DNA from: Antechinus flavipes
Lineage: Eukaryota
DNA: 64,000 bases
NCBI RefSeq assembly: GCF_016432865.1
Contig: NC_067399.1
Coordinates: forward strand, 627,254,001-627,318,000
Reading direction: 5' to 3'
Shown here: positions 1-64,000 of the stretch, piece after piece
Position numbering within the stretch: the first letter of the stretch is position 1
Layout of the letters: every line of letters begins with the position of its first letter
Made by a program: the position numbers and the translations under genes
Notes under the pieces: model-generated
The model's input: only the letters and a program-made list of their open reading frames with translations
Told to the model about the DNA's origin: nothing
Databases searched by the model: none

Positions 1-21
1 GCTATGATGATTCAGCCAAAG
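1..21 (+). CDS. MAT1A: MAT1A exon 3, 3' end only (the exon starts before the window)
   Basis: GC TAT GAT GAT TCA GCC AAA G|gtaggg = (G)YDDSAK plus a phase-1 donor; joins in frame to the exon at 8281. Confidence 0.93.
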
Positions 22-1209
22 GTAGGGAAGAAAACACTGGGACCAAAAAGCATGTTTGTTTTAACTGTATCTCTGGGTCTGGGGTTAGAATAGATTTATT
101 AAGAGACTGATAAGAGGTCTTTATGAGTGAAACAAATTACAGACCATCTCAGACCAAGATGAGCTCATGTAGCTATGTCTATACTTTTCCATCCTGACAA
201 TAAAGCACCAAAAAGAGAAACTCTGCAGGTAAATACCCCTGGTTATTATAGAAAATTAGAATTAAATGAAAAACATTTCTGTTTAGGTTGTCTATTATGG
301 CATCATCATTTAATTCCAATGGTGGATGACCTTGAAAGTCAAAATCTTATTTAAATAAATGAGCAACCTTATCTTTGGGAACACAAACATCACCTATGAA
401 TGTTGTTCTTCCTGAGGACTTTGAACTCTTTCTAAATGCTTTCCAAGATTAGTCTGCTGTCATAAATATTAAAGAGTGAAAATCAAGTGATTAATTACAA
501 AATGGTACATGATTAAAATATCAAGGGCCTGAAATTGAATAGCTGATATTAGGTATTTCATAAGGCTGAGTACCTAAGTGACAGAAAAATCTAAAAATGA
601 GAGTAACGTAGCTCTCTTGAAATAGTGGCAAATGATGTGTGGCTTTGTACATGCTTCCCACAGGCATTCAAAACCAGATGGTGAAAACTAATAGAAGAAT
701 GATATAAAAACACACGGAATGATGATATGATCTTACTTGCCTGTCCCATCAATGGAGGAAAGGTTGGCTGGAAGAGAATTTAGAACTCAAAAAAATTGTT
801 TAAAATAAATAAATAGCAAGTGGAAAAAATAAAATAATTGAAGGAGAGGTGTATGTGGAAAGAACACTTAGAAGCAGTCTAATAGAAGAGAGCTGGTTGT
901 CAGGAAGATTTTTAAGTCTCATTATTGACATATACTAACTGTCCAAGTTTAGACAAGAAATTTCTCTGGCCTTGTGAAGCTCTCTAAAATAATATGTTAC
1001 AGAGAAGGCCTCTCCATTATTACTTACTACTTAGTGTTTCTCTATATTGATGAAATCCCAGGAGAGTCCCCCAAATCACAAAATGTCATAATAATACCTT
1101 GAGTCTTATCTTGCCAAAAAGAGATTATAAAGCCATTTTGTCATTGGGTTCATTATCTTTCTTTAGGCTTTTAGCACAGCCACATGTTGGGCTAAAACTA
1201 GGTTGACAA

Positions 1210-1420
1210 CACTGGGAGTCAGGGAGACCAGAGTTCAAATTCTGCCACTGACATTTGCCAGCTGTGTTAACCTGATCAAGTCTTGACCTCTCGCTGTCCC
1301 AGTGCCTTCATCTTTAACATAGGGACAATAATAAGATCTATCTCATAAGGTGTTAAAAGGATCAATAAAATCATATAAAGTGTTTTATAAACTTTATAGC
1401 AATATATAAATGCTAGCTAT
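1210..1420 (+). mobile_element. CORE-SINE (MIR-type), old; representative of many copies in the window
   Basis: ggagtcagggagaccagagttcaaatt box-B head, CORE domain, and a tail ending tatataaatgctagctat. Confidence 0.7.
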
Positions 1421-1559
1421 CACTTTACTCTTATTATTACTATTACTAATAAAGAGCAAAATAGAGAAAAAAATTAAAAATTTATTGATATTATTTACAC
1501 TTCTATTATTGAGGTTAATCATTTGCTTAAGATATTTTATATTTATTTCTTCATATAAT

Positions 1560-1990
1560 TTTATTTTAAAATTTATTTATTTTTCTTAAAAACATTTCTT
1601 AATGTTCTTAAAAATATTTTGAGTTCCAAATTCTCTCCTACCCAATTGACCTTCCCCCACCCACTGAAGAGATAAGTGATATATCAATTATACATGTAAC
1701 ATCATGCAAAACATATTTCCATAGTAGCCATATCACCAAAAAGAAAGGAAAATAAAATAAGAAAATTATACTTCAATTTGCACTCAGCTTATAATTAGCT
1801 CTCTCTTTGGAGGTAAATAGCATTTTTCATCATGAGTCCTTTGGAACTATCTTGGATCATTGTTTTGATCAGAGTTGTTGTCATATTTTGTCTTTATTAA
1901 GGTCATTAATACATATCTCAGGTCCCAACTTCGCAGTAAAAACTTCTTGGATCACTGAAACCTACACTGATTTCCCTCTGCTCTGTACTT
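1560..1990 (-). mobile_element. Old L1 3'-end fragment
   Basis: Resembles the L1 3' UTR pieces at 14.8-15.2 kb and 47.0-47.4 kb. Confidence 0.6.
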
Positions 1991-2269
1991 ACAGTTTTTA
2001 TTTATCATACCATAAAATTTGACACTTAGTTGTAGTATTTTGTTGTTTATTATTCTTTAAAATGTTTCACAGTCTTGAGTTCCCAGGTGGATTTTCAATT
2101 TTTTGAAGTCAAGGATAATTTTTAATACTACTTTTGTAGTCTCTCTCACTGCCAACTTGGATGAGATATACAAATATTTGTTGACTGGTAGTTCGAAAAG
2201 CATTTTGAGTATTTTTGAATTTCTTAAGTTTATTTTTTTAAATAGGGATTTAGATTCAGTCTATGGACA

Positions 2270-2475
2270 ACTAAGTGGATCAAATGCTGGGCACAAAGTT
2301 AGGAAGACTCAAGTTCTTGGGTTCAAATCTGGCCATAGGCACTTATAAACTGTGTAACCCTGGGCAAATCACTTATCTCTGTTTGCCTCAGTTCTTCTTT
2401 AAAATGAGCTGGAAAAATTGTAGCATTTTTGCCAAGAAAACCCCAAATGACTGAAATGACTGAACAACAACAAAG
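2270..2475 (+). mobile_element. CORE-SINE with an RTE-type tail (Mar1-like); similar copies near 19081-19290, 50140-50390 and 57610-57845 (+) and 7230-7490, 33170-33420 and 53310-53570
   Basis: gttcaaatctggcc...ctgtgtaaccctgggcaaatcactt...tttgccaagaaaaccccaaat...gactgaacaacaacaa. Confidence 0.7.
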
Positions 2476-3269
2476 GCTTAGCCTAAGGCACAGGATATTA
2501 CTTGCATTGACAATTATCCTTCATAGTAGGAGTGATTGCAGGTTATTGAATTTGCTAATTGTTCTTCTATATTGTAAAGAAATAACTTGTTCAAAAGTAA
2601 TTATTGAGCACCTATTGTATTCAAGGCATGATGTGAAATGCTATGAGAGATGCAAAAATGAGTGATCCATAATATTCACTTTTAGGAAGTTTGCCATATA
2701 GTAAGCAGGATAAAAGAAACATAATAATAACAATTATTTGGGGCATAATAAATTAAGAAGTGAATTGTCACATTACAGGAGTAACACCGAATCACAGATG
2801 GTAGCATAATATAAGACACTTGGAAAGGTAGAATAGGGAAAGGTACTTTAGGAAGAATATAAATTATTTGTGCCTTACTTTTGGCAGGGTTTTCCAAATT
2901 CATATAGCTCTGATCAATCACAGTTGGACATACTATATCTTGACCCAAACAATGGTGCCATTTTGGTTTTCTTCAAGAATCAAGGACAACAATCAAACTA
3001 CTTTAGGAAGATCATTTTAACAGCTGAGTGGAGAAAAGAATAGAGAAATGAGGCAGGGAGACCCATCAGCAGGCTATTGCAATAATTCAGGTATGAAGTG
3101 ATAAGGACCTGTACCAGTGTCTTACGGTGCTAGAGAACAGAAGGGGGCATATTTGAGAGATGTTATGAAGGTATATATATATATGGCATAAGATTTTACA
3201 GAAAGGAAATCTTAGAACCATCTGGTCAGAGAAGAATTATGACTTGATCCACAGGAGACATATTAAAGA

Positions 3270-3530
3270 CATAACTTTCATATCTATCATATATGTCTGT
3301 CTGTCTATCATATCTGTCTTTCTATCATATCTGTGTTCTATTTGTTCCATCTGTCTGTTCTTCTGTCAGTCTATCATATCTATCATGTCTTTATCATATC
3401 TATCTGTCTTTCTGTCAATCATATCTGTGTTCTATCAGTCTATCTATCATATATGTCTAGCTATTATATCTCTCTTCTGTCTATCATCTTTTTGTCTATA
3501 ATATCTGTCTTTTATCTATTGCTAGATAGA
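3270..3530. repeat. Degenerate (TCTA/TCTG)n tetranucleotide array
   Basis: Continuous tctatc/tctgtc/tatcat units. Confidence 0.9.
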
Positions 3531-6500
3531 TGGACGGGTCTAAGAGGAAGGCATTAGTAAGTAGAGATATTGGGAAAGACCTCCTGTAGATGGTGGGATT
3601 AGAGTCTTGCCTTCCAGAAAGCCAGGGGAATTAAGAGATGAAGGTAAAGGGACTAAACATTCTAGGCATGAAGAGCAGCCAGTGCAAAGGCAGAGATAAG
3701 ACATTCAGTATCCTGCTTAAGGAATAGGAAGCAGGTCAACATAGCTATATTGTAGGGGACATGGAGGAAATCAAGTCCATTACAGCAGAGCCAAGTATCT
3801 GGCTCATCTGCTTTCAGGGAAAAAACAAACAAACAAACAAGAAAACTTCCCTCATTGTTTTATATAATTATTATGTTCTGTTACCAGGTTTCCCTGTATG
3901 GAAATAACTTTAATTTGAATTCATAGATCAGCTAATCGAAGACCTTTAAGTTTGAGAGGCAACTTGGTGCAGTAGATACTGTGTTAGAAATGGAAGTGAG
4001 AAACCATGGGTTTGAGTTCTGTCTTAGACACTGGGAAAATCAGTTCATCTCTCATGGCTTTAGGCAACTGGGATTATTTACAAGTTTCAGAGAAGTGGTT
4101 GATCTCACTGGAAGAGGAAGTTTTCCCTGTACCAATGACATTCCTTTCAGCTCCTATCCTCATCCTTATCTCTAGCTTATCCTATTTACTATTTATGAGA
4201 CTAAGGTCAAGTCACTTAACCTTTCTAAGCCTCAGTTTCCTTATCTATAAAATGGGAATAGCAATCTTTGTCATACCACAGAGAATAGATACATACTCAT
4301 ACACATATATACACATATCACATGTGTGTGTATATATATATTATATATATAATATATATAAGTATATATACATACCACATATTTACTCACTACTTACATC
4401 TGTCAGTGAAGGAGAATATGTGATTTGAGTTGCTGGAAACAGAGATTTTAATAAAATTTTACCCATGATAAAATTCATTGCAGATGTGTACACTGTCCCC
4501 CAAAACAGAATTTGCTGATTTCTTCCCTCTGCCCCTTTCCCCAATTTTATTGATTGGCTGAACTATCAACTGGTATCAGATCAAGCAGAGAACATTTTGA
4601 TGTATTTTATTGGTTGCATTACTCTTGAGAGTTTGATTGTAATAGAAAGTTCACTCAGCCAATAATAATGGTAGTGGTGAGGGGAAGCAGCAAATTCTAC
4701 GTTGTGTAGACAGGAGATTATAAGAATGCTTGAGGATGTAAAACTAACCCTTGAACACTTTGTTCTACAATGAGGCAACATAGCTTTGGTTCAAGTTGGC
4801 AATAGTCTAAGAATGCAGGAGCAAGACTGGAAACTTCAGAATTCTTCTACTGTTGCTTAATGTCTCTATTGACTATTCTTAAGGAAGTGAGGGTGAGGAA
4901 AGGAGAAAATACCCTTGAGTTTCTAACTATATCCTGAGTATCCTTAAATGAGACAAGACCCCCAAATACTTTGCTATTATTGTGAGGGCTATGAACAAGA
5001 GGATTATGGAATTATAGGAGTATCTGTTCAGAACTGAAAGGGACCTTAGAGATCAGTGGATTTATTTTACAGATGAAGAAATAAAAACACAGGAAATTGA
5101 CTTGTCAAAATCACAAAAGTCAGTATCTGAATCAGGATATGAGCTCAGTTTTTTGAAATAGTAGATCATAGATCATAGATTTAAAATTGAAAGAAACCTC
5201 AGAGACCATCTAGTTAAACCTTCTTATTTTTACAGATAAGGAAACTGAGATCTAGGAAGGCTGGGACATGTTTAAAGTAAATTTTTTTGTATACTCTGCT
5301 AGTTCTTAGGAATTTTTTATTATGACACCTTTCAAAAGAACATAATGTTCAAAATTATTTAGCCTTCCTGAAACACCAAGTTGGTATGTTTTGCCATATA
5401 GAATTGTCAATATATTCTACCAGGAAAGTCACTCTATTTTAATTTATTCAGAACTTATTTAAGAGTGACTTTTTGTCTTTGTCTTTACAAGAGACAGTTC
5501 CCAGAAGGGATTTCCCCTAGAAATGGTAAAGGGAGAGAAAAGTGAGAAGTAATTCCAAAGTTCATTTTATTTCCTTATGAGCCCATCTTACTGTAGCAGA
5601 TGGCACGTGGATGGTTGTTTATGAATGTTAAGTAGCACGGATCACTGGGCACAAATTTGGCCACAGACACTTTCTAACTCTATAACTCTGACCAAGTCCT
5701 TTAATTTTTGTCTGCCTTTGTTTCCTAAACTGTAAGATGGAGATAATAATGGCACTTACCTCCCAGGTTTATTGTGAGGATTAAATGAGATAATATTTGT
5801 AAAGATCTTAGCACAGTGCTAGGCACATATTCGGTACTTAATAAATGCTTGTTTCCATCCTGTGACACCTGGCTGGCTTTGGGATTCTCTCCAGGTGTGT
5901 ATGTGTGTGTGCATGCATGTGTGAGTATTGTGTACTCTTGTTCACAAGTGCTAGAGTCTCTATTTGATTATCATCTGGCATGGTGGATATTTCAGGAAAT
6001 CTCTGGCTGTGGCAGTCAGGCAGAAAGCCATATTCTGCTGTTCTGCAGTGTGTTTGTTACTTTCGGTCAGTCTTTTTTGTCACTATCCTTTCTTTTCATG
6101 CATCGCAGCTCTGTCTGTTTCTGTCCCACCGGTGCCATTTTTTTTTTTTAAAGCATGGTTGATGCTTTTTTGTTATTACATCACCATTATTTCTAGAAAC
6201 ACTGATCCCTCAGGAATTGAACCCTCTCTTATAACTAAGAAAAACATTTAAGCAAAGATGCCTGACAGGGTGATCTTTTTGACAGAGAAGATCATAGCTC
6301 TCGAGTTGGAAGGGCTTAGATACCTGACTCTTCAGTTCTCAATTTCCTCAACTGTAAAGTTGAAAGCAATCTTAGAGAACAGATAATGAAATCTAACTTT
6401 ACCTCCCTGCCATTCATTAGCATGACACTGTGGAAATAGAAATGACTTTAGGGTCAGAAAAACTGGATTCAACTGTGCCCTCTGACAATTACTCATTGGG

Positions 6501-8280
6501 TTACCTTAGATGCTTGACCCTCCAGGTTTCAGTTTCTTCAACTGTAGAATGAAGGGTTTGGGTTTGTTTGTTAGATTTCATTATCTATTTTCTAGGATTG
6601 TAGTACCTAGGTATCTTTTTCACTAGGCTTCCCTTATAAGTTACTTTTGCAATGAAACTCTCTGGTCATATCTGTACAATTGCTAGATCCTTTAGAACAT
6701 GTGTCTATCATGCACGCTGAGCACATACAAAATTCATGGCTGGTATTGAATATCTGAAATGACTCTGACTGTCGGGATTTACCTTGAGAAGCCTAGGAGG
6801 GATTTTCCACTCATCCACTCGGGGAGGGATAGAGTATCTATTGGCCTTCATTTTTATTTACTCACATTTTTGGTATCCTCAGGAAGCCTGAAGGAACGTG
6901 CTTTTTATGGAGTTGCTCACATCAGGCTGCTTCTCAGTGTACAAAGCATAAGATTACCCAAAGAGGAATAAGCCTCTGGCTCTAAAATGACACTTTTTAG
7001 TTGATTGTAGAATTCCAGCCATGACATATGGAAATGTTTCATGGGACAAAGTGAGACTTCTTTAGGAAAGAAATCTTTTTAGGATTTTTTTTTGGATCAA
7101 ATGACCAGTGGCCTTTTTACTCTCCCATGTAGAGATAATCTTCTCCTCCCCTTCCCAAATCCCTTTTACTTCATAAATAAGGAAGGTGAGACTCACAGAG
7201 ATAATGGCATTGTCCCAAGATTATATAATTAGTCTGTGGCTGACTTGGTACTGGAACCCAAGTCCTCTGTCTCCAAATTTAGTGTTCTTTTTGGAAGATT
7301 TGAGTTCAAATCAAGCCTCAGACACTTGCTAGCTATATGAACCTGGGCAAAGCCACTTAATCTTGTTTCCTTCAATTTTTCTTCTATGAAATGAACTGCA
7401 GAAGCAAATGGAAAACCAACCCAATGTCTTTGCCAAGAAAACCTCAAATGGGGATACAGAGAATCACATATCATCGATCAAACAACGTCAAATAAAATTG
7501 GGGCAGCTAAGGTGCATAATAAATAGAGCACCAGCCTTAAATAGCTATTGACTCTGAGTAAGTCACTTAACCCTGACTACATTAAAAAAAAAAAAAAGGA
7601 CTTTTATTTTGAGGGAATCCCTTTATTTAGCAAAACTGAATACAGGTTACATTTTCTATTCTGTGACTGACTCTTTCAAGCTCTTTCCCTCCTTTCTTGG
7701 GTTCACATGCTAATAGCAGCCACAACAACCACCACTACCACAACAGTGCTAGAGTCTTCCCTCTGTTGATTATCCTCAATTTATCTTGGATACATGATGA
7801 TTATATGTATATAATTGTTTATTTGTTGCAGCCCCATTAGATTGTGAGTTTCTTGAGGTAAGGTCTGTTTTTTTTCCTTATCTTGCATTCATAGTGTCTG
7901 GAACATAATAGATGTTTAATAAATTCTTGTTGACTGACTAGTTAGTGTTTCAGTATTGCAAAGCATTTTACAAATATTATCTCATTTTATCTTCATCATA
8001 AACCTGAGAGGAAGGTGCTATTATTACCCCATATTAGTTACAAGTCCTTTGGTTTGGGTTAGTTTTAGGTTGTGCCTGACTTTATCTTAGATAAAGGATG
8101 CAAAGAGAAGATATTCCCCCAGAAGAATAAGTGAGAAAAATATAAAATTAAAAAACAAACATAGGATAGCCTGGATTAGGAACTGAACAAGGCCATCATG
8201 TGTGCATCTGGGGAACAGGTCTCTGCCCAGCTCACCTGTGAAATGTGTAACAGCTCATATTTGCTTTTCTTATCCTGCAG

Positions 8281-8393
8281 GCTTTGACTTCAAGACCTGC
8301 AATGTGTTAGTAGCCCTGGAACAACAGTCTCCAGATATTGCCCAGTGTGTCCATTTGGACAGAAATGAAGAAGATGTTGGTGCTGGAGACCAG
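8281..8393 (+). CDS. MAT1A: MAT1A exon 4 (113 nt)
   Basis: tcctgcag|...CAG|gtggct; encodes [46 protein letters not shown] is the MAT1A form, whereas MAT2A has DIAQGVHL. Confidence 0.98.
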
Positions 8394-8924
8394 GTGGCTA
8401 AGTATTACTCACTTTAGCAAAGTCATAATTCAGTCCCAGTTAATCAGTTTCTCTGTCTGTTCATTCCAGGGAGAAATGGTCTCCATTTTCAGAATATCTT
8501 TATTATTTGGATTTCTTAACTATTGATATCACATGGTGTTTGCTTTTTCTGTGTTTTTAGTTAGAAATTGTGGAGCAAAGCCAATATGTTACAGGATCAC
8601 AACAACTTTTCTTGCTCCTTATCTTTCTACCTCCTTCTCCTCAGATAAAGTTTTCTCATTAATTTCTGAGTTGCTTGAGGGCTTAGGAAGAATCTTTGGG
8701 CTTTTTATGAGAAAATATTATTTCTTTTTTTTTTCCAGTTCTAATTATGTTCTCTCGAAGAAGGACTGAATTGCTATATGGTATTTGCAGTTGGTTAGAT
8801 GGCAATTGATGTGAATATGACCTTCTGGACAGAAAACTCTGAGATAATGTTTATAAGTGACAAAAAATACCACCAAAATCTCATATTGTATATAGATTTG
8901 ATGACCACATGTCAAACACAAGAG

Positions 8925-9150
8925 ACAGGGGTGTGCTGAAATCAGCACCTACTAATTAAACTTTCAGTGTGAGCATTTATACTTTGAAAATCAGCAAAGG
9001 CTACAGATCAGGGCTTAATATATGTTCTTGTTGATTGGTTAAAATTTAAAAAAAAAGTGTTGGAGAAAATGTTAATGCAGATTACACTAAAAATGTGTCA
9101 TGCTTTCTTTTTTTTTTCAGAGATCTGGTTGTTAAATATTTTTAGCATAC
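8925..9150. mobile_element. Old hAT-type non-autonomous DNA element; a second partial copy lies in the opposite orientation at ~9430-9580
   Basis: caggggtgtgctg terminus, cagtgtgagcattt, gctacagatcagggct; reverse-complement motifs accctgatttatagc, gtgctcata and cagcatact at 9490-9580. Confidence 0.55.
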
Positions 9151-11409
9151 TTTTTATTATAGAATATGAGAAACTCATAACTGATATGACATATGTGATC
9201 TCTATATAGAAAAGGCAGTTTAGTAAAATATGATGCATGTTGGAATCAATAGAAACCTAAATTTGAATCCTGCCTTAGGTATTTACTAGCTGATTGATCA
9301 TGGGAAAATCACTTATCCTGAGACTCAGTTTTCTCCTTTGTAAAAATGAGGATAATAATAGCACATATCATATAGGATTGTTGTACTTGAGACAATATCT
9401 ATAAAATGTTTCCCAATCTTATATCGCTGCATTGTTAACATTATCTCCATAGCTTTTAAAAAACTAATCAATCAACAAGAAAATACATTATACCCTGATT
9501 TATAGCTTTTGCTCATTTTCAAGATATAAGTGCTCATACATAACAATTGGTTCTTAGGAGCCAGTAGATGTTGACTTCAGCATACTCTTATAATCTGTAT
9601 TTGATGTATAATCATCAAATTTATATATAACATGAGAATCTGGTGGTGATTTTGACCTTTTAATATTTATTAAATCTATTTTGTATCACATGTAAATGTA
9701 AGTTTTTATTATTATGAGAATTAACATGGTATGGTGGATAGAAAGGTCAACTTGCAGGAAGATCTGATTTCATGGTCCTGTCTATGTAACTCTGAACAAG
9801 TCACTTAATTTCTTAGAATTATAAACAACTCTCTTAAGACTCTAAGTTGAAAAAAAAGGTGCATTGTTAAAGGGAGTTTCTCTATCTGGCCATTTATCTT
9901 TTGTGGAATAGCAGTACAAAAAACAAATGGTTTAACTCAGAGGAGACTAAAAGTAACTCATTTTGAATCATAAATTAGATCAAATCTCAAACTCTTATGT
10001 GTTTGACATGGTTTCTGTGATAAATCTTCATTCTTAACTATGAGGAAAACTAAATGGGATGGCTTGTGGTAATTATTTCCTAATACAGGGCTAAGAATAC
10101 CATTTGCCTTATCTATAATTGTGGGATTACTGGGAAGCTGCGAAGGAAATGGCCAGGCTGGTAGGAGAAGAATCAAAAAAAGCAATTCCAGGGAAGACAC
10201 AGAAAGGAGAGGTTCTTTAAGAGAAATGGTCAGCAATACCAGGCATTCTAGAGACCATAAGAAAGAGGAGAACTGAGAAAAGGAATTAGAGCAAGTAAAT
10301 CATTTTTCTTACCTTGTAAAACAAAAGATAGAATGGTTGGATCAGAAACCAGATTGCAAAGTGTTGAGAAGTGATTGGGAGAGGAGAAAGTGGAGGTAAT
10401 GAGAATAAAAAGTTTTTCTTTCTTGGAGTTTGTGAAAAAAAGAAGAGATAGAAGTGTGAAGATCTATTTTAAAATTAGATACTGAAGAAGAAAAAGCATT
10501 CCATGTACATTCTTGGACTGAAATCTGGATGTTTGGTATAATACATTTAGTTCTAAAAGCATAAATGAGAAGAGATGGAGACATAATGTCACAGCATAAT
10601 ACCATAGATAAAACTGCTTCCCAATTGGTAGTGAGTCTGACTTGGAAAGTTTAAATTGAAATGGAATGTAATTGAGTAGCTTCCAAGTGTTAGCTAGAGG
10701 ATTCTCAAAAGGAATGTGAGTTCCTAGCTGAATTTAGGTACTAAATTAGTCATTATTTCCTGGATCTGCATTTCTGAGCCTATATCCCTTTTAGATCTGG
10801 GTAAATGGTATACAATCTTGGTTTGAGTTTCTTCTTTGGAATCTTTTTTCTTAGACTCATAACTAATCCATGTCTATTTAATGAGTTTCAAGATCATCAA
10901 TTTCTCATTGTACTTATGAATAATGGACACTAATTTACAAAATTAAAAAAAACTTTTTATAATTTTATTAGAAAACAATATGAGAATTTCTTAAATCTAT
11001 AAAGGTTAGCTTTGAGAGTAAAATTACAAGTTCAAGGAGTTCAAATGTTATGCCATGCAATTTTTTTTTTTTGCCTTCATCTTTACTATGTGCTTATAAT
11101 TGACTCTAAATTCAAATTTGTTGCTTTTGAGAGTGAGTGATTCCTGCTTTTGAAATGACAGACCCCCCCTTTCATTAATAGTGTCTGTTAAGACAGCAAT
11201 TTTTTTTATATTTACCTATTAATCACACTTTATGTTTAAGTGAATTTAATGCCTTTCTTTGTTACTTACTTTGAAAGTGGGTACATGTAGGCAGAACTTG
11301 TTAAAAGATCTTAAAGGAGTTAGTAGCTGAAGCAAGGAGTTGTAGAAATTTAAAGCTCCAAAGAGAGACTATCAGTCATATTTGGTTTCACTGAGAAACT
11401 TCTCTCATT

Positions 11410-11715
11410 TTATAGAGAAGTGGGAGGGGAAAGGAGAAAGGAAAGGGGGAGACTAATACAAGGGAAAATAGAAGTAGTAGGGAAAAGATATAAGAAAGGG
11501 GAGGACTGTTTGAGGGAAGTCAGAGTCAGAAGCAAAATACTAGGGAAGAGGCAAAAGAGGAAAGGAAAGAAAAAAGCATAACTTGGGGTAAAATGTCAGG
11601 AAGTACAGAATTAGTCACTTTAACTGTGGTTGTGAATGGGATGAACTCTCTCGTAAAACAAAAGCAGATTGCAGACTGGATTAAGAGCCACAATATTACA
11701 ATATGTTGCTTATGA
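11410..11715 (+). mobile_element. Internal L1 fragment (inter-ORF spacer plus ORF2 endonuclease N-terminus)
   Basis: ATG at 11593 gives MSGSTELVTLTVVVNGMNSLVKQKQIADWIKSHNITICCL*, matching the L1 ORF2 start NVNG...WIK...ICCL. Confidence 0.85.
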
Positions 11716-11798
11716 AATTTAATTAGGGTTAATTAATTAACCCTAGGGTATAGCAAGTTGGGACACTGACATTCTTTCTCCTCTCCCTTTCTTTGTAG

Positions 11799-11942
11799 GG
11801 TTTGATGTTTGGCTATGCCACAGATGAGACAGAAGAATGTATGCCTCTCACCATTATACTTGCTCATAAGCTCAATGCCCGGATGGCAGACCTGAGGCGA
11901 ACAGGAGTTCTCCCCTGGCTAAGACCTGATTCTAAAACTCAG
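11799..11942 (+). CDS. MAT1A: MAT1A exon 5 (144 nt)
   Basis: ctttgtag|...CAG|gtaatt; encodes [48 protein letters not shown]. Confidence 0.98.
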
Positions 11943-14548
11943 GTAATTCTTCCTTTGATTTTCTGAAAAAAGCCATGGTCTGCCACTACTTCTGAGGTTA
12001 TTTCCAGTTATCTTCATCAATCTTTGGCTACTGGCTTTAGATGGTTCTGAAGGAAAAAGTGAAGCTGATGATTTTGCACACTCTTCTCTTACTTGGGAGA
12101 CCTTCCTTATGTCATGTTTCTCTTTGAGAATGAAGAACAAGCAACAAATATAGAGGACCAACAAAAATCTCAAAAATCTCAAATTCTTCCTAATTTTTGT
12201 CCTTTGACAGCTCAAAATGGTAGATTCCAAGACATGATTCATTTTTTAAAATCTCTTTTCATTATAAAACTAATAATTATCCCCAAAGATGAACATTTCA
12301 GAATATAAAACATGCAAAAGAGTGGATTGGGGTAGTCTTTTGTGCATCATATGATGAACTGGAGGTGGTAAGTGAGGAGTTAGAGCTCTTGTGATGACAT
12401 TGTACCAGGTCACCCTAGAGAGAATGAGGATGAGGAGAAATAGCCATAAAATGATGGGACATTCTCCAGAGGACCTTTAACCATGGTGAGTTCAAACTCC
12501 TACTAGCTAATATTTATTCGATCTTCGAAGCATTTTACATGTTATTTTACTTGATTCTCATAACAACTCTAAAAAAAGATACTATTTTAATCCCCTTTTT
12601 ACAGATAAGACTGAGGGAGGTTAAATAATATACTCAGAGGCATAGAGCTAGTAAGTTTCTGAGAGAAGATTTGAATTATTCTGAATTCTATGCACCACAC
12701 CATCTTGTTGCCTAACTAGTTATTTGGAGCAAGGGATGGAGCAGGGAGAGATGACTTAAGATAAAGGTAGGATCCTCATTTTACAAAGGAGTTGGGGGAC
12801 AGGCAGCTTGGAAGTATGGGTAGATACTTTTATTTGGATGTGAATGCATTAGGCAACTCCCAAAAAGAGCTTGAGGGAGCTGAGCAGGAGAGTATTAAGG
12901 ATGCCTCATTGTAGGATCCTCATGGTAAAAGAAGTGGCTCCCTGTTATAGTGGTTTTGGACAGTTCCAAAGGAGATGAGTAGAGGTAGGAAGTAATTAGG
13001 CATATGGGGGTGGGAAAGAATCCTACACTGTCTCATGGGCCAACATTGGCAGAAAGCTAAGAATGTCTAGGATGGCTGATTGGGGAATAAATTGTGGCTC
13101 CTTTATCTCAGGATGTTGGTATCAGATACTTCCTAATCATTAGGTTCCATTTTCTTTTCTCCCATCCTCAATCTCCTTGACTTCTTTGTAGTACATATTA
13201 TTGACTGCTTCTTTTTTTAGAACTGTCTTTCTTTGGTCTCCCTTACATTACCCTATCTATCCTTTTCTTATCTCTAACAACTCTGTCTCCTTCCTTGACT
13301 TTTTTCCCTCCTTCAGAATTGTAGTTAATTTGTGTAATTTTTTTAGTCACATTCAAAATTTTGATGTCATCTTAGATATGCTTTTTATTTCTTTATCTTT
13401 ACAATCAATTTGTCACTAAATATTGCTAATTTCCCCTTGAAATGAGTTTCAAATTCACTTCTTTCCTTATGTTGCCATTGCCACTATTAAGATCTCAGCT
13501 TTTGTTGATATAATAGCTTTCTATTATTTTATAAAGACTCTCACATTCTTCCAGGCAGAATGCTGATATAGTTAAGTAATATAATGAGAAACATCTGAAC
13601 TTGAATCCTGCCTCATCCATTTACTAATCATGTGACCCTGGGCAAGTCCCTTAAACCCTTCCTCATTTTTCTCATCTGTGAATTAATCTCTAAGGTCACT
13701 TCTATGATCCTTTGATTCCCTCAGTCCATTTTACACACAGCCATCAGATTAGATTCACTAAAGTAGGACTTCCATAATTCCACATCTCTGATCAAAAATT
13801 GTTAGTGGTCAAAAATTCTCTTTCCCATTAAATAAAGTACACATGATTTAGTAAAACAATCAAGTTCTTAGACAATGAATCCTAATTCACCTTCCAAATA
13901 TGACCTACTCCTCCACCTGATCTATCCACTTTATTTCTTGAACAAGCTTTGTATTCAAAACATTCTCCCTTTGTGAAACATCTTCCCTTTTCTCTCTATC
14001 AAATTCTTACTCATCCTTGAAAATTTAAGTCCTCATTTCTCTGACCTGACCAGGCCATGGTAATACTTGCCTCTTCTGACTTGTTACAGCATTTATTAAG
14101 TCTTTGTCATGAAAATAACTTTTATCTATGTGCTGCTTTCCATATTAGGTATCTTTATATGCAATTTAAAAAGTTTCCACCAACTAGATTGACATCATTT
14201 TAAATTTCTTTTTATTATCCTTAATACTTGGTCAGAGTTTTATATATTGTACTACTCAATAAATACTTTGGATTTGGTTTTATGCCTATCATTAGGAGCT
14301 TAGCTGCTTTGCTTCTAGGAGAAATTTTAAGGGTGAATTGGTTGGTGCAGTGGATATCAGTGTACTTGCTGTTTAAAAAAATCCAGGTAGGATGCTGTCT
14401 TTTGGTTTCTTTAATTATCTGTACAAAATCTCAGCCAGAGACTGCACCAACAATGAAGATTTTTTTTTAAAAAGCCATTTTCAAGAGCCTTCCCTTTGGG
14501 AGAGTAGCATGGGGATAGAGATTGGCATAAGAAATTTAAAATCTATTC

Positions 14549-14549
<1 letters not shown>

Positions 14550-14625
<76 letters not shown>
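14550..14625. repeat. (CT)n microsatellite
   Basis: Perfect CT run preceded by (CTCTGT) units. Confidence 0.98.
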
Positions 14626-14629
<4 letters not shown>

Positions 14630-14792
14630 CACATTTGTTCAGCTGTTTGCCAGGTTCAGCACAGAGGATACAAAGAAAAATAAAAACATGGATGTGCCCT
14701 GTCTTCAATGAGCTCACATTCTAATGGTAGATAAAATATGTAATTAAATAAATATATGCTAGGTTTTCATATATACATTGTGACTTAGTCTT

Positions 14793-15695
14793 TTTTTTTA
14801 GATGATGTGATGATATTCTTTTTTTTTTTAATAATTTTTTATTGATAGAACGCATGCCAGGGTAATTTTTTACAGCATTATCCCTTGCATTCATTTCTGT
14901 TCCGATTTTTCCCCTCCCTCCCTCCACCCCTTCCCCCAGATGGCAAGAGTCCTTTACATGTTGAGTGGGTTGCAGTATATCCTAGATACAATATATGTGT
15001 GCAGAACCGAACAGTTTTCTTGTTGCACAGGGAGAATTGAATTCAGAAGGTATAAATAACCCGGGAGGAAAAACATAAATGCAAGCAGTTTATATTTATT
15101 TCCAGTGTTCTTTCTCTGGGTGTAGCTGCTTCTGTCCATCTTTGATCAATTAAGGCTCTCTTTATCAAAGAGGTCCACTTCCATCAGAATACATCATCAA
15201 ACAGTATCATTGTTGAGGTATATAATGATCTCCTGGTTCTGCTCATTTCACTCAGCATCAGTTCATGTAAGTCTCGCCAGTCCTCTCTGTATTCATCCTG
15301 CTGGTCGTTCCTTACAGAACAATAATATTCCATAATATTCATATACCACAATTTACTCAACCATTCTCCAATTGATGGACATCCTTTCATTTTTCAGCTT
15401 CTAGCCACTACAAACAGGGCTGCCACAAACATTTTGGCACATACAGGTCCCTTTCCTTTCTTTAGTATCTCTTTGGGGTATAAGCCCAGTAGAAACACTG
15501 CTGGATCAAAGGGTATGCACAGTTTGATAACTTTTTGAGCATAGTTCCAAACTGCTCTCCAGAATGGCTGGATGTGTTCACAGTTCCACCAACAATGTAT
15601 CAGTGTCCCTGTTTTCCCACATCCCCTCCAACATTCCCCATTATCTTTCCCTGTCATTCTAGCCAATCTGACAGGTGTGTAGTGGTATCTCAGAG
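14793..15695 (-). mobile_element. Young 5'-truncated L1 (ORF2 C-terminus, 3' UTR, poly-A) with a 15-bp TSD
   Basis: Encodes HYTPVRLARMTGKDNGECWRGCGKTGTLIHCWW...; TSD TTGTGACTTAGTCTT at 14778-14792 and 15696-15710. Confidence 0.95.
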
Positions 15696-15714
15696 TTGTG
15701 ACTTAGTCTTCATC

Positions 15715-15955
15715 ACTAAATGACTGTTAAAGTCCTTAGTTTAAAAAGGCCAAGGTCCTGCATTGCATCCAGAGCCATCTTCAATCATCCCGGAGCTATA
15801 TCTGGCAACTGTAGCCAGATGGGTATGGAAGGGAAAGTGAGGCAGTTGATCTTGCACCATCCTCCTTCACTTAAATCCAATTCACTTGAATGCCATGGCG
15901 TCACCTCTGATGTCATGGTCCTCTTTGAGAATGAAGGACAAAAAACAACAATCAA
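15715..15955 (+). mobile_element. 3' part of an RTE-derived non-autonomous element (WALLSI/RTESINE-like); other partial copies at ~12000-12150, 21330-21482 and 37020-37100 (-)
   Basis: Shared tail gtcctctttgagaatgaaggacaaa(caa)n; homologous to the long copy at 30142-30674. Confidence 0.7.
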
Positions 15956-18477
15956 GTAAAATCAACAAACAGATGTCTGATCTTATCTATATGTACAAAT
16001 ATTAAAATAGAATGGAATTCACAGAAAAACAAATCCTGGAATTGAATTGTAAGGAAATAAAATAAACTACCCGAGTTTTTCTTTTTTCTTGGCTGATGGA
16101 AAATAAAATACATACTTGCAATGCTGTACCGTACAGAAAAGGATTATCCATTTTACTTGGGTAAGAAAGCAAGTTACTTCTTTGCTCTTCTGCTGAGAAA
16201 TGGAGTTTTCCTGGATCTAAAAAGGAGAGAGATGGCAAACATTGATACAAAGCCAAGGTTTTTCTGGATTTACACTTCCCTGAGGCCATGAAGGATCCAC
16301 GTACACATTTTTTGGGCCAAGTCTTTCAAGGTTTACTTGCAAGTCAATTGCAACACTACTGAATTACCATTTATTATTTGTGCTAGCATAGATTGTTCTG
16401 AAGATGTCTGAAAAGGAATTTATGTTTCTCCATCTGGAGATTAGACATTTGATAGTGGGAATTTCACTACCATTATTCTAGGCTACTCTCTGAATTCTCT
16501 TTCTTTGGACTCATTCCCAAACAGTTTCCATTTTTGATCAAGAATTTTTTTTTTTTGATAGCACAGGTCTGAAGTCTAGAAGAAAAGATTCAGATCCTAT
16601 CTCTAAGAATATCTACTATCTATGGGACCTTCAGCAAGTCTCCTAATCTCATCTGAAAATGTCTTTATGATCTCTGTGGTTCCTTTTAGTTCTAGATCTA
16701 TGATCTTATGATAAATCCTCCTTTCCAAAACAGGATTTGCTAATTATTATTGATTGATTGGCTAGCAGCAAGAATGACAAAATTCATTTCAAGGGTGTCC
16801 AATTTTTTGTGATTCCACTTAGGATTTTCTTGACAGAGATATTAGAGTGGTTTGCCATTTCCTTCTCCAGGGTTAAATGACTTGCCAAAGTCACATAACA
16901 AAGAAAGCTGAATTTGTACTCAGAGAAATGAATCAATTTGATTCCAAACCCTGTGCAATATAGCTGCTCTATACCTACTAGTATATAGTTTTTTTCACCT
17001 AATCAGTATAGCATTTGTGTTATTCTTCATAATGACAAGTATTAATTACCCTTGCTTACTTTCCCCCTTCTATTCCTATGTGCTTCAAGTCTCTAACATG
17101 AAGCTACTTAGAGTCCTGAAACTGGCTACTTCTCTTATATTCAAAGAGAAACAGATTCTTTCTCCCAATACTCTTATTTTTCCAGATCATATTTCTTCTG
17201 GGATAAAATGGTAGCACTTATATTTTTAAACTATCTTTGAAGTGGCACTAAATAAGGATTTAAAAGAATCTGGGGGTGTAAAGGACATGCCAAAGTTCTC
17301 TTAGAATCAAAGATCTAGCTCTGGAAGGGATTTTAGGTAATTTCTAGTCCAATTCCCTGATTTTAGGGAAGATTGAGGTCCAGAGGAATAAAGCAACGTG
17401 TCCAAAGTCACACAGCTAGTAAGCATTAGAGATGGGATTTGAATCCATTAGAACCAGCCCACTTTTCCATTATATCAAGTCTACTCAGACCTGGTGAGTT
17501 TTAAGCATGATTCCAGCTGAATCTTACTTCTGAAATCTGAAATCTGAAAATTTACTTCTAAATCTCCTTTTCCCAACTCTAGGATTTAGAGATTATGTTC
17601 TTGTCACTCAGAAATTCAAGAGATCATCTAGTCACATATTTAAATATCTTGAAGGCCATGCAGTTCAGTCTCCTTATTTTACAGATGAAGTAACTGAGGT
17701 CTAGAGTGCTGAAGGAACTTATCCAATGTCACACAAATAGTAAGTTTCCAGGCCAGGATTCAAGCCCAGGTCCTCTGCCTCCAAATCTGGCACTCTTTCA
17801 ATATATTCATACTTTTAAATCAGCAGATGTTGGGGTAGGGTGAGGGAAGCTTCCAGACTCGGAGAAACTTTTTAATTATATTTTTTGAGCCCTGAAGTCT
17901 TCACTGAATCATGAAGTCAACTGCTTCCATCCTTGATCTAGATCTGGTACCATCTCCTTCAGGAAGCACTTTTGACCAGTTCAGTTCTTCTTGATCTCCT
18001 TTTCATAAAAACTGTTCTAGTCCATATAAATGGTATGGTGTCATTTGCCATTTGATTATATTCTCGTGTTTCAGGCATATTTATCTTACCTTTCCAGTTT
18101 TTTGAAAGCAAGGGTTGCTTTATATTTTTGTCTCCTTTCCAGTGTCTGGTATGGAACTTAGCCCATATTGAATGCTCATTACTTATGATTTGATTGGTTG
18201 ACATTGTGATGACCTCAGACTTTGTGCTATAAACCCCCCTTCCAATAAGTTGCTTTCCCTTGCATGGACAGTTCTGTAAATGGAATAATTGGGATGGAAG
18301 CTAATTGTTGAATATGTCCAATTAAAATGTAACTATCAGTGTAGGTGGGAGAAATCCTCTTTTTTGGTAAGATAGATTCTTGAAATAATGGTATGTTAGA
18401 TAAAAAAATACTATGCTTAGATAGATGACTGATCGTAAACAAGACATTGCTTTTAGATGATTAAAGGATGGGATAGA

Positions 18478-18640
18478 GCAGAGCTTCTTAAATTGTGGGA
18501 CAAACTTCATATGAGGCTATGTAACTGAATGGGGAGGTTTACAAAATGAAGATTTATTATCATAATTGATTATATACTTATTTTATATACCTAATTACCC
18601 AGGGTTGCATAAAAATTTCTCGGGTTGCAAATGGAAAAAA
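18478..18640. mobile_element. hAT-type MITE, decayed
   Basis: cagagcttcttaaattgtggg terminus, ...taaaaatttctcggg...gaaaaaa pattern typical of Charlie-like MITEs. Confidence 0.55.
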
Positions 18641-20075
18641 AAATTGGTGCTCAGATGATGGAGATTTAGGATTCATTTTTTATTCTATAGTTTTACTCCT
18701 TCACCCTGACTAATCCAGTTCTCTGTCATATCTTAGCCATGTAGTGATGCTTAGTCTTTGGGCAGTATAGAGACAGCTTTATGACCCAGAGTACCTAGTA
18801 AATCCAGAATATTTAGACTTGAATATTAGGGTACAGCTAGGCATTCTCAAGTAAGATACCTGAATAAAGGTATGGCAGAAATAACCTCAGTCCTTGACTA
18901 TGAAAGGTACAAGGAGGGGTATGTCTGGTACTAGAGTTGAATTAGTTTTTAACCTATTAAATGTATTTTTTTTCATCTTATTTGGGACTCAATAACTTAG
19001 AAAGGAATGTCACTGGAGGCCTAACAGACATTGGAGGAAAAAGTCCCCTCCCCCCGGTTTAATAATAATAATAATAATAAGGGGCAGCTAAGTGAATAGT
19101 GGCTAGAATGCTGGACCTGGAGTCAGTAACTCATTTTCCTGAGATCAAATCTGACCTCAGACACTTCTGATTTCAAAATGGGCTGGGGAAGGAAATGGCA
19201 AATAACTCTAGCATCCTTGCCAAGAAAACCCCAAATGAGGCCAGGAAAAGTTAGACGTGAACAAAATGATGGAACAGCAACAACAAATTAATAACAATAA
19301 TAACAATTCAAGTTATTTATGTGAAGTGCTTGCCCTTTATAGCTAATTACATTTAACTCTATAGCAATTATTTGTCATTAAATATTTATCAAATGCATTT
19401 GTTAGTTATTTTTATTGTACCATTAAACTTTGTTCTTTTATGGCCACTGCATTATATGAAGAATTTCACAGAGCTTTGTATTTGATGAGTGCTAGCTAAA
19501 GACTTGTTGAATTGAATTGAATTTATTCAGTCACTTCTTTAAATGGTACAGATTAGGACTCATCCATATCTTAGTGAACTGCTTACTAACTGTATGACTT
19601 CATGTCATTTGCTTCACTTTCTCCATCTGTAAAATGGGGATAATAATAGCTCTCCAACCAAGATTGTTGCATAGTTAATATAGTGACATTTGTAAACTTT
19701 AAATTACTATAATTTAGTATAATTTACTATAAATTTGTAAATTTTAAATTACTATATAAATGCAAACTATTTTCTTATTGTTAGTAGGGTGATATTATTT
19801 TAAATTTAGCTATACTGACTCTTGGATGACAGAATTACAGTTTAGTCTTCTGTTGTTTCCAACCTGGTAGGACCTACAGAGCCTATCCTTTTCTTGTACA
19901 GCCTTTGAGAACACTAGGTTACCTTCCTGCCATCATGAGACATGAGAGAAGAGGATTTTGTGCACATAACCATGGCAATCACTCATCTCTATAGCACCAA
20001 TTTATAACCTGGTCCTCTGTTCACAATATGGAAGGAACATGAATGGTAACCATCTTGTTTTTCTTTTCCATGCAG

Positions 20076-20294
20076 GTCACTGTCCAGTACATCCAGGACA
20101 ATGGGGCTGTCATTCCAGTGCGTATTCACACCATTGTGATTTCTGTACAACACAATGAGGACATCACGCTAGAGGACATGCGCCAAGCTTTAAAGGACCA
20201 AGTGATCCGAGCTGTGGTGCCTTCAAAATATCTGGATGAAAAGACAATTTACCACCTGCAGCCCAGTGGGCGTTTTGTTATTGGTGGGCCACAG
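20076..20294 (+). CDS. MAT1A: MAT1A exon 6 (219 nt)
   Basis: catgcag|...CAG|gtgcct; encodes [73 protein letters not shown]. Confidence 0.98.
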
Positions 20295-20389
20295 GTGCCT
20301 TATTTTTCTTTACATCTCAGTATTCAGTTTGTTTTATAGATTCCTGTCTGTATAATTATGCATTAATCTTACTATTTAGTTATTTATAT

Positions 20390-21175
20390 ACTTCTCTATT
20401 TATCCACTTATCTATCTACTCAACCATCCAACAATCTATCTATTCATCTATCTATCTTTCTATCATTTATCAGTCTACCTATCTACTTAGCTATCTTACT
20501 ATTAATCTATCTACCCATACATCCAAATATCTGTTTGTCTATTTTATCCATCCATCCATCCATCTATCCCTCTATTATCTATCAACATGTTTATCTACTT
20601 ATCTATCTTCTTATTTATCTATCCATACACTCAATTATCTATTTTTCTGTTTATCTATCTATCTCTCTATCTTCCATCAATCTGTCTACCTACCTGTTTA
20701 CCTATTTTACTGTATATCTATCTATACATCCAATTACCCATATATCTATTTTTTTTGTCATTTATAAATCTGTCTACCTATCTACTTATCTATCATCTTA
20801 TTTGTCTATCCATACATCCAATTATCTATCTGTCTGTCTGTCTATTTTATCTACCTATTCATCCATCCATTTATCTATCATATATCAATGTCTACCTATC
20901 TACTTATCCATCTTTTTATTTATCTATCTCTCCATCCAATTATCTATGTATCTATCATCTATCTTTTTATCATCTATCAATCTGTCACCTACCTATTTAT
21001 CTGTTTTACTATATATCTATCCATACATCCAATTACCTATCTTTCTATCATCTATCAATATGTCTACCTACTTATCTATTGTCTTATTTTTCTATCCATA
21101 CATCCAATTATCTATTTATCTATCTACTCACCTATCTATCCATCTAATCATCTATCTCTCTATCATTAAAAAAAG
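20390..21175. repeat. ~780-bp degenerate (TCTA/CCAT)n array with higher-order periodicity
   Basis: Tetramer units plus the recurring anchor CATCCAATTA; accounts for the spurious ORFs at 20535-21179. Confidence 0.92.
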
Positions 21176-24100
21176 ATGATATTATTATTATCTATTTTGT
21201 AATGAACGAGAATCTATTAATTTTCTTATATTCACTTTTGGAAAACAGAGAAAAGTAATCCCTCTCTTTTTGAAACAAATACGCATATTTAAGAAAAACA
21301 CTTTTTAATAGGCTATATTGTCTTGATCTGTACCTTGCTACTAATCTCAGATGGCTCTCGAGGGGAAAGGGAGGCAGGTGATCTTGCACAACCCTTCTTC
21401 ACTCAGATCCAATTCACTTGTATTTCATGATATCACCTTTCTGATGTCATAGTTCTCTTTGAGAATGAAGGACAAACAACAATAAAAAAATATATCTCAA
21501 TATGTCAACCACCTCTCTGTCAGGGGGTAGGTAATGTATTTCATCATGGTTGGTATCTTTTTGCTCCATGTCCACATGTATGTCCAGGGAGACATAGGAG
21601 TTGATTTGAAGTGGCACAGTGGAGTTTGGAATTTATCTCTACTTTCTGAAATCTCAGGAACAAATTTAATACTTCTTCCACATAAGAAGCTTTCAAGTCC
21701 TTTAAGGCAACTGTCATATACCCTTAATCTTTCCTTTTCCAAGTAAAATATCCCTATATGAACTTAATAGTAATAATGCTAATGTATATCTAGAACTTTA
21801 AGGTTTGCAAAGTGCTTTCCAAATATTATTTCGTTTAATCCTTATAGCAACATTGGAAGGTAGGAACTATTATGTCCCCATTTTATGAGACTTAGATGCA
21901 AAGAGAGTAGCTCATTTAGCTAGATTGGAATTTGGGTCTTCCTGACTCCAGGGTCTGTGTTTTATTAATTGTGTTCCTTTAGCTACTCTTTGAACTATTA
22001 TTATATTCCAATAACCTAGAGTGAATGAGGGATAACAAGTGAATAGCCCAGTACTATCTAGATGGTATTAAGAGATTCAGAGTTAGGCACTTTCAGAATA
22101 GCAAGTAGATTTAAGGAGGATTTATAGGCTGACATGGAAAGGAGTTACCCAGGATGAGAAGAAAATACTCACTATATTTATGACCATCATACATATCCAC
22201 TTAGAGGTGACCTTTAGTTTTTCAGAGACTATGACATTCTGTGATTCTTAATTGAGTAGTTCTATCTAATCCAATCAAAAACATATTTGTCAAGTGCCTA
22301 TTATGTGCTAGGAGATCTGCTAAGCATTAAAGGATATAAGAAAAAAAAAAAAGACAGCTGCAGCCTTCAAGGACCTTATAATCTAAAGGAAGACAACATA
22401 CAAAAAAGGGCAGGAAGAGAAGGCAGAGGTGAACAAAATAGGCAACATCTTATTCCTTTGAGCTGAAATGAGGGAGAGTATCAGATGCAAAGTAGAAGGA
22501 GTCCAGTTTGTCTTTTATAAAGGAAAGCATTGGGAGGATTTATCAGAGAAAAGAAGAGGATAAGGGGAGGATGGTCAATCAAGTCTTGAATTAGCAGCAA
22601 GGCTATGGATTTAGAAGTGATGAACTTGGGGGCATCTTGTTCTGTGGAGCTGAAACCAGGCAAAGCAGTGAAGACCAAATCAAGTTCTAGTGGGACAGTA
22701 TTGGTCTGGGCCTTTGTTTTAGGGTGGAATACTACCCAATTTTTCAAATACAAATTAGCTCTCTTTTTTTCCGTCTATTCCATTTAAGGGCCTATCCATT
22801 GTCCAATTTCCCTGTTTGTCCTAGATATATTCATTGCTGGATGAAATCCATGGCCTGCCCATCCAGCTGCTTATCATGAGAGGCTTATTGTGAGGGAGCA
22901 GACTGCCCTTTTCCTGTTCTCCTGAGATGATTCTCTTATTTTCTGCCCCACACAGGGTTATGATATATCTCTGACGTTTCCCTTTTCTGCAGAGGAAGTC
23001 AGGAAGACTTGATTTAAATTTCTACCTTAGATACTTACTAGCTGTGTGATCTAAAGCAAGTCACTTAACTTATGTTTACTCTGGTTTCTTTAGCTATAAA
23101 ATAGGGATAATAACAGCATTTGCCTCACAGATTATTATGAGGGTCAAGTGAGATTATATCTGTAAAGAGTTTCACATAGTACCTGACACATTATAGGTGC
23201 TACATGATGACTTTTCCTCTTCCTTTCTTCCTCTACTCCTTCCCAGCACCTAGATTATGCACCTTCTTTGTTAATGTCAGTTTGTCCTCAAAATCTGGGG
23301 CAGTGGGAAGGCTTTTTCTTATTCACCCTAGAATTTTCCAAAGTGAAGATTTCTTAGCTACAGGAATGTGAGATCATACATTTTGATTAGGAAGGAAGCC
23401 CAGAGGCCATTTAGTTTAACTCTTCATGGTGCAAGTCAGGAAACTGATTGTCACAAGGTAGTTAATGTCAGAGATGAGATTTGAATCCAGATCTTCAGAG
23501 TCCAAAGCCATTCTTTCTGCACTACATTTCTTCACAATAAAAAACAACAATAATAACAATGATGATACCCACAATAATAATTAATGGCTAATATATATTT
23601 ATATATATAATGTGTGTATATATATATATCACTTTAAGATTTGCAAATATGTGGAGTAATATGCAAATATATTCAAAGATGCACATTTTGAACATATGCT
23701 TTACATATACTATCTCATTTAGTCTTTACAACAACACTCTAGTTGGGTGCTATTGGTATTTTACATATGGAGAAACTGAGGCCATACAGAAGTTAAATGA
23801 TGAGAATGGGATCACCCAGTTAATAAGTATTTGAGGAGAGAATTGAAACTTGGTCTTTTTGACTCCAAATCAGGCACTCTGTCCCACTGCCCTGTCTAGC
23901 TGTCTCATCATCACTATAATTCTTATTCTTGCACCATCTTATCTAGGTGTAGGGGGATAAGATCCCCCAGGTGTAGAATCCTATGTCTCATTTCTCATTA
24001 TTCCTATGAAGGAGTTAACTGGAAAGTAGAATATTATTTGATTCAGCTTTAAGCACAAGTAACTGCTCATTCTCCATGACATTTGCAAAAGTCTTAAAGT

Positions 24101-24738
24101 TCCAAAGAAAAGAGTGAATATATAAGGGTAAATAGCAATTAATGACTCTGGTGTCCGGGAGCAGGTGGCCTTGCCCCAGTGACACTTTGACCCATAAGAC
24201 ATCTATTATATCCTGTTCATCATACTTGCCTGGCGGGTGTTGGTCCTGCTCAGGAGGCCTGATTAGAAATCCAGTGACATAAGTAGGGACTTTGGCGAAT
24301 AATTCTAAACACCACTGACCCAATATCACCATCTAGTGGACAATTTCCATTCTAACAGTTTGTAAGGACTGGTTTTCTCTCAGAACTATTTCTTTAGCCA
24401 TCATCTGGTTGCTCTTCCTCCCCCACCCCGTTCACTTTACAGATGAGGAAACTGAGGTTCAAAGGGGAGACAGGACTTAACTAAGGTCAACAGAGGCAGT
24501 TGCTCTCCTGAGTTCTGATCTATCAGTGGCCACAGCATAGGAAAATGGACTGATGCCATTATCTTCTTGTGAGTTCCTTAAGGGAAGGATTGTCTGACCT
24601 CTTTTTGCATCCCTGGAGTTCAGCACGTACCTGGAACATGATAGATACTCAATAGATATTGATTGATTCTGGATGCTGTTGCTGCTTATTCCTCTGTCGG
24701 AAACTGCTCATATGACTCTTATTCTTGCCTCCTTGCAG

Positions 24739-24921
24739 GGGGATGCAGGAGTCACCGGCAGGAAGATCATTGTGGACACTTATGGAGGCTGGGGTGCCCA
24801 TGGGGGTGGAGCTTTCTCCGGGAAGGACTATACCAAGGTGGACCGCTCTGCAGCCTATGCAGCCCGTTGGGTGGCAAAGTCCCTAGTGAAAGCCAAACTT
24901 TGTCGGAGAGTTCTTGTGCAA
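24739..24921 (+). CDS. MAT1A: MAT1A exon 7 (183 nt)
   Basis: cttgcag|...CAA|gtatgt; encodes [61 protein letters not shown], including the SAM synthetase GGGAFSGKD signature. Confidence 0.99.
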
Positions 24922-25639
24922 GTATGTTGATGCTTTTCTCCTTCCTCTCTACCCCTTTCTCCCAATATCTTTTCTATTTCAGGATCCACTTTCTGATTAA
25001 AATCTATGATTTCTGAGATGCTTAAAGTTAAGTTTACTATCTATTAGTCAGTCCTTCATTTGCAGAATTCCATTTTACCCTATGCTATCCTTTCCCCTTA
25101 TATGTTGCTGAAGGAAAAAGACTAAAAGAAAAAGACCTTATTTGTGGTAAAGTGGTAATCTTAAGATGGTAGAATAGAGACTTTAGATTTCTTGCTTTTA
25201 TCAAGCCCTGAATTATGATAAGGGATGGGTAGAGGTAAGATTAGGGTGGGACAATGGGTGATTTGTCCCAGGGTATCAAAATTTAGAGGTTCTGATGGAA
25301 TTTATACTTCATCCAAAAAACAACTGAGATTAGCATCTATGTATTATTATTATTAGTTAAAATAGGAAGCTAAATAGTGGCTCACTTCCTGACACTGATC
25401 TCCCTTGAAACAGCCTATTTCTGCCAATGGGCAGTGGCTTAGAGTCTATCTCCTTATGGTTAGAAGTATATCCCTGAGATATCGATTTTACTTTAACCTC
25501 AATTGAATTTGTTTTTAAAAATTAATTTAAGGGCATCTTTCATGTTGCTTACCTTAGCTGTCAGAACTGCTAGTTATGGCTTTGGGGATGGAAAAGACTC
25601 ACAGCTAATTTGTCTCTTTTGCCCCATCCTTTTATGAAG

Positions 25640-25773
25640 GTTTCTTATGCTATTGGTGTGGCTGAACCTCTCTCAATTTCCCTGTTCACCTACGGGACCT
25701 CCCAAAAGACAGAGAAAGAGCTATTAGATGTGGTGAATAAGAATTTTGATCTTCGTCCTGGAGTCATTGTCAG
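25640..25773 (+). CDS. MAT1A: MAT1A exon 8 (134 nt)
   Basis: tttatgaag|...AG|gtaatg; encodes VSYAIGVAEPLSISLFTYGTSQKTEKELLDVVNKNFDLRPGVIV(R). Not in the supplied ORF track; read directly from the sequence. Confidence 0.97.
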
Positions 25774-26572
25774 GTAATGCTCTGATGGTTGCAAAGTTTG
25801 TATGAGTGGGCACCCACAGACACAGACATGGTTCTAAAGAAGCTATAACCATTTTCCCTTTTCCAGTCTACTTTAGATTCCCTCTCTGCTTCTCATTCAC
25901 TAAAGAGAAAATAAGACAAATGATTTTTTCTTTCTGGAATTATGATTTTTGGAGGAAGAAGAAAAGTAGAAAAGCTCACCCATAAACATGAGCTGAGCTT
26001 TGAAGGAATCTAAGGATTCAACTGGATAGGAATGAGCAAGGAGTGCATTCTGGGCAAAGGGAAATATCTAGGGCCAGACATATCTGTTTCCTTGCCCAAG
26101 AAACTTCAAGAAGGTGAATAGGATTAATGTGCAGGAAACCTGGCAAAGAAAGCCCGATCCAATTTGTGAAATTTCCTAGAGGTGATAAAGAACCATTAAA
26201 CATTCTTGAGCATGGGGTGACATGGTCATAAAAGATGGTAGAGCCTGGCATAGGGAATAATTTCAATGAATTCTTCATTGTAGTAACATAGCTAAATTCT
26301 CTAACAAAGAATTTTCATGACATCCTAAAACTCAAACTTTATATAATAACAGTAAAGCTGTATTTTATAGTGGTTTAGAATTTATTTTGTCCATATTAAC
26401 TTATTTGATGCTTGCCACAACCCAGTGAGGAGGGTGCTATTATTCTTCCCAAATGATATATAGAAAGAGCATGTTCCCTAGTTTTGGTTCTCTGGTGTTT
26501 ATAATGCATGTGATTCATAGAATGCAATTCCAGAATAATAGAACATTCTTTTTCCTTTTGCTGAACTCTTAG

Positions 26573-26675
26573 GGACCTTGATTTGAAGAAGCCAATTTAT
26601 CAGAAGACAGCATGCTATGGCCATTTTGGAAGAAGTGAATTTCCCTGGGAAATTCCTAAGAAGCTCAAATTTTAA
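26573..26675 (+). CDS. MAT1A: MAT1A exon 9, coding part to the stop codon
   Basis: ctcttag|G GAC CTT...TTT TAA; encodes (R)[33 protein letters not shown]. Confidence 0.97.
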
Positions 26676-27269
26676 TGTTGGCAAGAACCAGTCTCTTGAA
26701 GAGAACACAATAGGATTCCTCATTGCAAGATGGCCCTGGATTTCCATTCCCCTTGACCACTCTATATCCAGATCAGAGAGCTAAACAATACTGACAGACT
26801 ACATATTATCTCTATGGGAATTGGTTCTATTCTTCACCACTGCCCCTAGTTAGTGGCAGCCATGCCCATTTTTAGCATGTTGCCATCAGCAGAAAGCCTG
26901 GAAGAAAATTCGTCTTTCTAGTGTTGCTAGATCAGATCTGTTTGTAAAGCTGATAATGATTTTTCCTTAACTCTTGATTCTGATGTAGGACAATATGATT
27001 TCAAAGAAAAGGCATATATCCAAACTGTGTAGATATGCTAATTTCAGTTTTTATCCCTTTATCACTCAGGGGTCAGTGGTGGTAGTAGGGTTTGGAACCG
27101 GGGAGTTCTAGGACCCAGATTTATTTTTCTTTCAATGGCAATCCTGCATTCTTGGTACATTGGCCTCCTTCACTGGCCATGTGCCAAGACAAGGATTTCC
27201 CAGATGGGTCAATGTTTCAAAAATTGGGCCTTATATTTGTGAGATAATCCTTGCACCAAAAGGTTTCTA

Positions 27270-27480
27270 TCTGGGAGCTCCAAGGGAGTCATTGAATAGA
27301 TTTCAGGGGGTCTGTGAATTTAGCTGGGGAAAAAATCCGGCATCTTAATTTTCACAAACCTCTCACTGAAATAGAAACCATATCCTTTAATGATTTAAAG
27401 CCATTATTCTGAGAAGGGGTTTATGGGCTTCATTCACCAAATACTGCCCAAGGAGCAGTTAAAAACATCTGAATTACACT
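27270..27480. mobile_element. hAT-type MITE inside the putative MAT1A 3' UTR; related copies at ~52970-53150 and ~60700-60790
   Basis: ttcagggggtctgtgaa...attattctgagaaggggtttatgggcttc...cagttaaaaacatctg. Confidence 0.5.
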
Positions 27481-29569
27481 GAAAAGTTCTTGTCTAGGAG
27501 CAAGTGTGATGCAATTAAGAGATACTTGGATTTGAGTCAGAAGTTCTGGATTTAAATCTTAACTTTGCCAGTTAGTATCTCTGTGACCTCAGGCAAAGCA
27601 CTTAACTCCTCTGGGCTTCAGCTCCTGTAAATTCCAGTTCCAAATCTATGATTGTAGGAGCCTAAGTGCCATGTCTAATCCATTTCAGGGTCATGTTCTG
27701 AAGTCTCGGGGTCCTTCCTGGTCCCCCTCTTGGTGCTCTGGGTCTGTTTTCTGTCAAGGAACAGACTTCATAGAGAAAACAGGTTTTTAATGGCACTCTA
27801 GCTCAGTGCCTTTTACATAGTAGGAGCTTCCCAAGTGTTTATCAAATTGGACAGTAAGAGGAACTTACTAGAAATATGTTTGCATCTGCCTGGAGAAAGG
27901 ACTGGTGCTTCCTGGCTTATGGGTAATCAATGATCTTTATGATTCAATGTTAAAGAGACAAGGCCAGAAAGAGAAGCTAAAGAAGTATTTACTTCTGTCT
28001 CAGGAATATTTCATACAAATCACACGAAGTGTTACCTGGCAAGAATACCCTAAAGGTTCTAGCAAGAATACCCTACAGGTTGTTCTTGGAGGGAATGAAG
28101 GATAAGAACTAGTGAGAAGCTAGAAAGACTAAAGCATCATCTAAAAAACTAAGAGGAAACCCAACTAATCAAGAAATCCACCAGATCAGAATGTGTCATT
28201 CAAGGGCTAGCACCAGAGCTCAATTTTCCATAGAGCTGCTGCTGTTAGGAAGATAAATCTTTAAAACTCATTTTAAAGAGACTTGTGTTCCCTGAAGAGG
28301 AAATATCAATGAAGCAAATTCTTTACTAAAAAATACACAGCTATTAGGTACATACGTATTTTTCATGTGAAGGACTGAAGTCCTAAACTCTGATTGTACT
28401 TTCATCTTCTTACCTGGTACTTTCTAAGATACATTGGAGAAATGATATTTTTTAATTAAATGAATATAGTTTACCATAAAACCATAGCTAATAGACAGGC
28501 CCATTGTAAAGGTCAAGCTGATTTTTTGAATGTAAAACACTAAGCTACAGGAAGTAGCAGATGTAATATACCTCAGATCTTACTCCCCACCTTTTTCTAT
28601 CTGAAAGGAAGGTGAAAAATAACTCAGCCACTGAAGAAACTTCTCATATCAGCCAAGGATACTATGATGAATGAGAATAGTCTATCATCTCCAAACTTAA
28701 TTCCCTGTTCCTTTAAGTCAAGTCAAATTTCTTTCCCTGATACTCCATTGCCCTTGCAGCTGTGGACTCACCTGCTTTTCATTAATTACTTATCTGCCTA
28801 GGAAACTAAAAAAATTCCAGCATCATTTTGTCATTGATCACCAATAATGTTCTGTCTTAAATTTTTCCTCACATCTTAATCATTGATACACTTAAAAATT
28901 TTTTTGGCTCCAAAGGAATAGCTGGGATAAGACTTTTTTCAGATGGATAATTTTCAAGTATTTGTCAAAGATGTTAGTGTTATGCAACCTCCACAAGACA
29001 AGCCACCTGTCTCCTCTGATCATTGCCAGCAGAAAATGCAATTTTTCTTCACATTAATGAAAGAGTTCTGATAGGTGAAGTTTTAAGGACAAAGAGGTCC
29101 ACTAACTAATGGAAAAGCATCTTTGTTCTTGTTCTATGACACCAGCTGTACTTATTGTTGTTATTTTTTTCCCCCACATCCATGGCAATATGTTTTCTGA
29201 TCACAGAAAGAATATTTATCTCCTCAAGCCAAAATGAGATACAGAAATGTCCTGCTATAATTTAATTATATTTTACCCCAAAGTCCCTCTGCTTCTAACA
29301 GCACCTTACACTTAGAGCCAGATTTGGCCTTGGCCAGGCTTTACTGGTTAAGTGCCAAAGGAGTAATTGACCTGATTTTTGTTGACTTTTCCTTTTCAGA
29401 AATATAAAGAGCAAGCTGATTTCTGAGCCTATTAGCAATTCATTGATTTTCTACTTCTTCCCCCTCATCAAAGATTTTTCTTTCTTTCTTTCTTTTTTTT
29501 AAGGAAAGGTATTTGTATGAAGCTAACTTCTTTCCTTCTTAATATTCAACTCCTGCTAGTTCTGTATAT

Positions 29570-29579
29570 AATAAATAAA
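29570..29579 (+). terminator. Candidate polyadenylation signal (two overlapping AATAAA)
   Basis: AATAAATAAA followed within ~40 nt by a GT/T-rich stretch (gtcttgggctcggtctttgctatttttc). Confidence 0.55.
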
Positions 29580-30141
29580 ATTTCAAACAGTATTAGTCTT
29601 GGGCTCGGTCTTTGCTATTTTTCAAAGTCTTCCAAAATAAGAGATGGGAAAAGCAGAATAATAAGCAAGGGTGTACTTTGAAATGGAAACAGAGGGACAG
29701 ACTTCTGGATACCTAAAATTTTCTCTGCACTCTACCATGTGTATTCTACTTTCCCCCAACTTTTACAGATCATAATGGTTAATTCTATAATACTGCAAAA
29801 GGCACTAAACCAAATTTAAATCCAAATGTACAAGGAAATCCATCATGATATCATTATATTCAGATTGGTTATTCAGTATTCACTGCTTAAAGGAATTGAA
29901 GATTTGAGAGAATGTGCAAAAGAGAATAAGTGAACTTGTTGAGCTACTAATTCTTCGTTGCTTTTTATTCAGTTTTAACTTTAATGTTAAAAAATACAAG
30001 TAAATACATATGACTTCTTATGTTTCCTAATACTGTTTCATAGTAGATTTTTGTATTCCTTCCCCCCAAAAGATTTGTATTTGTTTATAATATGGATGAA
30101 TATATATTTATATATACATATACACACATATATACATATAT

Positions 30142-30674
30142 GGGATGTATGAGTATTTAAGGAGAACCAGCACCTTTGATATGAGGGCTTGCTGAGCCTT
30201 TTCAGAACTCCTTATCCACCTGGCCCTCAACTCTCACTGTAGGTCCAGAGAGCTGTAGCATGCAGCAATCACACCCTGGTAAACCACCTCAGCAGATGGC
30301 CTAAACCAGGCTGGGGTAACAAATAGGCCTCAACCCTGTCAGTGTGTAGGGAGATATCTACCCCAACACTTCTCCTGGTAGAAGGGACAGATGAAAACAA
30401 TTTGTTTCAATGGCTATTAAGGCTACTGAAGCAGGCAGACACAATGGAGCACTTAGAGCTTGGTCAGAAGGTTGAAGGCACCAAGTTCATCTGCTATATC
30501 CCGAGTCATTGTCAGTTGTCCTGAATTTTGTTCTGCCATTGGACTGGAATGACTTTGGAAGAAAGAACAAGGCTGACCACTTTGTGCAATTCTTCTTCAC
30601 TCAAATCTGATTTACACATGAATCAAACATTACCCTATACATTAGTCCCCCTTGAAAATAGGACAAACAACAAC
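30142..30674 (+). mobile_element. Near full-length RTE-derived non-autonomous retroelement (~530 bp)
   Basis: 5' gggatgtatgagtatttaaggagaaccagcacc...gagggcttgctgagcc and 3' ggacaaacaacaac tail; no ORF. Confidence 0.75.
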
Positions 30675-30677
<3 letters not shown>

Positions 30678-30712
<35 letters not shown>

Positions 30713-30960
30713 CTCCACACAAATTTTGGGGGGATCCTCTATAAACTTAAAAGAATTTTAAAAAATCATAAATTTTTCTTTCCTCCTCTACTTCCTTTTC
30801 TTGTCCTTTCTCTCCTTTATTTCCCCCTCTTCCTTCTCCTCTCCTCTTTCCTTCTTCATCTTTCTTCCTTGTTCTTCCTTCATCCTCTCTATCTTTCTTC
30901 CTTGTTCTTCTCATTTTCTTTTCTCCTCTCCTTTCCTCTCTTTCCTCCTTGTTCTCCAGC
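30678..30960. repeat. (TG)n microsatellite followed by a ~180-bp polypyrimidine tract
   Basis: TG run at 30678-30710; C/T-dominated tract at 30775-30957. Confidence 0.9.
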
Positions 30961-31584
30961 TCCAAGAATATACTATTTGTTTGTGCAAGTTCACCAACAT
31001 AGATCACAATCCCACTTTGTTGCAGTAGATACTCTGTGAATTAGTGCACCTGAAATACCTCATCACTTTATGGCCAGCCTTGTGTTGACATGAACCTGTG
31101 CACTTAGCTTGGCAGCTGCTTCGTTTTCTAGATTGATATTTGGCAGACTTGTACTTGAAGTTCTTTGAACTTGAAGGAACTACCAAGCCAGGTGCTCTCA
31201 TAGCCTTCAAAAATGCAGGGCCTTCTGCAGAGCATGATGAAGAGTGGTCTGGTGTGAACATACAGAGACATGTACAACCTGTTCCTCCAGAAGGTCTAAT
31301 GTCTCCTTCTACAGAACGAGTCATGAGAATCTCCCTACCTCCTTTTCTACTGGGATGAAGGTCCCTTGATGAGAAAATTGCTAAATATTTTTCAGGTCCC
31401 TTAGATACCATTTCAGTATTTCTTGGTGCTCAGCTCAGTATGTTATATGATAAGGTTTTAAGGAATCATTTTGAAGATATTTTGAGGGAGACTTTCTATT
31501 TAGAAAGGGAGATAGTAACCTTGAATAACTTCTTAAATTTGTGATTCCAGGAATGGACCTATTCTTTGTTCTAGGAACAAGGCC

Positions 31585-31993
31585 CTAAGATTGGGGCTTA
31601 GTTCTTTTATTCTTGTTTATAGAAATATCACTTAAAATTAAAACCCACCTTTTTTCAATTTTGCCATATGCTTGAGCTGCTATCTCTTCCCTTTCCTTTA
31701 TTAATCACCTTCTTGAAAGAATAATTTAAATTTATCATTTCCATTGCTTCAACATCCTCCCAATTATATATTAAAAGCTCTCTGTTTAATGTTCTAAGGT
31801 TGGGGCCTAGTTCTTATACTCCTGACTATAGACATATCACCTAAAATAAAACCTTTCTCAATTTTGTCATATGCTTGAGTTGCTATCTCTTTTCTTTCCT
31901 TGTTTATTAATCACCTTCTTGAAAGAATACATTTATTCTTTCCATTGTTTCAGCACCCTCCCAATTATATATTGAAAGCTCTCTGTTTAATGT
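31585..31993. repeat. Two-unit tandem duplication (~205 bp) containing L2-like sequence
   Basis: Units at 31585-31793 and 31794-31993 both run ctaag.ttgggg...gctctctgtttaatgt. Confidence 0.9.
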
Positions 31994-34954
31994 CATCAGT
32001 GGCTTCATTAGCTGCCAGATGCAATGGCAATCCTTCCTCATTTTCATTTAACAAAAGTTTATTAAGTGAGAGAGTCAAGATGTACATGGAGTGTTAGCCT
32101 CTGAGGAACAAAGACCTGGATTCAGGTTTTACCTCTAACATAAACTGCTTCAAAAATGAAGGCTGTTTAAGTCTCAGTGACAGTGCCAACCTGTACTGAG
32201 GATAGTTATAGTGAGGTTAATGTGGACAATAATTGCTATTCAGTCTATACGTGCAATGGATGAGTAGGCTAGGATCTTTCGTAGGTGGGTCTGATTGAGT
32301 CCTCCTCAGCCTCCTAGGATGGTAGATAAGATTGCAAGAGTGATGAGGATTTTTATATTTTAGGCATGGGGCAATTTGGAAGAGGATGGATGTAGGGGCA
32401 ATTTTTTGTCATGTTAGAAGGATCATTTCTGTTAGGAGTGGAATTCCTTGTGTTAGGAATTTTCTCATCTAATATCCCTGTTTCATAAAATCATTTGTCC
32501 AGTCCCCAACTTTATCTCTACCCTTACTATTTTGTCAGGGGCTGAGGGTACAAATATAAAAAGGCAAGAGCAAAGGAGAGCCAGGCACATATGTAAATAA
32601 ATAAGAAAATTCAAAGTAAATATGAAGGGTTTTGAAGGTAGAGAGCACCATCAACTAAAGGGAATGAGGGAAGAACTTGCGTGGGAAGTGGCACATGAGT
32701 AGAATGATGCGAGAGTATTTCAGGCACAGGGGACCTCAGATGCATAGTCAGGAAATGGAATGTTGTGGGGAATAGTAACTGGGACAATCTGGCTAGAATG
32801 TGGCTACATAAAGACAATGTGGATTAAGTCTGGAAAGAGAAACTGGATCCAGAATGAATGAAAGGCTTTACATAACAAAGCACAGTTTTTTGTTTTTTGT
32901 TTTTTTTCTTATTCTAAGGGGATTAAGAAGGTAATAAAATTTCTTTAACAAGAGAGTTTCATGGTGAGATCTATGATTTAAGAGTAATACTTTGGAAGTT
33001 TTATGGAGCAGAAGTATCTAGTTCTCAGTGTGCAAACAATGATTAAAATGTAACTGGGTAATGTTTAACAAAATAAATATAGGTACAATGTAGATAATGT
33101 TAATTTGTGGTTTTCTAAGTCAATATGGTCTGGAAGATAGATTTGAGAAGAGTCAGGTTTGAAGTTTTTTGTGGTAGTTCAGTCATTTCAGTCATGTCCT
33201 GTTGTTTGTGACTCTATTTGGGGTTTTCTTGGCAAAAAAAAATATTAGGGTGATTTATCACTTCCTTTTCTAACTTCTATTACAGATAAGGAAACTGAAG
33301 CAAATAGATTCTAGTGACTTGCCCAGGTCTCACAGCTAGTAAGTATATGAGCCAGATATGAAATAAGAGAGATGAGTTTTCCCTGATTCCAGGGCTAGAA
33401 ATCCACCCACTGACCTGCCTAGCTGTCACAGATTGGAGTAGCAAGACTAATTAGAAAAGCCTTTTTTTTTTAATTAATAATCTAGGGAAAAGACGATGAA
33501 GGGCTGAGTGGTAGAATGGTACCCAGATGAGCCTGAGTTCATATTTGTGTTCAAATTCCACACCATAAGCTTAATAGCTGACTGATCCTGGGCAACTTCT
33601 TGGACTTCAGTGTCCTCATCTGTAAAATGAGGATAACAATAATAACCCTGTTCAACTGGGCTTTTGGGAGGATCCAATTAATACATCTCTGAGTGCTAGC
33701 TATCTGGACTAGCATACACACAGTGGTCATTACATATTGAACTGAAGTGTTGGTGAATTAACCCAATGAGAATGATTCATCTGGACTGAATGCAGCATTC
33801 AACTGTGTCATTGTAAGAATGAATATGTGGATGGGAATGCGAATAAGAAGCAACAACTGGGAAGAATTGTTTCTGAGAAGTTTTTTAAAGAAGGTCTAGA
33901 GGGGGATATTCTGGGAAGGTGGAAGAATAGGTCAGAAATTTCCAGGCTCTCCAAATTTCCTCCACAAATGAATAGAAAGTTGTTATCATGTGAGTGGGAT
34001 GAGAGAAGATTAAGGAACGTGGTCCTGTGGTTAGTAGGTCAGTGCTTAGTTTACTCAGGGCTCCTGGAAATAAGGCAGATATCTTATTACTTGTTCTAGC
34101 ATCTTATTACATGTTTTAAGGTTGCCCCCACCTCCTTTAGACTTAAATTCTTTGAGCATAGGAAAGAAGGTCAAATTCTGCCTTAGTCACTTGCTAACTG
34201 AGAGATTCTAAGTCATTTATATTTCCTTATTTGTAAAAATGAAATCTTTAATTCCTAGGATTGTCCTGAGGATCAAATGAGATAACACATATAAAGCACT
34301 TAGCAAATCTTAAAGTATTATATTAGTGGCATTTTAATCTCTGTAACTCCAGCCCTATTATAATGCCTTCCACATAATAAGCACTTGTATTTTAGATCAT
34401 TCAATCTCTGAGGGTCCACTGGCGAATACAATCCTAGAAGAGGCCTTCTAAGAGAAAGGGAAAAGGAAAGCTAAGTTATAAAAAGAATAACAACAGAATA
34501 CTTATTAAGTATCTACCATGTGCAAGACACTCAATGTGTTGGGCAGTCCAAGACAAAGAACAAAACATCTCTTGACCTCAAGGAGTTTAAATTGTAGTGG
34601 GATGGAGTAGGGAATATCATATACCCAGATAAGGAAATATCAGGTTAAATGGAGGGAAGAGGAAGAGAAGAGAACATTAACATGTGAGGTTCCAGAGTTG
34701 AGGATGGAAGAAAAATAAGGATGTAGAGAAGTGAAAAGGAAGCAGTACATTTGGTGCCCATGGGTTACATTGGTAACTGTAGGTGTCTTTGTTGGCTAAT
34801 TGAAAAGTGTGACTATAGTGGTGAGCACTTGGTGGCAGAGTAGGCCAGTAAGTAAGATAGTTTGGTATAGGCAAAGCTTTGTGCTCACCTTAAATCACAA
34901 GAAAGAGGGGGCCACATCTGCATAGGGCCCTGATATGACTGAGGGACATGGTAT

Positions 34955-35746
34955 AATTTCTGGACCACATAAAGACAATATGTGAAAAATTATCTGCATC
35001 TTTGTTTAAGTTTTAGTGTAGTCTATGATTCCTGTTTTGTTTAGATCTTCTTGCTGCAGTGATGTTATTGAAGAGAATGAGATATTTGATTTTGATCCAT
35101 TTTTTAAAGATTTGTATTTCTGTCCCATAAATTTGCAGTCAACATGGTATATATGGCATGCATGAATGTCTGAAAAATTGTGATTTTTTAAGGTTTCCTT
35201 ATTTTTTTTGAAGTTTCATAATCTTTCAACATAAAAGAAATCCTAGGCACTTCATTTATCTGACAGATAGTCTCCATATATAGATAGCAGTAGCCATTTT
35301 AAGGATTTAGAAGACAAGTTGATCAGATTCCTTTGCTGAGTTACTTGAAATTAGGGGAGTCATCTATCTCCTAGACTTTCTATCTTTTGATTTTTCAACA
35401 TAGATTTTTAGTTCTTTATTTACCCCCACTCCCATATAGTCCTTTTTGCCTTCTATTCTTCCTCCTAGCACATATCTATTCTTTCCATTATTTGATTTAT
35501 CTACAAACCTAAGAACATATTGGTGTATATAGTTGACTTTCTCTAGCTCTTTGCTCCTTCTTGGAATTTACAATTTTTTGGGACAGAAGTACAAATCTTT
35601 AAAAAATGGACAAAATAAAATATTCTCTTCAATAACATTGCTGCAGCAAGAAGACTTAAACAAAACAGGAATCATAGATTACACTAAAAGTTAAACAAAG
35701 ATGCAGATAATTTTTCCCATATTGTTTTTATGTGGTCCAGAATTTA
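34955..35746. repeat. Long inverted repeat: ~180-bp arms, 435-bp spacer
   Basis: 34955-35135 is the reverse complement of 35571-35746; I count 13 substitutions and 2 indels. Confidence 0.95.
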
Positions 35747-37676
35747 CAGTGGACCTGATGGGAATTAATATGTAACTGCTAAAGTTAGTAACTTGACCTC
35801 CTCATTCTCTGTCTTGGATCTTTGGGATGTACAGTGAGAAAAATGGCAGTTCTGCATACATAATTCAGAACATAAAAAAGAGATCAATAACAAAATAAAC
35901 AAGAGATGGCAAAGTACCAAAATGGTAACCACAGGCACAATCCTAATAAAGGATTGTAAACAGCATATAAAAGTTAGGAGAACTAGGACTTCTGACCTGT
36001 GTTGAGGCTGGATTTCTGTGTTACAGTTACAGAGCAGTATTATGATAAATCAAGTTAGAACAAGAAAGCTAAACATCTTTTCATGGAAAATGTTTCATGG
36101 AAGTGTGGGTCTTACTAATTGGAGTACAGAATAAATCCTTATTTGTTGCAACCATGCTATTGTGCTGTTCTGCAATGTATGTGTATGTATGTATTTCAGA
36201 AGAAGACTTATATCAGACTTTTGCTGGAAACTGCTTGAGGTTGAAGGTCCAAAAGGCACTGGAGGGCTAGATGATTATGTTGTACCCAAACTGTAACACT
36301 TCGACTTCTTTGAGGCATACCTTTGGGTCAGAGATTATAAATTTCCAGCAGTCATCATCCCGTTACTGGAATAATTTTGGAAGGCTAAGTATCTGGAAGT
36401 ACCCTCAAACTTTTGTTGACATTACTGGAAAGTGAAGGTCAATGCTAGACCTGTGGTCAGCCAGGAAATGAAAGCTCTCATTCCCCATGAAGTTGTGTAG
36501 AGACCTTGAATATAATCTCAGGGCCCTTTCCCCTCAACTAATATTTGCTTCTACCTAGCCTACTTTGAGCAGGAAGGTTATGTTTACAGAGTTCAACTCT
36601 TTTGAAAGAGGTACTGTGGAGATAAAGAGAGAACAATGAATTCTTAAATCTTTCAGTAAATTCCAGTCTGCCCTCCTTTTTATTTTAGCTGAGGGGAGTT
36701 CTGAATGCTGTGTCCTAAAAGTGACGATGTCCCCCAGACAGAAGAGCTTCTATTTTAGTATCAGAAAAAGAGATTCCTCTCACTTTTTGCAGGATTTTCA
36801 CAATTTAAAGAGGAAAGTTATTACAAGTTTAAGATGAATCAAGCCTAAAGACATTTGCATGCATAGTAAAACCACATCCCTTGGGATAGATCACATGAAA
36901 CATCTGGATTCTGACACTGAAAGGTAAAGAGAAGGGGATGCTTGCCACCCCAACATATTTCTTTCTCCAAGCTCAGATAATTTCTTGCTACAAATTTTAG
37001 GAGTCACAAATGAGAGCTGAATGCCAGGAGCAGCCTTGAAAAGAGTCTGGCAAGCCCTTATACCTGAGGTGCTAGTCCTTCTTGAACACCCACACACCCT
37101 TTATTTGATACTAGAACAAGCTCTAAAGAAACTTTTATTCCTCTCTAATCCTTTTGCAGCAAAATAGTTTGGGGTTGTGAAGATAGTAATTTATAGTTGT
37201 TTATTCTAATCTGCAGTGACATTTTAAAGTTTATTTGTGAATCAGATGATCCGGGAAATAATATATCATTGAAGAGGCAATGAGGAACTTATAACTAAAG
37301 CAAGTTTTTAGTCATAAGTTATTTTGGCCACTAGAGGGTAGAAGAGACTGAATTTTCATACAGGGGCAAAGTATTTGATCAGGATTTTTCCACTACTGAA
37401 AAGAATTCCCCTTTCCCCACCTACTTCTCTCCCAATCTCTGGGCTGTAGGAAGAAGTATATGGAAACACTAAGCTATAATAGATAGAGACTTGGAGTCAA
37501 GAAATGAGGATAATAATTCCCATAGTACATACCTCACAGGGTAATGTTGTGAAGTGTATATTACTATGTAAAATATTTTGAAAACTTTAAAGCACTATAT
37601 AAATGTCAGTTATTATATATTTAATTTCTTCAACTAATTTGCCAATTAATATTCCCAGTGAAGGAAGAAGAAAAAT

Positions 37677-39322
37677 ATATCAAATAACAACAAAGTTCAC
37701 ATGGAAAAACAAAAGGTCAAGAATTTCAAGGGAATTAATGAAAGAAAAAATCAAATGAAGGTGGCCTAGCTGTACCAGATCTAAAATTATATTATAAAGC
37801 AGCAGTTATTAAAACCATCTGGTATTGGCTAAGAAATAGACTAGTTGATCAATGGAATAGGTTAGGTTCAAAGGACAAAACAACCAATAACTTTAATAAT
37901 CTAGTGTTTGACTAAGCCAAAGACCCCAGTTTTTGGGATAAGAATGCATTATTTGACAAAACTTGCTGGGAAAATTGGAAATTAGTACGGCAGAAACTAG
38001 GCATTGACCCACACCAAGATAAGATCAAAATGGGTTCATGATCTAGGCATAAAGAATGAAATTATAAATAAATTGGAAGAACATAGGATACTTTACCTCT
38101 CAGACCTGTGGAAGAGGAAGGAATTTATGATCAAAGAAGAACTAGAGATCACTATTGACCACAAAATAGAAAATTTTGATTATATCAAATTGAAAAGTTT
38201 TTGTACAAACAAAACTAATGCAGACAAGATTAGAAGGGAAACAATAAACTGGGAAAACATTTTTACAGTCAAAGGTTCTGAGAAAGGCCTCATTTCCAAA
38301 ATATATAGAGAACTGACTCAAATTTATAAGAAATCAAGCCATTCTCCAATTGATAAATGGTCAAAGGATATGAACAGACAATTTTCAGAGGATGAAATTG
38401 AAACTATTACCACTCATATGAAAGAGTGTTCCAAATCATTATTGATCAGAGAAATGCAAATTAAGACAACTCTGAGATACCACTACACACCTGTCAGATT
38501 GGCTAGAATGACAAGGAAAGATAATGCAGAATGTTGGAGGGGATGTGAGAAAACAGGGACACTGATATATTGTTGGTGGAATTGTGAATACATCCAGCCA
38601 TTCTGGAGAGCAATTTGGAACTATGCTCAAAAGGTTATCAAACTACGCATATCAGTGCTACTACAGGGCTTATACTCCAAAGAGATACTAAAGAAGGGAA
38701 AGGGATCTGTATGTGCCAAAATGTTTGTGGCAGCCCTGTTTGTAGTGGCTAGAAGCTGGAAAATGAATGGATTGGAGAATGGTTGAGTAAATTGTGGTAT
38801 ATGAATGTTATGGAATATTATTGTTCTGTAAGAAATGACCAGCAGGATGAATACAGAGAGGACTGGCGAGACTTACATGAACTGATGCTAAGTGAAATGA
38901 GCAGAACCAGGAGATCATTATATACCTCAACAACGATACTGTTTGAGGATGTATTCTGATGGAAGTGGATCTCTTCGATAAAGAGAACTAATTCAGTTTT
39001 AATTGATCAAAGATGGACAAAAGCAGCTACATCCAAAGAAAGAACACTGGGAAATGAATATAAACTGCTTGCATTTTTGTTTTTCTTCCTGGGTTATTTA
39101 TACCTTCTGAATCCAATTCTCCCTGTACAACAAGAGAACTATTTGGTTCTGCACACATATATTGTATTCAACATGTATAGGACTGCTTGCCATCTGGGGG
39201 AGGGGGTGGAGGGAGGGAGGAGAAAGATCAGAACAGAAGTGAATGCAAGGGATAATTTTGTAAAAAATTACCCTGGCATGGATTCTGTCAATAAAAAGTT
39301 ATTTAAAAATTTAAAAAAAAAA
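37677..39322 (+). mobile_element. Young 5'-truncated L1 (~1.65 kb of ORF2 3' part, 3' UTR, poly-A) with a 12-bp TSD
   Basis: The ORF at 38004-38786 is L1 ORF2 (IKSKWVHDLGIK...HYTPVRLA...CWRGC); AAGAAGAAAAAT at 37665-37676 and 39323-39334. Confidence 0.95.
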
Positions 39323-39584
39323 AAGAAGAAAAATGTACCTAAGTCACAAGGATGTCTTTAATAAGAATTTCCCAAATACTTTCATCTCTCATGACCTATT
39401 TTGTGTTGGGGACATCCCAGAGGTCAAGAAGAAAAAACAAACACCCAACAACAACAACAAACTAACCAAACAATCCCTTCCCTCATCATATTTTTTTAAT
39501 TAGAAAAAAAAGTTTCTATAAATTCTCCACATCATTAATTCACATATTTCTTGTAAATTTGTTCATAAGTGTTTGTATTGGTCA

Positions 39585-39715
39585 TTCATCTTTGGCTTTT
39601 CCTCCACTACCACTTCCACCTCCTTTTTGAACTGGTTCAATTTAGCACTTGAATAAAATGCTCTTGAATGACTGAGTTGCTGAATTAACTGTGATTTTTT
39701 TAGTTCTATTTGCTG

Positions 39716-39718
<3 letters not shown>
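39585..39718 (-). pseudogene. RAD23B: 134-bp duplicate of an internal piece of the neighbouring RAD23B retrocopy
   Basis: Ungapped match to 41293-41426 with 6 mismatches. Confidence 0.93.

Positions 39719-39770
<52 letters not shown>
39718..39770. repeat. (TA)n microsatellite
   Basis: Perfect TA run. Confidence 0.98.
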
Positions 39771-39773
<3 letters not shown>

Positions 39774-40079
39774 CACATCTTGCTATCATAGTCCTTCAGA
39801 AGAGTATTTGGCAGAATTTCTTCTTTAATGGACTTTGGAGTCACAGAAACCGGGACTAGTTTTATTTCTATTACTCACTATCTATGTGACCTACCTTGGG
39901 TAAGTCACTTTGCCTATCAAAGGAGGGGGTTAGATTATATAACCAATGAAATCCCTTCCAGGTCTAGGTTTATGATTCTATATAGACTAAAAGGTAGCAT
40001 AATTAGGTGGATTAGACTTATTGGATAAATATAATTGGATAAAATCTATTAAGGGGTGATGTCAACTTGAGAAGTGTCC

Positions 40080-42045
40080 TATGAATCTACCTTAATTGTC
40101 TATTTTACAAAGTATTATATTTTACCAGCTTCCATTTCCCAAACTTCCCAATAGTATTTGGCCTTTTTGTTCTAATGGAAGAAAAGCTACTGGAGACAGT
40201 TTGATGTACTTTTTTTATTTTTTTATTAAAGAAACTAATACAATGTCAGTGGCTTGAGTTGGTCATGTACTCCTTTATGAGAAAGTGTACGTACATCAGA
40301 AAACTAATTTTGAATATTTCCTTTAATTTTTACATTGGATCAGCTTTTTAATCAGTAAAAAAAAGAGCAGTTGGTACTCAAATATTTCTGCTGAGGAGAG
40401 GAGAGAGAGAAGGGAAAGTTAGCACTACATTTTCCCATTGTTCCCAAAAGTATTTCCCAAATGCTCAGTTCACACCAAAAGCAAACATGCAATAGTTGTT
40501 TTAAAACATTTTACTGTATATATAACATCAAATTAAACTAAGTAGGTTTCTACTATTTTTTCAGCAAAAGAAAAAAGTCATTGATAGAAAAACAACTTTG
40601 CCTATATGTATTCAGTTTCTTAAATCATATTAGAAGGGGGTCTCATATACCATGATCAAAGAATTTCAAATAGCAGTAATGATTTTCATCAGCAAAGATT
40701 TCTCCCTATCCTCTAGCAAATAACATGAAAAGATAAGCTTTCTAGATTCTAGATTCTAGGTAACAAAGATTCTCTCAGAACCAGCACTAAAACAAAAGAA
40801 ACAAAAGTCAGGGCATTATACTAAATTTCTGGATCTAATACACTAAAAAGAGTGCAAACTTGGGAAAAGTTACTTACATTAGAAGCTAAAAACCTGCAAA
40901 AGGTGATTTTTGGTTGTATAATATTTTATATTGTGTGGATTTTCTAAATCTGCTAATTTAAAACAGACATGTATTTTATTTATTTCTGCCCTACTTCCTC
41001 TATCTCCTCCCAACCCATCTCCAATCATCTACAAAGTATTACGGAAAGGAATTCAAATCATCCCAGATAATCCAGTGAGCAAAGTGTAATGCCCTGATGT
41101 GAAGTGTGTTATCAAAAAAAGTTCCTTTCAGTCATCAAAGTTCTGCTGTAGAAGAAAATTGGCAGCCAAATTTTCATTCATTCTTACAAAATAAGCCTAT
41201 GTCACGAAGTCTTCAGAGAATCTTAATGTTTTTAACCTTCCTATAACTTCTTTTTCCTGAGGTGTTACTTGAATGTAGTTTATGAGACAGCTTTCATGTT
41301 TGTCTTTTCCTCCACTACCACTTCCACCTCCTTCATGAACTGGTTCAATTTAGCACTTGAATAAAATGCTCTTGAATGACTGAATTGCTGAATTAACTGT
41401 GATTTTTTTAGTCCTATTTGCTGTAACAAGGTTGACAGAAGGGAAAATTTCTGATGAAAAATTTGTCTCATTTGCTGGATCTGAGACTGGTTCCATAAAA
41501 AAATCAAGGGGATGTCCTGAAGAACTAGGAGTTGTAGTTGTTGCTGTTGTGTCTGCAGCTGCTGCCACTGCTGAAGACTGAGCAAACCTTGTTGGCAGGC
41601 TTGGTGGGTGCTTGGGTGGATCCACCACAGCTTGACTCTTTATCTCCCTAGATACCCATGAAAAATGTTCCACCATTCACCATGGTGATGAAATCAATTC
41701 TCAGTGCTATGATAGCTTGTTCTCTTTCATATCCATTGACGTGATCTCAATCACCATATTTTCATAGGATTGTCCCATTACAAGAGCATTTGTTGCATCT
41801 TCAAAATGGTTTGACCTAAGAGAGACCCCAGGGCTTTTGTCAGATGATGTTGGGCTAATATCAGTAGGAGCTTCGACTGGGTTCTCTTCCTTAGGAATAC
41901 CTCTGGGTTTAGGTTCCCAAGCTTCTGCAGCTGGTATTGAGTTCAGGTTTAGATATAGGGGTGGAAGCTTGAGTCACAGATGCTGCTGTAAATGAACTAA
42001 GGTTAGTAGTAGCAGCAGAATTTGATTGTTGAATTGTAGCTAGTG
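40080..42045 (-). pseudogene. RAD23B: RAD23B processed pseudogene, 5'-truncated (no UBL domain), frameshifted, with ~1 kb of 3' UTR
   Basis: Minus-strand frames give RSNHFEDATNALVMGQSYENMVIEITSM / YEREQAIIAL / SQAVVDPP / QSSAVAAAADTTATTTTPSSSGHPL / NYIQVTPQEKEVIGRLK / NENLAANFLLQQNFDD* (stop at 41128-41130). No introns. The UTR resembles my recollection of the human RAD23B 3' UTR; the left boundary is approximate. Confidence 0.93.
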
Positions 42046-42052
42046 ATGATTC

Positions 42053-42195
42053 TGCTGCTAGGTGGTGCAGTGGATAGAGCACCTGCCCTGAAGTCAGGAG
42101 GACCTGAGTTCAAATATGAACTGAGACACTTCACACTTCTTAGCTGTGTTACCCTGGGCAAGTCACTTAATCCCAACTGCCTCAAGGGGAAAAAA
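42053..42195 (+). mobile_element. Young short CORE-SINE (WSINE1-like)
   Basis: ctaggtggtgcagtggatagagcacc...gagttcaaat...ctgggcaagtcacttaatcccaactgcctc plus A tail. Confidence 0.85.
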
Positions 42196-42629
42196 GAGGA
42201 AGATTGTGAAAAATAATTTAAAAGGAAAGAAAGGCTAAGAATTTGTGATTGAGTTCTGGGTGAGGGGAAGGGAAATAGCTTAGAAGCTATTTTTGCATAA
42301 AGCCTAGAACATTAGTAATGAATGTTCTTCTTCCATGATTTCTTTTATATAAAGAGGGGTTAAGAGCAAAGAAGGAAAAATATAGGAAAATAGGATTGAA
42401 GGAAATTCATAAAATGCAAGTCTTTATTTGTCTATCTCTCTCTCTTTCTTTTCTTCCTTCCTCCTCCCTCTCTTTCTCTGTGTCCTCCTCCCTTTCTTTC
42501 TCTGTTTTCTTTTTTTTTCAGAAAGATTAGAAGGGAATATGACTGAGGATGAAATCTTTGCATCGGGCTTCTCTGATAAGGTTTCATATCCAAGATATGT
42601 AAGGAACTAATTCAATTTTTTATAAGACA

Positions 42630-43420
42630 TATTTTCCAAGTGATAAATGGTCAAAGATCGAATAGACATTTATAAAGAAAAGAAATCTAAAGTAAATATA
42701 GTCACATAAAATGCTGAAAATCATAATTAATCAGAGAAATTAAACTTAAATCAATCCTGAAGTTCCAACTCAAACCTATTAGATTGGCAAAATTGACAAA
42801 AAAGTAAAATGACAAAGTCTGAATTTGATATAGGAAGATAAGCACATACTAGTGGAGCCAGGAACATCTAGCCATTGTAGGAAAAATATATGGAACCACA
42901 TCCAAAACATTACTAAAATGTTCACGCCCTTTGACCCATTGATACTACTGCTAGGTCTACTATTCTCAAGAGAGAAAAGAAACAGGAAAAGAATCCATAT
43001 ATTAAGGCAAAACAAAACAAAACAACAAGAACAACAAACTTTTTTTAGTATTAACAAATTAGGGGAAAGGGAGAATCCATCATTTGGTAAATAGCTGAAC
43101 AGATTATAATTTATTTATTAAATGTAACACAATTTTCCAGTAAGAAATGATGAGAGTTTTTAAGAGAAACTTGGGAAGATACATATAAAATGATGCAAAA
43201 AGAAATGAGAAGAATACAGAAAACAGTTTCTACTAAACCATCAACACTGTATTTGAAAGACTTAAAAACTCTTAACAATGCTATAGATTATAGAAAATTG
43301 ATGCTGAAGAATGTTTTTTACATACTGACAGAGAAACAATGGGCAGAATGAAGCATGTTTTTGGACATGGAAAGTGTGGGAATTTCTCTGCGAATTTAGG
43401 TTTGGGGAGTAAGCCCAGGA
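42630..43420 (+). mobile_element. Old, internally deleted L1 3' region
   Basis: gataaatggtcaaag, cctattagattggc and ccctttgacccattgatactactgctagg are diverged versions of the young L1 at 38.3-38.9 kb. Confidence 0.65.
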
Positions 43421-46400
43421 CAAGTTGCTGCTGCCCATTGCCTTCCCAGTTGAAAGCTAGTCCAGAAGTAGTATTACAACCAATGCTCTTTAAGAGTGAG
43501 AGAAGAATTCTTTATTCAACAATTCTCATGAGAAATGGGTGTGCTCATAGGTGAGAGACACTGAATACAGTAACAGTAGCAAACTTTATACTATTATTTC
43601 AATTCTTTACCCCTAAGGAATGGTTTGGATTGATTGGATTTACAATCAGAGTTGATTACTATTAATTAAGCTTTCAGTCAGAGTAATAATCGGTCAGATT
43701 TATTATTCGAATTATCATTGGTTATATTTACAATCATCTCTGCCCATTCCATATGTCACAAGGCTTGTTACCTGTCACTGACTCTAATTGATATGGGTCA
43801 GTTTAGATCTGGGTCCCTTTGTCAGGAACTTTGTTGCTCAGCTATTTCCTTGATTCGTACTGTGATTGGTTGGAAATATCTTAAGATATTTCACTCTTCC
43901 CTTCATCCTGTTTTGACATTATTTGTAAAAACCTAACTTCTAATACTCTGCACACTAACAATAATTATGTTTTTCCTTTCTTTTCTTTTTCTTTTTTTCC
44001 AGTGATAAGAGGAAAGCAATGTGGGAAGAGGAAGGAGGGGAAAAAGGCTCCTGATAAATGAAAAAAATAAAATTTAGCTTAAAAAATTTACCAGAAAGAA
44101 TCAGAGAAAGAATTCCTAAGACCCATAGGAATATAAATATTATATATTTTAAAGTTATAAGTTAAATTTATTATCTATTTAAGAGGAAATACAAACTCTA
44201 CATACTAGAGATTCACTGTTTCATGTACAATCCTTTTTTTTTTTTTTGGTATATGGAAATATTCATTTTATTGGATGTTAAACTTAGAATAAAATTTAAA
44301 TAAGAAAAAGATACTTGGGTCTTTCTAAATATGTGAGAGTATTTAACATGGGGTTTATACATACACATATATAATTGATGCTTCAGTACGAAGTGTTTTT
44401 TGTATTCTCATTTCATTCTGCATCAATGTATATATAATTTTCAAGTTTCTCTGAAATTTTCTCTGTAATAATTTTTTATTGGAAAATTGTGTTACATTTA
44501 ATAAATAAATTATAATTTGTTCCAAGTGATGGTAATTTTTGGTAATGACTCCTTTCTAGCCCATAAAAATAAAGATATATAGAACACATTTTTTTTAGAT
44601 TAAAAAAAAGAATGGAAAAGTGATTTTTCTGGAGGGTTTTTTTCTCCTGAATTTTGTGATACCTTGATATAAGTGTGATTTGATAGAATAAACTGACTTA
44701 TGAGGTATTTTTCCCTTAATTGGAATGTAAGATTCTTAAAGGCAGGGACTGTATTTATTGCTTATGTTTGTATCCCTTTTGCTTACTATAATGTCTGGAA
44801 CTTTATGTTAACCTACCTATCCATCCACCTATTCATCCATCTTTCTGTCTGTTTATTAAATTACTAATCTATCGTGGGGCAAAATAAAAAGAAAGCTATT
44901 CACGCTAGCAGAATGAGATACAAAGGAGGAGGGACCAAGCCAGTTGGATTTCTGCTTTTTCTTATGCTTAGGTTTTCTTTGGATCTCAGTGCCTAAAGAA
45001 TTGAGACAGTTGTTATTTTAGGCACATAATTTTCTTTTTAAATAATTTCTTTCCCCCAATGCCTCTAAAGCAGTTGATTAATATATTATAGCCCTCGCTT
45101 CTGTGTTAGTTTGAGAGAGAAAAATTTCCTGGGTGTGAACTATGAAAGTTGATTATAAAGGGACTATTAACAAATCCACTGGAACATGAAAACTTCTAAT
45201 GAATATTTTGCCCTTCACACGAGCCTACTAAGTGGAGGATCCAACATAGTGGGATGCTGTCTTTGAAGTATCTTTGGAATTCTTTTGAAATTACTGCCAA
45301 AGGCTATGTACTGCCAAAGCAAAACAAAAACACAAAAACTGAATAAGGTTATTTTGCTTCAAAAACAAGATGTGTTTAAGAAGTCATGAGACTGATGTTC
45401 TCACATGAAGCATAAACTGCAGAAGCAAGAAACGTAAAAAGCAGAAGTCCATTTTTGAAGATGAGTTACTAACTTGTATTTGAGCAATTGTCGCATTGTT
45501 GGGATAGCATGCTGCATTTCAGGGTGACTACTACAGAAGAAAACACTCTTTTGGATGTAGAACTTCTGTTGTCTTTATTAAAATAATTTTCCTTTATCTA
45601 TTAAAGGTACTATCTTCCTTGCAACTACCTAGATTTGTAGGCTCAATGTCATCATAATTTTTTATTCTCACTCACTCCATATCTTTTCCATTCCCAAATA
45701 TCATTGTTTTCTACTTCCCACAACATTTCTAGTGTTGAGCTGAAAAATTCAGATCAACTCGATGATCAGCAAAGAAAATGAGTCATTTATTCAAGGTCAT
45801 GGAATTGGAATTTGGGATAGCACACTGCTCTGTTCAGACAGAGATGCCCAGGGAGGAAAGGGAGCACATAGACAAACTGAGGGGAGTGTTTAGGAGTTAC
45901 AGAAATAAAGTCATAGAAGTGAACTTGGGTTAACTTTACCTGATGTGCCAGGAATAGAGGTTGTTGGAAACTGTTGGGGTATGTATGGGTCTTCTTGGGA
46001 GCAGTTAGAAACTGTGGGTTGGGCCCCCAAGAGTGGATAGAGCTACCAAAGTTTCTCCAGAATTTGACCCTAGCATATGTATTTTTTCCTATATGAGCAG
46101 TCTTTCTTTCATCTCCTTTAGGCCCTCATCACCTGGACTATTGAAATAGTCTCCTAATTATTTTCCATGCCCCATCACAATCTTCCACAATCCTGCAAAA
46201 GTTATTTTCTTAAAGTATTTGTCTAAATATGTCATTGTCCTGTTTGATAAGTAGCTATGTATTATTCATCATCACCTCTTATAAACCTAGTTTACTTCAA
46301 ATTTCCTTCCTTCTTCTATATTAATGATGTCAAATAGAAACAAGAATTACTAATACACATATAAGGATGCTTGTTGGTGGCACATTGACTTAGCTTTAAA

Positions 46401-46619
46401 ATTTAACCTTATATATAGTTTATGATATTTTATTTATTTTTAAAAATAATTCCCAATTACATTTTAATTTTTTTTTAGGCAACTGTTGAAAGGGTAGTAT
46501 TATATAGGTAGCCTGTGGGTTATGAGCTTAACACCTCTGTTTTACATGAAACTGAGTCCTTAATTACTAGTGTCTTTCACCTCTAAATTATCTTATATTT
46601 ACTTTGTGTATATTTTGTA

Positions 46620-46621
<2 letters not shown>

Positions 46622-46681
<60 letters not shown>
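46622..46681. repeat. (CT)n microsatellite
   Basis: Perfect CT run. Confidence 0.98.
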
Positions 46682-46684
<3 letters not shown>

Positions 46685-46929
46685 CCTCCTCTTCCCCCCA
46701 CCCCAGTCTATCTTCCTACCTATTTATATTGATTCCCTTTTCTAGAATGAATGCAAGCTCCTCAATGGTAGGAAGCATTTCACTTTTATATTTGTGGCCC
46801 CAGCACCTGGAATAATTCCTGGCATATAGTAAGTGCATAATAAATACTTATTGGTTGATTGATTGAATTGGCTGATTGAAACAACATTCTCATTGCTTTA
46901 TGTATATATCTAAGTCAGAGAAAGAGTGT

Positions 46930-48710
46930 CTTTCAAAAAGACACTTAATAGCATTTTATTTTTTTCAATTACATGTAAAGATAGTTTTCAACATTATTTT
47001 TATTAATTTTGAATTGCAAAATTTTCCCTTTCTTTTCTTCCCTCCACCCTCCCCAAGATATTAAGCAATCAAATATAGACTATAAATCTATAATCATGTT
47101 AAACATATTTCCATATCAATCATTTTGTAAAAAAAGAATGAGAACAAAAAGGAAAACCACAAAAAAAAAGAAAGAAAAAACAAATTTTATCTGCATTCAG
47201 ACTCCATAGTTCTTTCTTTGGATATGGATGTTATTTTCCATCCTAAGTCTTTTGAAATCATCTTGGATCACTGTATTGCTGAGAAGAGCTAAATCTATCA
47301 TAGTTGAGCATTACATAATATTGTTGTTACTTTGTACACTGTTCCTCAGGTTCTGTTCACTATATACTGCATCAGTTCATCATCTTTTTTGGTTTTTCTG
47401 AAATCTGACTGCTCATAATTTTTTTTATAGTACAATAATATTCCATTACATTCATATACCACAACTTGTTCAGCATTCCCCAATTGATAGGTATCCCTTC
47501 AATTTCTAATTCTTTGCTATCACAAAAATAGCACATTTTACTCAGTTCTTTATATATTTTAGAAATGAGGCTTTGCTTGTATTGGTTTTCTTGTGCAAAA
47601 ACTTTTAAATTTAATGTAATCAAAATTATCTATTTTGTATTTCATAATGTTCTCTATCTTTTGTTTGATTATAAATTTCCCTCTTCTCCAGAGATCTGAC
47701 AGATAAAATATTCCTTGCTTTCCTAATTCACTTTTAGTATCAACCTTTATCTCTAAATCACGAACCTATTTACACCTTATTTTGGTATAAGGTGTGAAAT
47801 GCTGATCAATGCCTAGTTTCTCCCATACTGTTTTCCAGTTTTCCGAGCAGTTTGTCAAAAAGTGAGTTCTTATCCCAGAAGCTATTCTCTTTGAGTTTAT
47901 CAAATAGTAAATTTGCCACTGTTTTATGCACCTAAATACCTAAATAGCCAGCACCAAATTGTTTTGATGATTGCTGCTTTGTAATATAACTTTACATTCT
48001 GTATGAGTTTTGTTATTATTTTTTCTAGCTTTAAGAAATATTATTATTATTTGGTATTTTGATTTGTATGGCACTGAATATGTAGATTAATTTAGGTAAA
48101 TTTCTAATTTTTATTATATTAGTTTAGTTTACCCATGAACGATCAATATTTTCCCAGTTGTTTAGATCTGACTTTAATTTGTGCAAAAAGTGTTTTGTAA
48201 CTATGTTCATATAGTTCCTGGGTTTGTCTTGGCAGGTAAACTCCCAAATATTTTCTATTGTACACATTTTTTAAATGAAATTTCTCTATTTATCTCATGC
48301 TGCAGAACTTTGTTGTCAATATATAGAAATGCTGATGATTTATATGCGTTTATTTTATATCCTGCAACTTTGCTAGTTGTTAACTGTTTCAAACAGTTTT
48401 TTAGTTATTCTGAAGGATTTTCTAACTATCATATTATCTACAAAAAGTGATAGTTTTGTTTCTTCATTGCTTATTCTAGTTCTTTCAATTTATTTTCCTT
48501 CTCATCATTAAAGCTAGTTCTTTCTAGTACAATTGGTGAAGTGGCCTCTTGTTACTACACAAAATGCTCTGACTGCACACCAGAGATAGGGAACTAAATG
48601 GGCAAAAACTGAATAATTTTGGTGAATAATAATGGTGATAATGGGCATTCTTGTTTCACCCCTGTTCTTACTGGGAATGCTTCCAGCTTATCCTTATTAC
48701 ATACAATAAA
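46930..48710 (-). mobile_element. Old fragmented L1 (3' UTR plus ORF2 pieces), interrupted at 48533-48618
   Basis: Minus strand gives LISKIYKEL, GIPINWGMLNKLWYMNVMEYY; L1-like sequence resumes at 48620 (gaataataatggtgataatgggcattc). Confidence 0.8.
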
Positions 48711-48959
48711 ACAAGAGTGTCTCAAGAATTGATATTATGCTGATTCTTACAAGGAATTCTGCTGGATTTGGGTTAGATTTCACATCTTGCTTCTGTTCTT
48801 TACTTTCTGTGATCATGAGCCAATCAAATAACTTCTCTAGGAATTTTCTGCTTTCTTTGCTGTAAAATGAGAGGATTGAACTAGAATATTTCTAGTCCTT
48901 TCAAGCTACTGTTTTTTTTGTGATTCTGCAATGTCACTCTGCCAAGTGACTTTACTACT

Positions 48960-49079
48960 TCAAAGAGCCACATTGAGGTTGAAAGGCCATAGATGAAATT
49001 TTTTGTCCATTAGTTCTCTATCTGCTGGTGTGCAGTCAGAGCATTTTGTATAGTAACAACAGGCCACTTCACCAAGATC
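48960..49079 (-). CDS. Possible second coding exon of the SMIM3-like gene (39 aa, Cys-rich)
   Basis: Acceptor tactttactgtgtccttctag|; open in phase 0: DLGEVACCYYTKCSDCTPADRELMDKKFHLWPFNLNVAL*; phase-compatible with the donor TTG|gtagga at 49474. Confidence 0.3.
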   Translation of the reverse strand, partial: DLGEVACCYYTKCSDCTPADRELMDKKFHLWPFNLNVAL

Positions 49080-49458
49080 CTAGAAGGACACAGTAAAGTA
49101 TGGCCCCAGTTGGACACATACGCAAAAGAAAGGAAAGAGCTAATATTCTGATCTATAGTTAGATCTGGGTTTGACTCTTGTCTGCCACTTACTAGCTATG
49201 CGGCTTTGGAGCAGATCATTTCCCTCTTCTGGGCTTCAGTTTTTTTACATGTACTATGGAGAGTTTGGTTGCTTCTTTTAAATTCTGTGATTCTTTGAAG
49301 GGGAAGCAGTTGTCTAACACAGAAGAGCCATTGAAAGTTTGAGACATGAAGGTAAAGGTTATTTGAATTTCACAAATGGCTCAAGACATTTTTGTCTTAG
49401 TAATGACATCTGGGAAAGAATAAGTTTGAAGCAGCAGAGGTCTGGAGAGGGCCTGGAT

Positions 49459-49611
49459 CTATATGATTCCTACCAATGAGATCTCTGGCATCTGGTGAAT
49501 TCTCCAGATGAGGAGGGCCACAGGAGGGAGGATCATCAATGAGGTCATTATCAGGACAGCCCCAATGATCACCAAAGTGATAGCCCAAGGGGCTAGGATT
49601 GTCCCTTCCAT
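49459..49611 (-). CDS. SMIM3/NID67-like small integral membrane protein (50 aa), candidate unannotated paralogue
   Basis: MEGTILAPWAITLVIIGAVLIMTSLMILPPVALLIWRIHQMPEISLVGII*; strong acceptor 16 nt upstream, Kozak AGAATGG, GC3 31/50, ungapped similarity to recalled SMIM3. Confidence 0.7.
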   Translation of the reverse strand: MEGTILAPWAITLVIIGAVLIMTSLMILPPVALLIWRIHQMPEISLVGII

Positions 49612-52600
49612 TCTGGCTTTTGGAAATCTGCAAGTAGAAAGCAAAGTAATATTTCATGTAGAAAGTCACATTGTTTCTGACTAAGTTGTCATAAACATCA
49701 AAAAATATTTTTACTAGATTTTTACTTTTATGTCCTCACTTTGGAATGCCTCTTTATATTATTCCTGGTGATTTATTTCTCTATGTCTCTGTTTCTGTCT
49801 CTGACTCTCTCTCACTCTTTGATGGTATATCTCTTACATGCTTTTATCAGTGACTCAGATGAAACTCATATACCATCTTTAGACAATTTCTAATAGTGTG
49901 AAGATGTGAGAGAGAGCTATTACATTGGATGATAGAATTTGTGTCTGAGAAGATCTAAGAAGATTAGGATGATGGGCTTAATTCAATAAGGCAACATTCA
50001 ATTAGAACAAATGTAAAGCCTTCTTTATTGAATTAAAAAAATCAGTTGCACAAATATGTGAATGTAGGAACTATTTTATTCTTTATGTTGATATCATCAA
50101 ATACCTAATAAAGTGACTGGAAAATAATAGGTAGATACTTAGGTAGCACAGTGGACAGAATTCCAGGCCTGAAGTCAAGAAGACTCATTTTCCTAAATTC
50201 AAATCTGGCCTCAGACTTATTAGCTGTGTGACCCTGGTCAAGCCACTTAACCCTATTTGCCTCAGTTTTCTCATCTATAAAATGAGTTGGTGAAGGAAAC
50301 AACAAACCTCTCCAGTATCCTTTCCAAGAAAACCTTAAATGGGATCATGAAGATTGGATATGACTGAAATGATTGACAATAACAAAAGCTTAATAAAACC
50401 TTATTGATTGAGAGATATGGAGGCATATAGTTTGGTGAAAGATCTTAGAATATAAATGGACTACAAAGCTAGCAGGGTAAGAGAAGCAAAAAGGCACTAA
50501 CATGAGTGGGAATAGAGTAGTGAGTTCCTTGTCACTGGGGCTACTATAGAAATAGTGATGGAGATGAACGCAACAGCTTTGAAACTTCAGTAGGCAGTAA
50601 CCTTTTCTGGCTTGTTTCTTCTTCTGAAAAATGAACAGGAGTAACTAGGTAATCTCTAAGGTCCTTTCTATCTCTAAGTCTAGCAGTTGAAACCATTCTG
50701 TCACCTTGGAGATGAAGAATATATCAGGGCACATATTCCCTCAAGGGAATAATCACCAGAAATGGGTTATAGAGAAGGATGCCATGAAGACTGCTAAGAA
50801 TCATTGGTTTGTGCCATTTAAGGAAGCTACCGATAAAGTAAGTCACTAGCTTTCTGAGCTTCAGTGTCCTGATTTGTTTTTAAGAAAAGAAAGCAAAAAA
50901 AAAAAAAAAAGAAAGAAAAGGAAAGCAAAAAAAAAAAAGGAAAATAGTTTCTATATCTTAGGATTATTGTGAAGAGCAAATGAGATCATTTAAATAAAAT
51001 GCTTTGGAAACATAAAAATGCTATGTCAATGATTATCCTTAATTTTATTTTTCTTTTTCCTAAACTCCCCCAATACCAAGTTTTTTGCAGCTACTACATA
51101 TTTTTGACTCCAAGTCAGTTTCTAGCAGCATCAAAGGGTACTGGACATAAAGATGAGGATCTAGATGCTTGACTGGGTTCTATTAGTTATTATTTCCTAG
51201 AGGGGAAGATATATGGGATAAGGTGAATTAATTTAGTTGTTTAGAGTGTGATGATTATAAGTCCAAAGTCACAAGGGCCAATTGATTTGAGGTGAAGCAG
51301 CATGGTTCAGTATTTAGAGTGCCAGGTCTGGAATCAGGGTATCTGCATTCAAATTCTGATTCTGTTACTTTCCATCTGAATGACTTTGGGCAAACTCAAG
51401 TTCACTTTTTTTAAGCTTCAGGTTCCCCCTCTGCAAAATGAGGAGTTGGATTAAATTAAATCTTTGTTTCCATCCATTTCTAAAGCTATGATCCCATGTG
51501 CTATATATATACCCATCATAATCCTTTTCCCTGACAAAGCAGATGAGGCAATGGGAAACTATCATCAAAAGAATCATTTTGAGTGATCAGAAGCATCAAA
51601 AATGAGGGGCTTTCTGAGTAGTGTTTTGGGTTTTCCTTTTAAATGAAAATTTCTGCTGGTTTCTTCTTCTACTTAATAACAAGAAGGTGGAAGTGTCTAT
51701 TTCATACTAATTCTGGGAAATGAGACTGTTGGCAGGATCCATATGGGTAAAACCTTATCATAACTGACACTGTTTGTTGTGTGCACTGTGTGACATGGAT
51801 CCCATGGTATTTGGTGTTGGTACAAACACAATGGCAAGTGTTTGTTAAGAAAACAGCAAACCCTAGCTTTCTGGTTGGCCAGATTGTTAATGAAATGGCA
51901 AGAAACTTAGTCAGGTGAGGATGGAGAATGTAGGCAATTCCTCTTCTGGAACAATCTGGGAGCTGAAAGGGAAAACCCCATAATGGTTGCCTAGACAAAC
52001 TTTGCACAGAAGGTTGTTTGTTCGCATTATAACCAGATTCTTTATTGAAAGTCTGAACATGGTAGTGAGAGGAAATATCAAAGAAAATCCCATTTTCCCA
52101 GGGAAGGAAAAAAAGAGGCAGCACAGCTAGTAATAAATAATGAGGAAGATGATAGCTAGGACATGTAGTATGATAAGGTATACAAACTGCTTTACATCTT
52201 ATCTCATTTGATCTTCATAATAATTTTGTGAGGTAGGTGCTATGCTCGTTTTACAGAGGAAGAAATTGAAGCTGAGGGAAACAATAAGTGACTTGACCAG
52301 AGTCATACAGCTATTAAGTGTTGGAGGCAGAATTTGAATTTAGGGATTCCTCAGTCCAATTAGAGCAATCTGTCCATTATAACTTCTCAAATTCAAGAAA
52401 TCAGCTTCATCATCTACAACCTGTTTTCCTCTCAGTTACTTTCTTTCTGCCGATGGTATGATCATTCACCCTCAGTGGAAATTGTTGGACCTGGAATAGA
52501 GAGACATGGGCTTCCTTTTTCCAACATGTATTAACTAGTCGAATAACCATATACAGCATGCTCACTATGAATCAGTGGTGTGACAACTTTGTTACATGGA

Positions 52601-55590
52601 TTGATCTGTGATCTCTTCAATGTAGTAATCTCTCTTCTATGCACATATTTTCATCAAAGTCACCAAGGATTAATTGCAATGGTCTCATCAAGTTAGTAGA
52701 ATGTGTTTGCTGCAGCTTATCTTATATGATACACGTTGATACATAAACTCAAATTATTGAAATTAATTACTTTGTAAATGTTTACTAAGATTATTACAAA
52801 TAAAATATCCAGCTACCCCATGAAATTATTTTTCATGTTGCCTATAGATATTCAATAAAATTGACTTCACAACTTTACAATTTGCTTTTCTAGACAAAAC
52901 CTGGTAACCATTGTTTTGGTTAGGGGTAACTATTTTTTATTTCTTACTTTCACTTATTTATAGCAAAGAGTCTTAGTCTGGCATCCATAGACTCTCAAGT
53001 AGGTAGATTTTAGGGGACAGTTGTGAACTTGGAATTTTTAATATTTTGAAAATTGCATTTCAATATCATTGGTTTTCTTTGTGATCTCTATTTGATTTTA
53101 TACTTTAAAAAATTATTCTGAGGAAATTATGATTTGGAAAAAGCTAAGAACTTCTGATTTGTTGTTCAGCTTTCAAGATTGACATGATTTCGATTTTTAA
53201 TCCACCAATTAAGAAGCATATATTAAATATTCACCATATGAGCACTATATTGACTGATTATTAATCAATAGACAAGGATCTTATCTAAGTTCATGTTTCT
53301 CTTTGTTGTTATTTTGTTGTTTTTCAGTCATGTCTGACTCTTTCATGACTCCATTGATTTCTTGGCAAAGATTCTAGAGTTGTTTGCCATTCCTTCTCTA
53401 GCTCATTTTATAGATGAGGAAACTGAGATGAATAAGGTTAAATGACTTGTCTAGGGCCACACAGCTAGTAAGTATGAGACTGGATTTGAACTCAGGAAGG
53501 TGAGAGTTCCTGATCCCAGATGAGTTTTCCTGACTTCAGTCCCAGCACTCTATCCACAGTGCCATTGAGTTGCTCATCATATTTCTAGATAATCATAAAA
53601 CTCTGGAATTCTTATTCCCTTTGCATCCCCTTTCTGTCACTTGGCCATTCTGACTCTCATTACTGTCATAGTAGTAAAAGGAGACTGCACTTCATTTATT
53701 ATGTATCATTTTCTGTTTTTCTTTATTTCAATGGTTATCACAAACAAAGAATTCATCACTAATTGGACACTAATGATCATAAGCCTATGTGTGCCTGATT
53801 TGCTAGACTGGACATTTGGAAAGCAGATAGCATCTGTTACTTATATGGCATAGTAAAACCTGTAGTTCCTTTTCCTTCTACTACTGTAGTCTTTGAAAAT
53901 TGAGGGCCGTCTTTACGCCCTAATGAAACACTTGAGGCTGGGCTTTGGAGAAGATGCTGGCGACTTAGTTCACCAAACTGCTTAATGCCATCTCAGACTG
54001 CGTCCAAAAGAAAGACTGTATTAGTCAAGTGTGAGTTGTTGCTATCATCAGCACTTATCCCTGAAAGAGCTCCAGAAAGCAGCCACATGAAGCCTTTTCA
54101 TCTCTTACTAAATGCAGGACTCAAAATGTCTTTTTTCATTTCTACTCAAAACATTTAAACAGCTTTAAACAAAGGGCTCCACTTTGTGATGAGCTAGTTT
54201 AGGGATGCAGTTTCCCACTTCTGCAGCTGCTTCCCTTAAAGGCCTCTAAGGGGCTAAGCTTTGAAGGGTTGTTCTCAATATTCATGACTCTCATTACTGG
54301 GGCCTTGGAGTTTTTCTTACCTGTCTAACCTGAGTTGTAAAAATGTCCTCAGCCTTCCAAGGTTCCAAATGGATGAATAAGTTATTTCTGACTGTGTTCT
54401 AGTTTAGGAGTGGGTTCATTGTTCTGGCTGGGACTGAGCAGGTCATTCCTTTGTTGTTTACTGGGAGAAAGGAGACCATTGATGCTGAACTGGTTGTACT
54501 TGGGATGATGGCTGAGTGGAAAATGAAGCCAGGTGGGTAAGGAAAGAGAAAGCCAAGACACTCCCACTATTCAAATGTCATTTCTTGTAGGACAGTATCA
54601 TTAATAAACTGGCACACATTACCAGGGGAACCCAAGGCAGCACATTGTCAGGGCTCCACCAGTGAACATAAACTATATGACTAACTATGTGGCCCTGAAC
54701 AAATAGATTCACCTCTGTGACACCATTTTCTTAAATGGAGATACAAATACTTGCTTTTAATACTTCATAGAATAGTTATAGGGATTATATAGTAAAAGTA
54801 CCTCACATTTATATATTAGTTAAGATTTTTAAACAATGAAAACTATTTTGTCTCATTTGATCTTAGCAATAGTCCTGTGAATTTGATATTCTTATTATCT
54901 GTAACAGGCACATGAGGACAATGAATGACTTGTGCAAGCTCACCTAGCTAGTAAGCATCTGAGGCTGTATTTGAACTACTGAAACTAGACACTTTGCTGT
55001 CTAATTATTTTTTTACTGCTAAGTGAAAAGAGCCTTAGACTGTGAGACACTTAAATTTTAGTTGGAAAAATTTGGGGAGTGGGAAGATTTGTAACTCATA
55101 ATTTCTATTTCTGCCACAATATTTGTGATTTCCTAGGTGAGACACTGCTGATAGCATCCTGGAGAAGGTCAGAGTTCATCCTATTTAACCCTATGGAAAC
55201 TTGTTTCAAAAAGCAGAAAGTGAAAATTTAGATTATTTAGAACTTCACAATGACCCCAATTTTTATAAAAAGGAAATTTTGCTTGAGGGTTCTATAGTTG
55301 CAGAGAAAAATTTGAAAATTACCATGTAGTTGAGCTCAGCTCTTGTAAATAGCCATTACTGCCTTCCATTCCAAACATAGCACTCTCAAGTTAAACAATC
55401 TGAATTGCAAAAAAAGAAAAGGTCTAGAGAAGAATTTGGAATGTGGGTCTGGAAGGATGTTTGGACCTTCTGTGAATTGTAAATGTCTAATTGTTAAAAG
55501 TTGAGCAGCTAAGATTGTGACAGAAATATATGGAAACCTATTCAGTAAGTGGGGGTGAGCAAGACATGATGATTATTTCTTTTGTTTATG

Positions 55591-55593
<3 letters not shown>

Positions 55594-55622
<29 letters not shown>
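55594..55622. repeat. (CA)n microsatellite
   Basis: Perfect CA run. Confidence 0.95.
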
Positions 55623-55629
<7 letters not shown>

Positions 55630-56778
55630 GGGAGGATATAGTGACAGCATGTGTGAATTCACTGTAATACGAACTTGACTTAATTAATGCAGGTAGCAAC
55701 TTCTTTTTTACTTACATCATACAGAGTTTCTTTGAGCACTTAGAGATTAAGTGACTTACTTAGAATCACCCAGTCAGTAAAAATCAGAGATAGCTCTTGA
55801 ATCCAGGTCTTCCTGACTCCAAGGTTAGCTCTCTATCCATTAGGCTGTGGCTGCTATCTTAAGCTGAATGAATGTAGAATCTTTTGGCTATGTTCCCACC
55901 TTCTTATTTCCAAAGTCATTATTTCAGTCTATATACTAAGCATACCTAATGATACTATTTTGGGGGGAGCAAATTAGAGTGAAGTGACTTGTCCAGGATC
56001 ACACATCTAGTATATGAGGCTTGATTTTTTTATGTACTCAGTTACTCTTGACTGCAGGGCTGGAGGCTCTATCTATTGTACTACATCGATGCCCCCTACT
56101 AAATAATACTTAATCATAATAATGTCAATACAAACAATACTATCCTACATTTATGGAGAATTTTATTGACAAAGTATTGATAAATACAAGGTAGCCAGCA
56201 TACATATTATCATCTGTTTAACAGAGAGGGAAACTGAGACCCAAGTAGAGTAACTTACCTGTATTAACAGAGCTAGTTAACTTTATTAACTAAGGCTTTG
56301 AAAGCCTTAGAAAGTGTTATAATGGGGCTTCGAAGACAAATTCTTTTGATTCCAAAAAGTAATTTTTCCCATTACAAGTTGGCTTTTTTTTGCATGCTGT
56401 TCTTCCCTTTAGAGAATTAGACATGGTCCCATGGGATCAGGGACAAGCCCTTATTTTTCTGGCTTTCTTTGGATCTTCAATAAGCATTTGATAGATTTTT
56501 GTTGGGATTGGGCTTCACATTGGTTTTAGAATAACATCTTGAAAGTTGAGGCTAGTTTCCCCTCTTTCTTTCTCTCTTTTCCAGTAGATCCCATTGCCCA
56601 CTTCCTCTTTCTTTCTGATATCCCTTCCCTTCTCCCTCTTTGCCAGTTATTGTCCCTCACATTCTTTAGATCTAGTCCTAATTCTCTTGCCAATATCCTC
56701 CCTTCTTCAACCCCATCCTCTTTTTTTGTTGGATCTTTGAAGCCTTTACTTTGTAACTGATAAATAATCATAGGCTAG

Positions 56779-56919
56779 GGGCAGCTGGGTGATACAATGA
56801 ACAGAGCATCAGCCCTGAAGTCAGGAGGACCTGAGTTCAAATCTGGTTTCAGACACTTAACACTCCCTAGCTGTGTGACCCTGGGCATGTCACTTAACGC
56901 CGATTGCCTCAGCAAAAAG
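56779..56919 (+). mobile_element. Young short CORE-SINE (WSINE1-like) with a 17-bp TSD
   Basis: AAATAATCATAGGCTAG (56762-56778) versus AAATAATCATAGGTTAG (56920-56936), one mismatch. Confidence 0.92.
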
Positions 56920-59657
56920 AAATAATCATAGGTTAGTCCTCTGACTTGTAACCCTTAAATTCAATTTTATGCACTGCATGTGTATATTTTTACTCTAACT
57001 AGAAGATAGGCTTTTAGAAGTTAGGAATTATAGCGTCTATATAATTCATATGCAAAAGTTAATCAATACATACGTCAGAAACTAACACCTCCCAACATAT
57101 TGAGCCAGCATGCTCTGCCTTGGGTAAATCACAGGATTATAACCCCTTGGAGAGTGTCAGGCCAAATTTTCTTAGTTTATAACTGAGGCCCACAGACTTG
57201 TCCATGGATGGCAACTGGGATGATGAGGAAAGTCAAAATGAGGTCATATAACGCTTAGCTGAAAGACTGTTGAAGGAAAGAAGACTTAGGAGGGTCTTCA
57301 AACTCTTCAACTTGGTATTTAATGACCTTCACAGGCTGCCTCCTGCTTTCTTTTCAGATTTATTATACATGATACCACTTGGTTCATTCTATATTCAGTA
57401 AAACTGGCCTGCCTGCTATATCAGCATCTGTCTCTGCTTTTGTACAGTGGCTCTCCTGATGCCTAAAACTTATTCTTGTCTTACCAACATCTCTTGGAAT
57501 CTCTTCAAGCCCCTTATCACACATCACCTTTTAGGAGAAACCTTTTCTGATTCCCTTAATTTCCAATTTCTGTTTTTCAAACAATCACTTTCACTTTTTT
57601 GGGGCAGTGAATGGAATGCCAGGCCTAGAGATAGGAAGACTTATTTTCATGAGTTCAAATCTTACCACTGACTAGCTCTATGACTCTGGGCAAATCATGT
57701 AATCCCGTTTGCCTCAGTTTCTTCATCTGTAAAATGAGCTGGAGAAGGAAATAGCAAACAAACACACTCCTGTAGCTTTGCCAAGAAAACTCCAAATGTG
57801 ATCAGATCCAAATGGAACCAGACAAGATTGAAAGAGTAAACAACAAGTTCACTTGTTAGTATTTCCCAGAGTAAGTTTTTTGAAGGCAGGGACTATTTAT
57901 TCTCCTTCATTTTGTCTTTTTGTCCAGTAGTGCCTTAAGCAGACACTTAATAAATTCTTATTGGATTGGATTAGGATGCTTTCATTAAGGACTAAATGTT
58001 ATTCAACCTTAAAGCCTGTTATTGAAACACAAATATCTTTAATCATCTATCAGTCTCACCTTTACTTTCCAAATATCTACTTAAGAGAGCTCCAGACAAA
58101 CAAATGCCCCTCTAGGATATCATGCTTTCAAATTTCAAATTCAAAGTTTCAGACTAAGCAGCTCCCTTCATCCTCAACTTTGAAGAATGAGCTCATAAAA
58201 CAGGGAGAGCAAAGACACTTTACCACTTATAGAACATTACCTTTTCCACTTGTGTCTGAGACTCCTTATGAAACAAGATCTTCAAGTGGTCCCTAGAATC
58301 ATGGAAACACAGAGAATTTTAGCTAAAAGAGATGTTGGGATCCTCTAGGCTGACCCTCTCATCTTGACAGGGACTGTTACCTTACACCTATATTGTACTA
58401 TATGATTTTCAAAGCCCTTTCCTAAATTTATTAATTTTGTTAGATACTTAAAACAGCCTATACAAAGAGATAGGAATTATTAGAACTAGAATCATTCTGT
58501 TAGATTATAATCTCTTTGGGAGCAGGGATTTTTTTTTTGTTTGTATCTTTAGTGCTTGGCACATAGTAGGCACTTTATAAATGCTAGATGACTGACTGAT
58601 AATCCCCATTAGACAAATGAGGAAACTAAGGTTCAGAAAACTTGTTTTGGTCAAATTGTTATGTTGAATGAAACCCTGATGATTATTAGGTTGGTGCTTA
58701 TCTATCTAACTCTTTCATTGAGAAAATTAGAGCCTAAATTAATTAAGTGATTTCTATAGTTACACAGCTTATAAACAGGAGAGCCACTATTTGAACCCAG
58801 GTCCTTTGCTGTTAAATTCAATGCGCTTTCCATTCATTAGGTAACCATATTACATCACTTCCCTTATTTGTATCTTATATTGACAGTGTAACACTCATCA
58901 CAGATGCATCCTTCAGAGCAGAGCATACTTTTAGAACCTATGGTAACAGGGTAATTCCATTGATGACTAGGGTACATATTTTAATGAGTTTGGATGTACA
59001 ATACAGTATATAGCCTGATTTCAGGGAGCTCTTGTTAACACTGAGGTCTCTAGGTGAGACAGATGGCTATCTGAGAATCATGGCACTTTTTGCTATGATT
59101 GATTATTCTATCATCACCAAAGCAAATAAAAAAATCAAGAACCTAGACGATAAATAGAGATCAGGAGTCTTCCTAGCCACTGGTATTGAGTGGTAAAGTA
59201 GATATAATATGCTGGTCTCCTGGATGGCTGGGATGGGGAGATGATTGTGGGATAGTTATTTTTGATAGAAAGGATCAGATGGAGGAGGAGGTATGAAGAG
59301 TGTGGATCCCTGGTTGTGCCTGGGTAACAGGTGAATTAGATAGAAAGAAAGAACCTTTGAAAGTAGTCATCAAATTCTAAGTATGGATTCTTGGAGCTAG
59401 TGCTATGTCAGGTATTCAGGGCAAGGATTCTAGCCCAAGTTAGGTGGGCAGCCTGTGGCACTACTGGAAAAAGAACAGGAGCCCTGGGTGCCAGTGTTGA
59501 GTGCCATAGAGTAATACTAGCAGGTGGCTCATGATGAATAACTGAGCAGATTTGGCTTTATATCTGAGCTGGCATTTCTGAGTCTCCAGAGAGAACCAAC
59601 AGTGCTCAAAGAGAAGCCAGTGGATTTAAAGCAGCAGAAAGTATCTAGGACTTGATT

Positions 59658-59661
<4 letters not shown>

Positions 59662-59704
<43 letters not shown>
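59662..59704. repeat. (TG)n microsatellite
   Basis: Perfect TG run. Confidence 0.97.
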
Positions 59705-59707
<3 letters not shown>

Positions 59708-59957
59708 CACAGAATTTCCAGATGAATTCCCTCCAAATCTGACACATTTGCAAATGTTTGCAGATAAAAGAATGGCACAAAAGACATTATCTACAGATAT
59801 CACAGGAGACTTGTTTGAAATCCAAATAAAGGTTTCTGTTAGGCAGATTTCTTTCTGAAACACCATACCACAGCTGTCTGGCTCATTTATTTTTTACTAG
59901 ATGTGTGTGGTTATGACATATTATGCAATCAACTTTTCCATATGTAAAGCTAAGAGA

Positions 59958-60286
59958 NNNNNNNNNNNNNNNNNNNNNNNNNNNNNNNNNNNNNNNNNNN
60001 NNNNNNNNNNNNNNNNNNNNNNNNNNNNNNNNNNNNNNNNNNNNNNNNNNNNNNNNNNNNNNNNNNNNNNNNNNNNNNNNNNNNNNNNNNNNNNNNNNNN
60101 NNNNNNNNNNNNNNNNNNNNNNNNNNNNNNNNNNNNNNNNNNNNNNNNNNNNNNNNNNNNNNNNNNNNNNNNNNNNNNNNNNNNNNNNNNNNNNNNNNNN
60201 NNNNNNNNNNNNNNNNNNNNNNNNNNNNNNNNNNNNNNNNNNNNNNNNNNNNNNNNNNNNNNNNNNNNNNNNNNNNNNNNNNNNNN
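59958..60286. other. Assembly gap (N run)
   Basis: 329 N. Confidence 1.
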
Positions 60287-61357
60287 TATTTATTTCTATA
60301 AAGTTGAGTCAAGTCAAATATAGGAAGCAGAGCAGGGTATTGGAAAAAGCACAGGACTAAAAGCAGAAAACCTTGGTTCTGTCCCCTTCTTAGCTACTAG
60401 TTAACTGTTTGGCCTTGGGCAAATTATTCTTTTTCAATAAGACGTGTAAAATGAGGAATTTGAACAACATGGTTTTAAATGCCCTTTTAATTTTGATATT
60501 CTTTGAGTCTGAGTCTAATGTTTTTAATGAGTTAAGTAGCTCCGTTGTCTAATGTGATGTTGTCCAGTTGCATTTGGCTGATTTTCTTTGCCCACCTCTT
60601 CCACTGGGACTTTCCCTTCAATTCTAAATTAACCTGTCCATGAAAAAATTCTGGAATTTACTTTACATATTCTTCCCCCAACTTACCTGGATTTGTTCTC
60701 CAGACATTAGGGATGCATTCAGAGGATTTCAGGGGAATCCAAAATTTGCTTGTCAACCTGTACTGGATCCCATTGAAAAAACAAAACAAAACAAAGTTAC
60801 CCAGCCAACTTGGAAATAATATCTATTTTTATTCACTTCTTAGCTTCCCAACCTACCTTCAGTGGAAGAAAGAAATCTAAGTGGGAAGAAAGTTTGTCCT
60901 TTAGTTAGGGGAGGGTGACACTGAGGGTGGAGTGTGTAGGGAGGTGTTGATCTAGGCTACCTTATGATCTCTTTCTTAAAGAGATAGCTTCTTATTAGTG
61001 AGCTTTAAGGTCTGAGGAGCTGTAAATAGGCTTACTTGAGTCTTGCTTGGGTACATTCCTTGTGATTTTCTGAGAAAACATATCTTTTTCTCCCTGCATT
61101 CCTCTATTTCTGTCTCTCTTCCTGTCTTTCTCCCTTCCTTCCTTTCTTTATCCCTCTGCCTCTCCCTACATTCCCCTCAATTTGAAGATGTGAATCAATA
61201 AAGAGAAAGTATGGGGGTTTAAGCATTCAGCCCTATAGTTTTCTGCATCTTGAATCAACAATGTGATTGTTGTTTTTCTCCCTCTTTTGGTTCTTTATCC
61301 TCCCATGGTTATTTCTCCTCTTCCTCCTCCTTTTCCTTGTCCCCCGTCTCTTCTTCT

Positions 61358-61549
61358 NNNNNNNNNNNNNNNNNNNNNNNNNNNNNNNNNNNNNNNNNNN
61401 NNNNNNNNNNNNNNNNNNNNNNNNNNNNNNNNNNNNNNNNNNNNNNNNNNNNNNNNNNNNNNNNNNNNNNNNNNNNNNNNNNNNNNNNNNNNNNNNNNNN
61501 NNNNNNNNNNNNNNNNNNNNNNNNNNNNNNNNNNNNNNNNNNNNNNNNN
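61358..61549. other. Assembly gap (N run)
   Basis: 192 N, flanked by a CT-rich tract. Confidence 1.
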
Positions 61550-62092
61550 GGAGAACTCCCATCACCCTCTTTTCCTGACTACTATTTTATTCTGCAATTC
61601 AGGAACTGTTTCAGTGAAACTAATTCAAGGTCAAATCCTGCTTCTGATGATTACTAGCTACAACTCTAGTTAATCACTTATTCTCTCTGTCAGTCTTACT
61701 TTCCCCATCTATAAAATGAGAGAGTGGCTTTGATGGGCACTAAGACTCTAGCTCTAAATTTATGATTTATGATTAGATAACATCTAAGCTCCTTTATAGT
61801 TCTAAATCTGTGATCCTATGGATCCTTTCTACTATAGCTGATGCAAAGTGTGAGGTTGTGTTGGGCGGCACAATGGAGATCACTTGACTTTGGATATTCT
61901 CGAGGGCCTCAATTCACTCTGTAGCATTAGACCCTTGTTTGCCAACCCGCAAGACTTTGGTAATGGATTAAATCGGACCATATTTCACCAGCAATATGGT
62001 TAAACTCAGACTTATAGTTTTTGCTCAGTTACACCCATCAATAAATGTGAAACCCTTAAAAATTGAGCCTCCCGTTCAAAGTTCTCCTATCT

Positions 62093-62693
62093 NNNNNNNN
62101 NNNNNNNNNNNNNNNNNNNNNNNNNNNNNNNNNNNNNNNNNNNNNNNNNNNNNNNNNNNNNNNNNNNNNNNNNNNNNNNNNNNNNNNNNNNNNNNNNNNN
62201 NNNNNNNNNNNNNNNNNNNNNNNNNNNNNNNNNNNNNNNNNNNNNNNNNNNNNNNNNNNNNNNNNNNNNNNNNNNNNNNNNNNNNNNNNNNNNNNNNNNN
62301 NNNNNNNNNNNNNNNNNNNNNNNNNNNNNNNNNNNNNNNNNNNNNNNNNNNNNNNNNNNNNNNNNNNNNNNNNNNNNNNNNNNNNNNNNNNNNNNNNNNN
62401 NNNNNNNNNNNNNNNNNNNNNNNNNNNNNNNNNNNNNNNNNNNNNNNNNNNNNNNNNNNNNNNNNNNNNNNNNNNNNNNNNNNNNNNNNNNNNNNNNNNN
62501 NNNNNNNNNNNNNNNNNNNNNNNNNNNNNNNNNNNNNNNNNNNNNNNNNNNNNNNNNNNNNNNNNNNNNNNNNNNNNNNNNNNNNNNNNNNNNNNNNNNN
62601 NNNNNNNNNNNNNNNNNNNNNNNNNNNNNNNNNNNNNNNNNNNNNNNNNNNNNNNNNNNNNNNNNNNNNNNNNNNNNNNNNNNNNNNNNNNNN
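62093..62693. other. Assembly gap (N run)
   Basis: 601 N. Confidence 1.
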
Positions 62694-63369
62694 TTATATC
62701 CTTCTCTCCCAGCTCAATAGTTCAGGACTTTGATGCTTGGTATTGATTGAAGTTATTCAGTGCTTTCCTCTTTCAATAGTTCTAACTCTGGAAAGTGTCC
62801 TGACCTGTTGGCTTGAGAGGAGAGCCATCCCACCCCTGAATAAATATAATTAAAACTTACACAAAGTAAACTACCTACTTCTGCCCCATGGGCAGAAAAT
62901 ATTGAAGAAATTAATGCTACAGCTGGAATATTTAGGGAAATTTCTAGTGACTATATGGCATAGGCATTTACAGGACTATTTATGATTTTGGCATAAACAT
63001 TACTGTTCATGTTTACATAGCATTTCATAATTTTCCAGCGGCTTTTATCCACAACATCCCTTTGAAATTCTAAGCACAAACATCCTTCACATCAAGGTAA
63101 TAGATGGTAGAACTAGTGCTTAAAGCCTGGGCAGAACCAGAAGTGGGTTGGAGTGTTTGTGGCTTTGTTCTAAGACATTGAAATGTAGAGGCTGCAAAGT
63201 ATAATTTTTATAATAACTCATGAATTTTCAAATCAATTGAATTTGTCTAAATTACTTTATAAATACATGAAGTAACACAGTCAAGAAGGCCTTGCCTTCA
63301 GGTCTTCCCTTTGACATATACTATGTGACTATAGGTAAATCACTTCATCTCTCATTGCCCTAGGCACCT

Positions 63370-64000
63370 TTCTAAGACTATAATTTATAGCTGTACTGTA
63401 CCCATGCAGTTCCCTTATCTGGGATACCACTTCCCATTGAAATTACAGGTGCAGAAAAGAAAGATCCCCAAACTTTTTTTGTTATTTTTTTTAACTTGAA
63501 ATTTGGATGTCCTTTGTTTTTATAGAACATTTGCTTTTGAAGAAAATCCTTCCTTTCTTTCCTACCTTTCATTCATTATACTAAAAAACAAAAACAGAAA
63601 AAGGGAAAGGGTGAATAGTTTTTCATAACTTGACCACATTAGATGAATTCAACAGTATATTCAATGTTCCACACTAATCATACCTCATATCTGTAAAGGA
63701 GAACAGTATATTCTTGTCTTTTCTTGAGGTCCAATTTTAGTCATGATGTTTATCCTATTATTTTGTTCTCTCTATGTATGTTACTAATATGATTATATCT
63801 ATTTTTCCTGGTTCTGTTTACTTTCATCAGTTTTTATCTTTCCTTATTTTTTGTATTCTTCAAATTCATAATTTATTACAACTCAATAATATTGCATTAC
63901 ATTTATATACCAAATTTTGTTTAAGATCCAATGATGTTTCTAGCTCCTTGAAACTATAAGCAGTGTTGCTATTTTCAGCTTAGATAGGATCATTATTTCT
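63370..64000 (-). mobile_element. Old L1/HAL1-like 3' region; similar material at ~44050-44720
   Basis: AT-rich sequence resembling the other antisense L1 3' ends in the window. Confidence 0.45.

What the first reader, a model, noticed from the sequence alone, without database searches (positions are those of the whole stretch)
49459..49650. Candidate unannotated SMIM3/NID67-family microprotein gene convergent with MAT1A
Seen: acceptor tactttgctttctacttgcag| at 49627, ATG 16 nt later in strong Kozak context, and a 50-codon ORF with 34 consecutive uncharged residues followed by R-x-H. Local GC is 50% and GC3 62%, well above the AT-rich background. Recalled, not searched: human SMIM3 [38 protein letters not shown] aligns gap-free to ILAPWAITLVIIGAVLIMTSLMILPPVALLIWRIHQMP, 16 of 38 identical including IMTSL, W, P, A and R, with most other differences conservative. 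That pattern suggests purifying selection, not a decayed retrocopy. SMIM3 also has its CDS behind a 5'-UTR intron and lies near ANXA6 on human 5q33, which is paralogous to the ANXA11-MAT1A region of 10q22. Inference: an ancient, possibly whole-genome-duplication paralogue kept in marsupials, with no human counterpart known to me.
Basis: partly seen in the sequence, partly recalled or inferred. Interest (0 to 1): 0.85.

Follow-up and report, generated by a model that had tools for sequence, protein, structure and literature searches.

The report
SMIM3-like membrane microprotein gene beside MAT1A
The 50-codon reading frame is a real, conserved gene for a tiny single-pass membrane protein, a sister of SMIM3 found in frogs, reptiles, birds, platypus and marsupials but in no placental mammal's predicted proteins; databases list it only as "uncharacterized" and no paper describes it.

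Summary
On the minus strand an acceptor (exon starts at 49627) is followed 16 nt later by an ATG in good context, then a 50-codon ORF (49611-49462, stop 49459-61).

The product passes Pfam's Smim3 threshold (30.2 bits against 25). It belongs to a distinct clade, called SMIM3L here, of 50-54 aa proteins with a C-terminal P-[EQ]-I-S-L-x-G-x-[VI] tail. Members occur in Tasmanian devil, koala, platypus, alligator, lizard, snakes, many birds and two frogs. No eutherian or fish member appeared among predicted proteins.

- **Synteny:** a hawfinch has the same neighbourhood (C-type lectin, SMIM3L, then a convergent MAT gene).
- **Separate locus:** true SMIM3 exists in the devil, and fish smim3 lies between dctn4, gpx3 and tnip1.
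- **Selection:** dN/dS is 0.13 against koala.
- **Gene structure:** the acceptor just before the ATG is conserved, and a spliced, polyadenylated bird RNA contig uses it.

"Unannotated" does not hold for relatives. Ensembl and NCBI already carry automatic models, one named "SMIM3-like", but I found no paper on it. A whole-genome-duplication origin is plausible but undated (AU test inconclusive). Function is unknown. The most likely role is a transmembrane accessory subunit, as proposed for SMIM3.

The parts
49462..49611 (-). Coding sequence of the 50-aa SMIM3-like microprotein (stop codon at 49459-49461)
   Evidence: ORF and translation. Pfam PF17307 Smim3, 30.2 bits against cut-off 25. 98% identical to devil A0A7N4PDU9 and 88% to koala. 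dN/dS 0.13. AlphaFold2 gives one helix over residues 8-40, mean pLDDT 83.
49612..49627 (-). 16-nt 5' leader of the terminal exon, between the acceptor and the ATG
   Evidence: Sequence. The same short leader is seen in koala (15 nt), hawfinch and kakapo (15 nt) and Ascaphus (23 nt). Devil SMIM3 has 11 nt.
49628..49650 (-). Polypyrimidine tract and AG of the 3' splice site
   Evidence: Sequence. The site is conserved base for base in koala. The orthologous acceptor is used in the spliced, polyadenylated bird RNA contig L011. Its use in the window's own species is inferred, not shown.
58241..58292 (-). Upstream non-coding exon (orthologue of exon 2 of the koala model) with intact AG and GT splice sites
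   Evidence: tblastn and DNA alignment to koala L003 16078-16132. The exon is about 94% identical and flanked by tag| and |gtaa in both species. Joined to 49627, it puts an in-frame TGA upstream of the ATG. Its use in this species is inferred.
48354..49458 (-). Probable 3' UTR, down to the first AATAAA signals at 48494 and 48354
   Evidence: Poly(A) signal positions. 78% identity to koala in the 300 nt after the stop, against 66% in the intron. RNA-labelled runs hold about 15% of sampled words of 48500-50500 and 27% of 49400-49760. The extent is inferred.
11799..26675 (+). Neighbouring MAT1A-type S-adenosylmethionine synthetase gene (exons seen at 11799-11963, 20043-20336, 24667-24927, about 25640-25770 and 26571-26675), convergent with the microprotein gene
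   Evidence: Motif scan. Pfam S-AdoMet_synt_M and S-AdoMet_synt_C on four exon translations. The same convergent neighbour is present in hawfinch L002.

Best explanation
Window 49459-49627 (minus strand) is the start of the terminal, only coding exon of a real multi-exon gene. It encodes a 50-residue single-pass membrane microprotein, a distinct paralogue of SMIM3/NID67 called SMIM3L here.

Shown:
- Family membership.
- A separate, well-supported SMIM3L clade present from frogs to birds, platypus and marsupials.
- Conserved position next to a convergent MAT1A.
- Conserved ORF length and stop.
- Purifying selection.
- A conserved splice acceptor 15-23 nt before the start codon, used in a bird mRNA.

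Inferred:
- The protein inserts with a very short N-terminus outside or in the lumen. It has a long, proline-kinked helix (about residues 5-40) in the membrane. A 10-13-residue cytosolic tail starts at R37/H39 (positive-inside rule) and ends in the clade-specific P-E-I-S-L-x-G-x-I/V motif.
- The residues invariant across both paralogues (I11, I15, M22, L25, P29) fall on one helical face. This suggests it works by helix-helix packing, as an accessory or regulatory subunit of another membrane protein or as an oligomer. That is the role proposed but never demonstrated for SMIM3, by analogy with phospholamban, FXYD and KCNE proteins.
- The gene was probably lost, or decayed, on the eutherian stem.
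For: - Pfam Smim3 E 3.5e-7, above the gathering score. hhalign of SMIM3L against SMIM3 profiles gives 98.4%, E 5.9e-15.
- An exhaustive HMMER search and a profile search found SMIM3L-type proteins in devil, koala, platypus, alligator, tegu, three snakes, more than 15 birds, Xenopus and Ascaphus. All are 50-54 aa in their conserved core, with the stop at the same position.
- The SMIM3L clade has 100/99 support.
- Synteny: hawfinch has Lectin_C, then SMIM3L, then a 222-aa gene, then a convergent 396-aa MAT. Kakapo and koala have a lectin or collectin upstream. The window has the convergent MAT gene.
- A separate SMIM3 exists in devil. Fish smim3 lies between dctn4, gpx3 and tnip1.
- dN/dS is 0.13 (window against koala, p 8e-5), 0.29 (hawfinch against kakapo, p 0.007) and 0.18 (window against hawfinch).
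- CDS identity to koala is 86%, against 66% for the intron.
- The acceptor is conserved. Bird contig L011 is spliced at exactly that site, spans at least three exons and ends in poly(A).
- An upstream non-coding exon keeps its splice sites in the window.
- RNA-labelled runs of two to three organisms hold words of the stretch.
- AlphaFold2 gives a single helix over residues 8-40.
- The functional analogy for SMIM3 comes from PMC9783723, which cites Vician et al. 2001.
Against:
- The first exon and promoter were not located. Koala exon 1 has no counterpart between the collinear blocks, and N runs lie nearby.
- There is no proteomic or ribosome-profiling evidence in any species.
- The function of even the well-known paralogue SMIM3 is untested, so the mechanism rests on analogy and on the conservation pattern.
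- Absence from eutherians and fishes rests on predicted-protein databases, not on genome searches.
- Profile scores between membrane helices are somewhat inflated by shared composition.
Confidence: 0.87

Rival explanations
1. The duplication that produced SMIM3L is a vertebrate whole-genome-duplication (2R) event. SMIM3 (5q33-type block: DCTN4-SMIM3-GPX3-TNIP1-ANXA6) and SMIM3L (10q22-type block: collectins-MAT1A-ANXA11) would then be ohnologues, with SMIM3L later lost in fishes and eutherians. This competes only with the next entry, on the gene's age, not with the gene's reality.
For: The two genes lie at different, individually conserved loci. With a midpoint root, all fish and shark sequences fall on the SMIM3 side. 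A topology with SMIM3L outside bony-vertebrate SMIM3 is not rejected (AU p 0.37). From general knowledge, not tested here: human 5q31-33 and 10q22 share many ohnologue pairs (NDST1/2, CAMK2A/G, SYNPO/SYNPO2L, MYOZ3/1, SEC24A/C, ANXA6/ANXA11).
Against: No fish, shark, lungfish or coelacanth SMIM3L was found. In the unrooted best tree SMIM3L joins the tetrapod SMIM3 side, with fish and sharks together on the other side (97/99). That arrangement fits a younger duplication at least as well. Only about 60 alignment columns are available.
Confidence: 0.5
2. SMIM3L arose by a smaller DNA-level duplication on the tetrapod stem and then diverged quickly. It is about 350 million years old but not a 2R ohnologue.
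For: It is known only from tetrapods. The best tree places SMIM3L with tetrapod SMIM3, against fish plus sharks (97/99), on a very long stem branch.
Against: The short alignment leaves the attachment point unsupported (82/0), and the alternative is not rejected. Its location in a block classically paralogous to the SMIM3 block would then be a coincidence.
Confidence: 0.37
3. The real product is longer: the 67-aa devil model or the 127-aa koala model, with an N-terminal extension encoded by upstream exons.
For: Ensembl and NCBI models carry such extensions. The window has the devil-type upstream ATG and a GT donor at about 50190-50139.
Against: The extensions share nothing between devil, koala, birds and alligator. 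The devil extension lies in a MIR-like SINE, and it needs an acceptor (gccag|a) that koala lacks. In the window, a 16-nt rather than 15-nt leader and a 3-nt exon-2 deletion put an in-frame TGA upstream of the ATG. The conserved core starts at the same methionine in 12 aligned species.
Confidence: 0.05
4. It is a decaying retrocopy or pseudogene of SMIM3, or a chance hydrophobic ORF in a non-coding RNA or intergenic DNA.
For: It is short, hydrophobic and only 33-40% identical to SMIM3. No transcript junction was shown in this species.
Against: The ORF and stop position are intact from frogs to marsupials. dN/dS is well below 1. The intron before the ATG is retained, as in SMIM3, which a retrocopy would lack. 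Synteny is conserved, and a spliced mRNA exists in a bird.
Confidence: 0.02
5. It is the SMIM3 orthologue of this genome, merely diverged.
For: It hits the same Pfam family.
Against: Devil, Xenopus, Ascaphus, cobra and tegu each have both genes. SMIM3 lies at another locus, on a different devil chromosome region and beside dctn4/gpx3/tnip1 in fish. The clades are separated with 100/99 support.
Confidence: 0.01

Closest known systems
SMIM3 / NID67 (small integral membrane protein 3; Pfam PF17307)
   Same: Both are single-pass microproteins of 50-60 aa. They align without gaps across the membrane helix, with invariant L6, W9, I11, L13, I15, M22, L25, P29 and R37. Both end in G-x-V/I. In both, the whole CDS lies in the last exon, with an acceptor 11-23 nt before the ATG.
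   Different: Identity is only 33-40%. SMIM3L lacks the 12-15-residue N-terminal segment and the PKHILD(I/V)W motif, having (I/V)LAPW instead. It has PP rather than CPA in the helix, W rather than Y before the arginine, and a two-residue-longer tail with P-[EQ]-I-S-L. It sits at a different locus (beside MAT1A, not DCTN4/GPX3/TNIP1). No eutherian member was found, whereas SMIM3 is nearly invariant across mammals.
Automatic database models of the same gene in other species: UniProt A0A7N4PDU9 (devil), NCBI LOC110201596 (koala), LOC115607976 (kakapo), "small integral membrane protein 3-like" (Zonotrichia), A0A6I8NFJ6 (platypus), A0A6I8RYF3 (Xenopus)
   Same: They are orthologues: 98% (devil), 88% (koala), 70% (platypus) and 54-64% (birds, frog) identical over the 50-aa core, with the same tail motif and the same neighbourhood.
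   Different: The models disagree on the N-terminus (50 to 127 aa), and their extensions are not conserved. None has a name beyond "uncharacterized" or "SMIM3-like", and none has a publication.
Small single-pass regulatory subunits (phospholamban/sarcolipin, FXYD proteins, KCNE/minK)
   Same: Size, a single helix and conservation concentrated in the membrane span. This is the analogy proposed in the literature for SMIM3.
   Different: There is no sequence relationship, and no partner is known for SMIM3 or SMIM3L. The resemblance is in likely mode of action only and was not tested here.

Membership tests
Pfam PF17307 Smim3 family (SMIM3/NID67-like microproteins) | Whole-protein score at or above Pfam's curated gathering score | tested here: met
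   30.2 bits against a cut-off of 25, E 3.5e-7, protein residues 5-42 on profile positions 17-54 of 60. Profile-profile probability 98.4%.
Pfam PF17307 Smim3 family (SMIM3/NID67-like microproteins) | 50-60-aa protein with one long hydrophobic helix and the conserved W / M-[TS] / P / R positions | tested here: met
   Invariant L6, W9, I11, L13, I15, M22, L25, P29 and R37 in a 15-sequence alignment. The best 19-residue hydropathy mean is 2.68, and the only charges are E2, R37, H39 and E43. AlphaFold2 helix over residues 8-40.
Pfam PF17307 Smim3 family (SMIM3/NID67-like microproteins) | Gene architecture: complete CDS in the terminal exon, directly behind a 5'-UTR intron | tested here: met
   Window acceptor 16 nt before the ATG. 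Devil SMIM3 11 nt. Koala 15 nt, birds 15 nt, Ascaphus 23 nt. A bird mRNA contig is spliced there.
SMIM3 proper (orthologue of human SMIM3) | Position in the DCTN4-SMIM3-GPX3-TNIP1 neighbourhood, and grouping with SMIM3 sequences in a tree | tested here: not met
   The window gene lies beside a MAT gene. Fish smim3 lies between dctn4, gpx3 and tnip1. Devil has a separate SMIM3. The SMIM3L clade is separated with 100/99 support.
SMIM3L subfamily (uncharacterized LOC110201596 / LOC115607976 type) | 50-aa core ending in P/S-[EQ]-I-[ST]-L-x-G-x-[VI], with the stop at the same position | tested here: met
   Invariant I44, S45, L46 and G48 and a common end in 12 aligned sequences. The same tail is seen in 23 further hits. 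Alligator has T for S.
SMIM3L subfamily (uncharacterized LOC110201596 / LOC115607976 type) | Location between a collectin/C-type lectin gene and a convergent MAT1A | tested here: met
   The convergent MAT gene is in the window and in hawfinch. A lectin or collectin lies upstream in hawfinch, kakapo and koala. By collinearity with koala, the collectin would lie beyond the window's end, so that half was not seen in the window itself.
2R ohnologue pair (SMIM3 / SMIM3L) | Duplication node older than the split between cartilaginous and bony vertebrates | tested here: inconclusive
   The old-duplication topology is not rejected (AU p 0.37). The best tree equally fits a tetrapod-stem origin.
2R ohnologue pair (SMIM3 / SMIM3L) | The two loci lie in chromosome blocks that share many other ohnologue pairs | not testable with these tools
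   Only the immediate neighbours were seen. The 5q31-33 / 10q22 paralogy is recalled from general knowledge.

The most novel reading that the evidence does not exclude
SMIM3L is a vertebrate-wide-duplication sister of SMIM3 that has been kept as a translated 50-residue membrane protein for at least 350 million years in amphibians, sauropsids, monotremes and marsupials. It was lost on the eutherian stem. A conserved tetrapod membrane microprotein has therefore gone unstudied because human and mouse lack it. Comparing species with and without it could reveal the still unknown partner and role of the SMIM3 family.
Probability: 0.45. Interest if true: 0.45.

Novelty: new member of a known kind. 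Interest (0 to 1): 0.35.

Why it matters
SMIM3 is widely used as a marker (leukaemia prognosis, claustrum neurons), yet it has no known molecular function.

This work shows that the family has a second, ancient, selectively maintained member. That member has its own conserved tail motif and a fixed genomic address beside MAT1A. This gives:
- a cleaner definition of which residues matter, namely one invariant helical face shared by both paralogues;
- a natural loss-of-gene experiment, if eutherian absence is confirmed at the DNA level;
- a correction to several database models whose N-terminal extensions are not conserved.

It is a modest addition to gene catalogues rather than a new kind of system.

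Tried and rejected
- **Read laying on 47000-52999.** Those places were sent to no search tool afterwards. The second run search used 49400-49760. In my own scripts they were masked from then on. Two earlier local scripts used the whole window file only as a local BLAST subject.
- **Word-share arithmetic.** RNA-labelled runs hold 0.15 of 48500-50500 and 0.27 of 49400-49760. This fits a transcribed terminal exon in a close relative. It is too coarse to place boundaries, and I do not count it as proof.
- **The look-up of encoding contigs for the devil protein P0001.** Nothing is on record.
- **Logan contigs L004-L010 for bird proteins.** They carry the intron, so they are genomic and say nothing about transcription. 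Only L011 is a transcript.
- **A 38-aa typed query.** It was too short.
- **Dating the duplication.** The tree and AU tests were inconclusive.
- **Koala exon 1 in the window.** No counterpart was found, so the promoter is unresolved.
- **tblastx of the bird 222-aa gene against window 26.7-49.4 kb.** No match.
- **Literature searches for SMIM3-like/SMIM3L/LOC ids and earlier scan notes.** Nothing relevant.
- **Rejected readings.** Retrocopy or pseudogene, chance ORF, the SMIM3 orthologue, and the longer 67-aa or 127-aa products (see rival explanations).
Full report
**1. The observation**

On the minus strand the sequence reads ...tactttgctttctacttgcag|ATTTCCAAAAGCCAGA ATG GAA GGG....
- The AG ends at 49628 and the exon begins at 49627.
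- The ATG is at 49611, with A at -3 and G at +4.
- The frame runs 50 codons to a TAG at 49461-49459.
- Residues 3-36 are uncharged and are followed by R37-x-H39.
- CDS GC is 0.49 and GC3 is 0.62, in a region mostly at 0.25-0.40 GC.

A MAT gene lies on the plus strand. Four exon translations hit Pfam S-AdoMet_synt_M or S-AdoMet_synt_C, and the last coding exon ends near 26675. The two genes are therefore convergent, about 22.8 kb apart.

**2. Family membership**

The 50-aa product scores 30.2 bits (E 3.5e-7) on Pfam PF17307 Smim3, above the curated cut-off of 25. A language-model look-up also puts Smim3 clusters first.

They align to the window protein without gaps across the membrane segment at 31-40% identity. 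L6, W9, I11, L13, I15, M22, L25, P29 and R37 are invariant.

**3. It is not SMIM3 but a separate, old paralogue**

I ran an exhaustive HMMER profile search of 1.84 billion representative proteins and a second profile search. Both recovered a set of proteins that share the window protein's features rather than SMIM3's. These features are a 50-aa core, (I/V)LAPW near the start, PP in the helix, W-R after it, and a tail P-[EQ]-I-S-L-x-G-x-[VI] that ends at the same position.

Named members:
- Tasmanian devil (UniProt A0A7N4PDU9, 98% identical);
- koala (NCBI LOC110201596, 88%);
- platypus (70%);
- alligator, tegu and three elapid snakes;
- more than 15 birds, including kakapo LOC115607976 and a Zonotrichia entry that NCBI calls "small integral membrane protein 3-like";
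- Xenopus tropicalis and Ascaphus.

The unnamed Logan proteins all carry the sauropsid PQISL signature. No eutherian and no fish or shark sequence has these features.

Devil, Xenopus, Ascaphus, cobra and tegu each have both genes. In a maximum-likelihood tree the 13 sampled SMIM3L sequences form one clade with 100/99 support, against 23 SMIM3 sequences from tetrapods, ray-finned fishes and cartilaginous fishes. Profile against profile, the two groups are clearly homologous (hhalign 98.4%, E 5.9e-15).

**4. Synteny**

- In the hawfinch the order is C-type lectin (+), SMIM3L (+), a 222-aa gene (-), then a 396-aa S-AdoMet synthetase (-). That is the same convergent MAT arrangement as in the window.
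- Kakapo and koala have a lectin or collectin gene upstream.
- Koala and the window are collinear over the whole interval at 70-78% identity. The collectin would lie just beyond the window's end.
- By contrast, smim3 of Arapaima and Conger lies between dctn4 and gpx3 or tnip1. To my knowledge this is the human 5q33.1 order.
- The devil's SMIM3 sits at its own locus.

**5. Selection and coding status**

| Comparison | Measure | Result |
|---|---|---|
| Window vs koala | differences | 21 nt (7 nonsynonymous, 14 synonymous) |
| Window vs koala | dN/dS | 0.13; binomial p 8e-5 for fewer nonsynonymous changes than neutral |
| Hawfinch vs kakapo | dN/dS | 0.29 (p 0.007) |
| Window vs hawfinch | dN/dS | 0.18 (p 6e-4) |
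| Window vs koala | CDS identity | 86% |
| Window vs koala | identity, 300 nt of intron | 66% |
| Window vs koala | identity, 300 nt after the stop | 78% |

The start methionine, the length and the stop are the same from frog to marsupial.

**6. Gene structure**

The acceptor directly before the ATG is conserved:

| Species | Acceptor and first exon bases | Distance to ATG |
|---|---|---|
| Koala | ...tatttgcag\|ATTTCC | 15 nt |
| Hawfinch and kakapo | ...tttacag\|CTTCAGAC | 15 nt |
| Ascaphus | ...tgtatag\| | 23 nt |
| Devil SMIM3 itself | ...cttcacag\| | 11 nt |

The shared architecture argues for a DNA-level duplication and against a retrocopy.

A Logan contig from run SRR21676483 (L011) is a processed transcript.
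- Its 5' part matches two upstream exons of the kakapo, hawfinch and L004 loci, 2-8 kb away.
- It joins them to the terminal exon exactly at the conserved acceptor, with a GT donor at the orthologous genomic site.
- It ends in a poly(A) run about 475 nt after the stop.

In the window, the orthologue of koala exon 2 is present at 58241-58292. It has intact AG and GT sites and about 94% identity. When it is joined to 49627, an in-frame TGA precedes the ATG. In this species the product can therefore only be the 50-aa protein.

The longer database models are not conserved.
- The devil's 17-residue extension comes from an ATG and donor inside a MIR-like SINE (window about 50190-50139). It needs an acceptor (gccag|a) that koala lacks.
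- The koala's 77-residue extension depends on a 15-nt leader and is unrelated to any other species' sequence.

**7. RNA evidence in the window's lineage is weak**

RNA-labelled runs of two or three coded organisms from three studies hold 0.15 of the sampled words of 48500-50500 and 0.27 of 49400-49760. This fits a transcribed terminal exon seen through a few per cent divergence, but it cannot place boundaries.

I worked beside those places afterwards.

**8. Likely mode of action (inference)**

- The protein is essentially one helix (AlphaFold2 helix 8-40, mean pLDDT 83; hydropathy).
- It has a 4-7-residue acidic or neutral N-terminus and basic residues just after the helix. By the positive-inside rule the N-terminus is outside or in the lumen, and the 10-13-residue tail is cytosolic.
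- The positions invariant in both paralogues fall into two stripes. I11, I15, M22, L25 and P29 lie within about 80 degrees of one another on a helical wheel. L6, W9 and L13 lie on the opposite side near the N-terminal end.
- This is the pattern expected of a helix that packs against another membrane helix. The clade-specific tail is a candidate cytosolic contact.
- For SMIM3 the literature offers only the analogy to minK, the Na,K-ATPase gamma subunit and phospholamban, and states that no in-depth functional study exists (PMC9783723).
- I therefore commit, with low confidence (about 0.3), to an accessory or regulatory subunit role through transmembrane packing. The partner is unknown.

**9. 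Age**

The gene predates the split between amphibians and amniotes. Whether it dates to the vertebrate genome duplications is open.
- With a midpoint root, all fish and shark sequences are on the SMIM3 side.
- In the unrooted best tree, however, SMIM3L sits with tetrapod SMIM3, against fishes plus sharks (97/99).
- The alternative that places SMIM3L with cartilaginous fishes is not rejected (AU p 0.37).
- The two loci lie in blocks that I recall as classical paralogues (human 5q31-33 and 10q22). I could not test that here.

**10. Novelty and verdict**

It is not unknown to databases, because automatic models with the Smim3 domain exist in many species. No paper in the searched library mentions it.

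It is best described as a new, unnamed member (subfamily) of a known microprotein family. It is of modest interest, mainly because it appears to be missing from placental mammals.

Noticed in passing
window 50139-50340 (minus strand): A MIR-like SINE copy. Its ATG and a GT donor (50190-50139) supply the non-conserved 17-residue N-terminus of the Tasmanian devil Ensembl/UniProt model, which is probably an annotation artefact.
   Followed up: partly
window 59958-60286, 61358-61549, 62093-62693; L003 9840-12754: Three N runs (left untouched). Koala exon 1 of the SMIM3L model (L003 10001-10163) lies in a 2.9-kb koala segment with no counterpart between the collinear blocks that meet at window 61886-61901. 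The first exon and promoter in the window's species are therefore unresolved.
   Followed up: partly
L002 19524-22654 and L001 28202-32241 (minus strand in locus orientation): Birds have a 222-223-aa gene without any Pfam hit between SMIM3L and MAT1A. It is conserved between hawfinch and kakapo and includes a cysteine-rich stretch. tblastx finds no counterpart in window 26.7-49.4 kb.
   Followed up: partly
L001 23745-23908, L002 16963-17126, L011 about 350-531: Most birds have an extra in-frame ATG four codons upstream (MEEI-MVET..., 54 aa). In the species of transcript L011 that codon is ATT, and only the 50-aa form is possible. The 50-aa core is therefore the conserved product.
   Followed up: partly
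protein P0145: A 789-aa predicted protein of unknown origin. It is built of at least 12 tandem copies resembling the C-terminal half of a Smim3-type protein (...LLSPPVLVLVYRLHTD...). It is probably a tandem-repeat or assembly oddity.
   Followed up: no
window 26571-26675 (+): The last coding exon of the MAT gene ends ...[24 protein letters not shown]. Only the Pfam domains were tested.
   Followed up: partly
L014 and L015 (devil SMIM3 loci): The identical 60-aa SMIM3 protein is encoded in two dasyurid-sized assemblies (GCA_902635505.1 and GCA_048593225.1). The window's SMIM3L differs from the devil protein at one residue (I16V), so the window is probably from a close relative or another individual or assembly.
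   Followed up: no
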